Assembly: GCA_035457005.1 (NCBI GenBank)
Contig: DATICB010000011.1
Location: 4,098 to 68,097 of the forward strand
Direction of reading: 5' to 3'
DNA length: 64,000 nucleotides
Source of the DNA: Patescibacteria group bacterium
GTDB taxonomy: Bacteria; Patescibacteriota; Microgenomatia; Levybacterales; UBA12049
The position numbers were made by a program, and so were the translations under genes. Positions 1 through 64,000 of this stretch are shown one piece after another. The notes beneath the pieces are model-generated. The model did not search any database. It was not told where the DNA came from and saw only the letters and a program-made list of their open reading frames with translations. The number at the start of each line of letters is the position of its first letter. The first letter of the stretch is position 1.

Positions 1-632
1 TGCATGCGTGGCCTGAATATTACGATAACGATAAACATACATGGGTCATGGTTGATCCAACATGGGGCAACACAACAGGGGGAGTGGACTATTTTCACCT
101 TCTGGATTTTGATCATGTTGCGTTTGTTGTCAAAGGAGTCAGCAGCACGTATCCTGTTCCGGCCGGTGGATACAAATTTACAAGCGATCAAAACAGGAAA
201 GACGTATCAGTAGACGTGACACAAGAAACAATCACTGACCAACCAATCTTAAGCATGAAGTTTACCATGCCAGAAAGTGTTGCCTCTGGACTGCCTATTG
301 GCGGCAGCGCAACATTGGAAAATACAGGATCTGTACTTTTCCCATCACAACCAATGCAGGTTACCACAACACGTCTTAAGCCGCTCGCGCAATTTGTGAG
401 TAGTCCGGCAATCCCACCATTTGGTACAGTCACCAAGCAAATTGCTTTTGACAAAACACCATTTTTGACAAATCTTCATGACACAATTACAATTACGCTT
501 GATGGAAAGTCGGTTACCAGTAGCATTGCTGTTGTTCCGGTTACCAGACAAATTCTGATCATTGGAGGTATTAGTGTTGCTTTATTCATCACATGCATAT
601 GGCTCATTGCCAAAAAACCCTGGCGTCTATGA
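1..632 (+). CDS. Transglutaminase-like domain protein, 5'-partial (frame continues upstream of the window), C-terminal TM anchor
   Basis: Frame 3 from nt 3 reads [23 protein letters not shown], a transglutaminase-like core motif. ORF ends in a hydrophobic helix plus KKPWRL. Confidence 0.5.
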
Positions 633-1856
633 ATTTCTCAGTGAAAAAGGGGAGATTTTGTATGTGGGGAAAGCGAAAAATCTTAAAAACCGTGTCAGCT
701 CCTATTTTGCTAATCCCAACATACTAGTGGGCAAAACCGCTGTTTTGGTATCCCAGGTAAAAAAATTCGCATTACCATTGTTGAGTCAGAGCTGGAATCA
801 CTCCTTCTAGAAGCAGCTCTTATTAAAAAGCACACGCCAAAATATAATATTCGCCTCACAGACGGAAAATCATATCCACTTATTCGTATTACTACAAAAA
901 CACCTTTTCCTGCAGTTCTTACTGCCAGACGACAAGACGACAATAAATCTGAATACTTTGGCCCCTATCCCAATGCCACAGCAATGCATAAAGTGCTTCG
1001 ACTTCTTCGTCGAATTTTTCCTTATCAATCTGTTTTAAATCATCCTAAAAAAATTTGTTTGTATCATCATTTAGGACTGTGTCCGTGTCCGCCAACATTT
1101 GCGACGAGTGAACAAAAACAGCAGTACAAAAAAACAATCAAACATATTATTGGATTTTTGGAAGGAAAATCAAAATCTGTTGTAAAAGAATTGGAGAAAG
1201 AAAGAAGTACGTATGTAAAATCTGAGGAATTTGAAAAAGCAGAAGACATACAAAAACAACTCGATGCAATTGCTCGTGTGACCGAACCATTTACCAATCC
1301 TTTTGAGTATGTAACTAATCCCAATCTTGTAAGCGATGTTCGCGAAAATGAAATGAAAACATTACAGCAAATTTTAAAAGATAACGGAATTATTATTGAT
1401 CTTCCAAAAAGAATTGAATGCTATGACAATTCCAATATTCAAGGTACCAACCCAACATCATCGATGGTAGTTGCAACAAATGGGGAAATGGACAATAGTC
1501 AGTATAGAAAATTTAAAATTAAATCGGTGAAAGGACCAAATGATTTTGCCTCAATGCAAGAGGTCTTGCAAAGACGTTTGAATCACGCGGAATGGCCATA
1601 TCCACAACTTCTTGTTGTTGATGGTGGAAAAGGACAGGTGAGTGCAGCAAAAAAAGTTTTGGATGGACTGCAACTTTCACTTCCACTCATTGGTCTTGCC
1701 AAAAGGGAAGAAACAATTATTACAGAAAGTCTGGATGAAATACATATTCCCAAATCTTCTCCAGCGCTGCAGCTTATCATGAGGCTTCGAGACGAGGCAC
1801 ATCGGTTTGCCATTACCTTTCATAAATCACTTCGCAACAAATCTACTTTCTCGTAA
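562..1856 (+). CDS. uvrC: Excinuclease ABC subunit C (UvrC), interrupted by a -1 frameshift in an A7 run at 759-765
   Basis: N-terminal GIY-YIG (PGVYEF...[18 protein letters not shown]) in frame 1. The continuation [38 protein letters not shown]...YFGPYPNA...[13 protein letters not shown]...[10 protein letters not shown]...[12 protein letters not shown] is in frame 0 and matches UvrC along its length. Confidence 0.8.
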
Positions 1857-3198
1857 CCGTGTAATTATAAGGAAAATAAAGAAATGACGCAGGCTGTTCG
1901 TCTTGCAAATATTTTTGGAAATCCTGATAAATTTTTACGCGCTCTGTTGTATCTGTTGTTTTTCGACCATTTTCCAATAAATTATCTATACGAGTACTTT
2001 TAAAATTTGTAATGTTATTTTCTTGAAACGAATGCCACAGCGTATATTGGTCTGGATCTTGTGGCACATTAAAATCCCCTAAATAAATTTGAAAAACCTG
2101 AGGGATTGTGTCGGTCAATGTAATATTTGTTGTTATACCAACTTTTTTCCACGACGCTTGAATTTGTTTTGCCAAGTTTTCAAATTTAGGAAATGTTGTA
2201 ATTGTTAGCTTAGGGTATGCATGCGCATCTGTTCCGAGTGATGCTTGCAAAAGCAAATTAGCGTGTTCGGTATCCAAACTTCTATCCAATCCATTATTGT
2301 ATGCAAAAGAAAAAGGCGGTAAGGACGTCGCAGCACGTTCACCTTCTGAAAAGGTATTAGGGAGCGCATAAGACAATCCATCACGGAGCCTTTTGTCTGA
2401 TAAGTTTTTATCTTGTGTATTGTAAAAAAGTGCAACAAGTTGCGTGTAGTCAGTGCTTTTCACAATATGCGTGTGAGGGAATTGCGCAAATGTTGTTTTC
2501 TCAAATGTGATCGTTGATAAATTAAGTGCAGTCGTAATTTCTCCCAATGAATATGCAACTTTTAGACTGTCTTGTGTTGGATAAAATACATAAATTTTTA
2601 ATGCTGGTGTTGCGTTGTTGCTGGTAAGTGTCAGACTTTGTAAAAATTGTCCATTACTTTGCACTTTTTTAATTCTATACGGCCCAATACCAATATATCC
2701 GGATTTTAAAATAGGCCTTGCCACTGTTGTAAGAAATGGTGAGTAGCTATCTTGTAACGTATACACAAGCGTGTATGCATCGGGACGTTTTATCGAGACA
2801 TGAGAAAATGAAAATTGCACATCTGAAGAAGTGAGAGGACTCCCATCAACAAAAGTAATATTTTTTTTCAAATGAAACACATACGTTTTTCCATTGTTTT
2901 GTATTTGCCAGGACGAGGCAACATCAGGTTGTGGAATTCCGGCACTATCAATGCGGGTCAGACCCCGTGATATATCTTGTGTTACCGAAGGTGGTAAAGT
3001 TTGAAGTGTATAAACACCAGCAATACCGACTGTTTCTTTACTCACCCCTGTGAATGCAGCAATAATGTAGGGAAAAGATGATTTTAAGACAAAAAAGATC
3101 GCAAGACCAAAAAGAAAACAAGCCAAAAGAATACGACCCCATCGACGTAAATACGCCCGTAAAATCCAAAAAATAAGCCTTCGTTTTATAACGATCAT
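1843..3198 (-). CDS. ABC transporter substrate-binding protein, family 5 (peptide/nickel type), N-terminal membrane anchor
   Basis: SBP_bac_5-like motifs (ASSWQIQNNGKTYVFHLKKNITFVDGSPLTSSDVQFS); 451 aa. Confidence 0.6.
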   Translation of the reverse strand: MIVIKRRLIFWILRAYLRRWGRILLACFLFGLAIFFVLKSSFPYIIAAFTGVSKETVGIAGVYTLQTLPPSVTQDISRGLTRIDSAGIPQPDVASSWQIQNNGKTYVFHLKKNITFVDGSPLTSSDVQFSFSHVSIKRPDAYTLVYTLQDSYSPFLTTVARPILKSGYIGIGPYRIKKVQSNGQFLQSLTLTSNNATPALKIYVFYPTQDSLKVAYSLGEITTALNLSTITFEKTTFAQFPHTHIVKSTDYTQLVALFYNTQDKNLSDKRLRDGLSYALPNTFSEGERAATSLPPFSFAYNNGLDRSLDTEHANLLLQASLGTDAHAYPKLTITTFPKFENLAKQIQASWKKVGITTNITLTDTIPQVFQIYLGDFNVPQDPDQYTLWHSFQENNITNFKSTRIDNLLENGRKTTDTTERVKIYQDFQKYLQDEQPASFLYFPYNYTVTRK

Positions 3199-3201
3199 AG
3201 A

Positions 3202-3417
3202 TTATCTGTGGTACAGAAGTAGCAGTGAAATGACCGCAAACAAAACTGCCAACATAATCGTTGCAATGTAAAGAAACCTCTCAACACTTCTCTTACTTCG
3301 GTAAAATTCTCCTGCTCCGCCGAAAGCAGTTGAAAGTCCAGATCCTTGCATTTGCAATGCAATACACACAATAAGAAGTACCGCAACAACAATTTCAATA
3401 ACAAGTAAAAGTATCAT
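3202..3417 (-). CDS. secG: Preprotein translocase subunit SecG
   Basis: 71 aa, two TM helices, glycine-rich loop (QGSGLSTAFGGAGEF) typical of SecG. Confidence 0.7.
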   Translation of the reverse strand: MILLLVIEIVVAVLLIVCIALQMQGSGLSTAFGGAGEFYRSKRSVERFLYIATIMLAVLFAVISLLLLYHR

Positions 3418-4415
3418 AAAAGAGAAACGATTTTTTCTGCCAATTTATCACTATCATGTCTCACAAGACTTCTCACCAAACTATCAGCTCGTGATTTGAC
3501 AATTTTTTGACTACCAATCAGTGGTGCTCGTATTATACGATAATACGCTTTTTCTGCCAAATCATCAATCACAGGGTACTCTTTCATGTGCTCATATTTT
3601 TTCAACATTGCCTTAGTGTATGTTTTTGTGTTGACCAAAACACCATCTAATGTTTTCCCAATAAAACTTTCTAGTACTGCAATATGGTCTGATGCTTTGT
3701 ACCCGTATGTTTGACCATATTTTGTCATAAGATTCATAACATACACTTTTTTTGCTTTTGATTTTTCGATCGCTTTTGCCACACCCTCTACCAACAAATT
3801 AGGAAGAAGACTTGTATATAAATCGCCAGGTCCCAGGACAATAAGATCGGCAGCAGCTATTGCATCGAGCGCCTGCTGGTTGGGTTTTGCTTTGGGTTTA
3901 AGGTAAATATTGGTAATCCGTAATTTTCCATCGTGGGTTGGCTCGTCAATAAAATGCTCCTCGGTGACTGTTTTCCCATTTTCATATGTTGCGAAAAGGT
4001 TGGTGTTGGTAAAGGTAACAGGAATAACCGTGCCATTAATTCGCAAAACCTTGCTTGTTGCATGGATTGCCGCTTCTTGAGAGCCCAAAATATCGGACAG
4101 CGCTGCCATAAAAAGGTTGCCAAATGTCATACCTTTTATACCTTCTCCTTTTTCAAATCGGTACATAAAAAGTTGACGAAGAATGCCTGACTTTCCTTTT
4201 TCTGCAGAAAGAGCAATAAGACATTGTCGTATGTCAGAGGTGGGAAGTAGACCAAATTCATCTCGAATCCGCTTATTGCTCCCGCCGCTGTCGCTCATCG
4301 TGACAATCGCAGAAAGATTCAGAGGATAATTTTTTAAGCCGTTAAGAGCGACAAACGTTCCGGTTCCACCGCCGATACAAACAACGTGTTGTTTTTCTAG
4401 TCTGTGCCGACCCAT
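3414..4415 (-). CDS. yvcK: YvcK/CofD-family gluconeogenesis factor (UPF0052); start placed at internal MGRHR
   Basis: VVCIGGGTGTFVALNGLKNY...IVTMSDSGGSNKRIRDEFGLLPTSDIRQCLIALS matches YvcK N-terminal signature. Confidence 0.75.
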   Translation of the reverse strand: MGRHRLEKQHVVCIGGGTGTFVALNGLKNYPLNLSAIVTMSDSGGSNKRIRDEFGLLPTSDIRQCLIALSAEKGKSGILRQLFMYRFEKGEGIKGMTFGNLFMAALSDILGSQEAAIHATSKVLRINGTVIPVTFTNTNLFATYENGKTVTEEHFIDEPTHDGKLRITNIYLKPKAKPNQQALDAIAAADLIVLGPGDLYTSLLPNLLVEGVAKAIEKSKAKKVYVMNLMTKYGQTYGYKASDHIAVLESFIGKTLDGVLVNTKTYTKAMLKKYEHMKEYPVIDDLAEKAYYRIIRAPLIGSQKIVKSRADSLVRSLVRHDSDKLAEKIVSLL

Positions 4416-4801
4416 GTTAAGAAGGAGTATACCCCAGAAAGCACCATTGACGCAACCAAATAGGCAAACCATTTATTCAAAGCAATTGGTGGAATCGCAA
4501 ATCCAACAAACGATATTCCCGGTAAAGTAAATGGCAAAACACTTACCTGTGCAACAAAAACAGTAAGGAAAAAAAGAATTACTGCATTCACTAAAAATGA
4601 AACAAGACCAAATGTCAAAAGATTCAAGGGCATGGAAAGCAAATCAAGAATTGGTTTAAGAATAAGCATCATGAGTGACAAAACAATTCCCGTAATAATG
4701 TAAATTTGCAGTCCTCCTTGCAAATGAAATCCTGACAAAAGCTGTGTCGTAACAAAAAGAGCAATGGTGTAGAAAAGAAATCGGCGCAAAAGTCCTTTCA
4801 T
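4397..4801 (-). CDS. DUF360/YvlD-like (phage-holin-family-4-like) small membrane protein; start at MKGLLRRF
   Basis: Four predicted TM helices, about 135 aa. The longer upstream extension overlaps neighbouring genes. Confidence 0.5.
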   Translation of the reverse strand: MKGLLRRFLFYTIALFVTTQLLSGFHLQGGLQIYIITGIVLSLMMLILKPILDLLSMPLNLLTFGLVSFLVNAVILFFLTVFVAQVSVLPFTLPGISFVGFAIPPIALNKWFAYLVASMVLSGVYSFLTWVGTD

Positions 4802-4878
4802 ATATACACTGTAACAAGTCTTGAAAAAACAATCAATCTGGACAAAAAGATGCTTTTTGTATAGTATGGTGATGCCGC

Positions 4879-6123
4879 ATGAAAACAATAAAAGTATCAA
4901 TACAGGATGAGCACACACTCGTGCTTCAAGAGATCGGACAAAAAGGTGACTTAATCGATTTAAAGTCAATTCATGAAGTTGATATTGATAAATCTACAAT
5001 TGAGAATGTAATAAATTCAATTAAAAGGGATGAGTTTAATGCTCAACTAGAGAAAGAGACAAAAACTATTGAGACCAAAATGGAATTGCAAGCAAAATTG
5101 AAAGAGAAGGAAATTATTGACCGCGCAAAAGATGCCCTTTCTAAAAAAGATCAAGAAATTTTAACATTAAATTCCAAAATTGAAGTTATTGCAAAACAAA
5201 CGGAATCAGATACTAAATTGAAAGATCTTGAAGAAAAACAAAAAATTATGGATGATTACCGTCAAAAATTAAGTGAAAAAGATACCGAAATTAGTGAAAT
5301 AAAGCACAAAGGTGAATTAGAGGTTGAAAAGTTAAATGAAAAACTTAGGTCTAGCGAGACAGCATTAGTTTCATTAAAAGAAATGAGATCGAAAATGAGT
5401 ACCAAGATGATTGGCGAATCCTTAGAGACACATTGTGAAAATGAATTTAATAAAATTAGGCCATTTGCTTTCCCTAACGCAAAATTTGGCAAAGACAATA
5501 CAGTCTCAGGAACCGGCTCAAAAGGCGATTATATTTACCGAGAGTCTGATGAAGATGGGAATGAAATTCTATCAATCATGTTTGAGATGAAAAATGAAGA
5601 AGATGGTACTGCAACAAAACACAAGAATAAAGATTTTTTTAAAGAACTTGACAAGGACAGGAAAGAAAAAGATTGCGAATTTGCCGTATTGGTTAGCTTA
5701 CTTGAAAAAGATAATGAATATTATGATGACATAGTTACTGTTCACGAATATTCAAACATGTACTCCATTCGACCCCAACATTTCATTACAACAATCGGTT
5801 TTTTACGCCAAGGAAACATAAAATCACAAGAGCTACGACGTCAGATTCAAATTTTAAAAAATCAAAATATAGATGTTACTAACTTTGAAAATAACATGAA
5901 CGCATTTAAAGATGCTTTCGCACGCAACTATAACCTTGCCTCGGATCAATTTGCTAATGCAATAAAGGAAATTGATAATACAATTGACCATTTAAACAAA
6001 GTGAAAGAAAATCTATTGAAGTCTGATAATAACTTGCGACTCGCCAATAATAAGGCGATTGATTTATCAATAAAAAAATTGACAGCAAATAGTCCGAGCG
6101 TAGCAAAAGCATTTGAAAAATAG
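4879..6123 (+). CDS. DUF2130-like coiled-coil protein with a C-terminal globular domain
   Basis: Long K/E-rich coiled-coil N-terminal half followed by a conserved C-terminal region (HCENEFNKIRPFAFPNAKFGKDNTV...DYIYRE). Confidence 0.5.
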   Translation: MKTIKVSIQDEHTLVLQEIGQKGDLIDLKSIHEVDIDKSTIENVINSIKRDEFNAQLEKETKTIETKMELQAKLKEKEIIDRAKDALSKKDQEILTLNSKIEVIAKQTESDTKLKDLEEKQKIMDDYRQKLSEKDTEISEIKHKGELEVEKLNEKLRSSETALVSLKEMRSKMSTKMIGESLETHCENEFNKIRPFAFPNAKFGKDNTVSGTGSKGDYIYRESDEDGNEILSIMFEMKNEEDGTATKHKNKDFFKELDKDRKEKDCEFAVLVSLLEKDNEYYDDIVTVHEYSNMYSIRPQHFITTIGFLRQGNIKSQELRRQIQILKNQNIDVTNFENNMNAFKDAFARNYNLASDQFANAIKEIDNTIDHLNKVKENLLKSDNNLRLANNKAIDLSIKKLTANSPSVAKAFEK

Positions 6124-6196
6124 AATCTACCGTTCTACACAGTAAATAATTAGAAACCTTGTCATTTGAAGATGGAGAAAGCGAGAAAAATGTTTT

Positions 6197-7138
6197 TTAC
6201 AAAGCGAGGATAACAATTGTTCCGATCACTGCTGCTACTGCACCAATCAACCCGACTCCAATCACCACATCACCAGGACCAGTTGGTGGAAGCGTTGGCT
6301 TTGGTGTTGTTGTAGGCGGTGTCACGGTTGGTGTTGCCGTCGGCGTTGGTGTATCAGTTGGTGTAATTGTTGACGTTGGCGTGGGCGTAGGTGTGTCTGT
6401 TGGCGTCACTGTTTCCGATGGAGTAGGTGTTTCTGTAGGAGTTGAAGTCGGTGTGTCGGTGGGTGTAATCGTTGGTGTAGGAGTTGACGTCGGCGTTGCT
6501 GTTGGTGTGAGACTTGGTGCAGCACAATCTGCTGTTTTTGCCCAACAGAATCCATATCCTAAAACATTTGCAGACGAGCTTTGATCAAATGGCGATGTTC
6601 CAAATGTGCATGTTTGCCCATTCAAGGTATAAGACAAAACAAAGTCAGTTTGGTATCTTCCGCACGCACCAAAATTAACACCACCTTCTACGGGATTTAC
6701 TGTCACTGCAAATGACTGAGGACTACTGGTCACGGTAATTGTCTTGGTATTATCCTGTTCATTCTTCAGACACGCAAAAGAATTGGTAGGATCTCCGCCT
6801 AATTCTGCTGCATTTTTACACCAAAAACCAAACCATTTTACCTGTACGTTGGAGTATGTCCCACCATCTGCAGACACAATATAGGCAGTTGTTGTGTATG
6901 ACGTTAAATCGGGTCTTCCACCGTTATTACATGCAGCAGGAGATTCAATAATCGACGTTACCTTAACATGTCCGCAGCTATCCAATCCTCCTTGGTACAG
7001 TGCAGTACTTGCTTTTTGCTGGGTCTGTTGCTGCTGCTGACCATACCAAACAGTAAGAGGAATTGCGACAAGAAGAATAAGCAAAAGAAGTAATGCCAAA
7101 ACTTTCTGTACTGTTTGTGTTTGAAAAAATGAAAACAT
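6197..7138 (-). CDS. Secreted Cys-containing surface protein with a TP-repeat linker and an LPPTG-type sortase sorting signal
   Basis: N-terminal signal/anchor. (T/P)-rich repeat [20 protein letters not shown]... C-terminal LPPTGPG plus a hydrophobic helix. Confidence 0.65.
6283..6526. repeat. Imperfect tandem codon-level repeats (ACN-CCN) encoding the TP-rich linker; these generate a spurious opposite-strand ORF at 6159-6584
   Basis: Direct reading of the sequence. Confidence 0.7.
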
Positions 7139-7218
7139 AGATACTACGTCCTCTTTTTAGCTTAGAGCGCAATATCACACTTGTCAATTGACAACTTTTC
7201 CGAAACAATACACGTAGT

Positions 7219-8325
7219 GTGAAAAAGTATCTTCCGTGGATTGTCTATGCATTTTCTTTTCTTGCATTTTCATACACGCTTTATTCACTTATAAAAGTAG
7301 CAACAACATTTCAGCCAGACTTTAGTATTTTTTACTACGCTGCACGAGATGTATTGCATGGAATTACTCCGTACAACGATAAAACATTATTTACGGCTTT
7401 TAATTACCCGGTTGCAACAACGATTTTTTTCATGCCTTTCACATTTTTTTCATTTAAAATATCACAAAGTATTTTTACTATTACTAATGCAGTAGCACTT
7501 TTTTCAGCCATTCTTTTCACCTATAAATCACTACAAAAGAAAATCGTTGTGTGGCAATTTTTAGTAGTTGCAAGTTTTGCACTTTTAGCGTTTCCAACAA
7601 AATTTACTTTTGGCATGGGGCAGACCAATCTGATTGCTTATGCATTGTTGCTGGCAGGATTTTTCCTTTTTTCAAAGACAAAAAGAATAAAAAGCGCATT
7701 CCTATTTTTTCTTTGCGCCATGTTACTCAAACCAATTTTATTCTTTACACTTCTTGTATTTCTGTTTGAAAAACAATATACATATTTTTTCTCTCTTTGT
7801 ATCGCAATAGCGTTCTTTGTTTTTCTCATTCCAATTCTTTTCCATCTACCAAATAGTAATGTAATTTTTTTGCAAAACATACTACATCAGAGTCTTGCTG
7901 GTAGGGAAGTGTACTATAATCAAGGATTTTTAGGCTTTATTGCACGACTAACAAACAATTTGGCACTACGAACTATTGTTACCACTGGTATAACAGTACC
8001 ACTTCTTTTCTTTGTTTTTTGGAAAATCCGCAGTATTTCATTTGTTAGCAAACTATCGCTACTTCTGACAACGCTCCTCCTTATAGATCCACTTTCTTGG
8101 CAACACCATTTTGTCTTTCTTCTTCTCCCATTTTTACTTACGTATTTTTTAGTGACTAAACAAAAACTTCATCAAAAATTTTATTTACTACTTTTTGTCA
8201 TGTCTTATCTTTTTGTAGCATGGAATTTTAAAACACCACAAATATTTCAATCATTTCCTCTTATACTTTCCAATCAATTGTACGGCACAATTCTCCTCCT
8301 CTTCTTACAGCTCAAACTGTTGTAA
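7219..8325 (+). CDS. DUF2029/GT87-family polytopic membrane glycosyltransferase-like protein
   Basis: About 10 TM helices; PDFSIFYYAARDVLHGITPY motif characteristic of DUF2029 mannosyltransferase-like proteins. Confidence 0.55.
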   Translation: MKKYLPWIVYAFSFLAFSYTLYSLIKVATTFQPDFSIFYYAARDVLHGITPYNDKTLFTAFNYPVATTIFFMPFTFFSFKISQSIFTITNAVALFSAILFTYKSLQKKIVVWQFLVVASFALLAFPTKFTFGMGQTNLIAYALLLAGFFLFSKTKRIKSAFLFFLCAMLLKPILFFTLLVFLFEKQYTYFFSLCIAIAFFVFLIPILFHLPNSNVIFLQNILHQSLAGREVYYNQGFLGFIARLTNNLALRTIVTTGITVPLLFFVFWKIRSISFVSKLSLLLTTLLLIDPLSWQHHFVFLLLPFLLTYFLVTKQKLHQKFYLLLFVMSYLFVAWNFKTPQIFQSFPLILSNQLYGTILLLFLQLKLL

Positions 8326-8334
8326 AATACAACA

Positions 8335-8787
8335 ATGAATACAATCATTTACTTTACCCAAAAGGGCTTGGACGAAAAAAGAAAAGAGTATGACAAATTA
8401 CTACAAGAACGTCCTGATGCGGTAAAAGAATTAGCAAAAGCTCGGGAAATGGGGGATTTATCAGAAAATGGATACTACAAAGGCGCACGATTTAAACTTT
8501 CTCAAATAGATAGAGATATACGTCACCTTAAATATATTCTTAAAATGGCACGGGTAAAAGAGCCAACAGGAAATGGGATAGACATTGGCTCAACTGTCAC
8601 CCTTTCCAATGGGCAACAAGAGAAAACATATGAAATTGTTGGGACCTACGAATCAAATCCATCTCTGGGAAAAATTTCCCTTGATTCTCCTCTTGGCAAA
8701 TTATTGAAAAATAAAAAAGAAGGGGACAATGTAGAATTACTCACTGGAGACAAGAAAACAACCTATACGATAACACAAACCTCTTAA
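8335..8787 (+). CDS. greA: Transcription elongation factor GreA
   Basis: GDLSENGYY...ISLDSPLGKLLKNKKEGDNVEL matches the GreA N- and C-terminal domains. Confidence 0.85.
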   Translation: MNTIIYFTQKGLDEKRKEYDKLLQERPDAVKELAKAREMGDLSENGYYKGARFKLSQIDRDIRHLKYILKMARVKEPTGNGIDIGSTVTLSNGQQEKTYEIVGTYESNPSLGKISLDSPLGKLLKNKKEGDNVELLTGDKKTTYTITQTS

Positions 8788-8833
8788 TTGCCTTATAGTT
8801 TACAAATTACTCTCCTGGTGCTATGATCTTCGG

Positions 8834-9295
8834 ATGTTTCGCAAAAAAGCTGAGAGTTTAAGAAATCTTCCAAGAAGTATTCGTGAAAGAAATAGATTAG
8901 GTATAAGTGTTGGTTTTTCGGTAGTTTCCCTTCTTGTTCCTCCTGTTGGTCCTGGCATTGCAGGCGGAATTGGCGTATTCAACAGCGGATATGAGCTCAA
9001 TGATGTGCGAAGAGGTAAACCACGAGCAAGTATTGTTAGAACAGGGGTCTATGCAGCTCTTGCAGCATCTGAATTTTATCTGCAGTTTCAAGGCAACCAA
9101 GTTTATTCATGGGAAAACGATATTTTGAATCATTTCGGACACCATATGCCAGGCTTCATGGACTATGTCGCAAGATATGTTCCAGGAGGCGGTATAGGAC
9201 TTATAACGGGACTAGGCACAAATACAACAAATTGGGAGCTTATTAGAGCCTGGAGACAAAGACGAAGTAATTTAAGAGAAGCTAGACTTCGGTAA
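8834..9295 (+). CDS. Hypothetical membrane-associated protein (GC-richer)
   Basis: 153-aa ORF, one hydrophobic segment, no recognisable family. Confidence 0.4.
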   Translation: MFRKKAESLRNLPRSIRERNRLGISVGFSVVSLLVPPVGPGIAGGIGVFNSGYELNDVRRGKPRASIVRTGVYAALAASEFYLQFQGNQVYSWENDILNHFGHHMPGFMDYVARYVPGGGIGLITGLGTNTTNWELIRAWRQRRSNLREARLR

Positions 9296-9311
9296 AACTA
9301 TAAGAAAGATT

Positions 9312-9575
9312 TTAGACAAATTGCGGATCCCGACGTGGCGACAAAGGCTGCGTGCTACCTGCGCCTGGCCGCAGATCACCTGTTTCATAATCTGGAAAAG
9401 GGTGCGCATAGCGACTTGAATGTGGAATCGGAGAAAAAAACCCTCCTTTGCCCTCATCCAATATTGGACCTCGGAGTCCTAACAAAGGCCCGCTTGGCCT
9501 TGGGTAACTTGAGTATTGATCTCCTTCTGATTTTCCCATAGTGGCTACTATACTAAAAAGAAGAAATTTTGTCAA
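9312..9575 (-). CDS. Small R/P/G-rich low-complexity protein (member of a GC-rich small-ORF set); start uncertain (may be the internal Met)
   Basis: GC-rich 260-nt island; the minus ORF encodes ...PRPSGPLLGLRGP...DLRPGAGSTQPLSPRRDPQ, similar in composition to other small ORFs in the window. Confidence 0.3.
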   Translation of the reverse strand: MTKFLLFSIVATMGKSEGDQYSSYPRPSGPLLGLRGPILDEGKGGFFSPIPHSSRYAHPFPDYETGDLRPGAGSTQPLSPRRDPQFV

Positions 9576-9641
9576 AATGTGAGCCGGCAGGGATTCGAAC
9601 CCTGAACCTAAGGATTAAGAGTCCTTTGCTCTACCGTTGAG
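9570..9641 (-). tRNA. tRNA-Lys (anticodon CTT)
   Basis: Cloverleaf parsed by hand: acceptor gggtcgg/ccggctc, D-arm gctc..gagc, anticodon loop cuCUUaa, T-arm caggg-ttcgaat-ccctg. Confidence 0.8.
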
Positions 9642-9765
9642 CTACCGACCCAGGCACACAAAAGTATAGCAAATTTCCCAATGCTTTGCAGGCTGAAAAA
9701 GATCTCCAAACATATTGCTGACAACTCCAACTCTTGCATTATTCTAGTCATTTCTCTATACTACA

Positions 9766-11010
9766 TTGCCCTGTAGTATGAAAACGAATACAGAAAGACA
9801 AGGTCTTTTTGACCACGGAAAACGGTATAGACTGCATAGCAAAGGCTTTGGCAGTACGAACACCACTACTCCATTTACCGAATATGTTACCAGGACGGAA
9901 GAGCTTAATCACCCAAAGCGTGTGGAGCATAATTTCTTCAGATCCCAACCCGTCCTTCTTCATTACCAACTCACTGACGGATCGGAAGTAGTCATGCATC
10001 GACCAGGAAATCCCTACGGCCCGGTTGATTCTCTTGTTGTCGCGAAAGATGAAAGCGTCAAGCATATGTCTCCTGAGACCTTGACACAAAAAAGTATTTA
10101 CGACATGTCTCCTCTTGCTCAGCGAAAGTATTGGCAGGTTGCCATGGCTGAATTAGTAGCGCTCGACCAGATTAAGCCTCCAAAAAGAAGACATGGGCCG
10201 CTTCATGCTGTACTTATGGAAAACAACACACCAATTTCGCTTCTTGACAGTAAGTACAAAGATGAGTCTGGCTACTCTCCGCGCACATCCCGTACTATTT
10301 TTATTCCTCATGCCCATGTCACGCTTATGGACACATCATGGCTGCAGGAAGCAGATTGGCATATTCCAGAATTAGACAAAGAACAATCCTTTATTCGATA
10401 CATACAAAATAGCGATACGGGAGAGAATTTTCTTCAAAATATGCAAGCAAGAATACAAAGTGAAAATCACCTCTCACTTCAATTGAGAAAGGAAAAAAGA
10501 GTTCCTGTGGGCTACAGTATGACTATTGATTCTCTAACGCCAGACAATATTCTTGACAACATTGACACGCTGACTCAGCTTATGTCCTCACATCATGCTG
10601 CCTATGCGCAAGCAGCTCAAGCGTTGCAGGAAAAGTTTGACACAAAGGGGACTATTCCTCAACCCTCATACAGACTGTATGCTTTCTTTTCTGAATCAGG
10701 TGATGGTGAACCAAAAAAACTCACGCTTCGCATTGCTCCGGAAATTTTTTCCCACTCTGGTGTTATGGAAGCAGCAGGGGTTGAAATGCTTCGCGATCCC
10801 CACTATGAAAATCCATTATCACAAAGGCAAACGGACAGACATAGAAGACGATGGATAAGAAAAGTCGAAGAGCTTACAGAAAGAGACACTACCGGAGAAG
10901 CGCAGCGAACCTTATACCGCGAGAAATTACAACTGGTAAGAGAAGAAGGAAAAAAGCTTCCGCGACTTCGACGAATAAATGCAAATTTTCCAGAACCCGA
11001 GCTTCTTTAG
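9766..11010 (+). CDS. Hypothetical protein (414 aa, GC-richer than surroundings)
   Basis: Long ORF lying between two tRNA genes; no confidently recognisable domain (IPHAHVTLMD His-rich motif only). Confidence 0.5.
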   Translation: MPCSMKTNTERQGLFDHGKRYRLHSKGFGSTNTTTPFTEYVTRTEELNHPKRVEHNFFRSQPVLLHYQLTDGSEVVMHRPGNPYGPVDSLVVAKDESVKHMSPETLTQKSIYDMSPLAQRKYWQVAMAELVALDQIKPPKRRHGPLHAVLMENNTPISLLDSKYKDESGYSPRTSRTIFIPHAHVTLMDTSWLQEADWHIPELDKEQSFIRYIQNSDTGENFLQNMQARIQSENHLSLQLRKEKRVPVGYSMTIDSLTPDNILDNIDTLTQLMSSHHAAYAQAAQALQEKFDTKGTIPQPSYRLYAFFSESGDGEPKKLTLRIAPEIFSHSGVMEAAGVEMLRDPHYENPLSQRQTDRHRRRWIRKVEELTERDTTGEAQRTLYREKLQLVREEGKKLPRLRRINANFPEPELL

Positions 11011-11058
11011 TGTACTGAGCGTGAAATGGAAAGAAAAGTCTGGTAAAATAGGGAAGTT

Positions 11059-11132
11059 GCACCTGTAGCTCAGTGGATTAGAGCACTTCGCTTCGGACGA
11101 AGGGGTCGGGGGTTCGAGTCCCTCCAGGTGCG
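11059..11132 (+). tRNA. tRNA-Arg (anticodon TCG)
   Basis: Acceptor gcacctg/caggtgc, anticodon loop cuUCGga, T-arm ggggg-ttcgagt-ccctc; no encoded CCA. Confidence 0.85.
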
Positions 11133-11133
11133 C

Positions 11134-11176
11134 AATAATCTTTCCAGGCTTTAGTCTTGAAAGATTATTATTGTTT
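11134..11176 (+). terminator. Hairpin after tRNA-Arg (aataatctttc...gaaagattatt) followed by a T-rich tract
   Basis: 11-bp perfect inverted repeat immediately 3' of the tRNA. Confidence 0.5.
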
Positions 11177-11236
11177 TAGGAGTACTCGAAGCAGTCTCTT
11201 CACAGCACAACTTCATTCATACTCTATTCACCAAAA

Positions 11237-13654
11237 ATGCGCTACAATAACGCAATGAAACATTTTTTCACCACAATAAAATTCCTTATTGGTTGGCCGC
11301 TTTCCCTTGTTGCTCTTTTTTTTGTTGGGAAAGCACTCATTGGCAAAGGAGCAGTGATAACCCAGATCCACTCACTCAATATACTTCCACTTGTCATGTC
11401 ACTTGGTTGTTTTATTGCATTTTTTGTTTTGCGTGTTCTTTTTTGGCAAAAAATTCTCGCATACCAAAAAATGCATTTTTCTTTTAAAGAGACAGCACTT
11501 ACCTGGGGATTTTCCGAACTCAAACGCTATATTCCCGGAACAATTTGGCCAATTCTTGGGAGATCCAGTGCATACGAAAAATTGGGAGCCGAGAAAAAAG
11601 CAATTCTTGCAAGCATTCTCCACGAAGCGGAATTCTTAGGAGTCGCGTGTCTTACCATCACTATTTTTTCTCTTAATTTTTTGTATTATGGAATCCTCGG
11701 TCAACACAATGTCTTAATTCCATCGCTTATCGGTATAGTAATTGGCATTGTAGCCTTGATTTTTGTTTTTCACAAGCCACTTCTTAAGAAAAACTCCGGA
11801 ATTTTTCGCTTGTTGCCCAATTTTCCTCCCAAACAGATGCTGAGTCTTTTTGGTATTATGATCAGCGCATTTTTGCTTTTTGGCCTCGCAACATACTTCG
11901 CAATTGATGCAATTGTTCCGCTTTTTATTCCCCACATTTTGCCACTTTCTGCATTTTTTGTTTTTGCTTTTTTGGCAGGCTATCTTTCTTTTCTTGCACC
12001 AATGGGTTTGGGAGTACGAGAAGGGATTGTCACGATTGGTCTTACCAAATATGTTTCTTTATCAGAAAGCGCTTTGGGTGCTCTTTTTTCCCGTGTTATA
12101 CAAATACTCAGCGAATTACTTTTCTTACTTTTGTGTGTTGTCTGGAAAAAAGTTTCTGCCAAAACAAAAAAAGTAGAGCAGTTTATCTTAGCCTATAAGT
12201 ACGAACTCGCAACTCTTTTTACGTCATGTTGTTACACAGTTTATTTCAGCATTGCAAGCATCCTTCGCTACAACAATTTTTTTACCGGCAGATTTGATTT
12301 GGGAAATATGGATCAAACAGTCTGGAACACTATCCATGGCAGACTTTTCCAGCTTACAGACCCTAATGGAACAAGTATTGTCTCACGCCTAGCTTTTCAT
12401 GCAGATTTTACGCTTATTTTTCTTTCTCCTTTTTATCTTATTTGGCAAGACCCGCGAATGCTTCTTCTCCTTCAGTCTCTTGCTTTAGGACTTGGCGGCA
12501 TTTTTGTCTACCTGATTGCGCAAAATGTCCTTAACAAAAAATCACTTTCCTTTGCATTTGCGCTTTCTTACTATCTCTATCCAGCAATTGCCTATGCCAA
12601 TTTGTATGATTTCCACACAGTAACACTTGCTGTCTGTTTATTTTTGGCTAGTTGGTACACCATGCTTAAGAAGAAGTATTTTATAGCAACAATCCTCCTT
12701 CTTCTTGCCGCAACAACCAAAGAAGAAGTGTGGTTCATTACCGGGCTTTTCGGATTATTTTTTATTTTTTGGAAAAAACAATATATTCTTGGCACGCTTC
12801 TTTCTCTTGTTTCATTTAGCCTTTTTTATCTGCTTATTTGGCACGCTATTCCTTTCTTCCATGGAGGTGCTCACTTTGCACTTTCTTATTATTCTGATTT
12901 TGGCACGTCGCCAAGTGCAGTTGTAGCCAACATTCTCCTTTCTCCTCTTAAAATTATTATGGATGTCCTACGAAAAGGTCAACTTGTCTACCTTTTTGAA
13001 TTATTTGGTCCGCTTTTTTTCCTGCCTCTTTTTGCCCTCCCATTTCTTATTTTTGCTTTTCCTGATTTGGCAATTAGCCTTTTGTCTCAAAATGCGCAGC
13101 TACATACTATTTATTATCACTATGCTGCTATTCCCACACCGTTCCTTTTTCTCGCAGCAGTCTATGGATTTGCTCGTCTTGCCAAAAAATTTCCTCAATT
13201 TTTTGGGTCTTTCGGCATGCTTATTATTCTTGTCCCGGCAGTGGTAAGCGCTTACGCATTCGGGCCATTGCCCGGAGCGTATCACATGAGTGATGCTATG
13301 TTTGTGAGTCAATTGCCTTATGCGCGTCTTATTGACACATTTTTGCTTTCAATTCCCAGAAAATACAGCGTTGCCGCGACCAATAATGTTGGCTCACACT
13401 TATCCCACAGACAAAAAATATTTACTATTCCAGTTGGTTTGCAAGACGCAGACATTGTCGTTTTCCTTCTTGACGATTCATATGCACAACCCTCGCTGAA
13501 AGACCAGAAAAAAATGGCACAAGAGCTGGATAAAAACCCTGCATACATAAAGCTATTTTCATATCAGGACTTCGTTGTGTACAAGAAAAAAAGTGTTCCA
13601 ACCTATTATAAAAAACACAACACTAATATTTTGCCACTGTTTAAAGGAAATTAA
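11237..13654 (+). CDS. Fusion membrane protein: flippase-like (UPF0104/LPG-synthase-TM-like) N-terminal domain plus DUF2079 C-terminal domain
   Basis: 805 aa, more than 20 TM helices. The RFDLGNMDQTVWNTIHGRLF motif is typical of DUF2079. Confidence 0.55.
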   Translation: MRYNNAMKHFFTTIKFLIGWPLSLVALFFVGKALIGKGAVITQIHSLNILPLVMSLGCFIAFFVLRVLFWQKILAYQKMHFSFKETALTWGFSELKRYIPGTIWPILGRSSAYEKLGAEKKAILASILHEAEFLGVACLTITIFSLNFLYYGILGQHNVLIPSLIGIVIGIVALIFVFHKPLLKKNSGIFRLLPNFPPKQMLSLFGIMISAFLLFGLATYFAIDAIVPLFIPHILPLSAFFVFAFLAGYLSFLAPMGLGVREGIVTIGLTKYVSLSESALGALFSRVIQILSELLFLLLCVVWKKVSAKTKKVEQFILAYKYELATLFTSCCYTVYFSIASILRYNNFFTGRFDLGNMDQTVWNTIHGRLFQLTDPNGTSIVSRLAFHADFTLIFLSPFYLIWQDPRMLLLLQSLALGLGGIFVYLIAQNVLNKKSLSFAFALSYYLYPAIAYANLYDFHTVTLAVCLFLASWYTMLKKKYFIATILLLLAATTKEEVWFITGLFGLFFIFWKKQYILGTLLSLVSFSLFYLLIWHAIPFFHGGAHFALSYYSDFGTSPSAVVANILLSPLKIIMDVLRKGQLVYLFELFGPLFFLPLFALPFLIFAFPDLAISLLSQNAQLHTIYYHYAAIPTPFLFLAAVYGFARLAKKFPQFFGSFGMLIILVPAVVSAYAFGPLPGAYHMSDAMFVSQLPYARLIDTFLLSIPRKYSVAATNNVGSHLSHRQKIFTIPVGLQDADIVVFLLDDSYAQPSLKDQKKMAQELDKNPAYIKLFSYQDFVVYKKKSVPTYYKKHNTNILPLFKGN

Positions 13655-13735
13655 AAAGTATCATATGCTTTTTATTCTGAGCTTGCGAAGAATCTAGTGC
13701 TTGTTTTTATTTTTTCTTCAAATTACTATTAAGAT

Positions 13736-14563
13736 ATGGTTGATATTATTAAGGCCAATGGCGAAAAGCAGGCATTTTCCGAAGAAAAACTTCGTCACTC
13801 AATTCACCGAGCAGGAATCCCTAAAGATTTAGAAGAGAAAGTTGTTGCGCATATTCACACCAAACTCCACGAAGGCATGCACACAGCAGATATTTACAAA
13901 CACATTGTTGAATTTTTGGACACTGCCAATGCGTCGCATCAGCGAGCAAAATATTCACTCAAACAAGCAATTATGCAGCTGGGGCCAACAGGATATCCTT
14001 TTGAAAAATTTGTTGCCAGAATTTTAGATAGCGAAGGATTTAGCACAACAACAGATGTCATCGTAAAAGGGAGGTGCGTGAGTCACGAGGTAGATGTTGT
14101 TGCAACAAAAGGCAACGAAAAAGTTATGGTAGAGGCAAAATTTCACAACAGCACTGGCATTACTACAGATCTCCACGTTTCTTTATATACAAGAGCGAGA
14201 TTTGAAGACGTACAGGACTCGGAAAAATTTACCAAAGCAATGCTTGTTACTAATACCAAAATCACAACCGACGCGCTTACCTACGCGCAGTGTGTTGGTA
14301 CTGATGTGCTTGGCTGGTCGTATCCAGACAATGCCAGTCTTCGCGATTTGGTAGAAAAATACCATTTGCACCCCATAACCTCGCTTACCCAGCTTTCGCA
14401 AATGCAAAAACAGCAACTCCTTGAGCAGGAAATTGTGCTGTGTCAGGATTTGTCGACTCACCCCGAAGCACTTACCCAGCTTAATTTGCCCAAAGACAAG
14501 CAGGAAAGTGTCTTGTTAGAGGCCAAATCGCTCTGTAACACCTTGCAAGAAAAAGAAAATTAA
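13736..14563 (+). CDS. ATP-cone domain fused to an Mrr-like restriction endonuclease catalytic domain
   Basis: N-terminal VDIIKANGEKQAFSEEKLRHSIHRAG (ATP-cone). Central GYPFEKFVARILDSEGF...HEVDVVATKGNEKVMVEAKFH (Mrr_cat-like D-x-K core). Confidence 0.55.
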   Translation: MVDIIKANGEKQAFSEEKLRHSIHRAGIPKDLEEKVVAHIHTKLHEGMHTADIYKHIVEFLDTANASHQRAKYSLKQAIMQLGPTGYPFEKFVARILDSEGFSTTTDVIVKGRCVSHEVDVVATKGNEKVMVEAKFHNSTGITTDLHVSLYTRARFEDVQDSEKFTKAMLVTNTKITTDALTYAQCVGTDVLGWSYPDNASLRDLVEKYHLHPITSLTQLSQMQKQQLLEQEIVLCQDLSTHPEALTQLNLPKDKQESVLLEAKSLCNTLQEKEN

Positions 14564-14784
14564 TGTATACTATGGATAATATGACAGTTGGAAAAGAAGA
14601 ACCACAAGGAAAAGACAGAACACCAGGTACAGGCAATCGAGAGGTAAATGGGCGGCGAGGAGAGAAACAAAACCAAGAGCCTGGATTTGGAGGTCTTGAG
14701 TGGACAGAACCACGTCAAATCCAAAGAGGATCAAGTACTCCAACCACTCCAAAACCTGCAAAACAAACAGGAACCAGAGGTTAA
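14563..14784 (+). CDS. Small G/P/R-rich low-complexity protein
   Basis: GC-rich ORF with no hydrophobic core; part of a run of three. Confidence 0.3.
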   Translation: MYTMDNMTVGKEEPQGKDRTPGTGNREVNGRRGEKQNQEPGFGGLEWTEPRQIQRGSSTPTTPKPAKQTGTRG

Positions 14785-14824
14785 TTTAGCCTTATTTTAG
14801 CTCAGCAAAAGACAAATTTCCCCC

Positions 14825-15010
14825 TTGCAAAAAAATAAAATAGAGTATATAGTACTTCATATGAGATTTGGTAAAAGACAACCTACAGATAGTGGTTTAC
14901 CTAGAGGATTTGGGGATGTTCCAGAAAGACCAGGTGGAGTTGTACGACCTGGTGATATTAATGAAAGACCAGGTGGATGGCGCGGAAGACCCAATGGCCG
15001 CTTATTTTAA
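14825..15010 (+). CDS. Small G/P/R-rich low-complexity protein
   Basis: ERPGGVVRPGDINERPGGWRGRPNGR repeats. Confidence 0.3.
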   Translation: MQKNKIEYIVLHMRFGKRQPTDSGLPRGFGDVPERPGGVVRPGDINERPGGWRGRPNGRLF

Positions 15011-15044
15011 GTTTTGTTAATTTGTATACGTTTTTATTAAAAAC

Positions 15045-15215
15045 ATGTCGAGACGACAGGTAAAGGATCAGCCAGGAGTAACAAAAGAAGGTGTTAAGCA
15101 ACATGAAACCCAACCATGGGGCATAAAAGACCACGGCGAAAGGCCAACTGGACACCTTGCTGTACCACAACAAGGAACAAAAGTACCACCAACCAAAAGA
15201 TTAGAATCTCTTTAA
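15045..15215 (+). CDS. Small basic low-complexity protein (56 aa, below the ORF-track cutoff)
   Basis: ATG at 15045, in-frame TAA at 15213. Q/P/K/G-rich, GC-rich like its neighbours. Confidence 0.25.
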   Translation: MSRRQVKDQPGVTKEGVKQHETQPWGIKDHGERPTGHLAVPQQGTKVPPTKRLESL

Positions 15216-15231
15216 ACTACAACTTCTCTTT

Positions 15232-16467
15232 CTAGTACAATTTCCCCAATTCTTTCCGCTCCCATCTATCAGCTAAAAAGCCATTCGGCACGGTTGTTAG
15301 CTTGTCTGAGTAGAGCAAGAATCCATTGCGAATCGTGTGATCGCCAAAAACAGTATTTATATTGTCCACCACTTTTTGTAATTTTTCCTCCTTTTCTGTT
15401 GCAAAAAGTGACCGTGTCAGAAAATTCTCATCCTGCAAAAATCCCGCCCACACCGACACCTGACGAATATAGCTAGCTTGCGTGACTGAGCGCAAAAGTC
15501 CTGCTTTTTGCAAGATATCAAACATGTCTTTACCCGAGTTAACATAAAAATCTGTTGTTTTATGTCCACCAAATGACTCATCACCTCGTAGCCACACACC
15601 AATGCTGCGCGATTTTTTCCCTAACTTTCTCAACTTTATCCCAACTTCTTCCAAAAGCTCAAAAACTGTTTGCAAAATAACGCGCTTATTTGTCTCGTTT
15701 TTCGGCAAGCAGTAATTTCTGCCAACAGATTTTGTCTGAATAGCACTGCCAAAATGCACAACAGGTGTTTCGTCTTTGGCAAAAGCAACATTATGCAAAA
15801 AAGTTGCTTCGTGCGGACCAAATTCCGCAACTAATGCTCCTATGGGAATAGAACGAAGATCGAGCAAATTACGTATCCCAAGCATGTGCAAGCGTTTTTC
15901 TATGCGAAATCCTATACCACACACATCGGTAAGTGACGCCTTTTTGTACACATCGTCAACATTGTCCGGCGTAATTTTGGTAACGCCATTTGGCTTGTCC
16001 ATACCGCTCGCCATTTTGGCAAGCATTTTATTGTAACTCACACCAACCGAGACCGTAATAATTTCGCCCATTTCACGCTTTATGTGCTCTTTTAAACGAG
16101 CAATCAGACTATCTGTACCGCCAAATAAGTGTGCTGTTGCGCTAATGTCCAGGAAAAGCTCGTCAATGGAGAAAACCTCTAAATAAGGCGAGTAGAGCCG
16201 GCAAATTTGAATAAATTTTTTAGAAATCTCAAAATATTTTACAAAATGCGCAGGTGTTGTCACAATCTGCGGACAGACCTTTTTCGCCTGCCAATAACTG
16301 CTGCCACCTTTGACTCCCATTTTTTTTGCTTCTTTGCTGGCTGCAATAATTGCTGTTCGAGAATGTGCTGCAGTGACACCAACTGGCTTGCCTCGCAACT
16401 CTGGATGATCCTGCTGCTCAACACTCGCAAAAAAAGAGTCAAAATCTATATGTAAAATGGTCTTCAT
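15232..16467 (-). CDS. dinB: DNA polymerase IV (Y-family, DinB)
   Basis: ILHIDFDSFFASVEQQDHPELRGKPVGV N-terminus plus full-length Y-family polymerase similarity. Confidence 0.85.
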   Translation of the reverse strand: MKTILHIDFDSFFASVEQQDHPELRGKPVGVTAAHSRTAIIAASKEAKKMGVKGGSSYWQAKKVCPQIVTTPAHFVKYFEISKKFIQICRLYSPYLEVFSIDELFLDISATAHLFGGTDSLIARLKEHIKREMGEIITVSVGVSYNKMLAKMASGMDKPNGVTKITPDNVDDVYKKASLTDVCGIGFRIEKRLHMLGIRNLLDLRSIPIGALVAEFGPHEATFLHNVAFAKDETPVVHFGSAIQTKSVGRNYCLPKNETNKRVILQTVFELLEEVGIKLRKLGKKSRSIGVWLRGDESFGGHKTTDFYVNSGKDMFDILQKAGLLRSVTQASYIRQVSVWAGFLQDENFLTRSLFATEKEEKLQKVVDNINTVFGDHTIRNGFLLYSDKLTTVPNGFLADRWERKELGKLY

Positions 16468-16593
16468 ATTTTTTGAACATAGGGGAACTTTGTCATCCCG
16501 GACTTGATCCGGGATCCAGTTCCTTTAAAACCACGTCTTGTTTCTGGATTCTTGCCTTTGCAGGAATAACAAATCCATATAGGCGAACAAGAT

Positions 16594-16609
16594 TAGTACG
16601 ATCGTACTA
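16594..16609. promoter_or_regulatory. Perfect 16-nt palindrome TAGTACGATCGTACTA upstream of dinB; candidate LexA/SOS-type operator (GTAC-N4-GTAC)
   Basis: Read directly from the sequence; about 125 nt upstream of the dinB start codon. Confidence 0.35.
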
Positions 16610-16654
16610 CTTTTCCTTCATGACGGGCAAGAAGACAAAGTAGATCAAAATACA

Positions 16655-17551
16655 CTATATTCCGTAGCTGGAAAGCGGGGCATTGCCAATATGAATTCTT
16701 GGCAGTGAGAAAATATTTCCTTCACATTGGAATCGTCCGGGAAGTGTGGAAAAGGCAGCAACATACCCATTGTCTTTAAGCAGTTGCCACACCCAGCTGA
16801 CTGTTTGGCCAGATCCATATGGATATACCAAAATTGGCGATGTAGTTCCTAAGAATTGTCTAAGCTGATTTTGCGCTGTTGTTATTTCCTGGATATCTTT
16901 TTCTTTCGACCCTTGCGCCATAGGGAAATGAGACCATGTATGATTGTAGGCAACCATTGTCCTGCTTCCAACCATTTCCTTTAACTGATCCCACGAAAAG
17001 TACGAATTAGTACCGGCAACAACACCCAAAAGGCCAGTTGGTACCATAAGATTGCCAAGCAGGTGATATTTTTGCAATGTCGGATACGCATAGAGATAAT
17101 TATCTAAGTAGCCATCATCCATGGTGACGACTACCGATTTGCTCGGCACTTGTCCATGAGACAAAATAGCGTCAACCAATTGCTGAGCAGAGATAGTTGT
17201 GTAGCCATTTCCAGCCAAATATGCCATTTGCTTATCAAACTCACCGCTATCAACGCTCAGGGATGTCTGGCCTTTGGCTACGGCATCTGCTTGCGGCTGA
17301 ATGTGGTGGTAGAGTAAAACAGGCACCTGAAGACAATACCCACCAGCAGGTAACGTGGCTGTATCGGTAGCCGTTTTGTACGCTTCTTCGGAGAAAATGC
17401 TTGCCGCAGCCTGCATACAGGCCTTATTGCCTGTGCATAAATTGGTTGCCTCATCTGCAACAGAAACCGTGCCTAATTTATTGCTGAGAAAAAGCGCGCA
17501 GGCGACAATGACCGCTGAAAAAAGGCCAAAAAGTGCCACAGACAGCTTCAT
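16655..17551 (-). CDS. Polysaccharide deacetylase (NodB-homology domain) with N-terminal signal/anchor
   Basis: VPVLLYHHI...VVVTMDDGYLDNYLYAYP...YNHTWSH motifs. Confidence 0.7.
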   Translation of the reverse strand: MKLSVALFGLFSAVIVACALFLSNKLGTVSVADEATNLCTGNKACMQAAASIFSEEAYKTATDTATLPAGGYCLQVPVLLYHHIQPQADAVAKGQTSLSVDSGEFDKQMAYLAGNGYTTISAQQLVDAILSHGQVPSKSVVVTMDDGYLDNYLYAYPTLQKYHLLGNLMVPTGLLGVVAGTNSYFSWDQLKEMVGSRTMVAYNHTWSHFPMAQGSKEKDIQEITTAQNQLRQFLGTTSPILVYPYGSGQTVSWVWQLLKDNGYVAAFSTLPGRFQCEGNIFSLPRIHIGNAPLSSYGI

Positions 17552-17643
17552 GTCTGTATTATACTAAAATCTCCCTGCGTTGTGGAGTCAAACATGGTAT
17601 AATAGGCAAAAGCGCGAGAAGGCGCGATTTTTTGTAAAATCAT

Positions 17644-19461
17644 ATGGAAATTTTAGCAGAGAAAATTAGAAATGTAGCGGTTATTGCCCACGTTGACCAT
17701 GGCAAGACAACCCTGGTTGATTTTTTGCTCAAGCAGTCTCACACATTCAGAGAAAACGAGCAGGAAATGCAGCAAACAACCATTTTAGACAGTAATCCGC
17801 TTGAAAGAGAGCGTGGCATTACTATTCTGGCAAAAAATACCGGCATTACCTACAAAGACTACAAGATTAATATTGTTGATACTCCAGGCCATGCAGATTT
17901 TTCTGGAGAAGTTGAGCGTACTTTGAATATGGCAGATGGCGCACTGCTTATTATCGATGCGCAAGAAGGCCCTATGCCTCAGACCAAATTTGTCTTAAAA
18001 AAAGCACTCGAGTTGGGACTCAAGATTATTGTTGTCATTAATAAAATTGACAAGCCATTGGCAAATATTCCCCATACCCTTAATAAAACCCACGACCTTT
18101 TCCTCGAGCTCGCAACCCACGAAGACCAATTAGAATTTCCTGTTTTGTATGCAATTGGTCGGGAAGGCAAAGCAGGCAAAACAGAAGAAGACGCACGAAA
18201 TGCGACCAATCTTGAGCCACTTTTTGAAGAAATCATTTCCTTTATTCCATCTCCAAAAGTGAGTGAAGGGCCTCTGCAAATTTTAGTAACATCTTTGGAT
18301 TTTGATTCTCATCGTGGCAAACATGTGATTGGCCGGATTACGCGAGGTGAAGCGGTGAAGGGCATGAGTGTTGTTGTTACCAAAGCAGATGGCGTCCACA
18401 AGCAGGGAAGAATTGAAACTATGTCCACAACATTAGGACTGAAAAAAGTCGAACAAGACAAAGTCGGAGCAGGGGAAATTGTAGACATTACCGGCATAGA
18501 TACAGCAGATATCGGCGATACAGTCACTGACCCCAAACAAATTGACGAACTCCCTAGAATTCATGTTGAGGAGCCCACCATTAAAATCGCGCTTGGCCCA
18601 AATACATCTCCTTTTGCAGGAAGAGAAGGCAAATTTACCACATCGAGGCAACTCCTTGAGAGATTGCAAAAAGAATTGGAAACAAATGTCGCGCTTAAAT
18701 TAGACATTACCGGTGAGCGTTACCTTTTGTCTGGACGAGGCGAATTGCATTTATCTGTCCTTATTGAGACCTTGCGACGTGAGGGGTATGAATTCGAGGT
18801 TGGTAAGCCGCAAGTCATTACTAAAAAAATAGATGGTGTAGAAATGGAACCTGTTGAAGATGTGATTATTGACGTCCCAGATGAATACGTTGGGTCAATT
18901 ACTCAGGAAATGGGACAACGAAAAGGCAATATGACCAATATGGAGCCAGATGGTAAGGGAAATACGCGTTTGCAATACACGATTGCATCCAAAAACCTTT
19001 TAGGTATTCGAAACGATATTTTAACCCAAACAAAAGGTACAGCAGTCATCAACAGCATGTTTAATGGCTACCAACAGCTGACACCAACCTTGGAAAAATT
19101 CCGCAACGGAGCACTTATTGCATCCGAAGCAGGCGACATCTTGGCCTATGGACTGGGCAATGCGCAGGAACGGGGCATTACGTTTTTTGAACCGGCAACG
19201 CCTGTGTATGAAGGCATGATAATCGGCGTTAACTCCAGAAAAGATGATATTGAAGTCAACGTTACCAAAGAAAAAAAACAAACCAACATGCGATCAAAAG
19301 GGGAAGGAGTCAAATTGGTTTTAACGCCCCCTACTGTTATGAGTCTTGAGCAATATTTGGATTTTTTGGAAGACGACGAATTACTTGAAGTAACACCAAA
19401 GAATTTACGACCTCGGAAAAAATATTTATCCAAACTTGACCGCGTCAGAGCCGGCAGATAA
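17644..19461 (+). CDS. typA: Translational GTPase TypA/BipA
   Basis: IRNVAVIAHVDHGKTTLVD, DTPGHADF, NKIDK G-motifs and full-length BipA similarity. Confidence 0.9.
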   Translation: MEILAEKIRNVAVIAHVDHGKTTLVDFLLKQSHTFRENEQEMQQTTILDSNPLERERGITILAKNTGITYKDYKINIVDTPGHADFSGEVERTLNMADGALLIIDAQEGPMPQTKFVLKKALELGLKIIVVINKIDKPLANIPHTLNKTHDLFLELATHEDQLEFPVLYAIGREGKAGKTEEDARNATNLEPLFEEIISFIPSPKVSEGPLQILVTSLDFDSHRGKHVIGRITRGEAVKGMSVVVTKADGVHKQGRIETMSTTLGLKKVEQDKVGAGEIVDITGIDTADIGDTVTDPKQIDELPRIHVEEPTIKIALGPNTSPFAGREGKFTTSRQLLERLQKELETNVALKLDITGERYLLSGRGELHLSVLIETLRREGYEFEVGKPQVITKKIDGVEMEPVEDVIIDVPDEYVGSITQEMGQRKGNMTNMEPDGKGNTRLQYTIASKNLLGIRNDILTQTKGTAVINSMFNGYQQLTPTLEKFRNGALIASEAGDILAYGLGNAQERGITFFEPATPVYEGMIIGVNSRKDDIEVNVTKEKKQTNMRSKGEGVKLVLTPPTVMSLEQYLDFLEDDELLEVTPKNLRPRKKYLSKLDRVRAGR

Positions 19462-19547
19462 TTTTGCTTCAAACCTCAATTGTTTTCTTTATTACTATAC
19501 CTCTCTTGACTTCTTGAAATGATTATGAGTACGCTGATTGTAGAGAA

Positions 19548-19799
19548 ATGTATTTTGTATACGTTCTACAAAGTATGAAGGATGATAATTTTTATACAGG
19601 TTTTTCAGACAATTTGAAAAGAAGATTGAGCAAGCATAATACAGGTCTTGTCACTGCTACAAAACATAGACTTCCATTAAAACTTATTTACTACGAATTT
19701 TGTCTCAACAAAACAGATGCACTCCATAGGGAGATCTACTTAAAAACATCTTGGGGTAAAAAATACATTAAAAACAGATTATCAAATTATCTCATGTAG
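19548..19799 (+). CDS. GIY-YIG nuclease-family mini-protein
   Basis: YFVYVLQS...FYTGFSDNLKRRLSKHN GIY-YIG core; 83 aa. Confidence 0.75.
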   Translation: MYFVYVLQSMKDDNFYTGFSDNLKRRLSKHNTGLVTATKHRLPLKLIYYEFCLNKTDALHREIYLKTSWGKKYIKNRLSNYLM

Positions 19800-19818
19800 T
19801 TTTGCGCTGATTGATAAG

Positions 19819-19881
19819 GCCACAGTTGGATAGATGCAATCATCCAACGTGGCTCCGTTAGATGCAAAGCTATCTAACGGA
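19819..19881 (+). promoter_or_regulatory. Two consecutive hairpins in the leader of the DUF378 gene; the second 3' arm abuts/overlaps the Shine-Dalgarno sequence
   Basis: gccacagttggat...atccaacgtggc and tccgttagat-gcaaagct-atctaacgga, then GGAGGGGG and ATG at 19896. Confidence 0.4.
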
Positions 19882-19895
19882 GGGGGTGATTACTA

Positions 19896-20108
19896 ATGAA
19901 ATGGTTACATTATGCTGTATATCTTCTTCTTTTCGTAGGAGGCCTTAATTGGGGATTAGTTGGACTTTTTAATCTTAATGTCGTTATGTGGCTTCTTGGC
20001 AGTTGGCCAACAGTAGAACGTGCAGTGTACGTTTTGGTTGGTTTGTCAGCAGTATGGGCATTATTTACCCATATGGGAGACTGCAAAGTGTGCAGTAGCA
20101 AAAAATAA
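19896..20108 (+). CDS. DUF378-family small membrane protein
   Basis: 70 aa, two TM helices, strong SD (GGAGGGGG) 9 nt upstream. Confidence 0.6.
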   Translation: MKWLHYAVYLLLFVGGLNWGLVGLFNLNVVMWLLGSWPTVERAVYVLVGLSAVWALFTHMGDCKVCSSKK

Positions 20109-20125
20109 GCAGATTGTTTATTTTT

Positions 20126-20158
20126 CTCGCCCTCTTTTTATGAGAGGGCGGGTTATTT
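20126..20158 (+). terminator. Rho-independent terminator-like hairpin (ctcgccctct-ttttatg-agagggcggg) followed by a ttattt tract
   Basis: Read directly from the sequence, immediately after the stop codon. Confidence 0.55.
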
Positions 20159-20180
20159 AACGCTATGCTACAATTACCTC

Positions 20181-20843
20181 ATGGATCGCAAACAGTTTTA
20201 CAAACTCCTCCTTCTTCGCTCGGTTGGTAACTTTTTGGTCTTATTTGCACTGTTTGGTATTTTTGCAACAATTGGTCCCGCACTTTTTTACGAAGTCAGA
20301 TTTCAGATCGATAATCTGACCGGAACACAATATGTCGTTGCACAGACGGATGCCCCTAACCAATTGAAAACTATTCAAAACAATCAGAAAGTGTTAATTC
20401 CGCCTGATACCTACTTCAGTATTGTTATTCCAAAAATCGGCGCGAGTTCCCGGGTAATTATTAATGTTGACCCAACCAATGAAAAAGAATATTTGGCAGC
20501 ACTCCAAAAAGGAGTTGCTCATGCAAAAGGTACTGTTTTCCCAGGAATGAATGGGATTAGCTTTTATTTTTCCCACTCAACAGACAGCTTTTGGGATGTC
20601 GGACGATATAACGCAATCTTTTATTTACTTAAAGACATGCAAATAGGTGATGACATTTATATTTACTTTAAAAATTACCGCTACAATTATAAAGTCACCC
20701 AAACAGAAATCTTGGATCCATCGGACGTGTCACTTTTGGTTAATGCTCAAAAAGTACAAGACCAAGAAGTAGTGCTGCAAACATGCTGGCCTCCTGGCAC
20801 AACATGGAAACGGTTTATCGTGATTGCCAAACCAGTAAAATAA
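20181..20843 (+). CDS. Sortase-family transpeptidase (paralog 1)
   Basis: N-terminal TM anchor; His motif GVAHAKGT; catalytic Cys motif VVLQTCWP. Confidence 0.7.
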   Translation: MDRKQFYKLLLLRSVGNFLVLFALFGIFATIGPALFYEVRFQIDNLTGTQYVVAQTDAPNQLKTIQNNQKVLIPPDTYFSIVIPKIGASSRVIINVDPTNEKEYLAALQKGVAHAKGTVFPGMNGISFYFSHSTDSFWDVGRYNAIFYLLKDMQIGDDIYIYFKNYRYNYKVTQTEILDPSDVSLLVNAQKVQDQEVVLQTCWPPGTTWKRFIVIAKPVK

Positions 20844-20858
20844 GAGTAAACATAAGAT

Positions 20859-21122
20859 ATGTTTCGAAGAAAAGAAGACAAGCTAGCAGAGAAAACGGTG
20901 GGAGTTATAGTTGTTGCAAAACACGAAGATGACGCACGAGAACAAGTAAGACGCCGTGGTGCACAACCAGACTCTGCTATTTATGGAGGGAGAGTGCAAT
21001 CTGCACAGCATAGAAATGGCTGGCGAGGAAGATTTGGGTTCCCATTAAGGGGATCAACTCCGCATCGTCCTCCTGATGGCGGTGGGGGTGGGGGCAACGG
21101 TGGAATACCAATGGCTGCATAA
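20859..21122 (+). CDS. Small G/R/P-rich low-complexity protein
   Basis: GC-rich ORF ending GGGGGGNGG. Confidence 0.3.
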   Translation: MFRRKEDKLAEKTVGVIVVAKHEDDAREQVRRRGAQPDSAIYGGRVQSAQHRNGWRGRFGFPLRGSTPHRPPDGGGGGGNGGIPMAA

Positions 21123-21163
21123 AATGTATTGCTGATATTTTGCTAATTTGTTATTATCCATAA

Positions 21164-21466
21164 ATGGGAATTTTTCAACGAGGCCCTTCACGACAAGAAA
21201 TTGCCAGACAAAGACTTGAAGAAGAAGTAAATTTAGGGGACGCTACCGGTTTTCATTTTTACGAACGAGACGCAAATCTTCCACCAGATCGAAGACGACG
21301 TGCTTTTGCAAGACTTATCGAAAGAATGTCTGAAAATCCATTATTGCCGCCCGAAACACGCTCGCAGATGCGACAAAATGCAGAAATCATTAGAAGCATA
21401 CAAGAACAACCTTCTCCTTCACTTCCTCAACGATTTTTCCAACGAATAAGGTCTCTGAGAGAATAA
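21164..21466 (+). CDS. Small R/E-rich hypothetical protein
   Basis: 100-aa ORF. Confidence 0.3.
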   Translation: MGIFQRGPSRQEIARQRLEEEVNLGDATGFHFYERDANLPPDRRRRAFARLIERMSENPLLPPETRSQMRQNAEIIRSIQEQPSPSLPQRFFQRIRSLRE

Positions 21467-21508
21467 AAGCCTAGCTTTTGCAACCTAATCCTGCTATACT
21501 CACACACT

Positions 21509-21718
21509 ATGCCAAGAGAAAAAAGACACGGAAGAGGAGGCGAACAGTACCAAGGTAACCATAGTCCTTCCAGAAAATCTTGGCGGCGGCGATTGCAGGA
21601 GAGGCTTGGACTCACTCCCGATGACATAGCAAGTTTAGCGGAAAGATTTCATAGCGGTCCTCACGCAGGAACTCATGGTGGTCCCAATGACGGAGGAAAT
21701 AACACCAATCTTAATTAG
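21509..21718 (+). CDS. Small basic G/R/H-rich low-complexity protein
   Basis: GC-rich ORF. Confidence 0.3.
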   Translation: MPREKRHGRGGEQYQGNHSPSRKSWRRRLQERLGLTPDDIASLAERFHSGPHAGTHGGPNDGGNNTNLN

Positions 21719-21721
21719 TAC

Positions 21722-22042
21722 CTACTCTCTTTCTTCTCCCCACTCAGTAAGTTGACGAAAAATATTTTTTAGTGTTGCACCCTTTTTGGTAAGCGAGTAT
21801 TCAACATGTAGTGGTACTTCTGCAAAGACGTGTTTAACAACAATCCCTTCTTTTTCTAACTGCTGCAACCGAATAGATAGCGTTTTTGGACTAATTCCTT
21901 CAAGACTTCTCTGCAACTGCCCAAACCGTTTTGTCCCTTCACATAAGTCATGCAACAAAAGCATAGTCCATTTGCTCGACATAATTTTTAATGTCTTGGA
22001 TACTGTACAATTTTGGTGATGTTTATGATGCAACGCGCTCAT
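21722..22042 (-). CDS. HxlR-type winged-helix transcriptional regulator
   Basis: CTVSKTLKIMSSKWTMLLL...RFGQLQRSLEGISPKTLSIRLQQLEKEGIVVKHV...VEYSLTKKG. Confidence 0.7.
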   Translation of the reverse strand: MSALHHKHHQNCTVSKTLKIMSSKWTMLLLHDLCEGTKRFGQLQRSLEGISPKTLSIRLQQLEKEGIVVKHVFAEVPLHVEYSLTKKGATLKNIFRQLTEWGEERE

Positions 22043-22116
22043 ACAACAAGTATACCACATTACTATCTTTTTTGTAAGTACTTTACATAATGAAGTATTA
22101 AGCGTATACTATCTCT

Positions 22117-22740
22117 ATGAATACGACATGGACTACTATACCAACGCAGGAAATAATCGACCAAACAGCCACAAATCTTACCAAAAATGGGTTTAATACC
22201 ATTATTGTTGCCTCGAAAGAAGACGCCAAAGCAAAAGTTTTGGAACTTTTACCGGAAGGCGCAGAAGTTATGACAATGTCTTCTGTCACTATAGATAGCA
22301 TTGGACTTTTTGCAGCCATTAATTCATCAGGGAAGTACAACGCAGTAAAGGCCAAGCTTATGACAATGGACAGGGCAACGCAAGGGCGGGAAATGCAAAA
22401 ATTAGGCGCGGCACCTGACTATGCAGTTGGCAGCGTTAATGCAGTAACTCAGGACGGCAAAGTACTGATTGCCAGTAACACTGGAAGCCAGATACCTGCC
22501 TACGCATATGCAGCATCTCATGTTATTTGGGTCGTTGGTGCACAAAAAATTGTCAAAGATGTAGCAGAGGGGGAAACAAGAATTAACGACTATATTTTGC
22601 CACTTGAGTCAAAAAGATTAGAAAAAGTTTTTCAATTGCCAGATTATAAGAGCAATGTGAGCAAACTTCTTATTATGAGCAGGGAGATTAATCCCAAACG
22701 AATGACACTTATTTTAGTGCAAGAACCTCTGGGATTTTAA
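22117..22740 (+). CDS. LUD-domain (LutC/YkgG-like, DUF162) protein
   Basis: Overall similarity to the lactate-utilisation LutC-like fold; lies divergent to the HxlR regulator. Confidence 0.5.
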   Translation: MNTTWTTIPTQEIIDQTATNLTKNGFNTIIVASKEDAKAKVLELLPEGAEVMTMSSVTIDSIGLFAAINSSGKYNAVKAKLMTMDRATQGREMQKLGAAPDYAVGSVNAVTQDGKVLIASNTGSQIPAYAYAASHVIWVVGAQKIVKDVAEGETRINDYILPLESKRLEKVFQLPDYKSNVSKLLIMSREINPKRMTLILVQEPLGF

Positions 22741-23372
22741 ACACTTGTATAGACAATCAGCAAGAGTCCTTTTGCGAATTGTACACTCGCTTTTTTCCCA
22801 AGAAATACATTGCTTACGCCACGCGGCTTGCCAAAAGCTAAAGTTTCATTTTTCAAACCATATTGCAGACCCTCAAGAGTCACACCTTTTACATCTCCCA
22901 GTAGGGGAATGAGAGACAGTAAATCTCCCTTTTTCCCAGAAATAGTACGAATTATTGGCCCTTTTTCTATCCACATGACTTGATTGCCGTTGATAAATTT
23001 TACAGAAACTTTACTTGTTGTTGCGAGCAAAAGATTGGCAATAACATGGTCAAACCTATCACCGTTATTTCCTCCGAGAATAGTTATGTCTGTTGCTTTG
23101 TGTTTTATTGCGTAATCTAGTGCCAGCTCGGTATCTGTTTCGTCTTTTTCTTGTGGAAATTTAAGCAATGTTGCCTGCTTTTTCTCAAGTTTTCTCATTG
23201 TTTTAGGACTAACAGAGTCAAAGTCACCAATAACAACGCCTGGAACAATGCCCATGCGAAGCGCGCTTTCCGCACCCCCATCTGCAGCAATAATAAAATC
23301 AGCTTGCTTTATAGCAGACCTAACAAGTGTACTTCGAGAAATGGTTCCTCCCGAGAAAATCACGCAGTGCAT
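22737..23372 (-). CDS. Thiamine pyrophosphokinase
   Basis: IIAADGGA...GVVIGDFDSV...KDETDTELAL...GGNNGDRFDH motifs. Confidence 0.7.
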   Translation of the reverse strand: MHCVIFSGGTISRSTLVRSAIKQADFIIAADGGAESALRMGIVPGVVIGDFDSVSPKTMRKLEKKQATLLKFPQEKDETDTELALDYAIKHKATDITILGGNNGDRFDHVIANLLLATTSKVSVKFINGNQVMWIEKGPIIRTISGKKGDLLSLIPLLGDVKGVTLEGLQYGLKNETLAFGKPRGVSNVFLGKKASVQFAKGLLLIVYTSV

Positions 23373-23386
23373 ACAAGGAATTATTT

Positions 23387-24187
23387 TCAGGAATCAGCCT
23401 GTACCTCATCTAATAGTTTTTTATAATCCTTGGCAGACAAGTGCCACTGACCAGGACTGTACGGATGATCCAAATCGTCTATGAGCATATAAATACCAAA
23501 CGAAAGAAGGGCAATAATTGAAGTGAATATGTAGTCATAAAAAAGCGTTGTTTCGCCGATAAAAAGGGAAGTGAAGACCGTTGCATACGTTGTGACTATC
23601 ATAAAAAGCTTGACTCCCAACGGCAATTTATGCTGAGCATTTTGCAATCTTTTTTCCCTAAAATCCATAATTTTTCGAACCAAATCAAATGCCATGGATC
23701 CGATATTCGGATACTGAGAGTAATCAATATTAAAAACTGTTTCTTCCAAACTAAAGATTGCTAAATCAACCTGCTCAGATCTCCTGCTCAAATTTGTACT
23801 GTACTTTGATTCTTCAAGAATTAATGCTAAGTATGCGCATATCTTTTGTTTTACTTCCTTTTGCACTTTTTGAGAAAAATGACGAGAAAGAATATGCAGC
23901 TGCCGTATTGCGCTCAACTCTCCGTGTGTTGCATCAATCAATTCGTTCCATGTGTTCCATTTTGACTGGATAACAAAACCTGAAATAATGGAAAACATAA
24001 GACCAGTTGCTGAAAAAAGCCAAGGAAGGGGATTATTGCCTTGCATCGCAATAACAGGAGGGAATATATGAAAAAGTCTCACACCAAAAAAAATAAGAGA
24101 AAAAGTAAAGAAGAAAAGAGCTATGCGGAGGAAAATCAATCTGCCATTCATATAAATTAGTATATCTGCTATTCTTTGTGTTCGCAA
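23387..24187 (-). CDS. Hypothetical membrane protein (DUF4239/bestrophin-like topology)
   Basis: 266 aa with 4 TM helices. Confidence 0.4.
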   Translation of the reverse strand: MRTQRIADILIYMNGRLIFLRIALFFFTFSLIFFGVRLFHIFPPVIAMQGNNPLPWLFSATGLMFSIISGFVIQSKWNTWNELIDATHGELSAIRQLHILSRHFSQKVQKEVKQKICAYLALILEESKYSTNLSRRSEQVDLAIFSLEETVFNIDYSQYPNIGSMAFDLVRKIMDFREKRLQNAQHKLPLGVKLFMIVTTYATVFTSLFIGETTLFYDYIFTSIIALLSFGIYMLIDDLDHPYSPGQWHLSAKDYKKLLDEVQADS

Positions 24188-24367
24188 TCAAATGCAAATA
24201 ATGCAGCAAATTAAAAACGTGAGCAGATTACCGCAGCATATTCCAATCCAGCACACTACATGCCCAGAAGGACTACCGTTTTTAAAGCTCATTCGCATCA
24301 TGCAGACAGGTTGCGAATTTTTAAATTTTTCCTTGCATAAAAATCATAAACGATATATACTCGCCAT

Positions 24368-24574
24368 GTGCGAATCAGAAGAAGAGACAAGCAACCAGAG
24401 TTAGATCTCGGCCCACTTATGACCAGAGAAGAGCTTGAATGGTTGGGAAGAGCAAATGCAGGCACACCTATTCCAGATGGTTTTGCTGAGGATCCAAGAA
24501 GAACATGGCAACCAGGACAAACAGATCATACAGGCGACCCAAATATACATCGTTGGATTAGGAATCTCCGTTAA
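24368..24574 (+). CDS. Small basic R/P/D-rich protein
   Basis: GC-rich ORF directly upstream of tRNA-His. Confidence 0.3.
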   Translation: MRIRRRDKQPELDLGPLMTREELEWLGRANAGTPIPDGFAEDPRRTWQPGQTDHTGDPNIHRWIRNLR

Positions 24575-24623
24575 TTATAGTAATTTTACCTCTGAAATAG
24601 GAAAGACATTTTCGTGGTTAGTG

Positions 24624-24697
24624 GGTGGCCAACGGGAGTCGAACCCGCAACCGCTAGATCCACAATCTAGTGCTCTAACCATTGAGCTATGGCCACC
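24624..24697 (-). tRNA. tRNA-His (anticodon GTG) with encoded G-1
   Basis: G-1 plus acceptor gtggcca/tggccac, anticodon loop uuGUGga, T-arm gcggg-ttcgact-cccgt. Confidence 0.85.
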
Positions 24698-24802
24698 ATA
24701 GATACAGAAATAAACCTGCAGGCCTATTATAGCATTAAGAGAGCACTGCCTCAACGAGCACACTTGCAAATTTTCCGAAAGTATCCTATAATCGGGCTAC
24801 TT

Positions 24803-25033
24803 ATGGGAGCAACAGGTGGTTTTTCTGACGGGAGAGGAAGTTTTCCAGACCGTGGACATCAAGAAAGCACCCAGGGAATAACGGAATGGCATCCACAAAG
24901 AGATCCGCTTGCACCTAAGCGCAAAGGTTGCAGATTCTGGCCTAGAAGAAAACCAAGAAACCCACAAGAACCTCAAGGACCAAGAGATTATACAGAACTC
25001 TATCGAGAGCATGGTCTAATTCCTCGTGGCTAG
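24803..25033 (+). CDS. Small basic G/R/P-rich protein
   Basis: GC-rich ORF downstream of tRNA-His (internal Met start). Confidence 0.3.
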   Translation: MGATGGFSDGRGSFPDRGHQESTQGITEWHPQRDPLAPKRKGCRFWPRRKPRNPQEPQGPRDYTELYREHGLIPRG

Positions 25034-25680
25034 CTTTTTGGCTTCGCAATTACTACAAACCGTTGTAAATCCGCAAATCCATCACACGTATACAGAATAA
25101 GTGTTTCGCCTTTTTGGGACAACAAAACACTTACCTGGTCAGGCGACACATCAAATGTCTTTTCCACAACATACACATACTGTTTATTTCCCCCAGCAGT
25201 TAGAGTAATCTGTGACCCTGTAGAAAGCCACCTAATGGGGCCAAATCGATCATTCGTATTATGCCCGTATAGTATAATAGGCCCATCCTCCCCAGGGCGC
25301 GCAGACGTATTTAAATGCGATATGCCATTCTCTGCAATGCCCCACACGCCATTACCAATCGCTTCTTCAACAATTGGCAGTTCCATCTGGACACTTGGAA
25401 TACTTACCCATGTCGGCGCAGGGAGTGTTTTGGCAACAACAGGCACTTTTGGTGTAAAAAAAGCAAGCTGAACACCCTCATTAATATAAAAAAACGTGGG
25501 AATAATGACAAGAAGTAGTCCAGAAATAAGAAGAAGTTTGGTCATAAGAGACGTCTTATAGACAAAATTGTGAAATAAAGAGGGAAGTCTTCTCCCTTGG
25601 TATGTGGGTTTTGTGACTTGGGATTTGAGACTTGCGGTCTTGGACTTACTTACTTTCTTTGGCATATTTCTTAGCACCAA
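25030..25680 (-). CDS. Sortase-family transpeptidase (paralog 2)
   Basis: TM anchor; PIILYGHN His motif; LILYTCDG Cys motif. Confidence 0.7.
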   Translation of the reverse strand: MVLRNMPKKVSKSKTASLKSQVTKPTYQGRRLPSLFHNFVYKTSLMTKLLLISGLLLVIIPTFFYINEGVQLAFFTPKVPVVAKTLPAPTWVSIPSVQMELPIVEEAIGNGVWGIAENGISHLNTSARPGEDGPIILYGHNTNDRFGPIRWLSTGSQITLTAGGNKQYVYVVEKTFDVSPDQVSVLLSQKGETLILYTCDGFADLQRFVVIAKPKS

Positions 25681-26551
25681 GTGCTAATACTACTATACCA
25701 GCTACTAACATGAAGTCCATAACTGTATTTTCAAAGGTACCTGTTCCTGCCATTGTTGATGCACCCAAGACTGCTTGGATTGGCTGACTAGAAGAACTAG
25801 ATCCACCACCAACGTGATTACCACTACAATCGTGTGTTGCACAACCAAGTCCATCTCCACCATCATTTGATCCACCACCATTGGATGGAGTATTTGTTGG
25901 TGTTGGAGTGACGCCAGCATATGTACAGACTGAGCTGTCTGCAACTTCTGTTGCATCGACATTAGAATCATAATTTGTTGCTTCTGGATCTGTGCAGACA
26001 TGTGTTTTTGGTAAGCAATTTCCTTCTGATTGGTAGTCGCCATCTGGAACAGTTGACTGTACGCCATCAATATTTGCACAGACATCTTTTTGAGAATAAA
26101 CACATAAGTCATGATTTGCAACTTCAGTCGCTGGATTAAATATTCCGTCTGTTCCACCATAGTTTATTGCACTATCGTCTGCACAAACTTGTGTTTTTGG
26201 GAAACATTCTTTGTCATTGTTTTGATAATCTCCTGCAGGAACTGTTGATTGAATTCCGGAAATATTAAGACATTGGTCTGATACTGGGTTATTAGATACG
26301 CACCAATCAGAGATACATTGTTTATAATCGTCTTCTGCACTACTACCATGACCCTTAACACAATCACCTGAGTATACAAAAGAACCACTACTATTATTGT
26401 CACTTAATGTAAAAGGGTACTTACCACCATTTTCTGGATGGCAATACTTTACGTCATGATCTGCTGAGACATTTTGAACTGAAGGTCGTACAAGAAAAAG
26501 TCCGCCTGCTAAAGCGAGAAGAAGTCCGAAAACAAAAAGTAATTTTTTCAT
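25646..26551 (-). CDS. Secreted Cys-rich repeat protein with a C-terminal membrane anchor/sorting-signal-like tail
   Basis: Signal peptide; two about 45-aa Cys-containing repeats (C.NI.G.QSTVP.GDYQ...C.PKT.VC); QAVLGAST...TM...KKYAKESK tail. Confidence 0.6.
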   Translation of the reverse strand: MKKLLFVFGLLLALAGGLFLVRPSVQNVSADHDVKYCHPENGGKYPFTLSDNNSSGSFVYSGDCVKGHGSSAEDDYKQCISDWCVSNNPVSDQCLNISGIQSTVPAGDYQNNDKECFPKTQVCADDSAINYGGTDGIFNPATEVANHDLCVYSQKDVCANIDGVQSTVPDGDYQSEGNCLPKTHVCTDPEATNYDSNVDATEVADSSVCTYAGVTPTPTNTPSNGGGSNDGGDGLGCATHDCSGNHVGGGSSSSSQPIQAVLGASTMAGTGTFENTVMDFMLVAGIVVLALGAKKYAKESK

Positions 26552-26774
26552 ATAGATATCCTATAAAAATAGTTCTATAGGATTAGATGGCAGTATATAC
26601 GAATAAAAATAGAACGTCAATAGGCATTTTGAGGCTAAATAATGACGAATACAAAACATGCTACCTACGATTCTTTTTTTGCTTGTCTTTTTTTAAAGAA
26701 TCTAGTTTAAGTTTCCCTCTTGCATTTAAAAAAAACGAATGCTACTATCAGCCTGACTGTCTAAATTTATTTCT

Positions 26775-29700
26775 GTGGGAAACGAATTTATCAAAAATTT
26801 ATTAACAGTTATTTCTTCTTTTTCGATTCTCATCCAGTCGTTGTCTCCAATCGTGGCAATTGTCCCAACTATAGCACCTGCTACAGCATATGCCCAAACA
26901 GTCACGCCAACAGATACTGTTACTCCAACCCCAACTGATACGGTTACACCAACAGATACGATAGCACCAACACCAGATACTGCAACGCCTACACCAGACA
27001 ATACAACCCCAACTGATACGGTTACACCAACAGATACGATAGCACCAACACCATCCGATACGCCAACCGATGCAGTAACACCAACAGACAATCCAACTAC
27101 ATCACCAAGCAATACTACTAATAACCCATCTCAAGCACCACCGGCAACAGATACTCCAACAGTAACCCCATCTGTTACCCCAGATAATACAACAACATCA
27201 GTAAATGGAACTCTTTCAACAACAATCTTGGACAATGTAGCAGCACCAAGCCTTGATTTGTCAACAGCCCCAACATCCAGCGCAACATTAACAACCAATA
27301 AAGCAGATTATGCACCAACAGACACAGCAGTTATTTCTGGAAATAGTTTTGCAGCAAATACAACCTATGTACTTACTATTAGTAGTACAGATAATCCAAC
27401 AACCAGTACAACAGTAAATATTACTACAGATGCAAATGGTTCATTTACCTATGCGTATCAATTGGATGGCAACTACAGACCAAATTATTCTGTTGTATTA
27501 AAACTTAGTGGTACAACAGTTGCCACAACAACATTTACAGATAGTCCTGCAGTAACAACAACGCAAAACAACGTTGCATGTATGGCAGATCAACCAGGCC
27601 AGAGTGGACTTAACTGTACAGCAAATGATATTTCAGTTGCATCTGTATCTTCTATTACTATTAATGGTCATGGATGTAGATTTCCAGGAGACACAGTTAG
27701 CTTTACTGCGAATTGGAGCATTCAATCGACAGCAAATAATAGATATAACGTAGGACTTTGGTTTAACACAACAGGTGGAACCAGTGCTTTGCATGGAACC
27801 TGTTCTGCAACTTCAATTCCAAGTAGTCCAGCTCCGTTCTTTGATAGTGGTGCTGGAAGTGTCTGCGGAGGCTTAGACAAAAATCCTGGGGCAGGAACAC
27901 TTTCAATAACTCAAACAGCAACATGCAACCCAGATAGCAGTGGATTCTTAAAGCTCCCTTACTGTGCTTCATGGCAACAAAACAGCGGAGCATGTAGCGT
28001 GCCAACAGATACTGTTCCAGGATCTCCTTCAAAGTGTAAGTGTCAGGATGGGTTCACCATTCCAATTACTGTCCCACCCTCAGTCGAAGTTGTTAAATCA
28101 CTTTCTCCAGCAAACGACAGTGGCTTATTTAATCTTCAAGTCAATGCATCATCAAGTGCAACAAATGTTGGTAATGGCGGTACAACTGGAAAAGTAGGTA
28201 TAACAACAGGCGCTGGTAATACTTTTGGGGAAACAGCAGGAACTGCTACATCTCTAAGTAACTACACATCAACAGCTTCCTGTGTATTAAGAGGAACAGC
28301 AACGCCAGTTGCAATAACAGGAACTGGTCCTACGTGGAACATTACAAATGTTACTAATGGTCAAGATATTGTCTGTACAATTACTAATACAAGAAGCACT
28401 GGGACAATTGAGCTAAAGAAGGTCTGGTCTGGAACTGGTGGTCAAACAACTCTTAATATTGGTACATCAGCAGGGGGCACACAAGTGGCATCTGTTCAAA
28501 CGGGCGCGAATGGAGCAACTCCCCTTACTACTGGAACAAAAACAGTTAACGCTGGCACTTACTTTCTCTCAGAAACAGGCGGACTTTCTAATTATACAGC
28601 TGCTCTTGCCTGTACAGATAATGGTAATCCAGCAACGGTAACAAATAGTTCGGTTTCTGTTACAGCAGGACATACAGTTATTTGTACGTTTACCAACACG
28701 CTTCAACAAGCCCATCTTACCTTGGTAAAAACACTCACAAAGGATAACGGCGGAAATGCAGCAATTACAGACTGGACCTTAACCGCAACAGGCAATACCA
28801 ATATTTCTGGAACATCAGGAAATGCCGCAGTGACTAACGCAGGAGTACTTCCGGGCACTTATGCTCTTGGAGAATCTGGCGGCCCAAGTGGATACACAGC
28901 AGGAACATACAGTTGTGTAAAAAATAACGGAGCACCAGTAAGCAGCAATTCTATTACCCTTGCGAATGGAGACAGTGCAACTTGTACGGTTAACAACAAT
29001 GACAATCCACCATCTCTTACACTTGTCAAACAAGTTAGTAATACACATGGCGGCACAGCTCAAACAACAGACTGGACACTTACTGCAACAGGCCCAACAA
29101 CATTATCCGGTGCAGGTGGAGCAACAAGTGGCGCAACCTTTAAAGCAGGGACATATACCCTTTCTGAATCAACAGGTTCTTCGGGGTATACAGCAGGAGG
29201 TTGGAATTGCACGAATAATGTTTCTGTATCAAACAGTCAGATAACGCTTGGTCTTGGACAAACAACAACCTGTACAATTATTAATTCCGACGTTGCTCCA
29301 ACACTGAAGTTGGTTAAACACGTAACCAATGACAATGGAGGTACGAAGGCGCCACATGATTGGACACTTGTCGCAACAGGAAGTGGTGGTTTTAGTGATA
29401 CAGGTGATTCAACAACATTTCATGCAGTAACAGCAGGAGTCTCTTACTCACTCTCTGAATCTGCTATTTCGGGGTATACAGCAGGAAACTGGTCATGCGA
29501 TGGCGGCAATCAAAGCACAAATACTATTACACTTGGTGTTGGGCAAAATGTTACCTGTTCGGTTACTAATGACGACCAAGCACCATCGTTAACATTAGTC
29601 AAACATGTTAGTGGTGGAACAGCGCTGGCAACTGCATGGACACTTACGGCAACAGGAAGCAGTCAGTCTCCAACAAATCTTTCGGGAACAACACCAGTCG

Positions 29701-32672
29701 CAAGTGGCAATACCTTTAAAGCAGATACCTATACACTTGGAGAAAGTGGCCCATCAGGATATACAGCGTCACTGTATAGCTGTTCCAAAAATAATGAAGC
29801 ACCAGTAAGCGGAAACTCTATTACTTTAGCAAACGGCGATAGCGCAACGTGTACTGTAACCAATACGCGCGATCAGGGATCCATTGAATTGAAAAAAGCG
29901 TGGTCTGGAACAGCAGGACAAACAACACTGCAAATAGGAACGTCTGCTGGTGGCACACAGGTTACTCATGTTCAAACAGGATCAAATGGGACAACACCAC
30001 TCACAACAGGGGCGCAAACAGTTGATACTGGCACGTATTATGTAAGTGAGACAGGTGGACTTACCGATTATGCTGGGGTTTTAACTTGTACAGATAACAA
30101 TAGTTCGGTAACACCAGGACAGGATAGTTCGGTAACTGTTGGCAAAGGCGATGTTGTTATATGTACCTACACAAATACACGAAATACAGGCACAATTCAG
30201 GTTAAAAAACTTGTTGACCCGATCGATAACTCTTCATGGGATTTCTCAGTATCCGGACCAACAAATAACAATGCAGGTCCTCTGGCGAGTGGCTTATCGT
30301 CCAATCAATTTATATCCGATACAGGATCATACACGGTAAGTGAATCTGCGCATACAGGGACAAATGGTAGCAATTACACCAGCACCTATTCCTGTAGCGA
30401 TGGGACAACAACTGTTGCTAGTGGATCTGGAACAACAACGTCCTCGTTTAGTCTGACAACAGGAGAAAATGTCTTATGTACATTTACCAACAGTATTAAA
30501 AAAGGCACGATTATTGTTAAAAAAACCATGGTTGGCGGAACAGGATCGTTTGATTTCACTGGAGATGTTGCCGGAACAATAAGTACAGATGGTGGAATAC
30601 TAACAACAAGTAATGTTCTTCCTGGAACATACACATCGGTTGAAGGAGCAGCAACCGGCTGGGATTTAACAAATATAAGCTGTGATGATCCTCGAAGCGC
30701 GACAACAAGCACAGAGGATGTTTCTGCTGCAACTGCAACGTTTAAAGTAGACCCAGGCGAAACAGTTACTTGTACTTTCACAAATACGAAAAAAGGTCAT
30801 CTGATTGTTCAAAAAACAACCAATCCATCCCAAGACCCAACTTCCTTTAGTATCCTAGCAACCGGATCAGGAACAATAACAAATGGAGGTAATGGAACAA
30901 TAACTGACGCAACAGACCAAAATTATGAAGTAACACCTGGCACATACACAGTAACTGAAACAGTCCCAGCAGGTTGGCAGCAAGATGCAAATGCATGTAC
31001 CAATGTAGCTGTTGGAGCAGGAGAAACAGTCTACTGCGGCATAACCAATACCAAATTAGGCAATGTAACCGTTATCAAATTCTTAGATGACAATGCAGAT
31101 GGATTTAAAGCAACAGCAGAAGCAACATTGAATGACTGGGAAATTCACTTAGGTCAAATGTCCCAATTTACTGGTCATGGAGGAAATCCAGTAGATGGTC
31201 AGGTAACTTTTAGCGACATCTATCCGGGACAATATGATTTGAGCGAACAACTCCAGAGTGGTTATGATCAATCTAATATTTACTGTGCTAATGAAACAGG
31301 TATTGATAATAATAATTCTCATGCAGTTACTCTTGGCGCAGGGCAGAATATCACTTGTTACATTGGTAACTATCAGAAAGCGCACATTACGGTTGTCAAA
31401 CAGGTTGTCGATCCAAATGGTGACCCAATCACTGACCCATCAACCAACTTTAATTTCAGCGTTACAGGACAAAACCCATTTACCCTTACTGATGACGAAC
31501 AGAAATCCTTTGATGTAAAACCAGGAAGTTATGATGTTACCGAAACACAAAATAATAACTATGATCTTGGCGGATGTAGTGCAGTCTATGACAATCGATC
31601 TGTTGGCGCACCAATTAGTCAACAAAACACACAAGGAGAAAATGTCACGTTAGGTAGCAGTGATACCGTTACAGTAACCTGCGTAAACAAACAAAAGCAA
31701 GGACATGTTACTGGATATAAATGGAGTGATGGAAATGGCAATGCAAATTTTGACTGTGACCAAGAAACAGAATCTTGCGAACCAAAGCTTTCTGGTTGGA
31801 CAATATTTGCAGACACCAACGATAACCAAACGCTTGATCAAGGAGAGGTCTCTACAACAACAGATAATAACGGTAATTACACACTTGATCTCAATCCTGG
31901 GACATATCAAATTTGTGAAGTTGTCCAATCTGGATGGAAGCAGACATATCCCGTCAACCAAACACAATCAATCTGTTGGCCAGTTACCATAATATCTAAT
32001 GGAACGTTAGAGGGTAATAGAAACTTTGGTAACCAATTACAAATACCAGTACTTTCTATTACCAAAACAAATGACAAATTGGGAGCAGACCAGCACATCG
32101 GTGATAGTGTCCTCTACACCATCACACTTTCTGCAACACAGGCTGCAGCAGCAAATGTTGTCCTGACTGATTTACTGCCAAAAGGATTTGATTACAGAAA
32201 TGGCTCAGCAACAATAGATACAGGATCCGGAGCTGTACCATTTAGCAACTTTAGCGATGATTACCACTCACCAGGTATCTGGAATATCGGCAATATTGCA
32301 AAAGATCAGACAGTAACCCTCACACTTATTGCAGACATCAACGGCACTGTTAGTCCAGGAGATTACAAAGATGTTGCTTGGGCAAAGGGTACACCGGTAA
32401 GCGACAGTTCTCATACAGTCTATGCAACAGCGCTAAATCCAGGATTCATAGATACCAATTTTGCTGGAACAGATGTCAATGTTGTTGCAGATACACAGTC
32501 ATCAACAACACTTTCACCACAACAGGCAGTGTTAGGCGCATCTACATCCATCTTGCCCGAAACAGGTGCCAATATTCTTTGGGCAGAAACAGGAGTTTTA
32601 CTAGTGCTTATTGGCCTTGGTTTCACGGGGTATGGTATACTCTCTCGAAAGAAATATGGAAAAAATAAGTAA
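26775..32672 (+). CDS. Giant LPETG-anchored surface adhesin-like protein (1965 aa): TP-rich linker, about 10 tandem ~100-aa beta-rich repeats, SdrD-B/Cna-B-like and DUF11-like domains
   Basis: Signal peptide; repeated TLTATG...SGYTAG.WSC...TC..TN units; SGWTIFADTNDNQTLDQGE...NGNYTLDLNPGTYQICE (Cna-B-like); C-terminal LPETGAN plus TM plus RKKYGKNK. Confidence 0.85.
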   Translation: MGNEFIKNLLTVISSFSILIQSLSPIVAIVPTIAPATAYAQTVTPTDTVTPTPTDTVTPTDTIAPTPDTATPTPDNTTPTDTVTPTDTIAPTPSDTPTDAVTPTDNPTTSPSNTTNNPSQAPPATDTPTVTPSVTPDNTTTSVNGTLSTTILDNVAAPSLDLSTAPTSSATLTTNKADYAPTDTAVISGNSFAANTTYVLTISSTDNPTTSTTVNITTDANGSFTYAYQLDGNYRPNYSVVLKLSGTTVATTTFTDSPAVTTTQNNVACMADQPGQSGLNCTANDISVASVSSITINGHGCRFPGDTVSFTANWSIQSTANNRYNVGLWFNTTGGTSALHGTCSATSIPSSPAPFFDSGAGSVCGGLDKNPGAGTLSITQTATCNPDSSGFLKLPYCASWQQNSGACSVPTDTVPGSPSKCKCQDGFTIPITVPPSVEVVKSLSPANDSGLFNLQVNASSSATNVGNGGTTGKVGITTGAGNTFGETAGTATSLSNYTSTASCVLRGTATPVAITGTGPTWNITNVTNGQDIVCTITNTRSTGTIELKKVWSGTGGQTTLNIGTSAGGTQVASVQTGANGATPLTTGTKTVNAGTYFLSETGGLSNYTAALACTDNGNPATVTNSSVSVTAGHTVICTFTNTLQQAHLTLVKTLTKDNGGNAAITDWTLTATGNTNISGTSGNAAVTNAGVLPGTYALGESGGPSGYTAGTYSCVKNNGAPVSSNSITLANGDSATCTVNNNDNPPSLTLVKQVSNTHGGTAQTTDWTLTATGPTTLSGAGGATSGATFKAGTYTLSESTGSSGYTAGGWNCTNNVSVSNSQITLGLGQTTTCTIINSDVAPTLKLVKHVTNDNGGTKAPHDWTLVATGSGGFSDTGDSTTFHAVTAGVSYSLSESAISGYTAGNWSCDGGNQSTNTITLGVGQNVTCSVTNDDQAPSLTLVKHVSGGTALATAWTLTATGSSQSPTNLSGTTPVASGNTFKADTYTLGESGPSGYTASLYSCSKNNEAPVSGNSITLANGDSATCTVTNTRDQGSIELKKAWSGTAGQTTLQIGTSAGGTQVTHVQTGSNGTTPLTTGAQTVDTGTYYVSETGGLTDYAGVLTCTDNNSSVTPGQDSSVTVGKGDVVICTYTNTRNTGTIQVKKLVDPIDNSSWDFSVSGPTNNNAGPLASGLSSNQFISDTGSYTVSESAHTGTNGSNYTSTYSCSDGTTTVASGSGTTTSSFSLTTGENVLCTFTNSIKKGTIIVKKTMVGGTGSFDFTGDVAGTISTDGGILTTSNVLPGTYTSVEGAATGWDLTNISCDDPRSATTSTEDVSAATATFKVDPGETVTCTFTNTKKGHLIVQKTTNPSQDPTSFSILATGSGTITNGGNGTITDATDQNYEVTPGTYTVTETVPAGWQQDANACTNVAVGAGETVYCGITNTKLGNVTVIKFLDDNADGFKATAEATLNDWEIHLGQMSQFTGHGGNPVDGQVTFSDIYPGQYDLSEQLQSGYDQSNIYCANETGIDNNNSHAVTLGAGQNITCYIGNYQKAHITVVKQVVDPNGDPITDPSTNFNFSVTGQNPFTLTDDEQKSFDVKPGSYDVTETQNNNYDLGGCSAVYDNRSVGAPISQQNTQGENVTLGSSDTVTVTCVNKQKQGHVTGYKWSDGNGNANFDCDQETESCEPKLSGWTIFADTNDNQTLDQGEVSTTTDNNGNYTLDLNPGTYQICEVVQSGWKQTYPVNQTQSICWPVTIISNGTLEGNRNFGNQLQIPVLSITKTNDKLGADQHIGDSVLYTITLSATQAAAANVVLTDLLPKGFDYRNGSATIDTGSGAVPFSNFSDDYHSPGIWNIGNIAKDQTVTLTLIADINGTVSPGDYKDVAWAKGTPVSDSSHTVYATALNPGFIDTNFAGTDVNVVADTQSSTTLSPQQAVLGASTSILPETGANILWAETGVLLVLIGLGFTGYGILSRKKYGKNK
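26892..27150. repeat. Imperfect tandem ACN/CCN codon repeats encoding the TP-rich linker; these generate a spurious antisense ORF at 26726-27112
   Basis: Read directly from the sequence. Confidence 0.7.
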
Positions 32673-33642
32673 ATTATTACTAACAGTAGTATCACTGATG
32701 CTTCTTTTTGCAGGGGTATCTTTTGCTGCATCAAGCTTGTCAGTACGGCTCGAGCAACCAAAATCACCAACGAATTTGAATGATTTTACTATTACTTTTG
32801 TTGCCCTGGACACACAAAATAATCCAGTAACAGTAACGTGTTACAAAAAAGGTCCCTCAGATGGAGGGTATGCACAATTTGACACAATAAAAAATCTTTC
32901 TAATGGCGGAGGATCAGACAATTGCCACGCGACATCATCCCTTGTTAATCAGGACGGAACATATGCATTTTACGTAACAGCAAGTAATGGATCAACAACC
33001 GTTACGAGTAGCATAGTCACTATTGATGTGAATACATCAGGTCCTGGTACACCAACGAATTACAGCAAAACCCAATCAGACAGTTGCCATTTTACCATTT
33101 CTTTCCGAACAGCAGATGACAGTGGCAAAACAAGCAAAGTCGAAATCTACCGATCTTCAACAACAACACTGACTGCAGATAATAATTCACGCATCACATC
33201 CATATCTGTTGGCTCCAACACCGACAGGACGTACTCTGACACTATTCCATCTTGCGGCACAACATATTTCTATGCACTCAGAGCTTTTGACAGCGCAGGG
33301 AATGCATCAGGACTTGTTGGAGATGGCGAGCTGACAGCAACCAGCACAACAACAACGAATACAACTTCCGGAACAACAGGTAATGCAGCAGGCGTTACTG
33401 GCACAGGTGGCGGTGCAATCCCTGTCACAACAAGTGACGTAACTCCAGGTGAAGGGAAGACAGCCAGTGGTACACCAGCACCAACAGAGCAACAAGTATT
33501 AGGAGCAACCAAGGCCCCTATACAATCCCCCTTATCATCGGTTGGGGACTTCTTCCATTCATATATCAACTGGCTACTCCTTATTGGTCTTGCTGTTGTT
33601 GTTGGCATTGCAATTTGGTATTTCCGACAGAAAAATAGCTAA
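32656..33642 (+). CDS. Secreted fibronectin-III/Ig-like surface protein with a C-terminal anchor; start at MEKISKLLL (overlaps the previous stop by 17 nt)
   Basis: Signal peptide; TYFYALRAFDSAGNAS FnIII-like motif; EQQVLGATK...TM...YFRQKNS tail. Confidence 0.6.
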   Translation: MEKISKLLLTVVSLMLLFAGVSFAASSLSVRLEQPKSPTNLNDFTITFVALDTQNNPVTVTCYKKGPSDGGYAQFDTIKNLSNGGGSDNCHATSSLVNQDGTYAFYVTASNGSTTVTSSIVTIDVNTSGPGTPTNYSKTQSDSCHFTISFRTADDSGKTSKVEIYRSSTTTLTADNNSRITSISVGSNTDRTYSDTIPSCGTTYFYALRAFDSAGNASGLVGDGELTATSTTTTNTTSGTTGNAAGVTGTGGGAIPVTTSDVTPGEGKTASGTPAPTEQQVLGATKAPIQSPLSSVGDFFHSYINWLLLIGLAVVVGIAIWYFRQKNS

Positions 33643-33650
33643 AGTACTTC

Positions 33651-34271
33651 ATGAGGCATTTCTCAACATATTTTCTTGTTATTGGGGCGTTGTGTATTTT
33701 TGCGGGCTTTTTGATTCTTGCATTTACGTACTATCAATTAATAGGAGACGAACTTTCATATTTTCTCTTTCATCCCAATTCACAAGCAAATGTTGTTTCC
33801 AAATTTAATCATCCGAGGCAACAAGACATTGTCCCTGCTGACGAACAATTCGGCATTGTTATTCCAAAAATTCGGGCGAATAACAAGGTGATTGCCAATG
33901 TTGACCCATTTGATGAAATGACTTACCAATGGGCACTCACTAAGGGCGTTGCTCACGCAAAAGGATCATCCCTTCCTTACGAAAAGGGAACTGTTTTTCT
34001 TTTTTCTCATTCTTCAGTAAATTTCTATGAAGCTGTCAAATATAACTCTATTTTTTATCTTTTGGATAAATTGAAAAAAGGAGACACAGTTTACCTTTTC
34101 TATAAAGGTACTAAATACACATATTTAGTGAGCGGGAAAACAATAGTCGCACCAACAAATGTGTCGTATTTATTTGAGAAAACAGGAAACAGGCTTATTC
34201 TTATGACATGCTGGCCTCCTGGAACTACTTTCAGGAGGCTGCTTGTTGAAGCAGTGTTGAAAAATAAGTAA
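33651..34271 (+). CDS. Sortase-family transpeptidase (paralog 3)
   Basis: GVAHAKGS His motif; RLILMTCWPPGTT Cys motif; about 60% identical to paralog 1. Confidence 0.7.
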   Translation: MRHFSTYFLVIGALCIFAGFLILAFTYYQLIGDELSYFLFHPNSQANVVSKFNHPRQQDIVPADEQFGIVIPKIRANNKVIANVDPFDEMTYQWALTKGVAHAKGSSLPYEKGTVFLFSHSSVNFYEAVKYNSIFYLLDKLKKGDTVYLFYKGTKYTYLVSGKTIVAPTNVSYLFEKTGNRLILMTCWPPGTTFRRLLVEAVLKNK

Positions 34272-34272
34272 T

Positions 34273-34291
34273 TTTTGCGCGCCCGGAGGGA
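34273..34291 (-). repeat. Degenerate partial copy (16 of 18 nt) of the 3' end of tRNA-Arg(TCT)
   Basis: gcgcgcccggagggattcc here versus gcgctcccggagggactcg at 34660-34678. Confidence 0.5.
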
Positions 34292-34307
34292 TTCCCTTCG
34301 GTTCATT

Positions 34308-34628
34308 TCATTCACTCAGGGTAAACTTCTCATCTCTCATGAGAGCTTCAACAAACTCAGTGCAAGTATTAATTCCAAGTATACCATCTATTAACATTTG
34401 TTTCTTTGCGTGACTCCAGCCTTTTAATTGTTGTTCTCTCTTTGCTGCTTGGTACTTATTAACGTACTTTTCTGCATACTTAAATCTAAGATCAGAAAAT
34501 TTTTTTGTGAACAAAGATTTTTTATTTTTGTGTTTTTTAAACCGTGGAATAATATCATCTGTTATCCCAACATAAAACATTTTCTGATCGCAAAGAAGAA
34601 TGTAAGTAAACCAAGCAGAACGACTCAT
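34308..34628 (-). CDS. GIY-YIG nuclease-family mini-protein
   Basis: WFTYILLCDQKMFYVGITDDIIPRFKKH GIY-YIG core. Confidence 0.7.
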   Translation of the reverse strand: MSRSAWFTYILLCDQKMFYVGITDDIIPRFKKHKNKKSLFTKKFSDLRFKYAEKYVNKYQAAKREQQLKGWSHAKKQMLIDGILGINTCTEFVEALMRDEKFTLSE

Positions 34629-34659
34629 TGTAATTGCTTGCACTGAGCTTGCCGAAGTG

Positions 34660-34733
34660 CGCTCCCGGAGGGACTCGAACCCCCGACCACATCGTTAGAA
34701 CCGATATGCTCTATCCAGCTGAGCTACGGGAGC
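34660..34733 (-). tRNA. tRNA-Arg (anticodon TCT)
   Basis: Acceptor gctcccg/cgggagc, anticodon loop guUCUaa, T-arm ggggg-ttcgagt-ccctc. Confidence 0.8.
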
Positions 34734-34737
34734 AATG

Positions 34738-34809
34738 AGCGGGTTATGGGATTCGAACCCACGACACTCTGCTTGGAAAGCAGATGCTCTACCACTGAGC
34801 TAAACCCGC
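34738..34809 (-). tRNA. tRNA-Gly (anticodon TCC)
   Basis: Acceptor gcgggtt/aacccgc, anticodon loop uuUCCaa, discriminator U. Confidence 0.85.
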
Positions 34810-34894
34810 ACTTCGTCGTTTCACTCCTCAGTGTAAACACGTTTGACGCTAAGTATAAGTGCTTGCTACTTCCTTGTCAAAACAAGCGAATGTG

Positions 34895-34968
34895 TCGGGG
34901 ACAGAAGACTCGAACTTCCGACCTCACGGTCCCAAACCGCGCGCTCTAGCCAACTGAGCTAGTCCCCG
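34895..34968 (-). tRNA. tRNA-Pro (anticodon TGG)
   Basis: Acceptor cggggac/gtccccg, anticodon loop uuUGGga, discriminator A. Confidence 0.85.
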
Positions 34969-35243
34969 TTCTGCAAGGCAGAACTTATCTCTTTACCATA
35001 TTCTGCCAAAATTTTTCTTAATTTATATCCAACTCCTGATTTCAGGAATTTTTCTCTTTTGTCTGTACAAGTTTTACAATACAGTTGTTCAAAATACACA
35101 ATCTTCCAAGGTCTATACGCCTTTGTAAATTTTGATAGGCCACTATTGTGCTCCTTTAGTCTAACCTGAACACTTTTTATTGTTTGTCCAACGTACGTCT
35201 TATTTTTCTTTGTTAAACTTTGCAGGATGTATACTTTGTACAC
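34959..35243 (-). CDS. GIY-YIG nuclease-family mini-protein (its stop overlaps the 5' end of tRNA-Pro by 10 nt)
   Basis: YKVYILQSLTKKNKTYVGQTIKSVQVRLKEHN GIY-YIG core. Confidence 0.7.
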   Translation of the reverse strand: MYKVYILQSLTKKNKTYVGQTIKSVQVRLKEHNSGLSKFTKAYRPWKIVYFEQLYCKTCTDKREKFLKSGVGYKLRKILAEYGKEISSALQNGD

Positions 35244-35298
35244 ATCTATAGTTTAGCAAATCTTCCTCCTGAGAAAATTCTCCTCTGGAGAAGTGCCG

Positions 35299-35317
35299 AA
35301 GGAGGGAATCGGTCACA
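35299..35317 (-). repeat. Partial direct copy of the tRNA-Leu 3' end (T-loop/acceptor, gtgccgaaggagggaatcg)
   Basis: Identical 18-19 nt at 35439-35457 inside the intact tRNA-Leu. Confidence 0.55.
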
Positions 35318-35435
35318 ACTCGCCTTTGGCGGTCGCGACCCCGCCTCCTTCATCTTGCCTTCGGCAGATTCAGTCCGGCTTTCGATTCCACTGCTCTCAG
35401 CACGAATATTTCTGTCCAACAGACAAAAATATTCC

Positions 35436-35521
35436 TGGTGCCGAAGGAGGGAATCGAACCCACACGACATTGCTGTCAAGGGCTCTTAAGGCCCCCGTGT
35501 ATACCATTTCACCACTTCGGC
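35436..35521 (-). tRNA. tRNA-Leu (anticodon TAA), class II with long variable arm, CCA encoded
   Basis: Acceptor gccgaag/cttcggc, anticodon loop cuUAAga, long variable arm, 3' ...ggcacca. Confidence 0.8.
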
Positions 35522-35675
35522 GTGTTGCTCGTCTCAATTGTAAACGTTCTTCAGGCGTTGATTCCTGATCATCCTCTATTTTACCTGAAATGAGCACATC
35601 CTTCAATAAGAAGCTCTAGTTGAACAGAACGCAACCATTTGCAAATTTTCTTATTTTGTGCTATAAGATATATGT

Positions 35676-35879
35676 ATGACACGAAGAAATCGAAAAAGTG
35701 AAAGATTGCCGATTATCTCGCAAGAGACAGCGCACACAGTGGCGAAATTTGCATTAAATGTTGTTGAAGCAAGAATTGCACAAGTCGTGTTGAGAAGACT
35801 AGCAACTGCACGGCCCTCTGGTAGACAACATGGCCTTCCAGACCAGATTATTGTTGGTCCCCAACCAGAACATTCCTAA
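35676..35879 (+). CDS. Small basic hypothetical protein
   Basis: 67-aa GC-rich ORF. Confidence 0.25.
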   Translation: MTRRNRKSERLPIISQETAHTVAKFALNVVEARIAQVVLRRLATARPSGRQHGLPDQIIVGPQPEHS

Positions 35880-36881
35880 TTACCCATGTCTTGGTGGCGT
35901 AACGCCTAACTTTTTCAAAGAATAATCCAACAACTCCTTCATATCATCCCTCCTGCTTTCACTGTCTAGCACAACGCCTATTATGTGATGTCCACCATAG
36001 TCCAGATATGTTACCAAACACAGTCCTGCTTCCGGAGTGTAGCCTGTTTTTACCCCTTTTACACCGGGGTAGCTGCTAATTAAATTGGTTTCATTTTCCA
36101 TATAAAACGCTTTGTGCGTATTGGTTGCCGGAATCGTGTTGTCAAATGTCGCTGCAACCTGTCGAAAAAGAGGGAAGTGCAAAAGAGCGTAGCGAGTCAT
36201 AATCAGTAAATCTCTACTTGTTGTGTATTGGTCTCCATCGCCCTGAAGTCCTGTTGGGTTGGTAAAGTGCGTGTCAGATAGTCCCAGGGTTGCTGTTTTT
36301 TCATTCATTGCAGCAATGAATTTATCCCGCCCACCGGGAAAATTAGCTGCCAATGTCTCTGCTGCATCATTGCCGGAGTTAAGAATAAGCCCGTAGAGCA
36401 AATCAGAAAGCGTCAGCACCTCACCTGTTGTCAGACCCATACTATCCTCACCAACAAGTGCTTTTTGAGAAACCGTATAGGCATCGGGATTTTGTGGGTG
36501 CTCCAGACTTACAATCGCTGTCATAATTTTCGTCAGGGAGGCCATAGGGAGCCTCTGGGTGGCATCTTTAGCAAAAAGTGTTGTATTATCGGTTATGTCA
36601 TAGACAAGGGCAGATTTTGCCGATAGAGTAGGCATCTGCTGCATGTTAGTATCCGCAAGTGTCAAAGGAATGCTCCATAAATCAAGCGTTGCCACCTGAT
36701 TGTTGGTAGGAAGCGCCAAATTGGACGGCACAGGAAAGGAGAGTGCATGAATTTCCTGAGAAACAGGCTCCCACAACCAAACAGTCAGACATGCAAGCGC
36801 AGTAACTAAAAGTATGGTTATAAGGTAAATCAGCCAACCACGCATCGATTTAGCGTAACAAATATCCCAAGTTTTGCGCAA
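35880..36881 (-). CDS. D-alanyl-D-alanine carboxypeptidase (serine-type, peptidase S11/PBP5-like)
   Basis: SLTKIMTA (SxxK), SGN and KTG motifs; N-terminal TM. Confidence 0.75.
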   Translation of the reverse strand: MRKTWDICYAKSMRGWLIYLITILLVTALACLTVWLWEPVSQEIHALSFPVPSNLALPTNNQVATLDLWSIPLTLADTNMQQMPTLSAKSALVYDITDNTTLFAKDATQRLPMASLTKIMTAIVSLEHPQNPDAYTVSQKALVGEDSMGLTTGEVLTLSDLLYGLILNSGNDAAETLAANFPGGRDKFIAAMNEKTATLGLSDTHFTNPTGLQGDGDQYTTSRDLLIMTRYALLHFPLFRQVAATFDNTIPATNTHKAFYMENETNLISSYPGVKGVKTGYTPEAGLCLVTYLDYGGHHIIGVVLDSESRRDDMKELLDYSLKKLGVTPPRHG

Positions 36882-36904
36882 GTCTCCTATGGTACAATAG
36901 ATGC

Positions 36905-37876
36905 GTGCTTATTGATACAGTTACTATTACTATAGAGGCAGGAAAAGGTGGCAACGGCCGCGTTTCTTTTCTTCGTAATGCCCAGACTGCACGAGGAGGG
37001 CCGGATGGCGGCAATGGGGGAAATGGGGGAAATATTTTTTTACAAGGAGTTAACGACTCTTCAGCACTCCAGCGATTTCAGTACCAAAAAGAAATTCGAG
37101 CAGAAGAGGGTATTGCAGGCGGCAAGCAAAAGCAGTTTGGCAGAAATGGGAAAGATACTACCATTTATTTACCTATTGGCACATTTGTCACCGACACAAC
37201 AACACACGAGCAATTTGAAATCACCAACGATACAGACAAAATTCTTATCGCGCATGGTGGCGTTGGTGGAAAAGGGAATGATGAATTTAAGTCCGCAACC
37301 AATCAGACACCACGATATGCCGAAAAGGGGACACCGGGTGAGAAAAAAGAATTATTTTTAGAGCTTAAATTAATTGCAGATATTGGCTTTATTGGTTTGC
37401 CGAATGCTGGAAAAAGCTCGCTTCTGTCTGTTCTTACTCATGCACATCCAAAAATTGCTAATTACCCCTTTACGACTCTTGAGCCAAACATTGGCATGTT
37501 GTATGTAGGCAAGACCAAACAAATTGCTTTGGCAGATATCCCAGGGCTTATCGAAGGGGCACATTCGGGTAAAGGGTTGGGTATACAATTTTTGCGCCAT
37601 GTTGAAAAAACAAGAATATTTTTACACTGCATAAGTGTAGAAAATGATAATGTTTTGGATGCCTATCAAACAGTACGAAAAGAATTAGAAGAATATAACG
37701 CAACGCTTCTTGAAAAAAAAGAAATTATTCTTCTCACCAAAACAGATTTAGTCGATGAAAAAACAGTTGCTGCAAAAGTAAAAGAATTAAAGAAAACAAA
37801 AAAAGATATTATTCCATTTTCTTTGTATAATGAAAAAGATATAGAATATATTAAAAAAATTCTTGCTGAGCAATGA
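36905..37876 (+). CDS. obg: GTPase Obg/CgtA
   Basis: Gly-rich Obg fold (GGNGGNGGN), G1 GLPNAGKSSLL, DIPGLIEGA. Confidence 0.85.
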   Translation: MLIDTVTITIEAGKGGNGRVSFLRNAQTARGGPDGGNGGNGGNIFLQGVNDSSALQRFQYQKEIRAEEGIAGGKQKQFGRNGKDTTIYLPIGTFVTDTTTHEQFEITNDTDKILIAHGGVGGKGNDEFKSATNQTPRYAEKGTPGEKKELFLELKLIADIGFIGLPNAGKSSLLSVLTHAHPKIANYPFTTLEPNIGMLYVGKTKQIALADIPGLIEGAHSGKGLGIQFLRHVEKTRIFLHCISVENDNVLDAYQTVRKELEEYNATLLEKKEIILLTKTDLVDEKTVAAKVKELKKTKKDIIPFSLYNEKDIEYIKKILAEQ

Positions 37877-38451
37877 AAAAAATTGACAAAATAAGTTACT
37901 ATTTGAGAATTTATTTTGTCATTCTGAGCAAAGCGAAGGAACTCCTCCTACTTATCGCAATTTTCTTTTTTATCGCCACTCAAACTTCATTTGCAGCATC
38001 TCCGTATGTTTTACCATATCCATCTGCAATGCCAGGTGGAGTAAGCTATAAATTGCATATTGTTTGGGAAAAAATAATGCAATATTGGTATTTTGGAGAT
38101 TTCGGTCAATATACATACAATCTCAAAGAATCAGATAAATATCTTGTTGAGGCAAAAACATTATTTGAATACAACCAATATCTATTGGGTTTTGCTGCAT
38201 TGCAAAAATCAAATACATATTTTGCTCATGTGCAACCATTTTTAGAAAAAGCCAAACAAGATGGGAAAAACATTACGGAAAATCAGTTAGCGCTCCAACA
38301 AGCTGCTGCTAAGCATATTGAGGTTTTACAAAAAATGGAAAACGAAACCCCTAGCGATTTCACTTGGACACCAGAAAAAAATCCTTCAAGCACACTTCAC
38401 ATCCACCAACTTATTCAACAAGCAATAGAAGAAAGGCAAAAAGATTTATGA
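37873..38451 (+). CDS. Hypothetical secreted/membrane-anchored protein
   Basis: Signal peptide-like N-terminus; no recognisable family. Confidence 0.4.
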   Translation: MKKIDKISYYLRIYFVILSKAKELLLLIAIFFFIATQTSFAASPYVLPYPSAMPGGVSYKLHIVWEKIMQYWYFGDFGQYTYNLKESDKYLVEAKTLFEYNQYLLGFAALQKSNTYFAHVQPFLEKAKQDGKNITENQLALQQAAAKHIEVLQKMENETPSDFTWTPEKNPSSTLHIHQLIQQAIEERQKDL

Positions 38452-39560
38452 GAAAAATTGTATTTATTTTCTATTTTCTTTTTCTTATTTCTTTTGTTGT
38501 GTTTTCTTATCTTTTTGTTGACCCGGGACTTTTTTACTTACGATTTTCATTTACCAATTTTTTTCAATTACACAGAGTCATTACAACATGTCTATTTTCT
38601 CTGAGTATTATTTTCTTTTTTACATTCTATGCTTATTTTTTGCATGAGGTAAATCGAAATACCGTTTCGATCAGTACAATTTTTGCATTGAGTATTGGGT
38701 CTGCTGCTGTTTTACTTTTTGCCTATCCGGCAATGATTTCATTCGATATTTTCAACTACATTGCTACTGCAAAAGTAACATTTTTTTATCATGAGAATCC
38801 CTATATTCTTATGCCAATAGCATTTACTAAAGACCCATTACTCCTTTTTATGCACGCTCCTAATAAAATAGCATTGTATGCACCTTTTTGGATCTTACTT
38901 ACTGCAGTACCATATATACTTGGATTTGGTAATTTTTTACTTATTCTTTTTAACTTCAAACTTTTTTCAGCATTTTTTTATCTCTGTACTATTTTTCTTC
39001 TTTGGAAAATGACAAAAAGTAAATTCAAAACAACACTTTTCGCACTCAACCCTTTGGTATTAATTGAGCTTCTCGTTAGTGCCCACAACGAGTCGATAAT
39101 GCTTTTTTTATTTCTAGCAGGTAGTTATTTCCTTTTTGAAAACCAAAAAGGGAAGGGGAGTGTATTGTTTGTTTTGTCTATTTTTATTAAATATGCAACA
39201 GCTGTCCTTGTGCCTTTATTTATATATGCAACAATCAAACAAATATCAAAAGAGAGATTTTTCCTTTGGACAACAATTTTTATGTATATTATATTTTTTG
39301 CATCCGCCTTCCGTGAAGAAATTTATCCATGGTACACATTATGGTTTTTCTTGCCTTCTATTTTTTTATTCAAAAACAGTTTGTTTACCTGGATAACTAC
39401 AACGTTTACCTTTAGCATGCTGCTCCGGTACATCCCGTTTATGTTTATCGGAACGTACTTTGGTCCGACGCCTCTTCTTAAAATTGTTCTTATGTGGATC
39501 CCTGTCTTACTTGCCGCACTTGCATACTTTACAACACAGAAAAAGAAACAACTTATATGA
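38448..39560 (+). CDS. Polytopic membrane protein, GT-C-like glycosyltransferase (DUF2029/mannosyltransferase-like)
   Basis: About 11 TM helices; ALNPLVLIELLVSAHNESIM motif; overlapped starts with its neighbours. Confidence 0.5.
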   Translation: MRKIVFIFYFLFLISFVVFSYLFVDPGLFYLRFSFTNFFQLHRVITTCLFSLSIIFFFTFYAYFLHEVNRNTVSISTIFALSIGSAAVLLFAYPAMISFDIFNYIATAKVTFFYHENPYILMPIAFTKDPLLLFMHAPNKIALYAPFWILLTAVPYILGFGNFLLILFNFKLFSAFFYLCTIFLLWKMTKSKFKTTLFALNPLVLIELLVSAHNESIMLFLFLAGSYFLFENQKGKGSVLFVLSIFIKYATAVLVPLFIYATIKQISKERFFLWTTIFMYIIFFASAFREEIYPWYTLWFFLPSIFLFKNSLFTWITTTFTFSMLLRYIPFMFIGTYFGPTPLLKIVLMWIPVLLAALAYFTTQKKKQLI

Positions 39561-41389
39561 CCACTTGGCTTTTTCTCCTTTTTGTATTTGTTCATGGAGC
39601 AGTAATTGCTCATTTGTGTATTAAGAAAGATGGCGATGCCCGACTTGCTTCTGCTTTTATATTCGGCTCGCTAGCATCAACGACACCCATATATCTTTTA
39701 ACAGTTGCTATAAAATCATTAAATACATCATTGATACTATTTTTTTGTATTTCTTTACTCTTTTTTATTTTGTTGAGAAACAAATACATACAGGCATTTA
39801 TTCAATTTCGTAATGTTCACTGGACAAGATGGTGTCTGTTGGGATTGCTTTTTATAGCATCGTACTATCTATTTTCAAAAGCATTTGGATACGATAGTAT
39901 TCACGGAAATTTTCTTATTGCGTCTCATGTGTACATGGACATGGGTGCACACATACCCTTTATACGTTCCTTTTCTATGGGGAACAATATTCCGTTTGCT
40001 GTGCCTTTTTTTGCAGAGAAATCTATTTTTTATTATCCTTTGTTTGATTTTTACACAGGACTTTTGGAAAAATATGGCATGCGAATAGATATTGCATACA
40101 ACTTTTTAAGCTCACTAACATTAATCTCATTTATCGTACTTTTATATAAAACAACGTATGTGCTTTTCAGAAAAAAATCCATCAGTATTCTTACTGTTTT
40201 TCTTTTCTTTTTTCCAAGCACTTTGCAGACTCCTTTGCTACAGACTGCATCATTCAAACTTTTTCTGCAAAGCTTCTGGCATATAACTTCGTACAACGGG
40301 AGTGGTCCACTTGGAGAAAATACAATTCAGGTTTTTTGGTATTTTAATACATTTCTTAATCAACGACCCTTACTCTTTGGTCTTGCTTCGCTTTTTCTTT
40401 TTGTATTTATGTTTTTACAACAAGACAAAAAAATACTCACTAAATCAATGCAAATTGTACTTGGGACATTGTTAGGATTTCTTGCACTGTGGCATACACT
40501 TATCTACACAATATCTTTTTTTCTTCTTGGGTCAATTTCTTTGCAGATAAAATATTTTTTTAAATATATTCCTTTCTTTTTTATTTCGCTTTGCATAGGA
40601 GTCCCGGCTGTTTTACTACTGGACAAATTTCCCATTGTTTTCAAACCCGGATTTGTACTGTCCAATACTCTTTCTTTGGAAAGATTATTACTGTTTTGGG
40701 GTTGGAATCTTGGTGTGGGAATAGTGCTTATACCCCTTGGATTTATTTTTGCAAAGAAAAATATGAAATTGTTTTTTGTTCCTATTTTTTTACTTTTTAT
40801 TGTACCCAACCTTTTTCAACTTGCACCATACATGTATGATAATCATAAATTTTTCTCTATTTGGATTATATTTGCAAATATGCTGAGCGCACTTGCGCTA
40901 GCAACTATATGGAACAAGAAACTCCTTGGCAAAATCCTAACATGCATTTTCCTTTTGTTTTATATTCTTCCAGGCCTGTGTAATTTTCTAGTTATTAAAA
41001 ATGATGTAAAGGCAGTGGTTACTGACTATCCTCGTAATTCATTTATGACGTTTGTAAAGAAAAATCTTCCCAACGACAGTATTATTTTTACCAATGGAGA
41101 AATATACGATCCTACAAATCTTGTTGGAAAAAAGACATATCTTGGGAGAGTGCATTTTATCTATACCTACGGAGTCTCTGCAGATACAGCTATACAAAAT
41201 AAAAATATTGCTCTCTTAGGACAAGATAAAAATTCAATCCAGATTCTTTTCAAGAGACTGAATATACGATATGCTGTATTTTATAAGAATAATTTTGCAC
41301 ATAATACAAGCGACGTTAATATAAATTTCTACAAAAAAAACTTTACAAAAATATATGAAGACACTAATGGCATTATTTTCAAAATATAA
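39557..41389 (+). CDS. Large polytopic membrane protein, GT-C superfamily-like (PMT/ArnT-like)
   Basis: More than 12 TM helices plus a C-terminal soluble domain; ATGA start/stop overlap with the upstream gene. Confidence 0.45.
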   Translation: MTTWLFLLFVFVHGAVIAHLCIKKDGDARLASAFIFGSLASTTPIYLLTVAIKSLNTSLILFFCISLLFFILLRNKYIQAFIQFRNVHWTRWCLLGLLFIASYYLFSKAFGYDSIHGNFLIASHVYMDMGAHIPFIRSFSMGNNIPFAVPFFAEKSIFYYPLFDFYTGLLEKYGMRIDIAYNFLSSLTLISFIVLLYKTTYVLFRKKSISILTVFLFFFPSTLQTPLLQTASFKLFLQSFWHITSYNGSGPLGENTIQVFWYFNTFLNQRPLLFGLASLFLFVFMFLQQDKKILTKSMQIVLGTLLGFLALWHTLIYTISFFLLGSISLQIKYFFKYIPFFFISLCIGVPAVLLLDKFPIVFKPGFVLSNTLSLERLLLFWGWNLGVGIVLIPLGFIFAKKNMKLFFVPIFLLFIVPNLFQLAPYMYDNHKFFSIWIIFANMLSALALATIWNKKLLGKILTCIFLLFYILPGLCNFLVIKNDVKAVVTDYPRNSFMTFVKKNLPNDSIIFTNGEIYDPTNLVGKKTYLGRVHFIYTYGVSADTAIQNKNIALLGQDKNSIQILFKRLNIRYAVFYKNNFAHNTSDVNINFYKKNFTKIYEDTNGIIFKI

Positions 41390-42998
41390 ACATTTTTTAC
41401 TGGTTATTCTACTTGGACTTTTTGCCTCTTGGCCACTTTTGCATATTGGACTCATACCAACGCATGATGGAGAATATCATCTTATTCGCTTTTTTGAATT
41501 TGACAAAATGCTTCGTGCAGGATACCTGTATCCCAGATGGGCACCTGATTTGGACTTTTCTTACGGGTTACCTCTTTTTACTTTTGTGTACCCGCTTCCA
41601 AATTATGTAGCCTCTCTTCTTCATTTATTTGGAGCAAGTTTTTTAGATAGTGTCAAACTGGTCATGGTCGTCTCAACTCTTTTTGGAGGACTGTTTTTCT
41701 ATCTCTGGACAGAAAAATTTTGGGGTAGATTGGGTGCGCTTGTATCGACAACATTGTACTTATTCGCACCGTATCGATTTGTCGACATTTACGTTCGCGG
41801 GTCGGTGGGAGAAGTTATGGCACTAGGAGTTTTTCCAGGATTTCTTTGGACGTACACGCAATATATTACCAGTAAAAAACCTGTATACGTTGTTGCTTCT
41901 GCAATCTTTTTAGCACTTACCATTTTTTCTCACAATATTTTGGGACTTATGTTTTTTGTCTTTACCATTTTTTACATGACGCTTCTTATTATTACTAGTC
42001 AGCAGAAAAAATCTCTTACAGTTTCATCACTTTTCATTCTTCTGTTTTCTTTGGGTCTATCTGCAATTTTTTGGTTGCCGGCACTTTTTGAAACACAATT
42101 TGTTAGAGGACTTCAGGTATACAATATTGCCCAAAATTTTCCGGATCTTTCACAATTACTGCTTCCTTCGTGGGGATCTGGATTTTTTGACAGCAATGGC
42201 GGCGATGCAATGTCCACACAAATAGGACTGGCGAATATTTTTGTTATTATAATTAGTTGCATTGTTTTGGCAAAATTATGGAGAAAAAAACAAGAGAAAA
42301 AACCATTTCTTATTTTTTCACTTTTGTGTCTCGCTGTTCTTGTTTTCTTTATGTTGCCAATAAGTTTGTTTTTCTGGCAAACAATACCGCTTATTCATTA
42401 TTTTCAATTTCCGTGGAGACTTTTAAGCTTGGTTATTTTGCTTTGTTCGTTTTTAGCAGGTTCTGTAATGTTACTAAAACCATCAAAACCACTGGCAATT
42501 ATTTTAATCGCAATTGCTATTCTTACAACATATTCGTATACCCAACCAGCATATTATATGGTCCGAACAGATAGCTACTACACTTTACGATCTAATTTTA
42601 TTGATGGCACAAATAGTCCGGGGAATATCTTTGACACAATATGGAACACAACAAAATCAGCAAGATCAAAAGAACGATTTCCAGTGCAGAATGGGCTTTA
42701 CGTAACAGATTTACATTTTCTTTCACCAGTTAATTTTTCTGCACGCACAAATACATTAGCAAACATACAACAATCAGTCGCGCTATCTTTTTTTCCTGGT
42801 TGGCAAGTAACTGTAGACGGAAAAGTTATCACTGTTTTTCCAAGCAAAAATGGTCAGTTAAGCTTTTTATTGCCAAAAGGAAACCATACAGTCCATATAT
42901 TTTTGGTACAGACATTTCTTGAAGAAATTGCGCAATACGTATCATTACTCACCGCTCTCATACTTATTCTTTTTCTCTTGAGAAAAAGACAAAAATGA
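41355..42998 (+). CDS. Large polytopic membrane protein, GT-C superfamily-like
   Basis: HDGEYHLIRFFEFDKMLRAGYLYPRWAPDLDFSYGLP loop motif, then more than 10 TM helices and a C-terminal beta-rich domain. Confidence 0.45.
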   Translation: MKTLMALFSKYKHFLLVILLGLFASWPLLHIGLIPTHDGEYHLIRFFEFDKMLRAGYLYPRWAPDLDFSYGLPLFTFVYPLPNYVASLLHLFGASFLDSVKLVMVVSTLFGGLFFYLWTEKFWGRLGALVSTTLYLFAPYRFVDIYVRGSVGEVMALGVFPGFLWTYTQYITSKKPVYVVASAIFLALTIFSHNILGLMFFVFTIFYMTLLIITSQQKKSLTVSSLFILLFSLGLSAIFWLPALFETQFVRGLQVYNIAQNFPDLSQLLLPSWGSGFFDSNGGDAMSTQIGLANIFVIIISCIVLAKLWRKKQEKKPFLIFSLLCLAVLVFFMLPISLFFWQTIPLIHYFQFPWRLLSLVILLCSFLAGSVMLLKPSKPLAIILIAIAILTTYSYTQPAYYMVRTDSYYTLRSNFIDGTNSPGNIFDTIWNTTKSARSKERFPVQNGLYVTDLHFLSPVNFSARTNTLANIQQSVALSFFPGWQVTVDGKVITVFPSKNGQLSFLLPKGNHTVHIFLVQTFLEEIAQYVSLLTALILILFLLRKRQK

Positions 42999-43010
42999 AT
43001 TAGGATAGGA

Positions 43011-43646
43011 ATGATGGGAAAGTTAGTATTAGTACGACATGGCCAATCGATTTGGAATAAAAAGGGATTGTGGACAGGAAGAACAGATATTGATCTGACA
43101 GAAGAAGGAAGAGAAGAAGCTCGAAAGGCAGGGGAAGCACTCAAGCATATTTCTTTTGTAATTGCCTACACCGCGCCACTTATCCGCACTCGCCACACGC
43201 TTGATGAAATCAAAAATATACTTACAGACACATCATTTCCTGACTACATTACCCCCGCATTGACGGAGAGAGACTACGGAGACTTGACTGGCAAGAATAA
43301 ATGGAACGTAGAAAAAAAATACGGTGAAAAACAATTTTTAGCGTGGAGACGTGGATGGGATACGCCACCACCAAATGGAGAAAGTCTTAAAGACGTCTAC
43401 CAACGGGTTGTACCATTTTATGAAAACGATGTATTACCACGTCTTAAGGAAAATGAAAATGTTCTTGTTGTATCAAGCGGCAATGAATTAAGAGCACTCA
43501 TTAAACATATTGAAGATATTTCTGATAAAGATATTGTCCACACAGAAATCAAAACAGGTGAAGTTTGGGAGTATGACATTAACCACGATGGTGGCATGGT
43601 GAAGAAAAAAATTCTTGTCGCAAATACCAATTCAGAAAAGCAATAA
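43011..43646 (+). CDS. gpmA: 2,3-bisphosphoglycerate-dependent phosphoglycerate mutase
   Basis: LVLVRHGQSIWN histidine-phosphatase signature and full-length similarity. Confidence 0.8.
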   Translation: MMGKLVLVRHGQSIWNKKGLWTGRTDIDLTEEGREEARKAGEALKHISFVIAYTAPLIRTRHTLDEIKNILTDTSFPDYITPALTERDYGDLTGKNKWNVEKKYGEKQFLAWRRGWDTPPPNGESLKDVYQRVVPFYENDVLPRLKENENVLVVSSGNELRALIKHIEDISDKDIVHTEIKTGEVWEYDINHDGGMVKKKILVANTNSEKQ

Positions 43647-44639
43647 CTATTCAGGAAAAATAATAGTAAAGGTTGTTCCTTTTCCAAGCGTACTTGCAAC
43701 ATCTATTTTTGCTTTATGTCTAAGAAGTATCTCCCTGGCAATAGCAAGACCTAGCCCGCTTCCTGTTTGCGAACGAGACGCATCTTCCTGATAAAAACGT
43801 TCAAAAATTCTTTGAAGATTTTCCTTTGATATACCAATACCACTATCCTCAAAAACGATTGTTGGTTTTGGATGCTGTTTTAAACCAATAATAATAGTGC
43901 CATTTTCTTTTGTGTATTTGATTGCGTTATCAAGAAAAATAATGATTAGCTGTAATAATTCTTGTGTATCACCAAAAACACTCGTAGATTTTCCATTTTT
44001 AAAAACAATCGAAATATGTTTTGACACTGCAGATGCATGCAATGTGCCGATTGCTTCTTTTATTAATTTTGCAAGAGAAACACGAGTAAATTTATTCGTT
44101 TGTAATGTCTCCATTCTGGAAAGAAGCATAAGGTCGTTTGCCATTTTAGTCAGTCTTTGCGTTTGAGCGTTAACTTGTCCCAAAACCTTTTTGTATTCCT
44201 CTTTACTTTTTCCTGTTGTTCGAAGCGACACTTCTGTAGCTGTTTGGATTGCAGCAAGGGGAGTTCGAATTTCATGTGAAACATCTGCTAAAAATTCTTT
44301 TTGTTTTAAAAACGTTTTTTGGATAGGTGATAGCGTTTTACCAGCCAAAAAATAACTTAATCCTCCACCAACTAAAAGAACTAAACCATCAACAACTAAT
44401 AAGTTAAAAAGGAACGCACGTCTTATCGCTACAAGCTGATTGGCAACATCTGCTTTTTCCTCGTCACTAAGCAAGCGTGGAATTCTGCTGTTAAAATCCC
44501 TTTGCACAATAATTCGTACAAAATCCCGCTGCTCGCCGGTATACAAAACAAAAGAAAATGCAAAAAGAATAACAGCTAGTATCGCTACATACCAAGCGGT
44601 GAGGATAATTCGCGTTTTATGAAAATAATAAGAGTCCAT
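43647..44639 (-). CDS. Sensor histidine kinase
   Basis: Two TM helices; HisKA HEIRTPLAAI; HATPase motifs (GSGLGLAIA). Confidence 0.8.
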   Translation of the reverse strand: MDSYYFHKTRIILTAWYVAILAVILFAFSFVLYTGEQRDFVRIIVQRDFNSRIPRLLSDEEKADVANQLVAIRRAFLFNLLVVDGLVLLVGGGLSYFLAGKTLSPIQKTFLKQKEFLADVSHEIRTPLAAIQTATEVSLRTTGKSKEEYKKVLGQVNAQTQRLTKMANDLMLLSRMETLQTNKFTRVSLAKLIKEAIGTLHASAVSKHISIVFKNGKSTSVFGDTQELLQLIIIFLDNAIKYTKENGTIIIGLKQHPKPTIVFEDSGIGISKENLQRIFERFYQEDASRSQTGSGLGLAIAREILLRHKAKIDVASTLGKGTTFTIIFPE

Positions 44640-44645
44640 ATATTA

Positions 44646-45314
44646 CTATTTTATCTTATACCCAATACCACGGATTGTCATAAAGACAGGTTTTTCTTTG
44701 GGAAATGCTTTATCTATTTTTTCCCGAAGTCGTTTTACCAAAACATCAACAATATTGCTTAGTAAATTTTCTGAATAATCCCACACATGTGAAATAATTT
44801 GTTCACGTGTCAAAATACTTCCTGGATTTCTCATAAAATATTCTAAGAGTGCATATTCTTTACTTGTCAAAATAATTTCTTTCCCTTTGCGGGTTACTAT
44901 GTGTGTTGCTGGATCAAGTGTGATTGAATCAACAGCAAGAACAGGACTTTTTTTACCATTTCGTCGAATAAGTGCGCGAATACGCGCTAACAATTCTTCA
45001 AAAGAAAACGGCTTAATCAGATAATCATCTGCACCACTATCAAGCCCCGCCACAGTATCGCTTACCGTATCTTTTGCAGTAAGCATAAGAATGGGAGTAT
45101 TATTTTTTTCTTCACGAAGTGTTCTACACAGCGTAATTCCCGACATGCCTGGCAACATAATGTCTAAAATAATAACATCGTAGTCTTCAAACATTGCCTG
45201 TTCGTACCCAAGCGTTCCGTTGTAGCAAACATCGACTGCAAAATGCTCGTCAACGAGACCAATTTTTATAGAATCTGCTAATGTTTTTTCATCTTCAACA
45301 ATAAGAATTCTCAT
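44646..45314 (-). CDS. OmpR-family response regulator; start at MRILIVEDE
   Basis: Receiver domain plus winged-helix domain (ILTREQIISHVWDY...TIRGIGYK). Confidence 0.8.
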   Translation of the reverse strand: MRILIVEDEKTLADSIKIGLVDEHFAVDVCYNGTLGYEQAMFEDYDVIILDIMLPGMSGITLCRTLREEKNNTPILMLTAKDTVSDTVAGLDSGADDYLIKPFSFEELLARIRALIRRNGKKSPVLAVDSITLDPATHIVTRKGKEIILTSKEYALLEYFMRNPGSILTREQIISHVWDYSENLLSNIVDVLVKRLREKIDKAFPKEKPVFMTIRGIGYKIK

Positions 45315-45382
45315 ACGTATAGTATACCAAAAACGTGCCTGAATTATTGATTTTGAGCATAACAAAGATAAATGAACAGGCA

Positions 45383-45667
45383 ATGAACGAACCGAAACAG
45401 ACACACGAGATATGTATTGCCACAAAAAGAAAACCCTTGTACTATTTCGAAAATATGACCTTTCATCCATGTAGCGGAATGTCTCAAGCTGAAGAGTATA
45501 TTGACGTAGTCCATGATCCAACAGTAAACAGGCAAAGAGCACTAGAAAAAATTAGACGTCGCTTGGATGGAGAGTGGGAAAGAGTACGGTTTGCACCCGC
45601 ATGTAACGAAAGGGGAGAACGATTGAAAGGAAGACTTGCAATAATAGGCACTCGACGTCAGAGATGA
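45383..45667 (+). CDS. Small basic hypothetical protein
   Basis: GC-rich ORF with R-rich C-terminus. Confidence 0.25.
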   Translation: MNEPKQTHEICIATKRKPLYYFENMTFHPCSGMSQAEEYIDVVHDPTVNRQRALEKIRRRLDGEWERVRFAPACNERGERLKGRLAIIGTRRQR

Positions 45668-45686
45668 AATGAAGCAAATACTCCCT

Positions 45687-46157
45687 TTACTTTTTTGATG
45701 CTCGTTTTACCACTTTTGCAGTATTCACAATTTCGCGCAACTCGCCATCTTCTCCCTCGATTTCGTTAATCCCAGTAAGTCTTTGGTACTCCAAGAGATA
45801 ATCCGACAAAGCAAATTGCTTGTCTTTTAATTCTGTTGTCATCGATTTGATTTTATTAGAAAGCATAATGTTTTGTGGTTGGCTCGTAATTTGCAAACGA
45901 GTTGCAGATTTTACTTTTATTGCTTCTTTTGCCAAACGCAGGTGCTCTTGATACACAGCATCATTCATAAAACTGTCTTCAAGCATTTGTCTTTGCTTTT
46001 TTACCTCGTCTTTTAATTTATCAATTGAGGCAATGTGGTTTTTAATAAGATTTTCCAAACTTAAAAGTACTGTTGCCTGATCAGAGTCAGATTGCGTGGC
46101 GGAAGTTTCCTCAACAATTTCGCCTTCTGTTACTTCTTCAACTTTGTCTTCATCCAT
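45687..46157 (-). CDS. Hypothetical acidic coiled-coil protein
   Basis: 156-aa ORF. Confidence 0.45.
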   Translation of the reverse strand: MDEDKVEEVTEGEIVEETSATQSDSDQATVLLSLENLIKNHIASIDKLKDEVKKQRQMLEDSFMNDAVYQEHLRLAKEAIKVKSATRLQITSQPQNIMLSNKIKSMTTELKDKQFALSDYLLEYQRLTGINEIEGEDGELREIVNTAKVVKRASKK

Positions 46158-46206
46158 AGAGTATAACTATACAAAATTTCTCAAGAAAAAAACAAGAGGG
46201 TAATTA

Positions 46207-46848
46207 CTATTTTAGGAGAATGTGCAGTCTCGCCATGTACAAATTAGTGAAATACCCCAGACTTGTCATCATTTGCACTTGATATGTTTTGGGCCCAACA
46301 TCCCATACAATAGGATTTGACGACCCAAATTGTCCATCAACAAGTGTCATTGGCGAATACCACACAGGGTGCCCATCGGTGACATTGAAAAGCTGAATTG
46401 ATGCTGTTTGATTTTGAGTGGGAATACCGATTGTTGCTTCAAAATGTACCTCTTTTATGTTGCTATACCTCCCAAAATCAATTTGCGCAGTAAGCCCTGG
46501 GACATTTGTCCACGATGTTGCTTGCGTTGTACCGCTTCCAAAAGGAATAAAAATTTCCTTCACTTGCGGACCTGTTTGCACCACAGGTGCTGACGTTGCC
46601 TGAACGATTGTTGGAACAGCAGTGGTTGGAGAAACCGTTGGCATTGCTGTAGGTGATGTGACAGTTGTCCTCTCTGCATCTGCTGCTTTTTGTTGGTGCA
46701 GTGATAAATAGGTTAAATAGGCTGTATTGGCAAATAAAACCAACAATAAAACAGCAATCAGCATAATTGCTGCACGGACTTTATTTTCATCTCGTGTCAA
46801 ACGTACCAAGAAAAATCTGTCAGCAAATGCTTTTTGTTTTTTGGCCAT
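46207..46848 (-). CDS. Hypothetical membrane-anchored protein
   Basis: N-terminal TM, T/P/A-rich linker, C-terminal beta domain. Confidence 0.45.
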   Translation of the reverse strand: MAKKQKAFADRFFLVRLTRDENKVRAAIMLIAVLLLVLFANTAYLTYLSLHQQKAADAERTTVTSPTAMPTVSPTTAVPTIVQATSAPVVQTGPQVKEIFIPFGSGTTQATSWTNVPGLTAQIDFGRYSNIKEVHFEATIGIPTQNQTASIQLFNVTDGHPVWYSPMTLVDGQFGSSNPIVWDVGPKTYQVQMMTSLGYFTNLYMARLHILLK

Positions 46849-46904
46849 ACATCTAGAGTAGGCAAGAATGACAAAAAAGTAAAGTCCATGGTATACTTAT
46901 CTTC

Positions 46905-47612
46905 GTGATAGATCTCCATGATAAGCGAATTCTTATTACCGGTGCGACGGATGGCCTCGGGTTGGCGATTGCAAAAGAACTAGCTAGACATAACGCACAT
47001 CTTATTGTCCATGGCCGCACAGAAGAAAAAGTCAAAAAAACAGTGAGTGAATTACAAAGCCTTGGTGCAGCAAAAATTGACGAGATTGTTTGCGACTTGA
47101 CACAAACAGAACAAATTGAAAAAGTTTTTTCAGAAATTGATTCTCTAGATGTTCTTATTAATAATGCTGGTATCTGGTTCGAAGGAAATACTATTGATGC
47201 AACTCAGGAAAAAATTATTGAACTAACAAAAGTAAATATGCTTGCGCCGCTTTTAATTACGCGGATTGTCTTGCCAAAACTACTTACTGCTGATTTCGGA
47301 CAAATTCTTAACGTCGTGAGTCTTGACGGAACAACAATACCGTATGAATATTTTAATACTTTCTATGTTGCGACCAAACACGCATTACATGGGTTTACAG
47401 AAAGTTTGGCAAAAGAATTCTACAAAAAGAATCTTCGTGTTATGGGATATTATCCTGGAGGCATGGATACCAAACTCTTCACAAAAAGTGGTGTAAAAAG
47501 AGAGAACGAGCCATGGATGTTTGATCCACAAGAATCTGCAGAAGCAATTGCTTTTATGTTAAGTCGTGATAAATCAGTAAATGTAAAACGAATGGATCTA
47601 GTTAAACAGTAA
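46905..47612 (+). CDS. Short-chain dehydrogenase/reductase (SDR)
   Basis: ILITGATDGLGLAIA Rossmann motif; YxxxK active site. Confidence 0.75.
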   Translation: MIDLHDKRILITGATDGLGLAIAKELARHNAHLIVHGRTEEKVKKTVSELQSLGAAKIDEIVCDLTQTEQIEKVFSEIDSLDVLINNAGIWFEGNTIDATQEKIIELTKVNMLAPLLITRIVLPKLLTADFGQILNVVSLDGTTIPYEYFNTFYVATKHALHGFTESLAKEFYKKNLRVMGYYPGGMDTKLFTKSGVKRENEPWMFDPQESAEAIAFMLSRDKSVNVKRMDLVKQ

Positions 47613-47613
47613 T

Positions 47614-48644
47614 TTATTTTAAATATTTGTTGAAGAAATCCAAACTATGCTGCATTGCCTCATTGAGATGCCCGGAAATATTGTGATTGTCCCCAGGGTA
47701 TGTAAAAAATTCCACAGTTTTCTCAGCAGCCTTTAATCTTTCGTAGAGACTTTGCGAGAAAGCAACAGGCACTTCCTCGTCTTCCCCCCCTGCATCTAAT
47801 TGAACCGGCACTGTAATGTCACCAACAAAATGTGTCGGATCAACACTATTCCAAAAAACAGGATTTGCGGACGGACTGCCGTATTTTGTTATTAAATTTT
47901 GACGAGATGCGTTACGAAGCGCAAGTTCTCTTGGCCCCGGACGGAAGGGAACTCTGCGCTGCCAATTGTTCATCAAATCGTCATAACTCCCAACAACGCC
48001 TCCCCAAATAACTGCCGCCTGCACATCATTTGGCCTTACCACTACATCGCGAAGCGTAATATTGCCACCCATTGAATGTCCCCATATGCCTATTTTATGA
48101 GGATTTGCATCGGGATATTTTTTGATTGAACTTAACGCATTCAAATCATCTGTTGCATAGGCTGGGGAATAATATGCACCTTCCGGTGACCCGTCTGAAT
48201 TCCCATTACCACGGTAATCGGGCTTAAACACAATATATCCAGCAGAGGAAAAATACGGGTAATACGATGCATATTGACCAACACTGGGAAATGTTTGGTA
48301 TGTTTCCGGTGCAATATAGCCATGATTAAATAAAATAACCGGCCAACCATTTGCTGGCTTTTGACCTGTTGGCACAGTGAGTAATGCATAAATTTTTAAA
48401 CCATCAGACAGGTACGATGCAAGGTATTGATGGTAATTCGAACCATCGGGCAGTTGTTGTTCTATTGTTATCGCACTTCCTGGATACGATTTTGAGCGCA
48501 TTGCTGTGACAGACAGAGGATTTAAGGATGATTGGGACTGTAAGGACGTACTATTTGGCGCATGAGCTGTATTAGAAACAAGGAGATAGAAAATAATAAG
48601 AAGAAAAAGTATAAGGACAACAACAAGAATTTTTTTCTTCACGA
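47614..48644 (-). CDS. Secreted alpha/beta hydrolase (S9/dienelactone-hydrolase-like); probable GTG start giving signal peptide VKKKILVVVL...AHA
   Basis: GHSMGG nucleophile elbow; longer ATG starts would overlap sodA. Confidence 0.6.
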
Positions 48645-48649
48645 GTATG

Positions 48650-49264
48650 CTATTGCATTGCCGCAGCAAGTCTTTTGGCAACATCGTCCCAATTGACAAT
48701 ATTCCACCAAGCAGCAATATAATCTGCTCGCACATTGTAATATTGCAAATAATAGGCGTGCTCCCACACATCTAGACCCAAAAGGGGTACCATGCCTTGT
48801 GCTAGGGGAGAGTCCTGATTGGGTGTGCTGAGCAATTTTACCTCTCCCTTGTCCCAAACAAGCCACTCCCATCCGCTACCAAATATCTTTGTCGCAGAGG
48901 TACCAAATTGGTCCTGAAATGTTTTGTAATCACCAAATGTGTGTTGTAATTTATCCAGAAGTGTTCCCGATGGCGTTTGTCCATTTCCTTTTTTTGGTGT
49001 CATATTCTCCCAAAACATTGAGTGATTATAATGTCCGCCACCATTATTCCTCACAATAGTCCTGACGTCTTCTGGAATTTTGTCTAGTGATGTAATAATT
49101 TCTTCAATACTTTTATTTTGCCATTCAGGATATTTTTCTAATGCTTTATTTAAATTATCTACGTATGCTTTGTGATGTTTATCATGATGCAGTTGTTGAA
49201 TTTGCTCACTTACATACGGAGCGAGAGCATCGTATGCATAGGGAAGTTTGGGAAGAGTAAACAT
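48650..49264 (-). CDS. sodA: Fe/Mn superoxide dismutase
   Basis: LPKLPYAYDALAPYVS...HHDKHH...DVWEHAYY signatures. Confidence 0.9.
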   Translation of the reverse strand: MFTLPKLPYAYDALAPYVSEQIQQLHHDKHHKAYVDNLNKALEKYPEWQNKSIEEIITSLDKIPEDVRTIVRNNGGGHYNHSMFWENMTPKKGNGQTPSGTLLDKLQHTFGDYKTFQDQFGTSATKIFGSGWEWLVWDKGEVKLLSTPNQDSPLAQGMVPLLGLDVWEHAYYLQYYNVRADYIAAWWNIVNWDDVAKRLAAAMQ

Positions 49265-49376
49265 GTCTTCTCTAGACTAAACCTTTCAGCAATTTCTGTC
49301 AAGAGAAATAATAAATTAAAAGAGTTTAAGTTTTTGAATAAAAAATATTCCATAAACATTGATCACCTAAATTGAG

Positions 49377-49811
49377 ATGAATTGTGCTATACTAGAGAAG
49401 ATGTATAAAGATTTTTACGCGACCGGATTTCTTTATCACCCACTGTCCCAACAAATTCTTCTGCAAAATAATTCTTCTTCTTGGACACTTTTTGGCAATT
49501 CATATAGCGAAGCAGATGATCCGCAAATTATTTTAAAAAATACACTACAACAACTTTTTGATTTGAAGAAAGTTGTCGTTTTACCAATATACACATATAC
49601 TTCCGAAAATAAAAAAAGAATTACCTATGTTGGATATTCCATTGCCAAAACAAAAAAGAATTTTTCACCTAAAGACACGCGATATAAATGGTTTTCTTTT
49701 AAAGAAATTACAAAATTGGCAATCGATCCAGATACCAAACACGACATTATTGTTGGCCAGCGAGTAATAGAAGCCGCAGGAAGAAAAGAAAGAGGAGAGC
49801 ACACTTTCTAG
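49377..49811 (+). CDS. Hypothetical protein
   Basis: 144-aa ORF, no recognised domain. Confidence 0.4.
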   Translation: MNCAILEKMYKDFYATGFLYHPLSQQILLQNNSSSWTLFGNSYSEADDPQIILKNTLQQLFDLKKVVVLPIYTYTSENKKRITYVGYSIAKTKKNFSPKDTRYKWFSFKEITKLAIDPDTKHDIIVGQRVIEAAGRKERGEHTF

Positions 49812-49836
49812 GTATTGCTTCAGAGTTTTCTATATT

Positions 49837-51045
49837 TTATTGGTTAACAATAGTCTCCTCTAGCATTTTTGTAAAAGAAGCAAATTGCATTGTTGAAGTA
49901 AATTTTTCTCTTACTGTTTTTATTCCTGCTTGTGTAAATTTATTTTTAACAGAACTATCATTAAGGAGGATTTCTATTTTCTGAGCTAATATACTTGAAT
50001 CATCTGGCGGAATTAAAAATCCATTATAGAAATCACTAATAATTTCAGGAATACCCCCAACCTTTGTTCCGATGACTGCTAACCCACAACTCATTGCTTC
50101 GATAAAAACTTGTCCAAATGTTTCGTTTTCTGATGCCAAAACAAACATATCAGACCCTTGATAAACATGAGGCATTTCATTAAGTTTGTAAGGTTTTACA
50201 ATTGTTTGTTTTTCTATATTGTGCAGCTTAATATAACCCTGCAACATTTCGTATGCAACATCAAACTCTTTTTTTAAATTATCGGGTGGTTTGCCAATTG
50301 CAATAAGAAGTCGCAATTTAGGATACCGGGGTGATAATTTCGAAAAAGCTTGAATTAAATTAATAAGACCTTTTTCTTGAAGTATATTTTTTTTGCCGCG
50401 AATAATTCTTGTCGCGGTTAAAACAATTTTATTTTCCATCTGTAATCCCAGCTCTTGCTTTAATACATTCTTTTTAGTTTCATCAAAAATAAATTCGCTA
50501 GTATTAACACCTAGATAGTGAGTTGAAAGATAATTAATATCTGCACCTTTCTGAAAAGAATCCCCTGCAACACTTTTACTAACACAGCTAATCATGTCCC
50601 ATTTTAGTTGATTAACCAATTCTGTTTGTAGCTCTGTTGTTTCAAAAGAGTGTAATTGTAACACCAAAGGAATTTTTAACATACTTGTTACCATAGTAAG
50701 GAGCAAACTGTACGCTGCTGGCAAATCTGTATGAAAATTTTCTGCACAAATAATATTAATGGCATTTTTTCGAATAGAATTGGTAACAATTTCAGAAAAA
50801 AGTTTTGCTTTTTCTGAAATTTCCTTTTTTGTTGCGAGTGCACTTCGAGACATAAAAAGACTGTTTGTGTAGAAAATAGTTACACGACCATAATTTTCAG
50901 AATAATCTTCTTTTTCTGTTGGAAGTAAAACAAATAATTTGTGTTTATTTTGAGAGGAAAAATATGCAATGAGATTTGTAATATATCTTTCTATGCCACC
51001 AATACTTTCAAAAGGGGAATTGCGACTAATAAATAAAACGTTCAC
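49837..51045 (-). CDS. Glycosyltransferase family 4 (GT-B)
   Basis: C-terminal E-x7-E motif region SENETFGQVFIEAMSCGLAVIGTKVGGIPEI. Confidence 0.75.
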   Translation of the reverse strand: MNVLFISRNSPFESIGGIERYITNLIAYFSSQNKHKLFVLLPTEKEDYSENYGRVTIFYTNSLFMSRSALATKKEISEKAKLFSEIVTNSIRKNAINIICAENFHTDLPAAYSLLLTMVTSMLKIPLVLQLHSFETTELQTELVNQLKWDMISCVSKSVAGDSFQKGADINYLSTHYLGVNTSEFIFDETKKNVLKQELGLQMENKIVLTATRIIRGKKNILQEKGLINLIQAFSKLSPRYPKLRLLIAIGKPPDNLKKEFDVAYEMLQGYIKLHNIEKQTIVKPYKLNEMPHVYQGSDMFVLASENETFGQVFIEAMSCGLAVIGTKVGGIPEIISDFYNGFLIPPDDSSILAQKIEILLNDSSVKNKFTQAGIKTVREKFTSTMQFASFTKMLEETIVNQ

Positions 51046-52238
51046 GTATTTTTTTCAACAAATGTTATTGCTATTCCTTTCTTATCTGCACGACCTGTTC
51101 TCCCAATACGATGAATATAATCTTCAATTGTTGCGGGCATATCGTAATTAATAACATGAGTAACATTAGGAATATCCAGTCCACGTGACGCAACATCGGT
51201 TGCAAGGAGTACTTGAATTTCTCCATTTTTAAATTGCTTGAGCGCTCGCTGTCTTTGATTTTGGTTTTTATTTCCATGAATTGCTGCAACACGAAAACCT
51301 CTTCGCATCAACTCCGCTGTTAATTTTTGAATGCCCCATTTTGTTCGACCAAAAAGCAAGACTTTTTTAAATTCCTCTTGAGCAAGTAAATCATGCAGTT
51401 TATCTATTTTTTTATATCCTGGCTCTATTTCTATAATTTCTTGTTGCACATTTTCTGCAGTGTCTTGTTGTTTTACCGATGCAGTAACCGGATTAACAAC
51501 AAAACTTTGTAAAATCTCTTGTACCTTACCGTCTATTGTCGCCGAGAAAAAAAGTGACTGCCTATCTATCGGCAATAACGAAATAAAATACTGTATGTCA
51601 CGAATAAATCCAATGTCAACCATTCTATCTGCTTCATCCAAGACAACGTTGTTAAACATCCCCATAGAAATACCTCTTTCCTTAATAATGTCTCGTATTC
51701 TTCCGGGTGTGCCAATAACAAAATGTGGACTTTGTCGCAAATCACCCATCTGTCTTTTCATACTCATACCGCCGATAAGAAGCGTTGAGAAAACACCAAG
51801 TCCTTTGGTAAAAGATTTTAATTCTTCATGAATTTGTACAGCCAACTCCCGCGTCGGTGCAATAATTAAAACCCTTTCTCCCTTATCGTTGTAGACTTTA
51901 TTTACAAGTGGAATAAGAAATGCTGCTGTCTTTCCTGTGCCCGTATTTGCGATACCGATAACATCTCTTCCCAAAAGGATACTTGGAACAGTCTGCAGCT
52001 GAATCGGTGTTGGGTTAGTATACCCTTTGGATAAAATATTATCCAATAATTTTGGAGACAAATGAAAATCAACAAAACTTGTTGCTGGCACCGGCGGCAA
52101 TTCCTCTTGGTACGCTGCTTTTCCTTTTTTAATTACTTCAACCGATGCAATTTTTTCACGAAGCTCTCTCTGAGAAACAGATTGTATTTTTCGCGGCTTT
52201 CCAAAATTCTTATGCTGGTGAAATTTATTTTTATGCAT
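51042..52238 (-). CDS. DEAD-box ATP-dependent RNA helicase
   Basis: Q-motif, ANTGTGKT, VLDEADRM, SAT and HRIGRTGR motifs. Confidence 0.9.
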   Translation of the reverse strand: MHKNKFHQHKNFGKPRKIQSVSQRELREKIASVEVIKKGKAAYQEELPPVPATSFVDFHLSPKLLDNILSKGYTNPTPIQLQTVPSILLGRDVIGIANTGTGKTAAFLIPLVNKVYNDKGERVLIIAPTRELAVQIHEELKSFTKGLGVFSTLLIGGMSMKRQMGDLRQSPHFVIGTPGRIRDIIKERGISMGMFNNVVLDEADRMVDIGFIRDIQYFISLLPIDRQSLFFSATIDGKVQEILQSFVVNPVTASVKQQDTAENVQQEIIEIEPGYKKIDKLHDLLAQEEFKKVLLFGRTKWGIQKLTAELMRRGFRVAAIHGNKNQNQRQRALKQFKNGEIQVLLATDVASRGLDIPNVTHVINYDMPATIEDYIHRIGRTGRADKKGIAITFVEKNT

Positions 52239-52447
52239 ACGGTGTATTACTAAAACTGCTTAAATGAAGTGTATTTGGAGTTAGAAGAAAGATACGAATC
52301 GGTAAAACCTTGTAATAAATATTATCTTTAACTTATCTAATCAAAATTCTATTATTAAGCAGATGTAGTAATGCAATCTGCCGTATATAGTATAGCAGAA
52401 AATAGGTAAAAAAGCAAGAAAACGTGCCTAGTTTGTGGCTATGATAC

Positions 52448-53242
52448 TTATTTCTTTTTCCTCGCTTGCAGGGAGAAAAGAAGAGGTATTTGCGTCTTTT
52501 TATCTTTCAAAACGTATTGTCCATTTTTATTTTTTTTCATAAATCCCGGGAATTGGTTGTACATGGTAAAAGGAAATTCATGAAAAAATTCAATTTCCAA
52601 TCCTGCATCAACAAGTGATGAAATAACGTCCTCAATGGTATAGCTCCATTCATATGTAACCCCCTTTGTTGTATCTTTCCAATTTGTATAACTTCCTTCT
52701 GCATCATCCAAAAATGGCCCTTTATCAAAATAGTCATACTGCATTTTTACCTTTTCATTGAGCATATTGGTGAAAGGATGCAATTCAACAATATAAAAAA
52801 TACCACCAGTTTTAAGAAATTCAGAAATTATTTTTCCAAATTTTTTTATATCAGAAAGCCACAGCAATACTCCATATGACATAAAAATTATATCAAACTT
52901 TTTTTTCAAAACATTTGGTAATGCATAGACATCCGAACAAATAAATTCAGCAGGAATATGCAATTCTTCACTCATTTTTCGAGCAAGTGCAATTGCCTCG
53001 TCTGAGATATCAACACCAGTCACCGATGCACCATTTCTTGCAAGAGACAGACTATCCATACCAAAATGACAAAGTAAATGAAGTACTTCTTTTCCTTTTA
53101 TATTTCCTAATTCTTTTTGCTCTATGACTTGCAAACTGGTTGCGCCTTTTTTAAACTGTGCAACATTATATAAGGAAGACTTCTCGTGAAGAGGAGTAAT
53201 TGCATTCCACCATTTTTTATTTATTTCTGTATAATTTTTCAT
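52448..53242 (-). CDS. Class I SAM-dependent methyltransferase
   Basis: VLHLLCHFGMDSLSLARNGASVTGVDIS motif I region. Confidence 0.65.
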   Translation of the reverse strand: MKNYTEINKKWWNAITPLHEKSSLYNVAQFKKGATSLQVIEQKELGNIKGKEVLHLLCHFGMDSLSLARNGASVTGVDISDEAIALARKMSEELHIPAEFICSDVYALPNVLKKKFDIIFMSYGVLLWLSDIKKFGKIISEFLKTGGIFYIVELHPFTNMLNEKVKMQYDYFDKGPFLDDAEGSYTNWKDTTKGVTYEWSYTIEDVISSLVDAGLEIEFFHEFPFTMYNQFPGFMKKNKNGQYVLKDKKTQIPLLFSLQARKKK

Positions 53243-53269
53243 TATCTTAGTGTAACAAAGAAATGATGA

Positions 53270-53875
53270 TTATAAAAATGTTGTAGCAAATTGGATTGCA
53301 TTAATATATTTTTTATCGGAAATTGCGTGATCTGTTTTTTGAATGGAAAAAAGATATTTCTTTTTTGATGCAATTGCACGAAATGTCTTTTTTGATCTGT
53401 TAATTAAGACTGTCGACTCTTTTTCTCCATACAACATGCAAACACTTTTTGCTTTTATTTTTTTTGCCAATTTATTTGAGTAGAGTGATGCAAATGTTTT
53501 ATGACGAATAATTTGCAAAGCAGAACTATTTTTTGGAAGCGTTTTTGGCAAATCTTCTTTGAAGAAAGGGGACAGTGAACATAAGACAAGACCTCTTACA
53601 GGAATTTTTGTTGCCGCAAGAAACGCTACCAACGCACCATACGAGAATCCGAGAAGATAAACATCTTTTGACAACAAAGAAAGTTTTGCCAATTTTTCAT
53701 TGTATTTTTTAAGAAAAAATGTCGTGTTGTCTGTTATGGTTGATCCTTTCCATGGTACTGCAATTGGGACAACACGAAATCCCTCTGACACGAGCGTTTT
53801 TCGAAGAAGACTGTATCCCTTTTGTCCAATTTTGTGCCTAAATCCCGGAATAAGAAAGACTATTTTCTGCCTCAT
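53270..53875 (-). CDS. Small alpha/beta hydrolase/esterase
   Basis: LGFSYGALVA nucleophile elbow. Confidence 0.55.
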   Translation of the reverse strand: MRQKIVFLIPGFRHKIGQKGYSLLRKTLVSEGFRVVPIAVPWKGSTITDNTTFFLKKYNEKLAKLSLLSKDVYLLGFSYGALVAFLAATKIPVRGLVLCSLSPFFKEDLPKTLPKNSSALQIIRHKTFASLYSNKLAKKIKAKSVCMLYGEKESTVLINRSKKTFRAIASKKKYLFSIQKTDHAISDKKYINAIQFATTFL

Positions 53876-53949
53876 AGCTGGGGGATTATAGCACTTTTGA
53901 GGCTAGAGTAAAAGAGTGGAGTGGTACAGAAAACAGTTTTAAAAGACGT

Positions 53950-54201
53950 TTATAAACCATTAATCAAAGCTTCTTTTTTGCTTTTAGGCAATTGTTTTAT
54001 TTCCCATTCGCGCTTTAAAGCTTCACTTTTTGTTGCACATTCCTCTGTATACACAAGTGCAAAACTATTAAATGCTTTTAAATATTTTGCTGATTCATAA
54101 TTTTTCTTTCTGTGCTGAGTTAGTCTTTTTTCCAAATCATTTGTTTGACCCGTGTAGAGCGTATTTGCAGATGTCCGAAGAATATAGACAGTATATGTCA
54201 T
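53950..54201 (-). CDS. GIY-YIG nuclease-family mini-protein
   Basis: TYTVYILRTSANTLYTGQTNDLEKRLTQH core. Confidence 0.7.
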   Translation of the reverse strand: MTYTVYILRTSANTLYTGQTNDLEKRLTQHRKKNYESAKYLKAFNSFALVYTEECATKSEALKREWEIKQLPKSKKEALINGL

Positions 54202-54235
54202 ATACTCAGTATACAACTACTACAACCACAATTGA

Positions 54236-54826
54236 CTAGCTCACAAGAAGATACAAAGCAAAGACTACCATGCTAAAATCTTCAACCAAAGTCACCCAAG
54301 TAAGCGGAACTTTAAGAAATGTTCCTAGGCAAACACATTGAAATTTTTCATGCTTTAAGATTTTTATTGCTACACCAATGCCGCTAAATCCCATGACAAT
54401 AATTTCCGCAAAAAGAATTTGTTTTGTGTATATATCTAAAATCATTGTAAATGCAAAAAATAATTCAAGAAATGGATAGATATATCCATACCAATAGACA
54501 CGCTTTGCAAGTAAATCGTATGTTGCATACCCTTCTGCAAAACCCCGTATATCTGTCAGCTTAAACCCTGAGAAAATCAAGAAAAATCCGATCATGAAAT
54601 ATCTAACAACAGTATGAATATTAAAATTCGTTATAAATGAAATGAGTAGAGATGTGGTAAAAATAAGACCAATAATAATCAAAAGAGGAGTGTAACTTGA
54701 TTTCTCGCTTGTTACTTTGTTTGATTTTTTCTCTAACTCACTTTGCAAAACAAGTTTCATTCCACATAAAGGACATGTGCCAGGACTATCTTGTCTTATT
54801 TGTGGATGCATTGGACACGCGTACAT
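54236..54826 (-). CDS. Fusion of an N-terminal heavy-metal-binding domain (CPMHP...CPLCGM) with a MauE/DoxX-like 4-TM domain
   Basis: MYACPMHPQIRQDSPGTCPLCGMKL metal-binding motif, then four TM helices. Confidence 0.5.
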   Translation of the reverse strand: MYACPMHPQIRQDSPGTCPLCGMKLVLQSELEKKSNKVTSEKSSYTPLLIIIGLIFTTSLLISFITNFNIHTVVRYFMIGFFLIFSGFKLTDIRGFAEGYATYDLLAKRVYWYGYIYPFLELFFAFTMILDIYTKQILFAEIIVMGFSGIGVAIKILKHEKFQCVCLGTFLKVPLTWVTLVEDFSMVVFALYLLVS

Positions 54827-54834
54827 AGGTAATC

Positions 54835-55428
54835 TTAATCCACCATTGACCCCGTCTTCACTTCTCCTGCACGTTTGTAATTGGCAAAGATAACTCCTTT
54901 GGGAGTAACATGATGCTCTATCAACTCAAATGCAGCTGGAATTGCACCATCTTGAAATAATTTCTTTCCTTTCCCTAAAGTGAGTGGATGGATTTTTAAC
55001 CACAACTCGTCTACTAAATCATTTTTTAAAAGTGTTTGAACCAGATTCCCGCTTCCATACACTTGCAAATTAGACCCATTTGTTTGTTTTAGTTTTTTAA
55101 TATCTTCAACATTTTTCAAAACTACCGTGTTTTCCCATGCAGGGTTCTTAAGAGTTGTAGAGACAACATATTTAGTCACTTTGTTAATACTTGGCCAAAA
55201 TTTCGTGTGGGTTGGCCAATAAGCAGAAAAAATATCGTATGTTTTTCTTCCCAACAAAAGATCCGAAGGCTCCATTTGTTTCGCCATTAATTTGCCCGCT
55301 TTATCGTCAAAATAGGGAAATTGCCACCCGCCAAATTTGAAATCATTTGATGTGTCTTCTTCAGAACCACCAGGAGCTTGCATAACACCATCTAGCGTAA
55401 TAAATTCTAAAACAATAACCTTTCTCAC
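54835..55428 (-). CDS. Dihydrofolate-reductase-like (RibD C-terminal domain family) protein
   Basis: VIVLEFITLDGVMQAPGG...LLLGRKTYD...VYGSGNLVQTLL. Confidence 0.65.
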   Translation of the reverse strand: MRKVIVLEFITLDGVMQAPGGSEEDTSNDFKFGGWQFPYFDDKAGKLMAKQMEPSDLLLGRKTYDIFSAYWPTHTKFWPSINKVTKYVVSTTLKNPAWENTVVLKNVEDIKKLKQTNGSNLQVYGSGNLVQTLLKNDLVDELWLKIHPLTLGKGKKLFQDGAIPAAFELIEHHVTPKGVIFANYKRAGEVKTGSMVD

Positions 55429-55492
55429 ACATTCATTGTATCACGAAGAACAAGGGGGCAAAAATCTATACTGGCTGAATAAAAAGTTACAT

Positions 55493-55966
55493 TCAAGGAT
55501 TAAGTAGAAGAAGAGAGAAATTAAGGATTGTTGCAAAGCTTACCCAGAGAAGGTATGGGATAAGAAGACATCCTGCAGTTTTGGAAAGTTTATAGAACGT
55601 AAAAAGTGTTATAGCAATACTAATAAGCAAAAAGAGAATATCTATAAACCCCAATAAGGGATTGCGTAAACCGAAAAAGAATATTGACCAAAGAAAGTTT
55701 AAAAAAAGCTGTATAAAAAAGTAGGCCAGTGCCTTTTTTACTTTTTTATTCTTCGCACCTTTTTGCCAAATGATAAATACTGCAATTCCCATGAAAAAAT
55801 ACAGGAGTGTCCAAACTGGACCAAAGATCCAGTTTGGAGGAGAAAAGAATGGTTTATGAAGATGGGCATACCACGCAGGAATAGCTGAAATAGTAAATGG
55901 AGTAGCAATTATTCCCGTTAATTCACAACCCATAACGCAAATAAGAAACTTTTGAATATCTTTCAT
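55493..55966 (-). CDS. tspO: TspO/MBR tryptophan-rich sensory protein
   Basis: Five TM helices; PSWFPPNWIFGPVWTLLY-type motif. Confidence 0.75.
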   Translation of the reverse strand: MKDIQKFLICVMGCELTGIIATPFTISAIPAWYAHLHKPFFSPPNWIFGPVWTLLYFFMGIAVFIIWQKGAKNKKVKKALAYFFIQLFLNFLWSIFFFGLRNPLLGFIDILFLLISIAITLFTFYKLSKTAGCLLIPYLLWVSFATILNFSLLLLNP

Positions 55967-56072
55967 ATTTTTAGTATGAGAAACTACTGCTGTTGTGTCA
56001 ATGAGCAGAGGAGAAAGATAAACGGTCCAAAAGGCAGACTAGAGATATTCTGCTTAATTCATTTTTTCTGTG

Positions 56073-56143
56073 CTGGAAGGCCTGGATTCGAACCAGAATA
56101 AACAGATCCAAAGTCTGTTGTCCTACCATTAGACGACCTTCCA
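56073..56143 (-). tRNA. tRNA-Gln (anticodon TTG), U1:A72, G73
   Basis: Acceptor uggaagg/ccuucca, anticodon loop cuUUGga, T-arm ctgg-ttcgaat-ccag. Confidence 0.8.
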
Positions 56144-56147
56144 ATAT

Positions 56148-56390
56148 TTAATCTTTTAACAACACCTTAAGTTTATTACCACCTTTATATGATTTCAATT
56201 CTATTTCCCTTAATCGCGCTTTTTTATAATTTTCAAACTCTTCTGTATAAACGAGAGAAAATGGCTTTCTCTTTTTCGTAATTGAAACTCCACCCTTATT
56301 GTGTTTCTTTAAACGGTTCTGAATATCTTTAGTTATTCCGATATAATAACCATTGTCTAATTTGCTTTGGATTACATAAACCCAAATCAT
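56148..56390 (-). CDS. GIY-YIG nuclease-family mini-protein, 4 nt from the tRNA-Gln 5' end
   Basis: IWVYVIQSKLDNGYYIGITKDIQNRLKKHN core. Confidence 0.7.
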   Translation of the reverse strand: MIWVYVIQSKLDNGYYIGITKDIQNRLKKHNKGGVSITKKRKPFSLVYTEEFENYKKARLREIELKSYKGGNKLKVLLKD

Positions 56391-56397
56391 ACAAAAA

Positions 56398-56470
56398 AGT
56401 CTGTTGTCCTATTTACTCCGCTTAGCGGAGCCATTACCCCGCTCAGCGGGGCGAGGACGACCTTCCAATA
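56398..56470 (-). repeat. Degenerate copy of the 5' half of tRNA-Gln; the D-loop is replaced by a 45-nt insert with two GC hairpins
   Basis: aagtctgttgtcct...gacgaccttccaata matches 56111-56146; insert ctccgcttagcggag / ccccgctcagcgggg. Confidence 0.55.
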
Positions 56471-56539
56471 GAATAAATTGAACAGATATCTTGTGAATTT
56501 TACAACCTAGACTATCTTTCCAACGTGGCATTATTATAC

Positions 56540-57004
56540 CTAATTCGAGGCATTCTTGCTAGGTGTTGGGCGCTGATACAACCCAATAAGCTGTGATGTT
56601 GCCAGAATATGTCCCTGCATTGCAAATGCAAGCGTGTTTTTTGTATAGACATCTTCTGTTGGCAACATAATATCCAGTGCATAGAGAGTAAAAATATATC
56701 TATGGACGCCACTGGGAGGACAGGCAGCAACATACCCTGGCTTATTCAGGCTGGTAATACCTAATACTGCATTTTCCGGCCAAGTTCCTTCGGTAATTTC
56801 TGCTGTATTTGGTAGCATGTTGTAGACAATCCAATGGATAAAGGTTTTACTTGGCGCATCCGGATCCTCAACCACCAATGCTAGACTTTTGGTGTCTGTT
56901 GTTATACCAGAAAAGGCGAGTGGGGGATTAATCCCTTTTCCATCGCACGTGTAGAGTGCAGGAAGCATGGTATTGTTTTCAAAAACAGGGGAGAGAATTT
57001 GCAT
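56540..57004 (-). CDS. YbhB/YbcL-family PEBP (Raf-kinase-inhibitor-like) protein
   Basis: DPDAPS...HWIVYNM...GVHRYIFTLYALD motifs. Confidence 0.75.
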   Translation of the reverse strand: MQILSPVFENNTMLPALYTCDGKGINPPLAFSGITTDTKSLALVVEDPDAPSKTFIHWIVYNMLPNTAEITEGTWPENAVLGITSLNKPGYVAACPPSGVHRYIFTLYALDIMLPTEDVYTKNTLAFAMQGHILATSQLIGLYQRPTPSKNASN

Positions 57005-57067
57005 ACTGTCATTATAATAAGGATATTTCCAAACAGCAACTCACTGCTTTTTTTGATTATTCTGACG

Positions 57068-57658
57068 CTACGTTTTAACTCCTAAAATAATTGTCCAGAA
57101 GAAAGGAATAGAAATAGCTTGTATTTTTATTTTTTCACTCACAAATTTCTGAAACCCCAAAAAAGACCAATGATTAATATGTTCGATATCATTACCAAGT
57201 CGGGACCAATTTTTTCCCCTTAGTAGTTGTGCCAACATAAAAAATGGTTCATTTGGGACAGAAAGAAGTATATATTTTTTACTAACCCTAACGAGTTCTG
57301 CTAATGCCTTTTTTGGATCTTCCATGTGCTCCAAAACTTCGGTGCACAGTACAAGGTCAAATGCACTGTCTTTGTACGGGAGTTCGTAAATACTGCCTTG
57401 CTTTATAAGCAAATCAGGATACTGCTTTTTGCCAAGTTTTATTGCTTTTTCCTGGTATTCAATGCCTTCCAATTTTTTACCAATGTGTGCTTCTTGCAGC
57501 TTGTGTAATGTAAATCCTTCACCACATCCAACATCCAGGATTGAACCATTGGGAACAAGTTTGAGCAAACGAAAAACATGTTTGTAGAAATTATCCAGGA
57601 GAAATCGTTGGATTGGATTGCGATGGGTATGTTTGCGAAAATTATCGGTTACTTCCAT
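57068..57658 (-). CDS. Class I SAM-dependent methyltransferase
   Basis: ILDVGCGEGF motif I. Confidence 0.7.
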   Translation of the reverse strand: MEVTDNFRKHTHRNPIQRFLLDNFYKHVFRLLKLVPNGSILDVGCGEGFTLHKLQEAHIGKKLEGIEYQEKAIKLGKKQYPDLLIKQGSIYELPYKDSAFDLVLCTEVLEHMEDPKKALAELVRVSKKYILLSVPNEPFFMLAQLLRGKNWSRLGNDIEHINHWSFLGFQKFVSEKIKIQAISIPFFWTIILGVKT

Positions 57659-58051
57659 AAAACATCATTCATTATAGCATGAATGTGTCAATAAATACGC
57701 ATTACATATGCATTGATATACAAAGTCTTTTGCGATGTAATTTCTGTCATGGAACGTGCTTTACCAAAACGCTGCGCTGAGCCGCAAATACAGCTAGCAT
57801 TCCAAACGCAATCAGAAAAACCTGCAATACTCCTGACAGGTACCTTGAGTAATTGGATTGATAATCAGTTGGCAAGAGATAGAAGGTGTGCGCGACATGG
57901 AAATTGCGTAAATGCATGTCTTGGGAGAAATAGCACTATACAATCTTGTAATCATTGTTTAAAAAGGAGCTGCTAGGCAGATACTAATCTTCATTGTACT
58001 CCACTCATCTTGAGCCACAAAAGATCTTAAGGAAGTTAATTAAAAACTTAG

Positions 58052-58082
58052 TGAGCGGGCGATGGGAATCGGACCCACTACC
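58052..58082 (-). other. tRNA-like 3' fragment (T-arm-like gggtccgattccc plus acceptor-like cgcccgc-t), no complete cloverleaf found
   Basis: Hand-folded. No matching 5' acceptor strand or anticodon arm within 100 nt. Confidence 0.25.
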
Positions 58083-58358
58083 TTCTCCTTGAAAGTTGCG
58101 GGTTGATCTCCAACATGACCTTTCTTAGCTTCATAATAACAACAGGGGGTAGGTGTGTAAATAAGTGGATATTAGTAAGTACAGTATCAATCCATACCAA
58201 AATTTACTCGAAGCTAAAAACCTTGGAAAATACTGGAAATGAAACTCTTTTTATATGTGCGGATTTATTCAACTCTTTTTTTCATTTTGAAGCTAGACTA
58301 CATAGAAAAATGTCAACTGAATTGACTTTTTTTACTGTGACGGAAAACTCAACTATTC

Positions 58359-58616
58359 TCAACTAATTTCCTCATGTCGGAAGTACACATACATGTCCAA
58401 CAATTCTTCTTTCGAGTAGCACAAAGATTCATTGAAAAACGTGGAAAGCTCTCCTTGCTTGTCTAATGCCCTTCCATAACTTATCCGAAGACATGCTGTC
58501 ATTGATTCTGTCCAAATTAACGTGCGTAAATGTGTGGTAAATTCACGAGACTTATGAGTTGATACCTTACTAACTGTCTTTCCATTCTCTAAAATTTTGA
58601 GCGTGTAATTTTTCAT
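58359..58616 (-). CDS. Hypothetical small protein
   Basis: 85-aa ORF in the AT-rich terminal region. Confidence 0.25.
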   Translation of the reverse strand: MKNYTLKILENGKTVSKVSTHKSREFTTHLRTLIWTESMTACLRISYGRALDKQGELSTFFNESLCYSKEELLDMYVYFRHEEIS

Positions 58617-58761
58617 ATTTGTATCGTTTTAAAATCCACCATTTTCCACCTTTTTCTTATGTCATATATGTCATAGTTCTTACCCCACTTAGTAAAACTT
58701 AGCTATGTTACCTATATAACGAGTACATATATGTTTAATTTCATATAAGACAGAAAGCATA

Positions 58762-59046
58762 TTAGTCTTCATTTATTACCTCCTGTATTTGTTGGGTGTT
58801 GAACTTGTTGAGTATTTCTTTTTGTATTTCTTCCCAATCTGCTTCGTTATCAGTTTTGAATAACGGTCGCCAAAATCTTCCTCCAGCTAAATAACTTGGA
58901 GGAGTGACATATTCTTTATGTGTTTCAGGATCTTGAATAACTTTGAATCCTTTTAGAAGAAACCCTTCAAAATGCACATCTGCTCGTGCAACAACTTTCC
59001 CCCCTCCTGCTTTTACGATTGTTACTTCAATAATTTTCATATTCAT
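58762..59046 (-). CDS. spoVG: SpoVG-family protein
   Basis: MNMKIIEVTIVKAGGGKVVARADVHFEGFLLKGFKVIQDPETHKEYVTPPS matches the SpoVG N-terminal domain. Confidence 0.75.
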   Translation of the reverse strand: MNMKIIEVTIVKAGGGKVVARADVHFEGFLLKGFKVIQDPETHKEYVTPPSYLAGGRFWRPLFKTDNEADWEEIQKEILNKFNTQQIQEVINED

Positions 59047-59060
59047 GCCTAAAAACTTGA

Positions 59061-59306
59061 TTAAACTTGATTTTTCTCGTACATCCGGTCTTTGACCAAT
59101 TTTGAATTAAGAAGCACTATGCGGGGATCGAGGCGTAATTTCCCTTGGAAGTAGTTTTCGGACTGCTGTAAAATCTCTGGTGTACTTTCAAATTCAAAGA
59201 TGAACCTGCGAGAGTCAGATTTATTAACTTTTACTAACTGGAAGCCTAACGCACAAAGTGTAATTGTTTGGTGGAAATCCGAGGTCTCGAAAATCTTCAT
59301 GTTCAT
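59061..59306 (-). CDS. Hypothetical small protein; start placed at MNMKIFETS
   Basis: ORF with the same ATGAAYATGAAAAT start context as its two neighbours. Confidence 0.4.
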   Translation of the reverse strand: MNMKIFETSDFHQTITLCALGFQLVKVNKSDSRRFIFEFESTPEILQQSENYFQGKLRLDPRIVLLNSKLVKDRMYEKNQV

Positions 59307-59389
59307 ACGAAAAGAATAGTTGAAATTCGTTTGGTTGTATAAAACGGTCAACTGTTAAACACCTGATTAACAGTAATGTGTTTAAATCT

Positions 59390-60139
59390 TTATTTAGAAG
59401 AGGAAATTAAGGCTAAAATCGCTGGAACAGTTTTGCTCCAGTTTTTGTGAAGTGTACGCTTAATATCTTTCTTGAATCTACTGATTAAGGAGCCTATTAT
59501 TTCATAGTCTGGACTAAATGAAAGTTTTCCCTTATATCTTTTTTCGACTTTTTCTGCAATCTCTACAAGACTAGCACCTTGTATTTGTAGCTTAAGCATG
59601 TATTTTTTAACCTCAATGCCCTCAATCTTAATTCTGGGACTTTCTGATAATGTTTCTAGGTATTTTCCTATTCGTTTGTGGTCTTCACGTATAAATTTCT
59701 GAACATTCCTTAAAGACATTTTTTCTCTAATGATAATCTGGACTTCTCCATCTCTAAAAATTGTTTCAATGGGTAGAAGGTCTAAGTAGGGATAAAAGGA
59801 TGTATTGTCAATAATAATACTATGGAAAAAATTTTCCCAACCATTAGGTAGCATAAATAAACTTTTAAGTAAAACGCTGAATTGGTCTATTAGGTCACTT
59901 TGTTTTGATAAAAAATCAATGCCTTTTTCCTTGTACTGTTTTCTTTCCCATAACTGATACTCGACAATACTAGGAAATCCTTCTTCAGGAAAGCCAAGAG
60001 ATTCACGTATTATGGCAAGCAATTTTATAAACTCCTCATCGACCTCTAGCAGATTTATAAACTTTTCACTATCTCTTGTGAATGTATCAGGCCTTGGATA
60101 AGTGGAAGAGCCTTCGTGTACCTTAATTTTCATATTCAT
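59390..60139 (-). CDS. Hypothetical protein (249 aa), starts MNMKIKV
   Basis: Long ORF, no recognised domain. Confidence 0.45.
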   Translation of the reverse strand: MNMKIKVHEGSSTYPRPDTFTRDSEKFINLLEVDEEFIKLLAIIRESLGFPEEGFPSIVEYQLWERKQYKEKGIDFLSKQSDLIDQFSVLLKSLFMLPNGWENFFHSIIIDNTSFYPYLDLLPIETIFRDGEVQIIIREKMSLRNVQKFIREDHKRIGKYLETLSESPRIKIEGIEVKKYMLKLQIQGASLVEIAEKVEKRYKGKLSFSPDYEIIGSLISRFKKDIKRTLHKNWSKTVPAILALISSSK

Positions 60140-60296
60140 TCAGCTTGAATATATATCTTTTCCGAGTTTTCCGCCACTAATAAAACTACAAATCTGACAG
60201 GCATAAAAAAGTTAACAATAGTTGACAAACTGGACAACATAAAAAGGGGTTGAGACTAATATCGCCGCTTTAGGATATAATTACAGCATAAGCTAA

Positions 60297-61655
60297 ATGA
60301 AACTGTTTACTAGAGTAAAAATAGGATTTAAAGAAATAAGGTCTCCTTTTTTTGTGGGTATAGGTGCGATTATTCTTGGTGCATTTATTTATTTTGTTCA
60401 ACTTAAATTTATGCTCAATATTACCCATGGATTTGAATGGCTAATCTTTGCAATAGGTATTCTTTTCGCTTTCGCATCTTTTTTTGTTTTTATCAATAAA
60501 ATTGTACCATTAGTAAAACTTCTTATTAACTTCGCTGTAGGTTTTGTAGTAAGTATTTTTGTCTTTCTAGCCACTATTCCATTCCTTATTTCCACAGCAA
60601 ACGTTACACAGGAGAGACTTACCGCAATCGGAAATGCAAACATGTATCGAATTGTTTTGTTTTACGGATTTTTCTTAGTAAGCGTTGCACTTTTATCTTA
60701 TTTCTTTAAAAGAATTAGATTTTTTGTGATAGCTATTTTTGTTTATTGGGTGTTAGGAACTGGATTGGTCTTTGGATTAACTCATACTAATCCATTTTTT
60801 AAAAATACTAATGACACAATAGCCACCACCCATAATGAAAAATTTCCTGTAGAACAACTTGCTCTAAAAAATGTTCAATGGCAAAATGGAATTTTGTCGG
60901 GAGATGTACTAAATAAAAGCAAGGATAAAGTTTTTAACATAAAGATTCAACTAACTGTAAGTAAAACAAGAAATAAATGGGAAATTGGAACTCAAGATTT
61001 TGCTTTAATTCCCTTTATTATCAATCCAAATGACACTTTTCATTTTGATGAAAGCATTAAGCCATCTCAAGTAAATCCATGGTGGACTACGCAAGTTATT
61101 TCTGCCGAGTATTACACAGGTCAACCAATCGTTTACCCCACATATCCTGTAACACCAACAGTACATATTGCCAATAACTATCAACAACCTACTAATAATG
61201 ATGAACAACCATGGGGAATAGCAAAACAGATTGATGAACATACTTGGACAATGAAGGTTGGTCAAGATGATCGAATGGCTACAGCTCAGGAAATATATGA
61301 TGCCCTCAACGCTTACAGACAAAGAAATGGAGTAGGCAGACTAGGCTGGAATGATCATTTGGCATCTTATGCATTAACAAGAGCAGCATATTTTGAACAA
61401 AGAGGTGGCCTAGATGGACACGCAGGTTTTATTGAATACACGAAAAGCATTGATAATTTGAAATCTTTGGGATTTTGGGGAGTTGGGGAAAACTCTGCCT
61501 ATGGGTACAGAATGTTAGGCGTACATTTAATTGAATGGGTGTATGCAGGAGATAAACCTCATGATGATAACCAAAAGGACCCAAAATGGACCAGTGTTGG
61601 AATAGGAGTGAGCGGCAATAGTAACGACCTTATCTTTGGAACTAACGGGATGTAA
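60297..61655 (+). CDS. Membrane protein with an N-terminal 6-TM domain and a C-terminal CAP/SCP/PR-1-like domain
   Basis: TAQEIYDALNAYRQRNGVGRLGWNDHLASYALTRAAY...HAGF...GENSAYG matches the CAP-domain signature. Confidence 0.55.
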   Translation: MKLFTRVKIGFKEIRSPFFVGIGAIILGAFIYFVQLKFMLNITHGFEWLIFAIGILFAFASFFVFINKIVPLVKLLINFAVGFVVSIFVFLATIPFLISTANVTQERLTAIGNANMYRIVLFYGFFLVSVALLSYFFKRIRFFVIAIFVYWVLGTGLVFGLTHTNPFFKNTNDTIATTHNEKFPVEQLALKNVQWQNGILSGDVLNKSKDKVFNIKIQLTVSKTRNKWEIGTQDFALIPFIINPNDTFHFDESIKPSQVNPWWTTQVISAEYYTGQPIVYPTYPVTPTVHIANNYQQPTNNDEQPWGIAKQIDEHTWTMKVGQDDRMATAQEIYDALNAYRQRNGVGRLGWNDHLASYALTRAAYFEQRGGLDGHAGFIEYTKSIDNLKSLGFWGVGENSAYGYRMLGVHLIEWVYAGDKPHDDNQKDPKWTSVGIGVSGNSNDLIFGTNGM

Positions 61656-61786
61656 AGCTTAAAAAAGTTAATAATTTCTAACCTTATAGTTTTTGTCTTA
61701 GCTTCAGATGTATTTTCACAATTTTTCTCAGGCACGATTTCACGTCGCATACCAATGATTGTACGACGCTGTAAAAATTTCTAGAT

Positions 61787-63412
61787 TTGATATACTACAG
61801 CAATATGTCTATCAATAAACAAAGCTATGAGAATTTATTAGAAAACCTAAGAGTAGGCAATTCAATAGCGGAGAAAGATTTACTACTAGAAGCAGCAAGG
61901 GTCGAAACCCCTGTTTTCTTAGGTGTATTAAACGATGACTACGACATAATTCTTGGTAGAAAAGGAGCTGGAAAAACAGCAATTTTTAGACTTATTGGAA
62001 GCATGTCTCCATTTCTATTAGGTAAAAACATAGTAGTTCTAAGTGGGGTCAACAGTACAGGTGAATCAATTTTTACCCAATACAAAGAAAAGTTCAAAGA
62101 ATTCTCACAAGAGGAATTTGAGAATTTTTGGAAATTATATATCTTATCTTTAATATACAATCAATTCATTAAAGATCCCTTCTTTAGTGATAAACTAACA
62201 GCTTTTGAAAAAGAAATTGGCGATTTTAAAAATGAATGTTCAAAAGCAGGGGTTCCTAATATACCTGCTCAATTATCAAGAGAGCAGATTCTTGAATGGG
62301 TAATGAATTTATTTAGAAATATAAAGGGAATTAAAAAAGTGAAACTTCCGTTAGCAGTAACAGTGCCTAATCAAGCCACAATTTTTTCGGCTTCACCTGA
62401 AATAGAATTTAAATCAAAAGAAATGGATCAACTGGAACAACAAGCGATCTATGTCCACAATATTGGAAAAGCTCTAGCAAATTTGTTAAAAAACAGTGGT
62501 TTCAAACTTTGGATTATTCTAGATCGATTAGATGAAGTTTTTCAGAGGTATTCAAAAATAGAATTTTGCGGGTTAAGAGGATTACTGCTGGCGTATAAAA
62601 GTTTCGACATTGATGAAAGTAGTGACATTTTTAGAATTAAACTCTTCTTAAGAGATGATATTAAAAGTTTTTTAACAGATAGCACTATTTACAAAAAACA
62701 TTTTAAAAATGAAATTCCTGCACTCCCTGCAGCTACACATATATTCGCAAAAGAATCGCCCACACTTAGTTGGAATGAAGACGAAATTCAACAATTAATC
62801 CTTAATAGATTAATTTTAAACAATAAACTAATAAGAGATTATTTAGGTATAACTGATAAATACTCAATGACAAATCCCTCCAAACTTGACGAAGTTCTAA
62901 AAAATGAATTAAGAGATAAACATGTTAGATTAGAATACTGGAATAAAATATTTCCCAAAAAAATTTCATCCTCTGATTCACTTAAATGGATTTTTACAAG
63001 ACTAAAAGACTCAAATGACGTTGTTACACCTCGAAGTGTAATTGATATGCTTGAAGGAGCTATTAGCTATCTAAAAAGAAAAATTCAAACTAATTTCGAA
63101 GACTCAGTCACGATTTTCCCTGTGGACTCAATAATTGAAGGTCTGAAAACTGCTTCAAAATATAAACTAGAAAAAGATGTCTATAATGAATTTCCAAAAG
63201 AACAGGAAGCTATAAAAAAATTAAGTAGCTTTGGAAAGTATAAATTGAAAGGCAAGGACTTAGAAAAACTATTTGGAAATAAGTGGAGAGAAATAGTCGA
63301 GGACTTAAAAAGAATTGGGATAATAAAATACATCATATACTCAAAAGAGTATAGTATTGCTTATATTTTTAGACCTGCAATGGGTATTTCATACAAAAAC
63401 TATACAGGGTAA
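61787..63412 (+). CDS. P-loop NTPase (Walker A GRKGAGKT, Walker B LWIILDRLDE) with a large C-terminal region of unknown function
   Basis: Motifs read directly; no precise family assignable without a search. Confidence 0.55.
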   Translation: MIYYSNMSINKQSYENLLENLRVGNSIAEKDLLLEAARVETPVFLGVLNDDYDIILGRKGAGKTAIFRLIGSMSPFLLGKNIVVLSGVNSTGESIFTQYKEKFKEFSQEEFENFWKLYILSLIYNQFIKDPFFSDKLTAFEKEIGDFKNECSKAGVPNIPAQLSREQILEWVMNLFRNIKGIKKVKLPLAVTVPNQATIFSASPEIEFKSKEMDQLEQQAIYVHNIGKALANLLKNSGFKLWIILDRLDEVFQRYSKIEFCGLRGLLLAYKSFDIDESSDIFRIKLFLRDDIKSFLTDSTIYKKHFKNEIPALPAATHIFAKESPTLSWNEDEIQQLILNRLILNNKLIRDYLGITDKYSMTNPSKLDEVLKNELRDKHVRLEYWNKIFPKKISSSDSLKWIFTRLKDSNDVVTPRSVIDMLEGAISYLKRKIQTNFEDSVTIFPVDSIIEGLKTASKYKLEKDVYNEFPKEQEAIKKLSSFGKYKLKGKDLEKLFGNKWREIVEDLKRIGIIKYIIYSKEYSIAYIFRPAMGISYKNYTG

Positions 63413-63418
63413 TTTTTA

Positions 63419-64000
63419 TCAATATTCAAATTTAATTAGTAATTCTTTTTGCTCCAATTTTTTTTCAATATTAACTGAAATCCTAGAATCATATTTAAAA
63501 TAATCGTTTAAAATTTTTTGGAAATTTTCAAGCACTTGTTCTGGTGATAAACCATTAAGTACGATTGATTGCTTTCCGTTTAAGATTAAGGATAGATCCA
63601 CAACATTTAAGTGTGTGTACGTCTTGTCTGTAATCTCAACGCTGCTATGTCTCAACAGTCGAGAAACCATCTGAATTGGCACGCCATTCTTTACCAGACT
63701 TGAAGCGAATATATGTCGAAGTGAATGATTTGTGAGCTTTACAGGCATTCCTAGAGCCTTTGCACCACGTTGTAGAACTTCGTTGCATGTTTTTTCAGTG
63801 ACTTCAAAGACTCTATCTCTTTCTAGCCTTGTCTTGAGTTCCTCAATCATATCTTTTGGTAAGGGGAGAATCTCTCGATTACCGCCCTTACTGATAACCC
63901 AAAAGGTTGGTGGATTGTCGAATAAATTAAGATCGGAACCCTTTAGTGTAATTGCTTCGTTTATTCTTAATCCTGTACGCAGAATAAAGCGGAGACATGC
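63419..64000 (-). CDS. Tyrosine site-specific recombinase/integrase, 5'-partial (the ORF runs off the window end)
   Basis: C-terminal catalytic region HSLRHIFAS...LLRHSSVEITDKTYTHL. Upstream in-frame translation (GLRINEAITLKGSDL...KGGNREILPLP) continues to nt 64000. Confidence 0.8.
   Translation of the reverse strand, partial: ACLRFILRTGLRINEAITLKGSDLNLFDNPPTFWVISKGGNREILPLPKDMIEELKTRLERDRVFEVTEKTCNEVLQRGAKALGMPVKLTNHSLRHIFASSLVKNGVPIQMVSRLLRHSSVEITDKTYTHLNVVDLSLILNGKQSIVLNGLSPEQVLENFQKILNDYFKYDSRISVNIEKKLEQKELLIKFEY

Follow-up and report, generated by a model that had tools for sequence, protein, structure and literature searches.

Short open reading frames (ORFs) of elevated GC content in an AT-rich bacterial genome may be genes for small proteins or stretches of non-coding DNA that happen to be open, and the locus described here raises the question of which of the two they are. 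We analyzed a 64,000-nucleotide stretch of DNA (the window) from an uncultured Levybacteria-like bacterium of the Patescibacteria, a group whose small genomes are regarded as streamlined. A preliminary description of the window had singled out eleven small ORFs, designated below by their first coordinate, and had offered them as a lineage-specific family of small basic nucleic-acid-binding proteins, as secreted effectors, or as non-coding GC islands.

Results

All eleven intervals delimited in the preliminary description proved to be open and to contain the peptides that it quoted. The products are 49–100 aa long, rich in Gly, Arg, Pro, Asp, His, Glu, and Gln, and contain few hydrophobic residues; their hydrophilic, Pro/Arg/Gly-rich character is borne out by GRAVY (−0.46 to −1.67, long-protein mean −0.06), by the R+P+G+D+H fraction (0.31–0.61 versus 0.20 in long proteins), and by the hydrophobic fraction (0.12–0.37 versus 0.41 in long proteins). 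The apparent disorder likewise stood, with 10 of 11 products on the disordered side of a charge-hydropathy plot, and a basic pI (8.5–11.7) was calculated for 10 of 11. The most structured product is that of o21164, with predicted helices at residues 41–56 and 63–80; its AlphaFold2 single-sequence model is of moderate confidence (mean pLDDT 63.8; 76–79 in the two helices). As for the higher GC content, the ORFs have values of 0.40–0.50 (mean about 0.45) compared to 0.383 for the whole window, and five of them exceed every one of 46 long genes (mean 0.38, SD 0.042, maximum 0.457), but 14825–15010 (0.40) and 21164–21466 (0.42) do not stand out. The composition of o35676 and o45383, both on the forward strand, is less typical of the set, and o35676 is less hydrophilic (GRAVY −0.46).

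The ORFs occur, as first noted, in two runs of three (14563–15215 and 20859–21718) and beside tRNA genes: tRNA-Lys abuts 9312–9575, and tRNA-His lies between 24368–24574 and 24803–25033. The neighbors of the units are housekeeping genes. The gene o9312 lies immediately downstream of tRNA-Lys, tail-to-tail with a gene at 8834–9295, o15045 ends 16 nt before the convergent dinB gene's stop codon, o20859 begins 15 nt past a sortase gene, o21509 ends 3 nt short of the stop codon of a convergent HxlR-type gene, and o35676 abuts the stop codon of a convergent carboxypeptidase gene (Table 1).

Table 1. Predicted coding sequences of the small ORFs, their promoter matches (−35 box, spacer length, −10 box), and adjacent tRNA genes, in window positions.
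Feature	Coordinates	Strand	Product	GenBank	GC1/2/3	Codon-usage z	Remarks
o9312	9312–9539	−	75 aa	HSD98538, VLB73_02440	0.62/0.57/0.35 (p = 0.003)	3.5	
Promoter match, o9312	9547–9575	−					TTGACA-17-TATAGT; ATG 7 nt past −10 box
tRNA-Lys	9579–9651						
Promoter match, o14563	14543–14571	+					TTGCAA-17-TATACT
o14563	14581–14784	+	67 aa		0.62/0.59/0.20	4.2	From ATG 9 nt past −10 box
Promoter match, o14825	14825–14853	+					TTGCAA-17-TATAGT; ATG 7 nt past −10 box
o14825	14861–15010	+	49 aa	HSD98543	0.62/0.62/0.12	3.3	
o15045	15045–15215	+	56 aa	HSD98544	0.65/0.45/0.25	3.0	
o20859	20859–21122	+	87 aa	HSD98551			
Promoter match, o21164	21129–21157	+					TTGCTG-17-TATTAT; ATG 6 nt past −10 box
o21164	21164–21466	+	100 aa	HSD98552			
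o21509	21509–21718	+	69 aa	HSD98553		1.85	
Promoter match, o24368	24334–24361	+					−10 box TATACT (24356–24361), 6 nt before GTG
o24368	24368–24574	+	68 aa	HSD98558	0.58/0.52/0.28	3.3	Convergent with tRNA-His
tRNA-His	24623–24696						
Promoter match, o24803	24764–24792	+					TTGCAA-17-TATAAT
o24803	24803–25033	+	76 aa		0.63/0.59/0.24 (p < 0.001)		In no gene call
o35676	35676–35879	+	67 aa	HSD98566			TTGCAA-17-TATAAG 8 nt upstream
o45383	45383–45667	+	94 aa			1.56 (p = 0.14)	Weakest candidate

Three of the original starts were revised. The TTG triplets at 9575 and 14825 belong to predicted promoters, as their −35 boxes, and the ATG at 14563 is upstream of the −10 box and shares bases with the preceding stop codon. 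The corrected coding sequences are likely 9312–9539 (reverse strand), 14581 (or 14572)–14784, and 14861–15010; PGAP gives the second of these as 14572–14784 (70 aa, HSD98542). The promoter match of o14563 runs across the stop codon of the preceding Mrr/ATP-cone gene, and a 32-nt stretch there is 72% identical to the o14825 promoter. Glycine makes up 22% of the o14825 product, and the gene carries an internal 39-nt in-frame duplication (an ERPGG repeat).

When a strict promoter match was defined as TTGnnn-N16-18-TAnnnT ending 4–11 nt upstream of a start, 6 of the 11 starts were found 6–10 nt downstream of one, compared to a background of 1.7% for ATG triplets in general (p about 1e-8). Three more ORFs have a match when the −35 or −10 consensus is relaxed. 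The o21509 start has a TATACT −10 box 8 nt upstream and a poor −35 match, while the −35 box of o24368 may be read as TTGCAT (24333–24338, 17-nt spacer) or TGCATA (24334–24339, 16-nt spacer); the o24803 match diverges from a tRNA-His promoter match at 24754–24726 on the reverse strand. Good matches are lacking for o15045 and o20859, where they are weak, and for o45383, where none is convincing; o15045 may be co-transcribed with o14825, and no intrinsic terminator was found within the ORF runs. Long genes of the window share this build, with a −10-like hexamer (TAnnnT) at the same position in 28 of 47 and a Shine-Dalgarno-like motif in 0 of 47. Since the genome shows no Shine-Dalgarno motifs, leaderless expression is likely, and most of the ORFs are likely to be expressed in this way from their own predicted promoters.

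The composition of the ORFs differs by codon position. Pooled, they have GC1/2/3 of 0.61/0.53/0.27 with 45% A at third positions, compared to 0.47/0.38/0.30 in the long genes; the GC excess is thus confined to positions 1 and 2 and reflects the Arg/Gly/Pro-rich amino acid content. In single ORFs the difference GC12−GC3 is 0.16–0.50, with p≤0.003 in 10 of 11 against composition-matched shuffles kept open in frame. Under the same null, which conditions on composition and open frame, codon usage is host-like, with z of 2.8–4.2 in 9 of 11 (chunks of real genes: mean 4.1, SD 1.0) and a weaker signal in o21509. Frame-specific Markov scores are −1.3 to +5.2 bits per 100 nt, whereas spurious ORFs score −9.4 on average (99th percentile 0.2), and PGAP and other gene callers chose the same starts. 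The least persuasive case is o45383 (GC12−GC3 p = 0.022), which is not present in the protein collection. Its apparent overlap with a reverse-strand ORF at 44646–45542 is probably an artifact of that ORF being drawn too long, since the response regulator encoded there has a receiver domain that starts at residue 79.

Members of protein clusters led to five contigs of close strains (L163–L167; 98.4%–99.6% identical). Over o9312, o20859, o21164, o21509, and o24803 these display nine synonymous and four non-synonymous differences and no indels, consistent with purifying selection (pN/pS 0.13 for the 20859–21718 cluster); the binomial p versus neutrality is 6e-4, or 0.006 with a variable N-terminal patch of o14563 included, on small counts of 13–19 sites. 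For o21164 there are six synonymous and two non-synonymous differences on three contigs (p = 0.003 versus neutrality), although five of the synonymous sites fall inside one 25-nt stretch (21301–21325) and may represent a single recombination event. In L166, o9312 has two synonymous changes and one K>R change and no indel, o20859 encodes an identical protein on the Logan contig L163 and shows one synonymous difference in L165, which spans its last 26 nt only, and o24803 is identical in L167. The exception to the synonymous bias is the N-terminus of o14563, which in two further contigs (L001 and L002) has one synonymous and five non-synonymous changes together with a 3-nt in-frame deletion, the only indel among the strains; the next 100 nt, which L001 reaches, are identical. 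Frame conservation, on which the coding reading had been made to depend, is seen among close strains, where no frameshift occurs, but not in the nearest species, where none of the ORFs is conserved and other small genes take their place.

That species (L003) was found, together with more distant Levybacteria, by using TypA as an anchor in genomes and metagenomes. Its TypA is 86% identical and synteny is kept; the TypA search revealed no relative at an intermediate distance, and a search of GTDB genomes with the Mrr/ATP-cone protein found no close one. The syntenic gaps do not align and hold other genes: five to six small hydrophilic genes lie in and near them, with GC1 and GC2 far above GC3, and at least two have near-consensus promoter matches with an ATG 7–9 nt downstream. 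Orthology between these genes and the ORFs of the window was rejected, as Smith-Waterman comparison with shuffles detected no similarity (best z 3.06 among 66 pairs). The o24803 segment is absent from L003, whose tRNA-His gene is 55 nt from the sortase gene, and conversely about 1 kb with two small genes is present there where the LUD-domain and TPK genes of the window overlap. Such small genes were not seen in 20 of 23 further TypA neighborhoods from more distant Patescibacteria and other bacteria.

The ORFs are not only lineage-specific but species-specific orphans, and like genes born de novo they lack homologues beyond a narrow lineage. When 10 of the 11 were scanned in full with HMMER against 1.84 billion representative proteins, including viral and metagenomic data, only nine self-hits were returned (that of o9312, P0003, with exactly the same start), and their 90% identity clusters have one to two members each. 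Pfam, PHROGs, PADLOC, and NCBIfam gave no match at or near cut-offs, and with nothing in the latter three, an origin from a phage, a defense system, or a named family was dismissed. Word-index protein searches with concatenated queries were also empty, but these negatives are uninformative because a control with the conserved flanking proteins was empty as well, not even DinB homologues being returned. The protein collection contains neither the 76-aa nor a 114-aa form of o24803, and the GenBank accessions on either side of its gap are consecutive. Rfam, in gathering and E-value modes, yielded tRNAs and noise only, with nothing for the ORFs at E≤1, and folding z-scores for the three focal units (−0.35 to −0.98) reveal no excess, which together led us to reject a structured RNA.

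Discussion

In our judgment at least 9–10 of the 11 ORFs are quite probably genuine genes, organized as leaderless units, whose basic and disordered products are fast-turnover orphans. Most would be small autonomous transcription units, each with a sigma-70-type promoter match and an ATG or GTG 6–10 nt past the −10 box, giving an mRNA that is leaderless or nearly so, as predicted also for the long genes of this genome. The units would be arranged head-to-tail inside the tail-to-tail gaps of housekeeping genes, with the last one ending 0–20 nt from the convergent stop codon. Their likely history is rapid turnover, either by de novo birth or by divergence beyond recognition, in a lineage where a promoter and a 5′ AUG would suffice for expression.

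The products are probably soluble and cytoplasmic. Secretion as effectors, proposed earlier, finds no support in the Kyte-Doolittle profiles, which contain no hydrophobic N-terminal or transmembrane segment (highest 19-residue mean ≤1.24; most ORFs below 0.3). Polycationic, disordered proteins without a signal peptide suggest binding to RNA, DNA, or ribosomes, which the charge and the Arg/Gly content also suggest, or a hydrophilin-like protective role. Hydrophilins, which comprise LEA-like proteins and the E. coli RMF and YciG type, are a physicochemical class and not a homologous family. Six of the products (o14563, o14825, o15045, o21509, o24368, and o24803; GRAVY<−1, Gly 8.8%–22%) have the hydrophilicity index above 1.0 and glycine above 6% that define the class as cited in PMC7448490; like hydrophilins they are small and predicted to be soluble and disordered, and the family models and the full HMMER scan revealed no sequence similarity to known hydrophilins. 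The products of o9312, o20859, o21164, o35676, and o45383 fall outside these limits.

That the ORFs are coding rather than GC islands is most likely. Sequence as poor in T as the ORF strands (12%–25%) makes chance ORFs conceivable, with a probability of 0.2%–6% per frame of an open frame at an ORF's own length and composition; two regions have another forward frame that is partly open, and the lack of conservation in L003 is also expected of unconstrained DNA. The codon-position tests nevertheless exclude such an origin: three-base periodicity is strong in every ORF, with third positions AT-rich like those of the host, and codon usage, the lean of strain differences to synonymous sites, and starts placed at the leaderless position behind promoter matches, on which gene callers agree, all make the islands of the preliminary description very unlikely. 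If the promoters instead drove small regulatory RNAs, such as antisense transcripts against the convergent 3′ ends of dinB, the HxlR-type gene, and the sortase gene, the open frames would be incidental or the RNAs dual-function. Each run does point at a convergent gene with no intrinsic terminator between them, so read-through antisense transcription is plausible, but the Rfam and folding results give no sign of a structured RNA, and we regard as highly improbable an account that would leave the coding periodicity and the synonymous bias unexplained. Hardly credible is an origin as debris of larger, decayed genes; several ORFs do lie in a row on one strand in different frames, yet no fragment has a homologue, a promoter match and a start codon belong to most of them individually, and the second cluster is under purifying selection.

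If the ORFs are genes, where did they come from? A common composition, basic pI, RG/RGG-like stretches, and weak in-frame echoes of motifs between o14563 and both o14825 (GFGG/GFGD) and o15045 would fit one paralogous family of nucleic-acid-binding proteins or effectors. All-versus-all blastp and blastn, however, found nothing significant (best blastp E-value 0.018 in an 11-sequence database), and along with DNA Smith-Waterman comparison with shuffles they confined the similarity between units to promoters; with no signal peptide either, the family suggested in the preliminary description is distinctly unlikely. The units could also be mini-cassettes acquired horizontally, either moron-like or left over from integrated elements, that inserted at tRNA genes and at junctions between genes; this is an account of origin that is compatible with functional genes. 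The two species differ in presence at exact gene junctions (o24803 and the 1-kb insert of L003), three of the units are next to tRNA genes, the tRNA-Leu 3′ end has a 19-nt duplicate nearby, and the units are autonomous promoter-plus-gene modules. Against this, GC3 and codon usage match the host, no integrase, phage genes, or flanking repeats were found (a search for cassette boundaries and repeats around the units detected only the internal duplication of o14825), and the protein scan, viral and metagenomic data included, produced no homologue, and we consider such cassettes unlikely. A somewhat better, though still tentative, possibility is that, if expression in this lineage needs only a promoter and a 5′ AUG, the tail-to-tail gaps are nurseries of fast-turning de novo genes, which two sister species would have filled independently with unrelated, selected proteins of a disordered and basic kind. 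No non-coding ancestor that could be aligned came to light, which leaves birth de novo a proposal. Nursery gaps would make the locus a rare bacterial example, and a tractable one, of genes still being born de novo in the genome of a symbiont supposed to be streamlined.

The preferred reading of the ORFs as leaderless genes for small disordered proteins has partial counterparts elsewhere. Phage morons are autonomous promoter-gene units inserted between conserved genes. The ORF units resemble them as self-contained modules between conserved syntenic genes that are present or absent among close relatives; they differ in lying outside a prophage, in having no terminators that we could find, and in their native third-position composition and codon usage. 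Leaderless small-protein genes are described in Mycobacterium and Deinococcus (PMC4633059, PMC4007540), and bacterial leaderless gene models are available (PMC3160421, PMC6028130). There too the start is at or a few nt from the predicted transcription start without a Shine-Dalgarno motif, and many of the ORFs are short and were earlier overlooked; transcription starts and translation were measured in those organisms and are deduced here from sequence, and the Patescibacteria (Levybacteria-like) host and the head-to-tail runs in tail-to-tail gaps set the present case apart. In eukaryotes (yeast), orphan and de novo genes are disordered through higher GC (PMC5389847; also PMC12868653) and, like the ORFs, are short, restricted to one species, without homologues, above the genome average in GC, and predicted to be disordered. 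In the ORFs GC3 is not raised, which ties the GC excess to amino acid content.

If translation of the ORFs is confirmed, orphan small proteins would prove to be actively maintained in Patescibacteria symbionts, and the contrast between sisters, with unrelated genes in the same gaps, would be a clean natural experiment on gene birth and loss. Annotators would also be warned that an "island" of higher GC in an AT-rich genome can be the coding footprint of disordered proteins, an alternative to reading such GC as RNA genes or foreign DNA. For this genome the practical gain is modest: nine of the set are already GenBank "hypothetical proteins" (VLB73_02440–02615), 24803–25033 appears to have been missed, and 45383–45667 is doubtful. 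Even so, of the 15.7 kb that separate positions 9.3 and 25.0 kb, about 2 kb is occupied by species-specific small genes with strong promoter matches, in a genome of a supposedly streamlined kind.

Composition and Coding Potential of the Small ORFs

All eleven small ORFs singled out in the preliminary description are open at the coordinates given there, with the quoted peptides present, and each is named here by its first coordinate (o9312 and so on). Their GC content ranges from 0.40 to 0.50, compared with 0.383 for the window and a mean of 0.38 (sd 0.042, maximum 0.457) for 46 long genes; five of the eleven lie above every long gene and two are unremarkable. Their R/P/G/D/H-rich, apparently disordered character was borne out: these residues make up 0.31–0.61 of the products versus 0.20 of the long proteins, hydrophobic residues 0.12–0.37 versus 0.41, GRAVY values of −0.46 to −1.67 (long-protein mean −0.06) mark the products as very hydrophilic, ten of eleven are basic (pI 8.5–11.7), and ten plot in the disordered region of the charge-hydropathy diagram. 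There are two runs of three among the ORFs, and three ORFs adjoin tRNA-Lys or tRNA-His, in keeping with the arrangement first described. The window itself steps from ∼0.41 GC (1–37 kb) to ∼0.35 GC (37–64 kb), and the typical small hydrophilic ORFs all lie in the GC-richer part.

Coordinates of the small ORFs, small genes in the sister-species locus L003 (CAYOZJ010000008.1) and other features
Feature	Coordinates	Strand	Description
o9312	9312–9575		Promoter match TTGACA-17-TATAGT, ATG 7 nt downstream
o14563	14563–14784
o14825	14825–15010
o15045	15045–15215
o20859	20859–21122
o21164	21164–21466
o21509	21509–21718
o24368	24368–24574
o24803	24803–25033		Promoter match TTGCAA-17-TATAAT
o35676	35676–35879		Atypical composition among the eleven
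o45383	45383–45667		Doubtful as a gene
L003, Mrr/ATP-cone–dinB gap			One 93-aa hydrophilic gene vs three ORFs in window
L003, sortase–HxlR-type gap			133-aa gene on opposite strand; 79-aa gene
L003, beside tRNA-His		Opposite to o24368	83-aa gene
L003, between LUD and TPK genes	16124–16660 (L003)	+ and −	97-aa gene (+); 82-aa gene (−)
Hypervariable patch	14586–14607		5′ end of o14563
TypA gene	17644–19461
LUD/TPK overlap	22737–22740		4 nt
GIY-YIG domain proteins	19548–19799; 34308–34643; 34959–35243	+; −; −	Small, stand-alone; Pfam E-values 1e-12 to 1e-14
Sortase or sortase-like proteins	20181–20843; 25030–25680; 33651–34271		By Pfam, GenBank or sequence
Surface-type protein	26775–32672		1965 aa, Thr/Pro/Ser-rich, repetitive; C-terminal sorting-signal-like hydrophobic tail
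343-aa protein	32611–33642		Style like preceding protein
tRNA cluster	34659–35521
tRNA-Leu(taa), 3′ end	35438–35456
Copy of tRNA-Leu 3′ end	35293–35311	−	Exact, 19 nt, 145 nt downstream
Response regulator	44646–45542	−	OmpR-type

Because the ORF strands are poor in T (12–25%), which yields open frames of these lengths by chance at 0.2–6% per frame, chance ORFs needed to be excluded, and four tests exclude them: codon-position composition, codon usage, Markov score and strain polymorphism. For the ORFs taken together, GC1/GC2/GC3 is 0.61/0.53/0.27 and A makes up 45% of third positions; GC1/GC2/GC3 in the long genes is 0.47/0.38/0.30; the extra GC is therefore confined to amino-acid-determining positions, and the third position keeps the host AT preference. 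Against shuffles of each ORF's own bases, kept only if open in frame, GC12–GC3 of single ORFs (0.16–0.50) gives p≤0.003 in ten and 0.022 in o45383, and codon-usage z reaches 2.8–4.2 in nine, 1.85 in o21509 and 1.56 in o45383 (real-gene chunks, 4.1±1.0). Frame-specific Markov scores run from −1.3 to +5.2 bits per 100 nt, compared with a mean of 6.0 for real-gene chunks and of −9.4 (99th percentile 0.2) for 143 spurious off-frame ORFs.

Strain polymorphism was read from seven short, automatically assembled Logan contigs (four samples, 95–99.6% identical to the window). The proposed check for frameshifts found no indels in o9312, o20859, o21164, o21509 or o24803 in these close strains; pooled, these ORFs carry 9 synonymous versus 4 non-synonymous differences (p = 6×10−4 against neutrality; counts small and partly clustered). 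The contributions are 7 and 3 in o20859, o21164 and o21509 together (pN/pS 0.13, likewise from small, partly clustered counts), with 6 and 2 in o21164 by itself (p = 0.003), two synonymous differences plus one K>R in o9312, and no difference in o24803. Ratios are much alike in the conserved flanking genes of these contigs. The exception is o14563, whose first ∼nine codons hold 1 synonymous and 5 non-synonymous differences and a 3-nt in-frame deletion; adding these sites gives a pooled p of 0.006. Relative to strain contigs L001 and L002, the hypervariable patch has 8–9 differences plus the deletion within ∼25 nt; the following 100 nt are identical to the window in L001, the longer-reaching contig, and the adjoining 828-nt Mrr/ATP-cone gene has only 4–6 differences from either, at synonymous sites. 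The patch could be a recombination tract or the result of diversifying selection on the N-terminus. In o14825, an in-frame 39-nt duplication (ERPGG repeat) has lengthened the gene.

The preliminary description also allowed for non-coding GC islands, a reading that codon-position GC, codon usage, Markov score and the synonymous bias of strain differences all counter. Rfam gave no match over the ORF regions even at E≤1, and the folding energies of the three focal units do not stand out from those of shuffled sequence (z = −0.35 to −0.98). The “islands” are most likely the nucleotide shadow of a Gly/Arg/Pro-rich amino-acid composition.

The longest ORF of the OmpR-type regulator has its receiver domain from residue 79, and the true start probably lies ∼75 codons downstream of the GTG; the later start would leave a ∼370-nt gap holding o45383.

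Predicted Promoters and Inferred Expression Layout

Six of the eleven ORFs have TTGnnn-N16–18-TAnnnT ending 4–11 nt upstream of the start, against a background of 1.7% for ATG triplets across the window (p about 1e-8), and three more have near-matches, all calls being consensus matches. The TTG “starts” at 9575 and 14825 are instead promoter −35 boxes. The long genes share this layout, with a −10-like hexamer (TAnnnT) ending 4–11 nt before the start in 28 of 47 and a Shine-Dalgarno-like motif at −18 to −5 in none; by these motifs, initiation in this organism seems to be largely leaderless or independent of Shine-Dalgarno sequences. The units occupy tail-to-tail gaps, co-directional with the upstream gene and spaced 34–76 nt apart, with the next promoter inside the spacer. 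Six (o9312, o15045, o21509, o24803, o35676, o45383) stop 0–20 nt from the convergent gene's stop, and no intrinsic terminators were detected.

Relatives and the Sister Species

The window comes from an uncultured member of the Patescibacteria. Exact matches to nine ORFs exist as GenBank proteins HSD98538–HSD98566 (VLB73_02440–02615, “hypothetical protein”), from an 84,465-bp contig recorded as “MAG TPA: Patescibacteria group bacterium”. The o24803 and o45383 sequences are both absent from the protein collection, and the accession numbering leaves no room for a protein between o24368 and the sortase gene. The suggestion of a single family is not supported, as the ORFs show no similarity to one another; the sole significant DNA similarity among units joins the promoters of o14563 and o14825. 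Pfam, PHROGs, PADLOC and NCBIfam models matched none, and HMMER, run in full against 1.84 billion representative proteins with ten ORFs concatenated (all but o45383), returned nine matches, all self at 100% identity, and none for o24803. Word-index protein searches with concatenated queries missed even conserved DinB homologues, and their negatives were disregarded. Judged by these comparisons, the ORFs are outside every described sequence family.

The closest relative by TypA is L003 (86% identity), which shares gene order with the window in this neighbourhood; runner-up matches (67–71%) include Candidatus Levybacteria/Levyibacteriota genomes and metagenome contigs. L003 lacks the o24803 segment, and its LUD-domain and TPK (thiamine-pyrophosphokinase-like) genes, which overlap in the window, stand ∼1 kb apart with two small hydrophilic genes in between. 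At least two L003 small genes have near-consensus promoter matches (TTGACA-17-TATAAT, TTGCAC-17-TATAAT) with ATG 7–9 nt downstream; in these, GC1 and GC2 far exceed GC3, and each forms a cluster by itself. Across 66 comparisons, L003 small genes bear no resemblance to the window ORFs (best z = 3.06). Counted blind to promoters, hydrophilic, periodic, small intergenic ORFs number nine in the window (all at 9.3–25.0 kb) and five in L003; in 20 of 23 additional TypA neighbourhoods, drawn from Patescibacteria at greater distance and from other bacteria, the count is zero. The sister-species contrast and this wider count thus make the gene style a narrow-clade trait and the individual genes species-specific.

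Nature of the Products

We propose that the ORFs are real, taxonomically restricted small genes, each probably expressed as an autonomous leaderless unit, whose products would be basic, Gly/Arg/Pro-rich, mostly disordered and cytoplasmic. The o21164 product may be partly helical: its single-sequence AlphaFold2 model has a mean pLDDT of 63.8, rising to 76–79 in helices 41–56 and 63–80, and its cluster of synonymous differences maps to helix 41–56. The genes could have been born de novo, been acquired, or diverged until their kinship is no longer recognisable; GC3 and codon usage resemble those of the host, which speaks against a recent foreign origin. With their strong positive charge and RG-rich disorder, the products may bind RNA, DNA or ribosomes. 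Secretion as effectors, the other role first put forward, finds no support in any signal peptide or transmembrane segment. Six ORFs also have the physicochemical profile that defines hydrophilins (hydrophilicity >1, Gly >6%; PMC7448490). Among the nearest known phenomena are hydrophilins, the leaderless small proteins of mycobacteria and Deinococcus (PMC4633059, PMC4007540, PMC3160421, PMC6028130) and the GC-linked disorder of orphan proteins (PMC5389847); phage morons resemble the units in architecture only.

Other Features of the Window

The 19-nt copy of the tRNA-Leu 3′ end could stem from an integrated element, as an att-type duplication, or be what remains of a second tRNA; the ∼150-nt stretch around it (within 35283–35456, ∼50% GC) has no Rfam match. 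Two of the three GIY-YIG genes are interleaved with the tRNA cluster, and the three sortase or sortase-like proteins are encoded near the surface-type proteins.

Follow-up and report, generated by a model that had tools for sequence, protein, structure and literature searches.

A conserved VLG box that looks like an upstream extension of the cell-wall sorting signal in Patescibacteria

Three surface proteins (A, B and C) encoded in the 64,000-nucleotide stretch of patescibacterial DNA analysed here (the window) have in common, close to the C terminus, an eight-residue element, G-Q/E-V-L-G-A-S-T (core form G-[Q/E/A]-V-L-G-(A-S-T)), which we call the VLG box. As judged from sequence, the box appears to extend the classical cell-wall sorting signal in a lineage-typical and so far undescribed way. 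The proposed signal is defined as [VI]-L-G positioned 0-5 residues upstream of the pentapeptide [LMFY][PAG]x[TA]G, which is followed by a transmembrane (TM) helix and a basic tail, in a gene next to that of a sortase; A and B have every one of these elements and C has all but the pentapeptide. Our preferred reading, to which we assign a probability of roughly 0.55, is that the box gives dedicated CPR sortases an extended site for recognition or docking. Neither a paper nor a curated model that describes the box was found.

In the ORFs of at least 80 amino acids in all six frames of the window, VLGA is present exactly three times, with about 0.5 occurrences expected from composition. All three copies sit 41-48 residues ahead of the stop codon, in A, B and C, and in each case a hydrophobic helix and then a basic tail follow downstream. 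A scan of the small ORFs of the window revealed no other box-bearing tail. The shared block ahead of the membrane anchor, first noticed in a sequence-only reading of this DNA, is thus real, and all gene positions given there were reproduced in our ORF list. The box codons vary at synonymous sites (GTC TTG GGT GCA, GTG TTA GGC GCA and GTA TTA GGA GCA) and no DNA similarity was found between the tails of A, B and C, which argues that the box is under selection at the protein level.

What had been taken for a sortase-bracketed island with three substrates is rather a pair of divergent, back-to-back cassettes with dedicated sortases. One comprises A (25646-26551) and sortase 1 (25030-25680), both on the minus strand, and the other B (26775-32672), C (32656-33642) and sortase 2 (33651-34271), all on the plus strand. 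The AT-rich intergenic region between A and B (26552-26774) probably carries the promoters of both; a promoter-like site at 26620-26592 on the minus strand is only a weak match to the consensus. The stop codon of A lies within the 5' end of the sortase 1 gene (overlap of 20-35 nt), and sortase 1 is the predicted dedicated partner of A. A terminator-like hairpin is located past sortase 2, at 34283-34301. A protein encoded at 6197-7138 had been listed as a fourth substrate; it does contain LPPTG, but is doubtful as a sortase substrate because its C terminus (...TIVILAL) is devoid of a basic tail.

The three sortase genes named in the sequence-only reading, including sortase 3 (20181-20843, plus strand), an orphan paralogue 46% identical to sortase 2, all score above the Pfam cut-off for PF04203 (75, 69.7 and 70.3 bits for sortases 1, 2 and 3; cut-off 26.6 bits) and also above that for TIGR01076 (46.7, 49.1 and 45.7 bits; cut-off 39.35 bits). 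Each has an N-terminal membrane anchor, and the catalytic residues are GH138N, TC198 and R206 in sortase 1 (active-site region LYTCDGFADLQRF), SH120S, TC187 and R196 in sortase 2, which belongs to the MTCWPPGTTFRR clade, and SH132S, TC202 and R211 in sortase 3. Alignments to 2xwg and 4d70 span the catalytic His, Cys and Arg positions. By sequence, the nearest solved structures are 4d70 and 2kw8 (class D-like) for sortase 1 and class C sortases such as 2xwg (E = 6e-9) for sortase 2. None of the NCBIfam models for sortase classes A-F (NF0337xx) reaches its cut-off (best 25-61 versus 140-166 bits), and the three sortases should not be placed in any named class. Sortase 1 has 293 relatives in metagenomes, most of them with a box-bearing substrate gene directly upstream; sortase 2 has 169 relatives in GTDB genomes, and its synteny with B and C is kept across the Microgenomates. 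No box-bearing gene was found beside sortase 3 in the window scan.

Protein A (301 amino acids), a predicted secreted, Cys-rich substrate, starts with a signal peptide and small beta domains, from which a disordered linker leads to the box, MAGTG, the TM helix and the basic tail. The AF2 model has a helix at residues 2-20, a confident domain at about 90-180, a disordered stretch at 201-271 and the TM helix at 273-300. No Pfam or NCBIfam match was obtained for A, and its homologues mostly have only the C-terminal module in common. The box, QAVLGAST (25754-25777, minus strand), is directly followed by MAGTG (25739-25753, minus strand), a non-canonical, LAxTG-like pentapeptide that is predicted to be the cleavage motif, and then by an acidic spacer (TFENTVMD), the TM helix and the tail KKYAKESK (together 25649-25738, minus strand). 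Pentapeptides in relatives of A are MAGTG, FAGTG, MASTG, LGATG, LAxTG and LGxTG, the first three being the forms seen in its orthologues, and an MA-type form is present in 83 of the 136 sequences newly returned by a tail-profile search. A Cys motif, GDGLGCATHDCSGN (25817-25858, minus strand), is kept upstream of MAGTG-type tails and is also found in L147, L158, P0183, P0184 and P0232. The view that A has no cleavage motif was therefore mistaken, as MAGTG abuts the box. The proposal that the block is an alternative recognition site, which was based on A and C being without a motif, is not supported in that form, as A and its relatives have one.

The giant adhesin B (1965 amino acids) starts with a signal peptide and a PT-rich region, followed by many SpaA-type prealbumin-fold domains (SpaA_2 with 353 bits over 8 stretches; also SpaA_4, SpaA and SpaA_3) and a DUF11 domain at residues 1760-1878; after a linker come the box, LPETG, the TM helix and the basic tail. 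The YPK pilin motif is absent from B. Its box, again QAVLGAST (32523-32546, plus strand), is located about 40 residues beyond the last Pfam domain; LPETG (32553-32567) and the TM helix with the tail SRKKYGKNK (32568-32669) follow on the same strand. The LPXTG-anchor model TIGR01167 gave 10.1 bits on this tail, below the cut-off of 15.9, though all three parts are present in the sequence. The consensus of the B orthologues is G-E-V-L-G-A-S-T-E-L-P-A-T-G-A-N-x-x-W, with V, L and G at positions -7, -6 and -5 each found in 29-32 of 38 tails.

Protein C (328 amino acids; AF2 pLDDT 82.6) opens with a signal peptide and two FN3-like beta-sandwich domains; a disordered stalk, in which both GAIPV and the box lie, leads from these to the TM helix and the basic tail. 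Foldseek matched the model to tandem FN3 pairs (E ~1e-6). All 205 homologues are annotated as hypothetical and have no Pfam domains. GAIPV (33412-33426, plus strand) is nearly invariant within the family, and the box, QQVLGATK (33490-33513), is followed by the TM helix and the tail RQKNS (33544-33639), both also on the plus strand. As in A, the box of C lies in an AF2-disordered linker. An LPxTG pentapeptide is present in 0 of 64 C orthologues, [VI]LG within the last 90 residues in 58 of them; many C tails have two copies, and the distance from box to TM helix varies from 8 to 35 residues. TIGR01167 gives 16.3 bits on the tail of C, a score that comes from TM helix and tail only, C having no pentapeptide. 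Because the pentapeptide is missing throughout the orthologues, C is probably not cleaved by sortase and is best read as a membrane-anchored partner and not as a third substrate. The start of the C gene overlaps the 3' end of B by 17 nt. In about 30 loci B and C are a single ORF with a complete sorting signal inside, and this links C in function with B and the sortase. C does not stand alone: a protein of about 700 residues in three other sortase cassettes (L011, L133 and L150) also has the box without a pentapeptide.

Comparison with other loci extends these findings. V[LI]G is found within 12 residues of the pentapeptide in 77 of 96 sorted-type tails near two sortase clades (expected 1.4%; binomial p ~1e-123), in a set of loci gathered via sortase homology, so that substrates distant from sortases are under-sampled. 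Among TM-anchored genes outside the C family, the box is present in 40/42 with a pentapeptide versus 10/73 without (Fisher p = 5e-19). The gap between box and pentapeptide is bimodal (85 distinct tails), being 0 in 10 tails and 3-5 in 71; where the gap is 0, box and cleavage motif are contiguous (VLG-LAxTG), and two tails have them overlapping (VLGSTG). The passengers of box tails fall into at least 14 BLAST-unrelated groups, and where the flanking sequences otherwise cannot be aligned, V, L and G do not vary. Substrates of the two sortase clades, about 29% identical to each other, have the box in common. Sortase subclades follow the signal subtype while the box stays constant throughout, a congruence that could come from co-inheritance alone. 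The conjecture that the block is a conserved extension of the sorting signal is supported by this register, by its presence with both clades, by the variety of passengers and by its strong association with the pentapeptide. A profile search beyond the window revealed the tail module in 1103 cluster representatives at 50% identity (E <= 1e-3), a search that is circular as to the presence of the box. The named relatives are Patescibacteria without exception. Tandem boxes of two to three copies, for example GQVLGASTGQVLGASTMAETG, were seen in 29 of 136 sequences examined. In addition, some sortase genes are preceded, at a distance of 3-57 nt, by genes for mini-proteins of 59-73 residues made of box, pentapeptide and TM helix; the box is the sole conserved cargo of these mini-substrates (P0161, P0136 and P0164, for example). 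GT2 glycosyltransferase genes adjoin two mini-substrate/sortase pairs.

How could such a box work? The sorting signal would have four parts: the box, the pentapeptide 0 or 3-4 residues after it (LPxTG for CWPPG sortases, [L/M][A/G]xTG for TC[D/S]GF sortases), the TM helix and the basic tail. Once Sec has exported the protein, its tail would keep it in the membrane, and the box, within a disordered juxtamembrane segment, would take the form of a short extended strand and dock onto the cognate sortase, itself anchored in the membrane, on the P-side past the Leu pocket. Docking would raise affinity and specificity for a weak or degenerate pentapeptide. The sortase would then cut after Thr, and the protein, with the box kept at its new C terminus, would be passed to the wall precursor. 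C, with a box but without a scissile motif, would bind the sortase uncut and would serve as a partner or scaffold that is anchored in the membrane and produced 1:1 with B, the two genes being translationally coupled in this window and physically fused in other loci. In well-studied sortases such as SrtA of S. aureus, residues upstream of Leu add little to recognition. A mere aid to recognition would not obviously call for tandem boxes at variable distance, for the variable box-TM distance in C or for cargo-less mini-substrates, and all three hint that the box may have a function of its own.

In one further reading, which we consider unlikely, the box would act on its own as a docking handle for the sortase and organise a machine of three parts. 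The uncleavable box of C would hold the sortase and C would perhaps receive B, the B-C polyprotein would be processed or ligated, and the mini-substrates would be regulators or wall-linked handles. In fused loci, the sortase would cut the internal LPxT|G and signal peptidase a following AxA, so that the TM hairpin is excised and B is either released to the wall or ligated onto the new N terminus of C. If true, sortase-mediated polyprotein processing or protein-protein ligation would be a native pathway. In a rival view, which we also consider unlikely, the box would form an independent stalk element, juxtamembrane or wall-proximal, with a function apart from sortase recognition: an O-glycosylation site (A-S-T), a strand by which box-bearing proteins (B and C) zip up with each other, or a peptidoglycan or S-layer handle. 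It would accompany the pentapeptide only because sortase substrates are the main envelope-tethered class. Boxes without a pentapeptide in C and in the other cassette protein are consistent with a stalk element, as are the frequent tandem copies, the mini-substrates with nothing else conserved, the neighbouring GT2 genes and the persistence of the box on the mature protein after cleavage that sortase chemistry implies. A stalk element, however, does not require a fixed register with the pentapeptide, let alone abutment or overlap with the cleavage motif; moreover, 63 of the 73 other C-terminally TM-anchored proteins of the same loci are without the box, and the box-only proteins found so far are all within sortase cassettes.

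Passive inheritance of one ancestral tail module shuffled among genes, with the box as a retained linker or strand without a specific role, appears quite improbable. It would explain why tails are alignable across families and passengers are not, why many homology matches of A are tail-only (12-30% of the query), and why the passengers of the top profile matches fall largely into one BLAST component. Yet V-L-G is invariant over clusters less than 50% identical, whereas linker, pentapeptide X and TM sequence are free to vary, and the box persists in C tails whose pentapeptide was lost or never present. The synonymous codon turnover at the box indicates purifying selection and hence function. 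The same codon differences, at third positions, and the lack of DNA similarity between the tails dispose of a recently duplicated C-terminal segment, one of two outcomes that the sequence-only reading had named as its refutation. That the box occurs in three adjacent genes and is identical over 8 residues in A and B would suit such a paralogy artefact or a chance match, but the chance probability for three specified tails is ~1e-10, and hundreds of independent loci have this box as well. We consider this explanation refuted, its probability being negligible.

Sortase substrates are usually predicted by computer, and engineered, via the five-residue motif alone. An upstream element in more than 1000 protein clusters of an uncultivated radiation would offer a sharper signature for predicting CPR surface proteomes, which include adhesins that likely mediate host-cell attachment, and would rescue substrates with degenerate pentapeptides (MAGTG, LGATG) overlooked by standard models. 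Sortases with extended substrate recognition would also be of interest as ligation enzymes that are orthogonal and more specific. Through the B-C fusions and the signal-only mini-proteins, the partnership of adhesin, FN3 membrane protein and sortase becomes directly testable.

How does the extended signal compare with known systems? B, with LPETG, TM helix and K/R tail, resembles canonical LPXTG substrates of sortase A, and sortases 1-3 resemble the canonical enzymes in fold family, catalytic triad and membrane anchor. A D-Ala-D-Ala carboxypeptidase gene near the island (35880-36881) fits a peptidoglycan wall. Unlike the canonical signal, the one described here has a conserved box at fixed spacing ahead of the pentapeptide, and both the TIGR01167 score of the B tail and the class-model scores of the sortases are under the cut-offs. 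The model substrates S. aureus protein A, M protein and InlA are not known to have such a box. Dedicated sortases with motif variants are well known: SrtB with NP(Q/K)TN in IsdC, class D with LPNTA, class E with LAXTG, and C. difficile with (S/P)PXTG. As in these systems, the sortase gene adjoins and often overlaps a single substrate gene, and the pentapeptides depart from LPXTG (MAGTG, LGATG, LAATG) with a subtype that co-varies with the sortase subclade. The known changes, however, are within or just after the pentapeptide, whereas here an additional upstream element is conserved across pentapeptide types and in both sortase clades; the class D and E models give 44 and 29 bits versus cut-offs of 165 and 160.

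Class C pilus islands are similar in that SpaA/CnaB-type prealbumin-fold surface proteins cluster with sortase genes, and class C enzymes are the best PDB sequence matches of sortase 2. Class C is defined by a DP[W/F/Y] lid anchor ahead of the catalytic domain and a pilin substrate with (W)xxxVxVYPK. No such lid motif was found ahead of the catalytic domain, the lone DPF (sortase 2, residue 85) being inside the PF04203 match that starts at residue 69, and B has no YPKN pilin motif; the island does not qualify as a class C pilus-assembly system. Furthermore, B is a 1965-residue monomeric fibre and not a pilin, and C is without a sorting pentapeptide. Similar in concept are the NCBIfam families NF058583 (LAXTG_small_WW), NF033073 (LPXTG_double) and NF058571 (GVDTG_CTERM), which cover tiny, signal-only proteins and doubled or variant motifs. 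Scores in this comparison were all far under the cut-offs (15.7 versus 65, 11.9 versus 48 and 10.4 versus 29 bits), the first being a weak match of the B tail to NF058583 (E = 0.009). The mini-substrates fail all three models (P0173, for example, gives 11.9 bits with NF058583, under its cut-off), and the box is captured by no curated model. A further parallel is the YSIRK/GS motif in the N-terminal signal peptides of staphylococci and streptococci, which is removed and affects how and where substrates are anchored. Both this motif and the VLG box are conserved accessory elements that lie outside the pentapeptide and occur in a subset of sortase substrates; in contrast to YSIRK/GS, the box adjoins the C-terminal pentapeptide and would remain on the mature protein.

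Three proteins of the window carry the VLG box, a G-Q/E-V-L-G-A-S-T element ahead of the pentapeptide (LPxTG or a variant, absent from C), the TM helix and the basic tail: A (25646-26551, minus strand), the giant adhesin B (26775-32672, plus strand, 1965 aa) and C (32656-33642, plus strand). These ORFs lie as the sequence-only reading had placed them, and sortase 1 (25030-25680, minus strand), sortase 2 (33651-34271, plus strand) and sortase 3 (20181-20843, plus strand) all match Pfam PF04203 well above threshold. In a six-frame scan of the whole 64-kb window, limited to ORFs of 80 aa or more, VLGA turned up exactly three times: in A, B and C, 41-48 residues ahead of the stop in each. Based on composition, the expectation is ~0.5 in the ~18,600 coding residues of the window and ~1e-10 for three specified tails; the block noticed in these tails is real and far beyond chance. 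The B box (32523-32546, plus strand) is followed by SI and then by LPETG (32553-32567, plus strand), the native peptide being SPQQAVLGASTSILPETGAN. The A box (25754-25777, minus strand, coordinates verified) is directly abutted by MAGTG (25739-25753, minus strand), as in QPIQAVLGASTMAGTGTFEN; this pentapeptide had been missed when A was described as lacking a cleavage motif. The C box is at 33490-33513 (plus strand). A recently duplicated C-terminal segment, which had been raised as a possible source of an artefact, was ruled out by DNA alignment and codon comparison, since A, B and C use different synonymous codons for the box and their tails are without DNA similarity.

B is a fibrillar adhesin with at least eight SpaA-type prealbumin-fold domains (Pfam) and a DUF11 domain at aa 1760-1878; its box sits past the DUF11 boundary, after a linker of ~40 residues. 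A is a secreted Cys-rich protein whose last ~70 exported residues, which contain the GDGLGCATHDCSGN motif, the box and MAGTG, are predicted to be disordered in the AF2 model, and many A-type substrates have G/S/P-rich low-complexity sequence just ahead of the box. The model of C (73-sequence alignment, pLDDT 82.6) comprises a signal peptide, two beta-sandwich domains, for which Foldseek matched tandem FN3 pairs, a disordered stalk (residues 235-295) and the TM helix. The stalk carries the box and, 10-25 residues upstream of it, a GAIPV motif (33412-33426, plus strand) that is nearly invariant across C-family tails. The box as the final strand of a common folded domain was rejected, because AF2-disordered linkers hold it in A and C, low-complexity sequence precedes it in many A-type substrates, and in B it is outside DUF11.

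The stop of A falls within the 5' end of sortase 1. B and C are separate ORFs in the window, the ATG of C being inside the last 17 nt of B (32656-32672), and sortase 2 begins 9 nt past C. Based on these overlaps and close spacings, the island consists of two divergent cassettes, A with sortase 1 and B and C with sortase 2, separated by an AT-rich spacer of 223 bp. The genes and positions of the sortase-bracketed island described before are retained, but not its reading as a single unit. Sortase 3 shares 46% identity with its paralogue sortase 2, and no box-bearing gene adjoins it; a GIY-YIG ORF (19548-19799) lies just upstream. The island is flanked by tRNA-His (24623-24696) on one side and by a tRNA-Arg, Gly, Pro and Leu cluster within 34308-35521 on the other, among which two small GIY-YIG nuclease ORFs (34308-34643 and 34959-35243) are interspersed. 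A D-alanyl-D-alanine carboxypeptidase gene (Peptidase_S11, 166 bits; 35880-36881, minus strand) adjoins the island and would fit anchoring to a peptidoglycan wall. The PT-rich protein at 6197-7138 (minus strand), previously listed as a fourth substrate, combines LPPTG with a TM helix, yet lacks both a basic tail and a VLG box. Because the basic tail is absent, its status as a sortase substrate is doubtful and it was not counted; its neighbour at 7219-8325 encodes a GT87-family membrane glycosyltransferase.

In GTDB species genomes, 169 relatives of sortase 2 were confirmed; almost every named one comes from Microgenomates or another Patescibacteria group (Gottesman-, Levy-, Davies-, Roizman-, Collier- and Shapirobacteria). 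The order giant, C, sortase is kept across 80 fetched loci. The consensus of 38 LPxTG-type tails from -9 to +9 is G-E-V-L-G-A-S-T-E-L-P-A-T-G-A-N-x-x-W, with V, L and G of the box present in 29-32 of the 38. In the C family, encoded immediately upstream of the sortase, LPxTG is found in 0 of 64 proteins and [VI]LG in 58 of 64 within the last 90 residues, often in two copies. Some records that carry the Microgenomates-type giant/C/sortase cassette are titled 'uncultured Gammaproteobacteria', 'Pseudomonadales' or 'Bdellovibrionales' (L002, L003, L005, L009, L018 and other 'binchicken' or TPA_asm MAG records). These labels look wrong; for the first two, the gene content of the contigs is plainly OP11-like.

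In some 30 of the 80 loci (L007, L012, L030, L042, L055, L058, L059, L063, L069, L070, L074, L078 and others), one ORF encodes both B and C, and further fused cases are among the profile matches (P0207, P0220, P0226, P0269, P0296, P0301). In the fused ORF, GEVLGAST-x-LPATG-AN at the end of the B part is followed by a TM helix, K/R residues and the signal peptide of C with its AxA site; next come (I/V)RLEQPKSPTN, the two FN3 domains and GAIPV, and finally the box of C with its TM helix and basic tail. The ORF thus encloses a complete sorting signal, and the second hydrophobic segment, with the AxA site, comes after it. Such a product resembles a polyprotein, for which sortase and signal peptidase would be the cleaving enzymes. 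As judged from gene structure, the fusion links C in function to both B and the sortase.

Sortase 1, ~29% identical to sortase 2, represents another clade ([F/Y]TC[D/S]GFxDxxR), of which four instances were among the loci gathered and 293 more were confirmed by a metagenome scan. In those cases where the sequence extends upstream of the sortase gene, the gene ahead of it, which often overlaps it, ends in G(Q/E)VLGAST[L/M][A/G]xTG, VLG-LAxTGN, VLG-LSAxxGE or QVLGSTG, with a TM helix and basic tail after each. Signal subtype and sortase subclade agree, with the box constant throughout. Since its close relatives have MAGTG, FAGTG or MASTG, A is a predicted substrate with a non-canonical, LAxTG-like pentapeptide. 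Clade-1 cassettes L011 (13617-15728), L150 (3026-5176) and L133 (2950-5163) encode, just upstream of the substrate and sortase pair, a second box-bearing TM protein of ~700 aa without a pentapeptide, which combines an ILG(T/D)xT box with a TM helix and basic tail and is a counterpart of C in the other cassette type. A Cys motif, GDGLGCA(T/V)HDCSGN, found in the window at 25817-25858 (minus strand) and in P0183, P0184, P0232, L147 and L158, is conserved just upstream of many MAGTG- or LAxTG-type tails; the passengers are otherwise mosaic.

Together with the B-C polyproteins, mini-substrates are the newest leads of this analysis. They are 47-80 aa long and contain nothing but the GQVLGAST box, in one or two copies, and the pentapeptide, TM helix and basic tail (P0136, P0153, P0155, P0161, P0173); most have no signal peptide. 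Pairs of mini-substrate and sortase are found in L161 (5001-5222 and 5225-5809) and L164 (3199-3378 and 3415-4044). Genomic context was examined for two: P0151 (73 aa, VLPETG) ends 3 nt ahead of a sortase gene and P0164 (59 aa, LLPNTG) 57 nt ahead of the called sortase gene, and neither ORF can be extended upstream. GT2 glycosyltransferase genes adjoin both of these pairs.

V[LI]G was present at most 12 residues upstream of the pentapeptide in 77 of 96 sorted-type tails, as compared to 1.4% expected, and several of the exceptions have ILG, LLG or VLA variants. Among 85 distinct tails, the box overlaps the pentapeptide in 2 and precedes it by 0 residues in 10, by 2-4 in 67 and by 5-7 in 6. The passengers fall into at least 14 groups unrelated by BLAST. 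In the loci, which were sampled through sortase homology, 40 of 42 non-C TM-anchored genes with a pentapeptide had the box, but only 10 of 73 without one (Fisher p = 5e-19), and several of these 10 are variant-pentapeptide substrates. An exhaustive profile search, which returns box-bearing tails by construction, matched 1103 of 1.84 billion cluster representatives at E <= 1e-3 and 72 at E <= 1e-10; the scale is taken from it, since a word-indexed search gave only short proteins and fragments, apparently due to biased candidate selection. Of ten profile matches looked up, one had an organism name, Patescibacteria. The named relatives are CPR, with the exception of a few partial MAG records that bear the label Eisenbacteria or Alphaproteobacteria. 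A tblastn search of PLSDB for the box in Gram-positive plasmids, with the 40-aa consensus tail, a query too short for this database, gave no match. 'VLGARR...TGD' tails may occur in Clostridia and are not used as evidence here.

The box is conserved, kept in register, associated with pentapeptides and sortase cassettes, independent of the passenger and located in disordered linkers. The proposed extension of the sorting signal is supported by register, conservation and these associations, and we consider it somewhat probable (about 55%) that the box belongs to an extended signal serving dedicated sortases of Patescibacteria. In this reading, it would dock on the sortase at the P-side of the pentapeptide, and C may be a partner that is docked by its box and not cleaved. 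The other option put forward, an alternative site replacing LPXTG, is unneeded for A, which has MAGTG, and unsupported for C.

Tandem boxes, the variable distance from box to TM helix in C and the cargo-less mini-substrates would also fit a sortase-independent role near the wall, in glycosylation, strand zippering or as a wall handle, which we regard as a rather unlikely explanation. That the box was passively inherited with a shuffled tail module is more improbable still: V-L-G is invariant while its flanks vary freely, and synonymous codons have turned over at the box.

For the extended sorting signal, no description was found in full-text literature searches on sortases and LPXTG signals, including CPR/Patescibacteria, and no curated NCBIfam model reached its cut-off on box tails or mini-substrates. 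Domain and catalytic residues identify all three window enzymes as sortases, and none of them reaches an NCBIfam class cut-off; the closest structures in sequence are of class C for sortase 2 and class D-like for sortase 1. A pilus island was rejected, since there is no pilin motif and no lid. The arrangement resembles dedicated sortase-substrate pairs such as SrtB with IsdC or the class D/E systems with variant motifs, but differs from them in an extra upstream element that is common to several pentapeptide types.

Follow-up and report, generated by a model that had tools for sequence, protein, structure and literature searches.

A very small GIY-YIG unit behind a tRNA-Arg gene, probably one copy of a selfish element family at tRNA 3' ends in CPR bacteria

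How does a gene for a 106-aa GIY-YIG nuclease come to lie between an intact tRNA-Arg(TCT) gene and a partial copy of that tRNA's own 3' end? The locus is found in the window analysed here (the whole stretch of DNA, 64 kb in length), and a sequence-only reading of it had proposed a minimal, nuclease-only mobile unit that targets tRNA genes. Following comparison with related genomes and metagenome contigs, we favour the view that positions 34276-34676 hold one member of a family of minute selfish elements residing at tRNA 3' ends in CPR bacteria, which would spread by a mechanism of the homing type.

The tRNA-Arg locus and its GIY-YIG gene

The tRNA-Arg(TCT) gene is the last of a cluster of tRNA genes in one orientation (tRNA-Leu(TAA), tRNA-Pro, tRNA-Gly and tRNA-Arg; ARAGORN and Rfam). 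Its 3' end was placed at 34660 by Rfam, as had been read from the sequence, and at 34659 by ARAGORN (34659-34733). The features of the locus, in the order in which the minus strand is read, are the following:

34660-34733, minus strand: intact tRNA-Arg(TCT), the target or host gene (Rfam tRNA, 60.6 bits)
34658-34676, minus strand: left 19-nt repeat copy GAGTCCCTCCGGGAGCGCA, tRNA positions 57-73 plus CA, within the working tRNA
34636-34657, minus strand: 5' terminal module CTTCGGCAAGCTCAGTGCAAGC, directly after N73-CA, almost invariant throughout the family
34308-34628, minus strand: intact GIY-YIG nuclease ORF of 106 aa, UPF0213/Slx1-like (Pfam PF01541, E=3e-12)
34346-34366, minus strand: internal complement of the 5' module, CTTGCACTGAGTTTGTTGAAG, coding for the conserved C-terminal motif NTCTEFVEA
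34295-34326, minus strand: 3' terminal module GTTTACCCTGAG-(13 nt)-CCGAAGG, imperfect inverted repeat of the 5' module, overlapping the stop codon
34276-34294, minus strand: right 19-nt repeat copy GAATCCCTCCGGGCGCGCA, a displaced or duplicated tRNA 3' end

The proposed order of intact tRNA, cargo and partial 3' repeat was confirmed, with a unit of 363 bp (34295-34657) holding a single intact GIY-YIG ORF between two repeat copies identical at 17 of 19 positions. The partial tRNA copy had been assigned to 34273-34291; the copy itself is real, and its correct position is 34276-34294. GIY-YIG is the only gene of the cargo, as claimed, while the conserved terminal modules and a hairpin-terminator reading of the right repeat had been overlooked. 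The repeat keeps the register of the tRNA 3' terminus, running from T-loop position 57 to the discriminator N73 plus CA. Read on the tRNA strand, the tRNA-Arg gene ends in ...GGGGGTTC followed by GAGTCCCTCCGGGAGCG-CA, the 5' module comes at once, and a leader of 7 nt separates this module from the ORF. The 5' and 3' modules are imperfect inverted repeats of each other, with perfectly matching termini (CTTCGG/CCGAAG).

Within the 64-kb window, matches to the 19-mer at up to three mismatches were restricted to the right copy, the tRNA itself and the other tRNA-Arg, and 100 dinucleotide shuffles yielded 0 matches. Thus, the partial tRNA copy is genuine, since its chance expectation in the window is zero, and the earlier reservation that the similarity might not be significant is set aside. 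Judged from sequence alone, either of the two copies may be the native one. The GIY-YIG ORF is the only one in the unit with a family match (Pfam), and tyrosine or serine recombinases and transposases are absent from it. No NCBIfam model matched either of the two GIY-YIG ORFs compared; no Rfam family matched the modules or the left flanks of the 'GGTTCTAAC...GGAGCA' type; and exact-sequence look-ups of the window GIY-YIG protein (with two start codons) and of the neighbouring sortase returned no database record.

The 106-aa protein scored 47.1 bits against the PF01541 profile (cut-off 22.6, E=3e-12), with the domain covering residues 6-76, and 323 homologues were identified, mostly from MAGs of Microgenomates and Parcubacteria type, at 57-74% identity. 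Seven residues are invariant in 33 homologues (Y9, Y19, G21, R29, H33, E65 and N87), among them the GIY and YIG tyrosines, Arg, His, Glu and Asn, and catalytic roles are assigned to them by analogy with I-TevI/UvrC. Intact ORFs with the conserved GIY-YIG catalytic residues occur across CPR classes, and comparison of the homologues indicates strong purifying selection on the protein. The closest solved structures are the UPF0213 proteins BH0048 and EF2693 (1ZG2, E=2.9e-10, and 1YWL, E=4.4e-8), followed by the nuclease domain of Slx1. The AF2 model (pLDDT 84.6) displays the order beta-beta-alpha-beta-alpha-alpha plus a C-terminal helix, and Foldseek matched it to UPF0213, Slx1 and, weakly, the UvrC N-terminal domain. 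A separate DNA-binding domain of the Seg/I-TevI kind is absent, and past the Pfam domain only one helix is predicted (residues 88-104). Several database entries carry spurious N-terminal extensions (HFGKLSAS, LRQAQCK, GIRIPVGS), which correspond to translated 5' module and tRNA T-arm. The protein had no PHROG matches, and PADLOC defence-system models gave marginal, motif-level matches only (E>=5e-4).

Further, the internal complement at 34346-34366 pairs with the 5' module over 21 bp, and all three of its DNA mismatches become G.U pairs in the mRNA strand. This leader:ORF helix is present in both the MFE and centroid RNA folds (z=-3.97). Family-wide, mismatches in the internal helix are biased (G.T vs A.C, 97:28), whereas those in the terminal repeats display no strand bias (G.T 48, A.C 45). 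The absence of bias at the termini, set against the mRNA-strand bias inside, suggests from sequence comparison that the termini may act as DNA-level signals and the internal pairing in RNA, and the 21-bp helix between the leader and the 3' part of the ORF probably modulates the element mRNA. No consistent promoter of the element's own was found, and its orientation is always that of the tRNA.

Distribution, gain and decay of the family

The sequence-only reading had suggested a wider search of CPR genomes for tRNA genes followed by a GIY-YIG ORF and a partial repeat, and this arrangement was found at tRNAs representing 18 anticodon classes. Sixteen close genomic relatives were compared; in these, the gene is separated by 25-64 nt from a co-oriented upstream tRNA, which varies in identity (Glu, Asn, Gln, His and others), or else stands behind a tRNA that a group I intron interrupts. 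Of the 16, 12 combine the tRNA and both modules with a repeat that fits the local tRNA. Past the 3' module, the stretch from T-loop position 57 to N73-C(A) of the local tRNA recurs, in many cases without mismatch over 16-20 nt. Metagenome contigs were searched with the exact 21-nt 5' module, and at least 120 stretches were retrieved. Over all loci, at least 156 module instances were collected, 56 of them directly behind an ARAGORN tRNA, all co-oriented and with the module starting after N73-CA. Further instances stand behind tRNAs interrupted by group I introns. Among the matches listed, 67 module instances have a T-loop-like motif at the right distance, and roughly one 5' module in two is solitary, with no ORF attached. 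Given how frequent such solo modules are, the 5' module may also exist or act independently of the element.

The family unit is ordered as C56, G57...N73-CA, CTTCGGCAAGCTCAGTGCAAGC, a short leader, the GIY-YIG ORF, GTTTACCCTGAG..CCGAAG(G) and G57...N73-C(A), with a length of ~330-440 bp and an ORF of ~95-105 aa. Its junctions fall between positions 56 and 57 and after N73-CA, and its terminal inverted repeats, precisely at the junctions, comprise 6 perfect bp (CTTCGG...CCGAAG) and extend to ~13/15. In 26 of 118 testable cases, the 20 nt preceding the module were found again downstream with a match of at least 18/20, compared with 0/590 mismatched-locus controls; the second occurrence invariably lies at a distance of 327-436 nt and has CCGAAG in front of it. 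The repeat copies of intact elements differ by 0-1 mismatch in 28/38. Native N73-CA ends were found in 35/72 module-free tRNAs of these loci, so the repeat consists of target sequence. The element proteins group by tRNA type, and elements with a non-tRNA left flank still terminate in a tRNA-like fragment. Imperfect right copies resemble real variants of the same tRNA rather than products of random decay (p=0.006 for the window, p=0.001 for L004 and p=0.017 for L141); the window's right copy, for instance, matches the tRNA-Arg(TCT) 3' end of locus L125 at 18/19 positions and its own tRNA at 17/19. Non-CPR GIY-YIG relatives (L020-L080) almost never adjoin tRNAs. A scan of IMG/VR viral contigs for the 5' module gave no match and thus pointed to no vector.

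An empty site in a related genome, as had been proposed for comparison, was found in L081, which shares with the window the neighbourhood of surface-protein, 326-aa-protein, sortase, tRNA-Arg(TCT) and tRNA-Gly genes (sortase 70% identical), and where unrelated sequence follows the tRNA-Arg(TCT). A candidate excision footprint behind this tRNA (GGAATC...TGGGA) was below significance in an ungapped test. The orthologous site of L083 is filled, with an ORF 72-74% identical to that of the window and a perfect 20-nt repeat. The divergence between the window and L083 is host-like (72% identity for the GIY-YIG protein, 81% for the neighbouring carboxypeptidase), which fits long vertical residence as well as repeated homing. 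Moreover, L130 and L135 differ by exactly one 404-bp unit, with the tRNA-Glu and the right flank common to both.

Decay and re-insertion are likewise represented. Second modules stand right behind right-hand repeats in L126, L130, L098 and L178, as tandem insertions. ORF-less miniatures of ~90-110 bp retain both modules and the repeat (L125, at tRNA-Arg(TCT), L155, L183 and L190), and other decayed copies are 3'-truncated, keeping only the first ORF codons, or consist of the 5' module only. The 84-bp spacer between tRNA-Pro and tRNA-Gly in the window resembles an ORF-less relic. The sequence-only reading had named partial repeats without a GIY-YIG gene as counting against a mobile unit; such repeats occur, but they keep both element ends and are thus deletion derivatives. 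On contigs, as opposed to whole genomes, L185 has a pair of family members no more than ~6 kb apart, and no near-identical copies were seen at different tRNAs of one genome. The pairs L088/L110 and L124/L196 were considered as transpositions to non-tRNA sites; their right flanks are identical over more than 500-800 nt, and recombination at dispersed modules that exchanged the left flanks, or variation between assemblies, is thus the better explanation.

With its spread over 18 anticodon classes, the empty and filled sites, the pair differing by one unit and the relics, the unit very likely belongs to a family of mobile selfish elements, and the minimal nuclease-only unit at tRNA genes that had been proposed is supported.

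Other GIY-YIG genes and tRNA-associated sequences were observed alongside. The 64-kb window contains five GIY-YIG mini-ORFs. One of them, an 80-aa ORF at 56151-56408, represents a second family: in the window and in 4/4 homologue contexts, an intact tRNA-Gln(TTG) begins 4-6 nt after it, and the 5' half of this tRNA is duplicated in front of it, with a conserved hairpin in place of the D-loop, a mirror image of the tRNA-Arg case. The tRNA-Leu(TAA) of the window carries a 126-bp insert without an ORF, and a perfect copy of 19 nt from the 3' end of this tRNA brackets the insert; L203 has a similar insert, and 84 module-free tRNAs show an excess of partial copies of their own 3' end within 200 nt downstream.

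Possible routes of insertion

As to how the unit moves, we infer that the nuclease drives mobility. A homing or 3'-end-replacement route is what we put forward tentatively. On this view, which takes the fungal mitochondrial endonuclease ORFs discussed below as its model, the GIY-YIG protein would be a homing-type endonuclease and would cut tRNA genes lacking the element at, or close to, the universally conserved T-loop/3' acceptor region, and the break would be repaired by copying the element from an occupied allele, with the tRNA body serving as left homology arm and the 19-nt fragment as right arm. One 19-nt copy would then complete a working tRNA and the other would remain as the displaced 3' end, so that the host tRNA would be retained and the element would require no homology beyond the tRNA gene. 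Expression would probably occur by read-through from the tRNA promoter, and release probably by tRNA 3' processing. Such a route would explain why the element needs nothing beyond the tRNA, why its lineages group by tRNA type, why imperfect right copies resemble genuine variants of the same tRNA, and why elements with non-tRNA left flanks have a tRNA-like end.

Two traits expected of homing elements were observed: presence/absence polymorphism at a conserved site (L081 against the window and L083; L130 against L135), and a succession of invasion, decay and loss, seen in solo ends, truncated ORFs and miniatures that lack the ORF. The usual combination of a nuclease with a sequence-specific DNA-binding domain is lacking in this 106-aa protein. 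Also against homing, the occupied allele keeps an intact T-loop, which leaves immunity to re-cutting without explanation, and the tandem copies suggest re-insertion. Target choice may conceivably reside in nucleic acid and not in protein, with an Slx1-like, catalytic-domain-only nuclease cutting the T-loop box, the single sequence common to almost all tRNA genes, and the carried 19-nt tRNA fragment picking the target and restoring the gene. We regard this as doubtful; if true, it would explain how a protein of ~100 aa serves at least 18 targets.

The main rival to the homing route, judged from the sequences, is a transposon-like insertion with a true target-site duplication, in which the nuclease would nick the bottom strand at T-loop 56/57 and the top strand 19 bp away, after N73-CA, an excised or copied element would be joined in by its inverted-repeat ends CTTCGG...CCGAAG, and gap filling would duplicate the 19 bp. 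The terminal inverted repeats precisely at the junctions, the perfect or near-perfect repeats of most intact copies at many tRNA types, the MITE-like ORF-less derivatives with tandem insertions, and the unbiased terminal-repeat mismatches that a DNA-level signal predicts are all consistent with it. Flanking repeats of 18-20 nt are present, and some right copies look donor-derived or ancestral. However, a 19-bp duplication would be unusually long, the proteins group by tRNA type with no mixing, imperfect right copies resemble foreign tRNA variants, and elements away from tRNAs still carry a tRNA-like right fragment. Furthermore, GIY-YIG enzymes are hydrolytic nucleases and are not known to have strand-transfer activity. 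We consider this insertion mode unlikely. A domesticated, tRNA-linked host gene, vertically inherited and useful to the cell (e.g., in repair or upkeep of the tRNA locus), whose modules and tRNA fragment would be processing or stability signals of a tRNA-mRNA co-transcript, would account for the strict co-orientation with the tRNA in the absence of a consistent promoter, for the conserved 21-bp leader:ORF helix with mismatches biased to the mRNA strand, for the purifying selection, and for the orthologous site with host-like divergence in the window and L083. Such a gene is improbable given its patchy presence, with an empty orthologous site and a one-unit indel, its at least 18 different host tRNAs, and the frequent truncated and ORF-less relics, tandem copies and five GIY-YIG mini-ORFs in 64 kb that are typical of selfish elements.

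An intact tRNA with cargo and partial 3' repeat is also the classic att footprint, which could be read as the remnant of a tyrosine-integrase island in the tRNA-Arg 3' end, with attL and attR left around an unrelated GIY-YIG gene. This is very improbable, as integrase genes or pseudogenes are absent here and in dozens of related units, the unit measures only 330-440 bp with conserved ends that abut the repeats, and the same cargo stands at 18 tRNA classes, each repeat matching the local tRNA. Lastly, the right 19-mer might be a GC-rich hairpin terminator of the convergent sortase gene that resembles the tRNA by chance, and the plus strand at 34283-34301, over the right repeat, does score as a hairpin with a T-rich tail that would fit that gene. 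The chance expectation of zero and, above all, the fact that the fragment co-varies with the upstream tRNA at other loci, whatever the neighbouring genes, effectively refute this most remote of the readings, and the hairpin may serve secondarily as sortase terminator.

Two other arrangements were considered and set aside. The unit could have interrupted the tRNA as an intervening sequence, with splicing to join the T-loop and the downstream fragment, but the upstream tRNA is complete and neither splicing signals nor a ligation mechanism are evident. The 5' module, in view of its common solo occurrence, could have been a pre-existing landing pad; the repeat brackets module, ORF and 3' module together, which argues that the 5' module is inside the insert, while the L130/L135 pair is compatible with both.

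Significance and comparison with known systems

If the preferred reading is correct, the unit would rank among the smallest autonomous bacterial mobile elements known, with ~350 bp and one nuclease of ~100 aa, and would constitute a selfish gene that colonises essential, conserved tRNA genes harmlessly by holding the 19 displaced bases in duplicate. It would assign a function to part of the widespread, uncharacterised UPF0213/COG2827 GIY-YIG proteins, explain the abundance of small GIY-YIG genes in streamlined CPR genomes such as that of the window, and account for many odd tRNA-fragment repeats, for mis-called N-terminal extensions (e.g., HFGKLSAS and LRQAQCK) and for the CTTCGGCAAGCTCAG repeats dispersed over CPR assemblies. 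If target choice did reside in nucleic acid, the element and the mirror-image tRNA-Gln family, with its duplicated 5' half, would define a broader and hitherto undescribed class of endonuclease elements in CPR bacteria that nest at tRNA genes and use tRNA promoters, perhaps under the control of an mRNA panhandle. A very small nuclease that cuts tRNA genes at a defined site, or an element targeted by short carried homology, could be of use as a tool, and the state of a site, filled or empty, could distinguish strains in metagenomes.

Several known systems share part of this architecture. Integrase-borne islands and prophages at tRNA 3' ends likewise comprise an intact tRNA, the element and a direct repeat of the 3' end, with the tRNA restored by element-adjacent sequence; the present unit, in contrast, lacks a tyrosine or serine recombinase, measures 0.35 kb instead of many kb, and occurs as one family at many tRNA species. 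IS elements and MITEs resemble it in terminal inverted repeats, flanking direct repeats, a small ORF, ORF-less miniatures, solo ends and tandem copies, whereas no DDE, HUH or serine transposase was detected in the unit (Pfam, NCBIfam), its 19-bp repeat is target-specific and its orientation to the tRNA is strict. The UPF0213 proteins BH0048 and EF2693 and the Slx1 domain, the best sequence and fold matches, are single-domain GIY-YIG/URI nucleases, Slx1 cutting branched or hairpin-like DNA; the UPF0213 structures have no assigned function or mobility, and the non-CPR relatives are almost never found beside tRNAs.

Free-standing GIY-YIG endonucleases of phages (I-TevI and the T4 Seg proteins, such as SegB in the tRNA gene cluster) are similar in that their genes lie beside or between conserved genes, among them those for tRNAs, and propagate through gene conversion triggered by a break. 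The Seg and Tev enzymes have ~200-250 aa and a separate DNA-binding domain, and are not known to have flanking direct repeats or terminal inverted repeats. I-TevI cuts ~23-25 bp from its insertion site, which is similar to the 19-bp distance from T-loop to insertion here. The tRNA element differs from these phage genes in the absence of its 5' module from IMG/VR viral contigs and of PHROG matches to its protein. SegB is reported to be tied to tRNA loci (PMC13096335). Within the same host group, small GIY-YIG ORFs have been described in non-intron insertions of CPR rRNA genes (PMC11270868); these also concern stable-RNA genes, and differ in lying inside the rRNA genes, with no repeat or module architecture reported in that study. 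GIY-YIG genes were also listed among transferred genes of Patescibacteria (PMC12455944). Literature on GIY-YIG combined with tRNA, Patescibacteria/CPR, target-site duplication, MITE or YhbQ yielded no description of this element.

By analogy, the closest known parallel is that of the fungal mitochondrial mobile endonuclease ORFs (mORFs; Allomyces macrogynus atp6; Glomus atp6, atp9, cox2 and nad3), which bring in a foreign 3' end of the gene and shift the native 3' end downstream (PMC3630166). They display the same layout, namely the gene body, an inserted replacement 3' end, the endonuclease ORF (GIY-YIG in Glomus atp9) and the displaced native 3' end; likewise, the host gene stays functional, the element is expressed with it, and spread is horizontal (PMC3630166). 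They differ in their protein-coding mitochondrial hosts, in ORFs of ~140-340 codons (Table 2, PMC3630166) and in having no conserved inverted-repeat ends, as opposed to the bacterial chromosomal tRNA hosts, fixed 19-nt duplication, ~100-aa catalytic domain only, conserved modules and miniatures of the tRNA element. With related GIY-YIG reports and the mORF precedent at hand, and none on tRNA-flanking units with these modules and repeats, we rate the element, by analogy, as a homing-type endonuclease element that would preserve its target by partial duplication. For an element of this type it is unusual in its bacterial tRNA targets, its size of ~350 bp, its catalytic-domain-only nuclease, its conserved inverted-repeat ends and its MITE-like offspring.

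Inserts and 3' contexts of tRNA genes

In the window and in every CPR locus fetched, the base after the discriminator (N73) of element-free tRNA genes was mostly C; the sequence N73-CA was found in 35 of these 72 genes, and CCA in only 16. Group I introns interrupt the element-hosting tRNA genes of three fetched loci (L004, 4699-4906; L005, 4500-4878; L099, 4799-5177), and these host tRNAs are therefore missed by ARAGORN.

Two ORF-less sequences adjoin tRNA genes in the window, located as follows.

35293-35456, minus: tRNA-Leu(TAA) insert region
35438-35456 and 35293-35311, minus: 19-nt copies of the tRNA-Leu 3' end
34810-34893, minus: tRNA-Pro/tRNA-Gly spacer, 84 bp

The insert behind tRNA-Leu(TAA) measures 126 bp and opens, past the encoded CCA, with a hairpin; the tRNA's own 3' end is copied perfectly over 19 nt and brackets the insert; an insert of like build, of about 150 bp, accompanies the tRNA-Leu(TAA) of a fetched locus (L203, 8464-8720). 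The spacer between tRNA-Pro and tRNA-Gly resembles a relic, lacking the ORF, of an element of the tRNA-Arg type (the unit encoding a GIY-YIG nuclease behind tRNA-Arg(TCT)), with the order N73-CA, CATTCGCTTG...AGTAGCAAGC, and then GTTTACACTGAG...CGACGAAGT. The promoter-like site that ranks best in the region (TTGACA-17-TATACT, 34852-34880) also lies in this spacer.

5' modules outside tRNA genes

Before many 5' modules (the nearly invariant start of the element), the place of the tRNA is taken by a conserved non-tRNA sequence (...GGTTCTAAC..CGTCC...GGAGCA), as in loci L113, L114, L185 and L196, and in L103, L131 (two copies) and L200. In some loci this left flank is part of a conserved intergenic sequence, about 130 nt long, for which no Rfam match was found. 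Further, the 23-24-nt 5' module can form tandem arrays, with at least 7 copies in L092 (1-170), 3 in L108 (3123-3191) and 2 in L126 (1020-1063).

Within each of two contig pairs, L088/L110 and L124/L196, identity is 100% from 5 nt before the module, across the element and over a right flank of more than 500-800 nt, but the left flanks are unrelated. These pairs probably reflect recombination at dispersed copies of the module, or else variant assemblies.

GIY-YIG mini-ORFs and the tRNA-Gln arrangement

The 64-kb window holds five GIY-YIG mini-ORFs; four of them are listed here, together with the two segments of the tRNA-Gln 5'-half copy.

19518-19796, plus: no adjoining tRNA
34959-35243, minus: third mini-ORF, 94 aa (Pfam E=7e-12)
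53953-54216, minus: no adjoining tRNA
56151-56408, minus: ORF of a second GIY-YIG family, 80 aa, within region 56072-56468
56456-56468, minus: tRNA-Gln 5'-half copy, first segment TTGGAAGGTCGTC
56396-56408, minus: tRNA-Gln 5'-half copy, second segment GACAACAGACTTT

The 94-aa ORF is located between tRNA-Pro and the second copy of the tRNA-Leu 3' end; its stop codon overlaps the first bases of tRNA-Pro, and no repeat was found downstream of this ORF. A further GIY-YIG gene, of 75 aa, is inserted between tRNA-Gly and tRNA-Arg in the filled locus L083 (5647-5874), which comes from a relative of the window's genome; the same spacer comprises only 3 nt in the window and 20 nt in the empty locus L081.

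The 80-aa ORF is preceded by a copy of the 5' half of tRNA-Gln(TTG), whose D-loop is replaced by hairpin inserts between TTGGAAGGTCGTC and GACAACAGACTTT, and the intact tRNA-Gln(TTG) begins a few nucleotides past the ORF end, on the minus strand. This layout was identical in all four homologue contexts (L204, L205, L207 and L209), in which the copy largely matches the local tRNA 5' half: the match is exact in both L205 and L209, the copy in L204 has diverged, and that in L207 has diverged in the acceptor. The tRNA-Gln arrangement mirrors that of the tRNA-Arg element.
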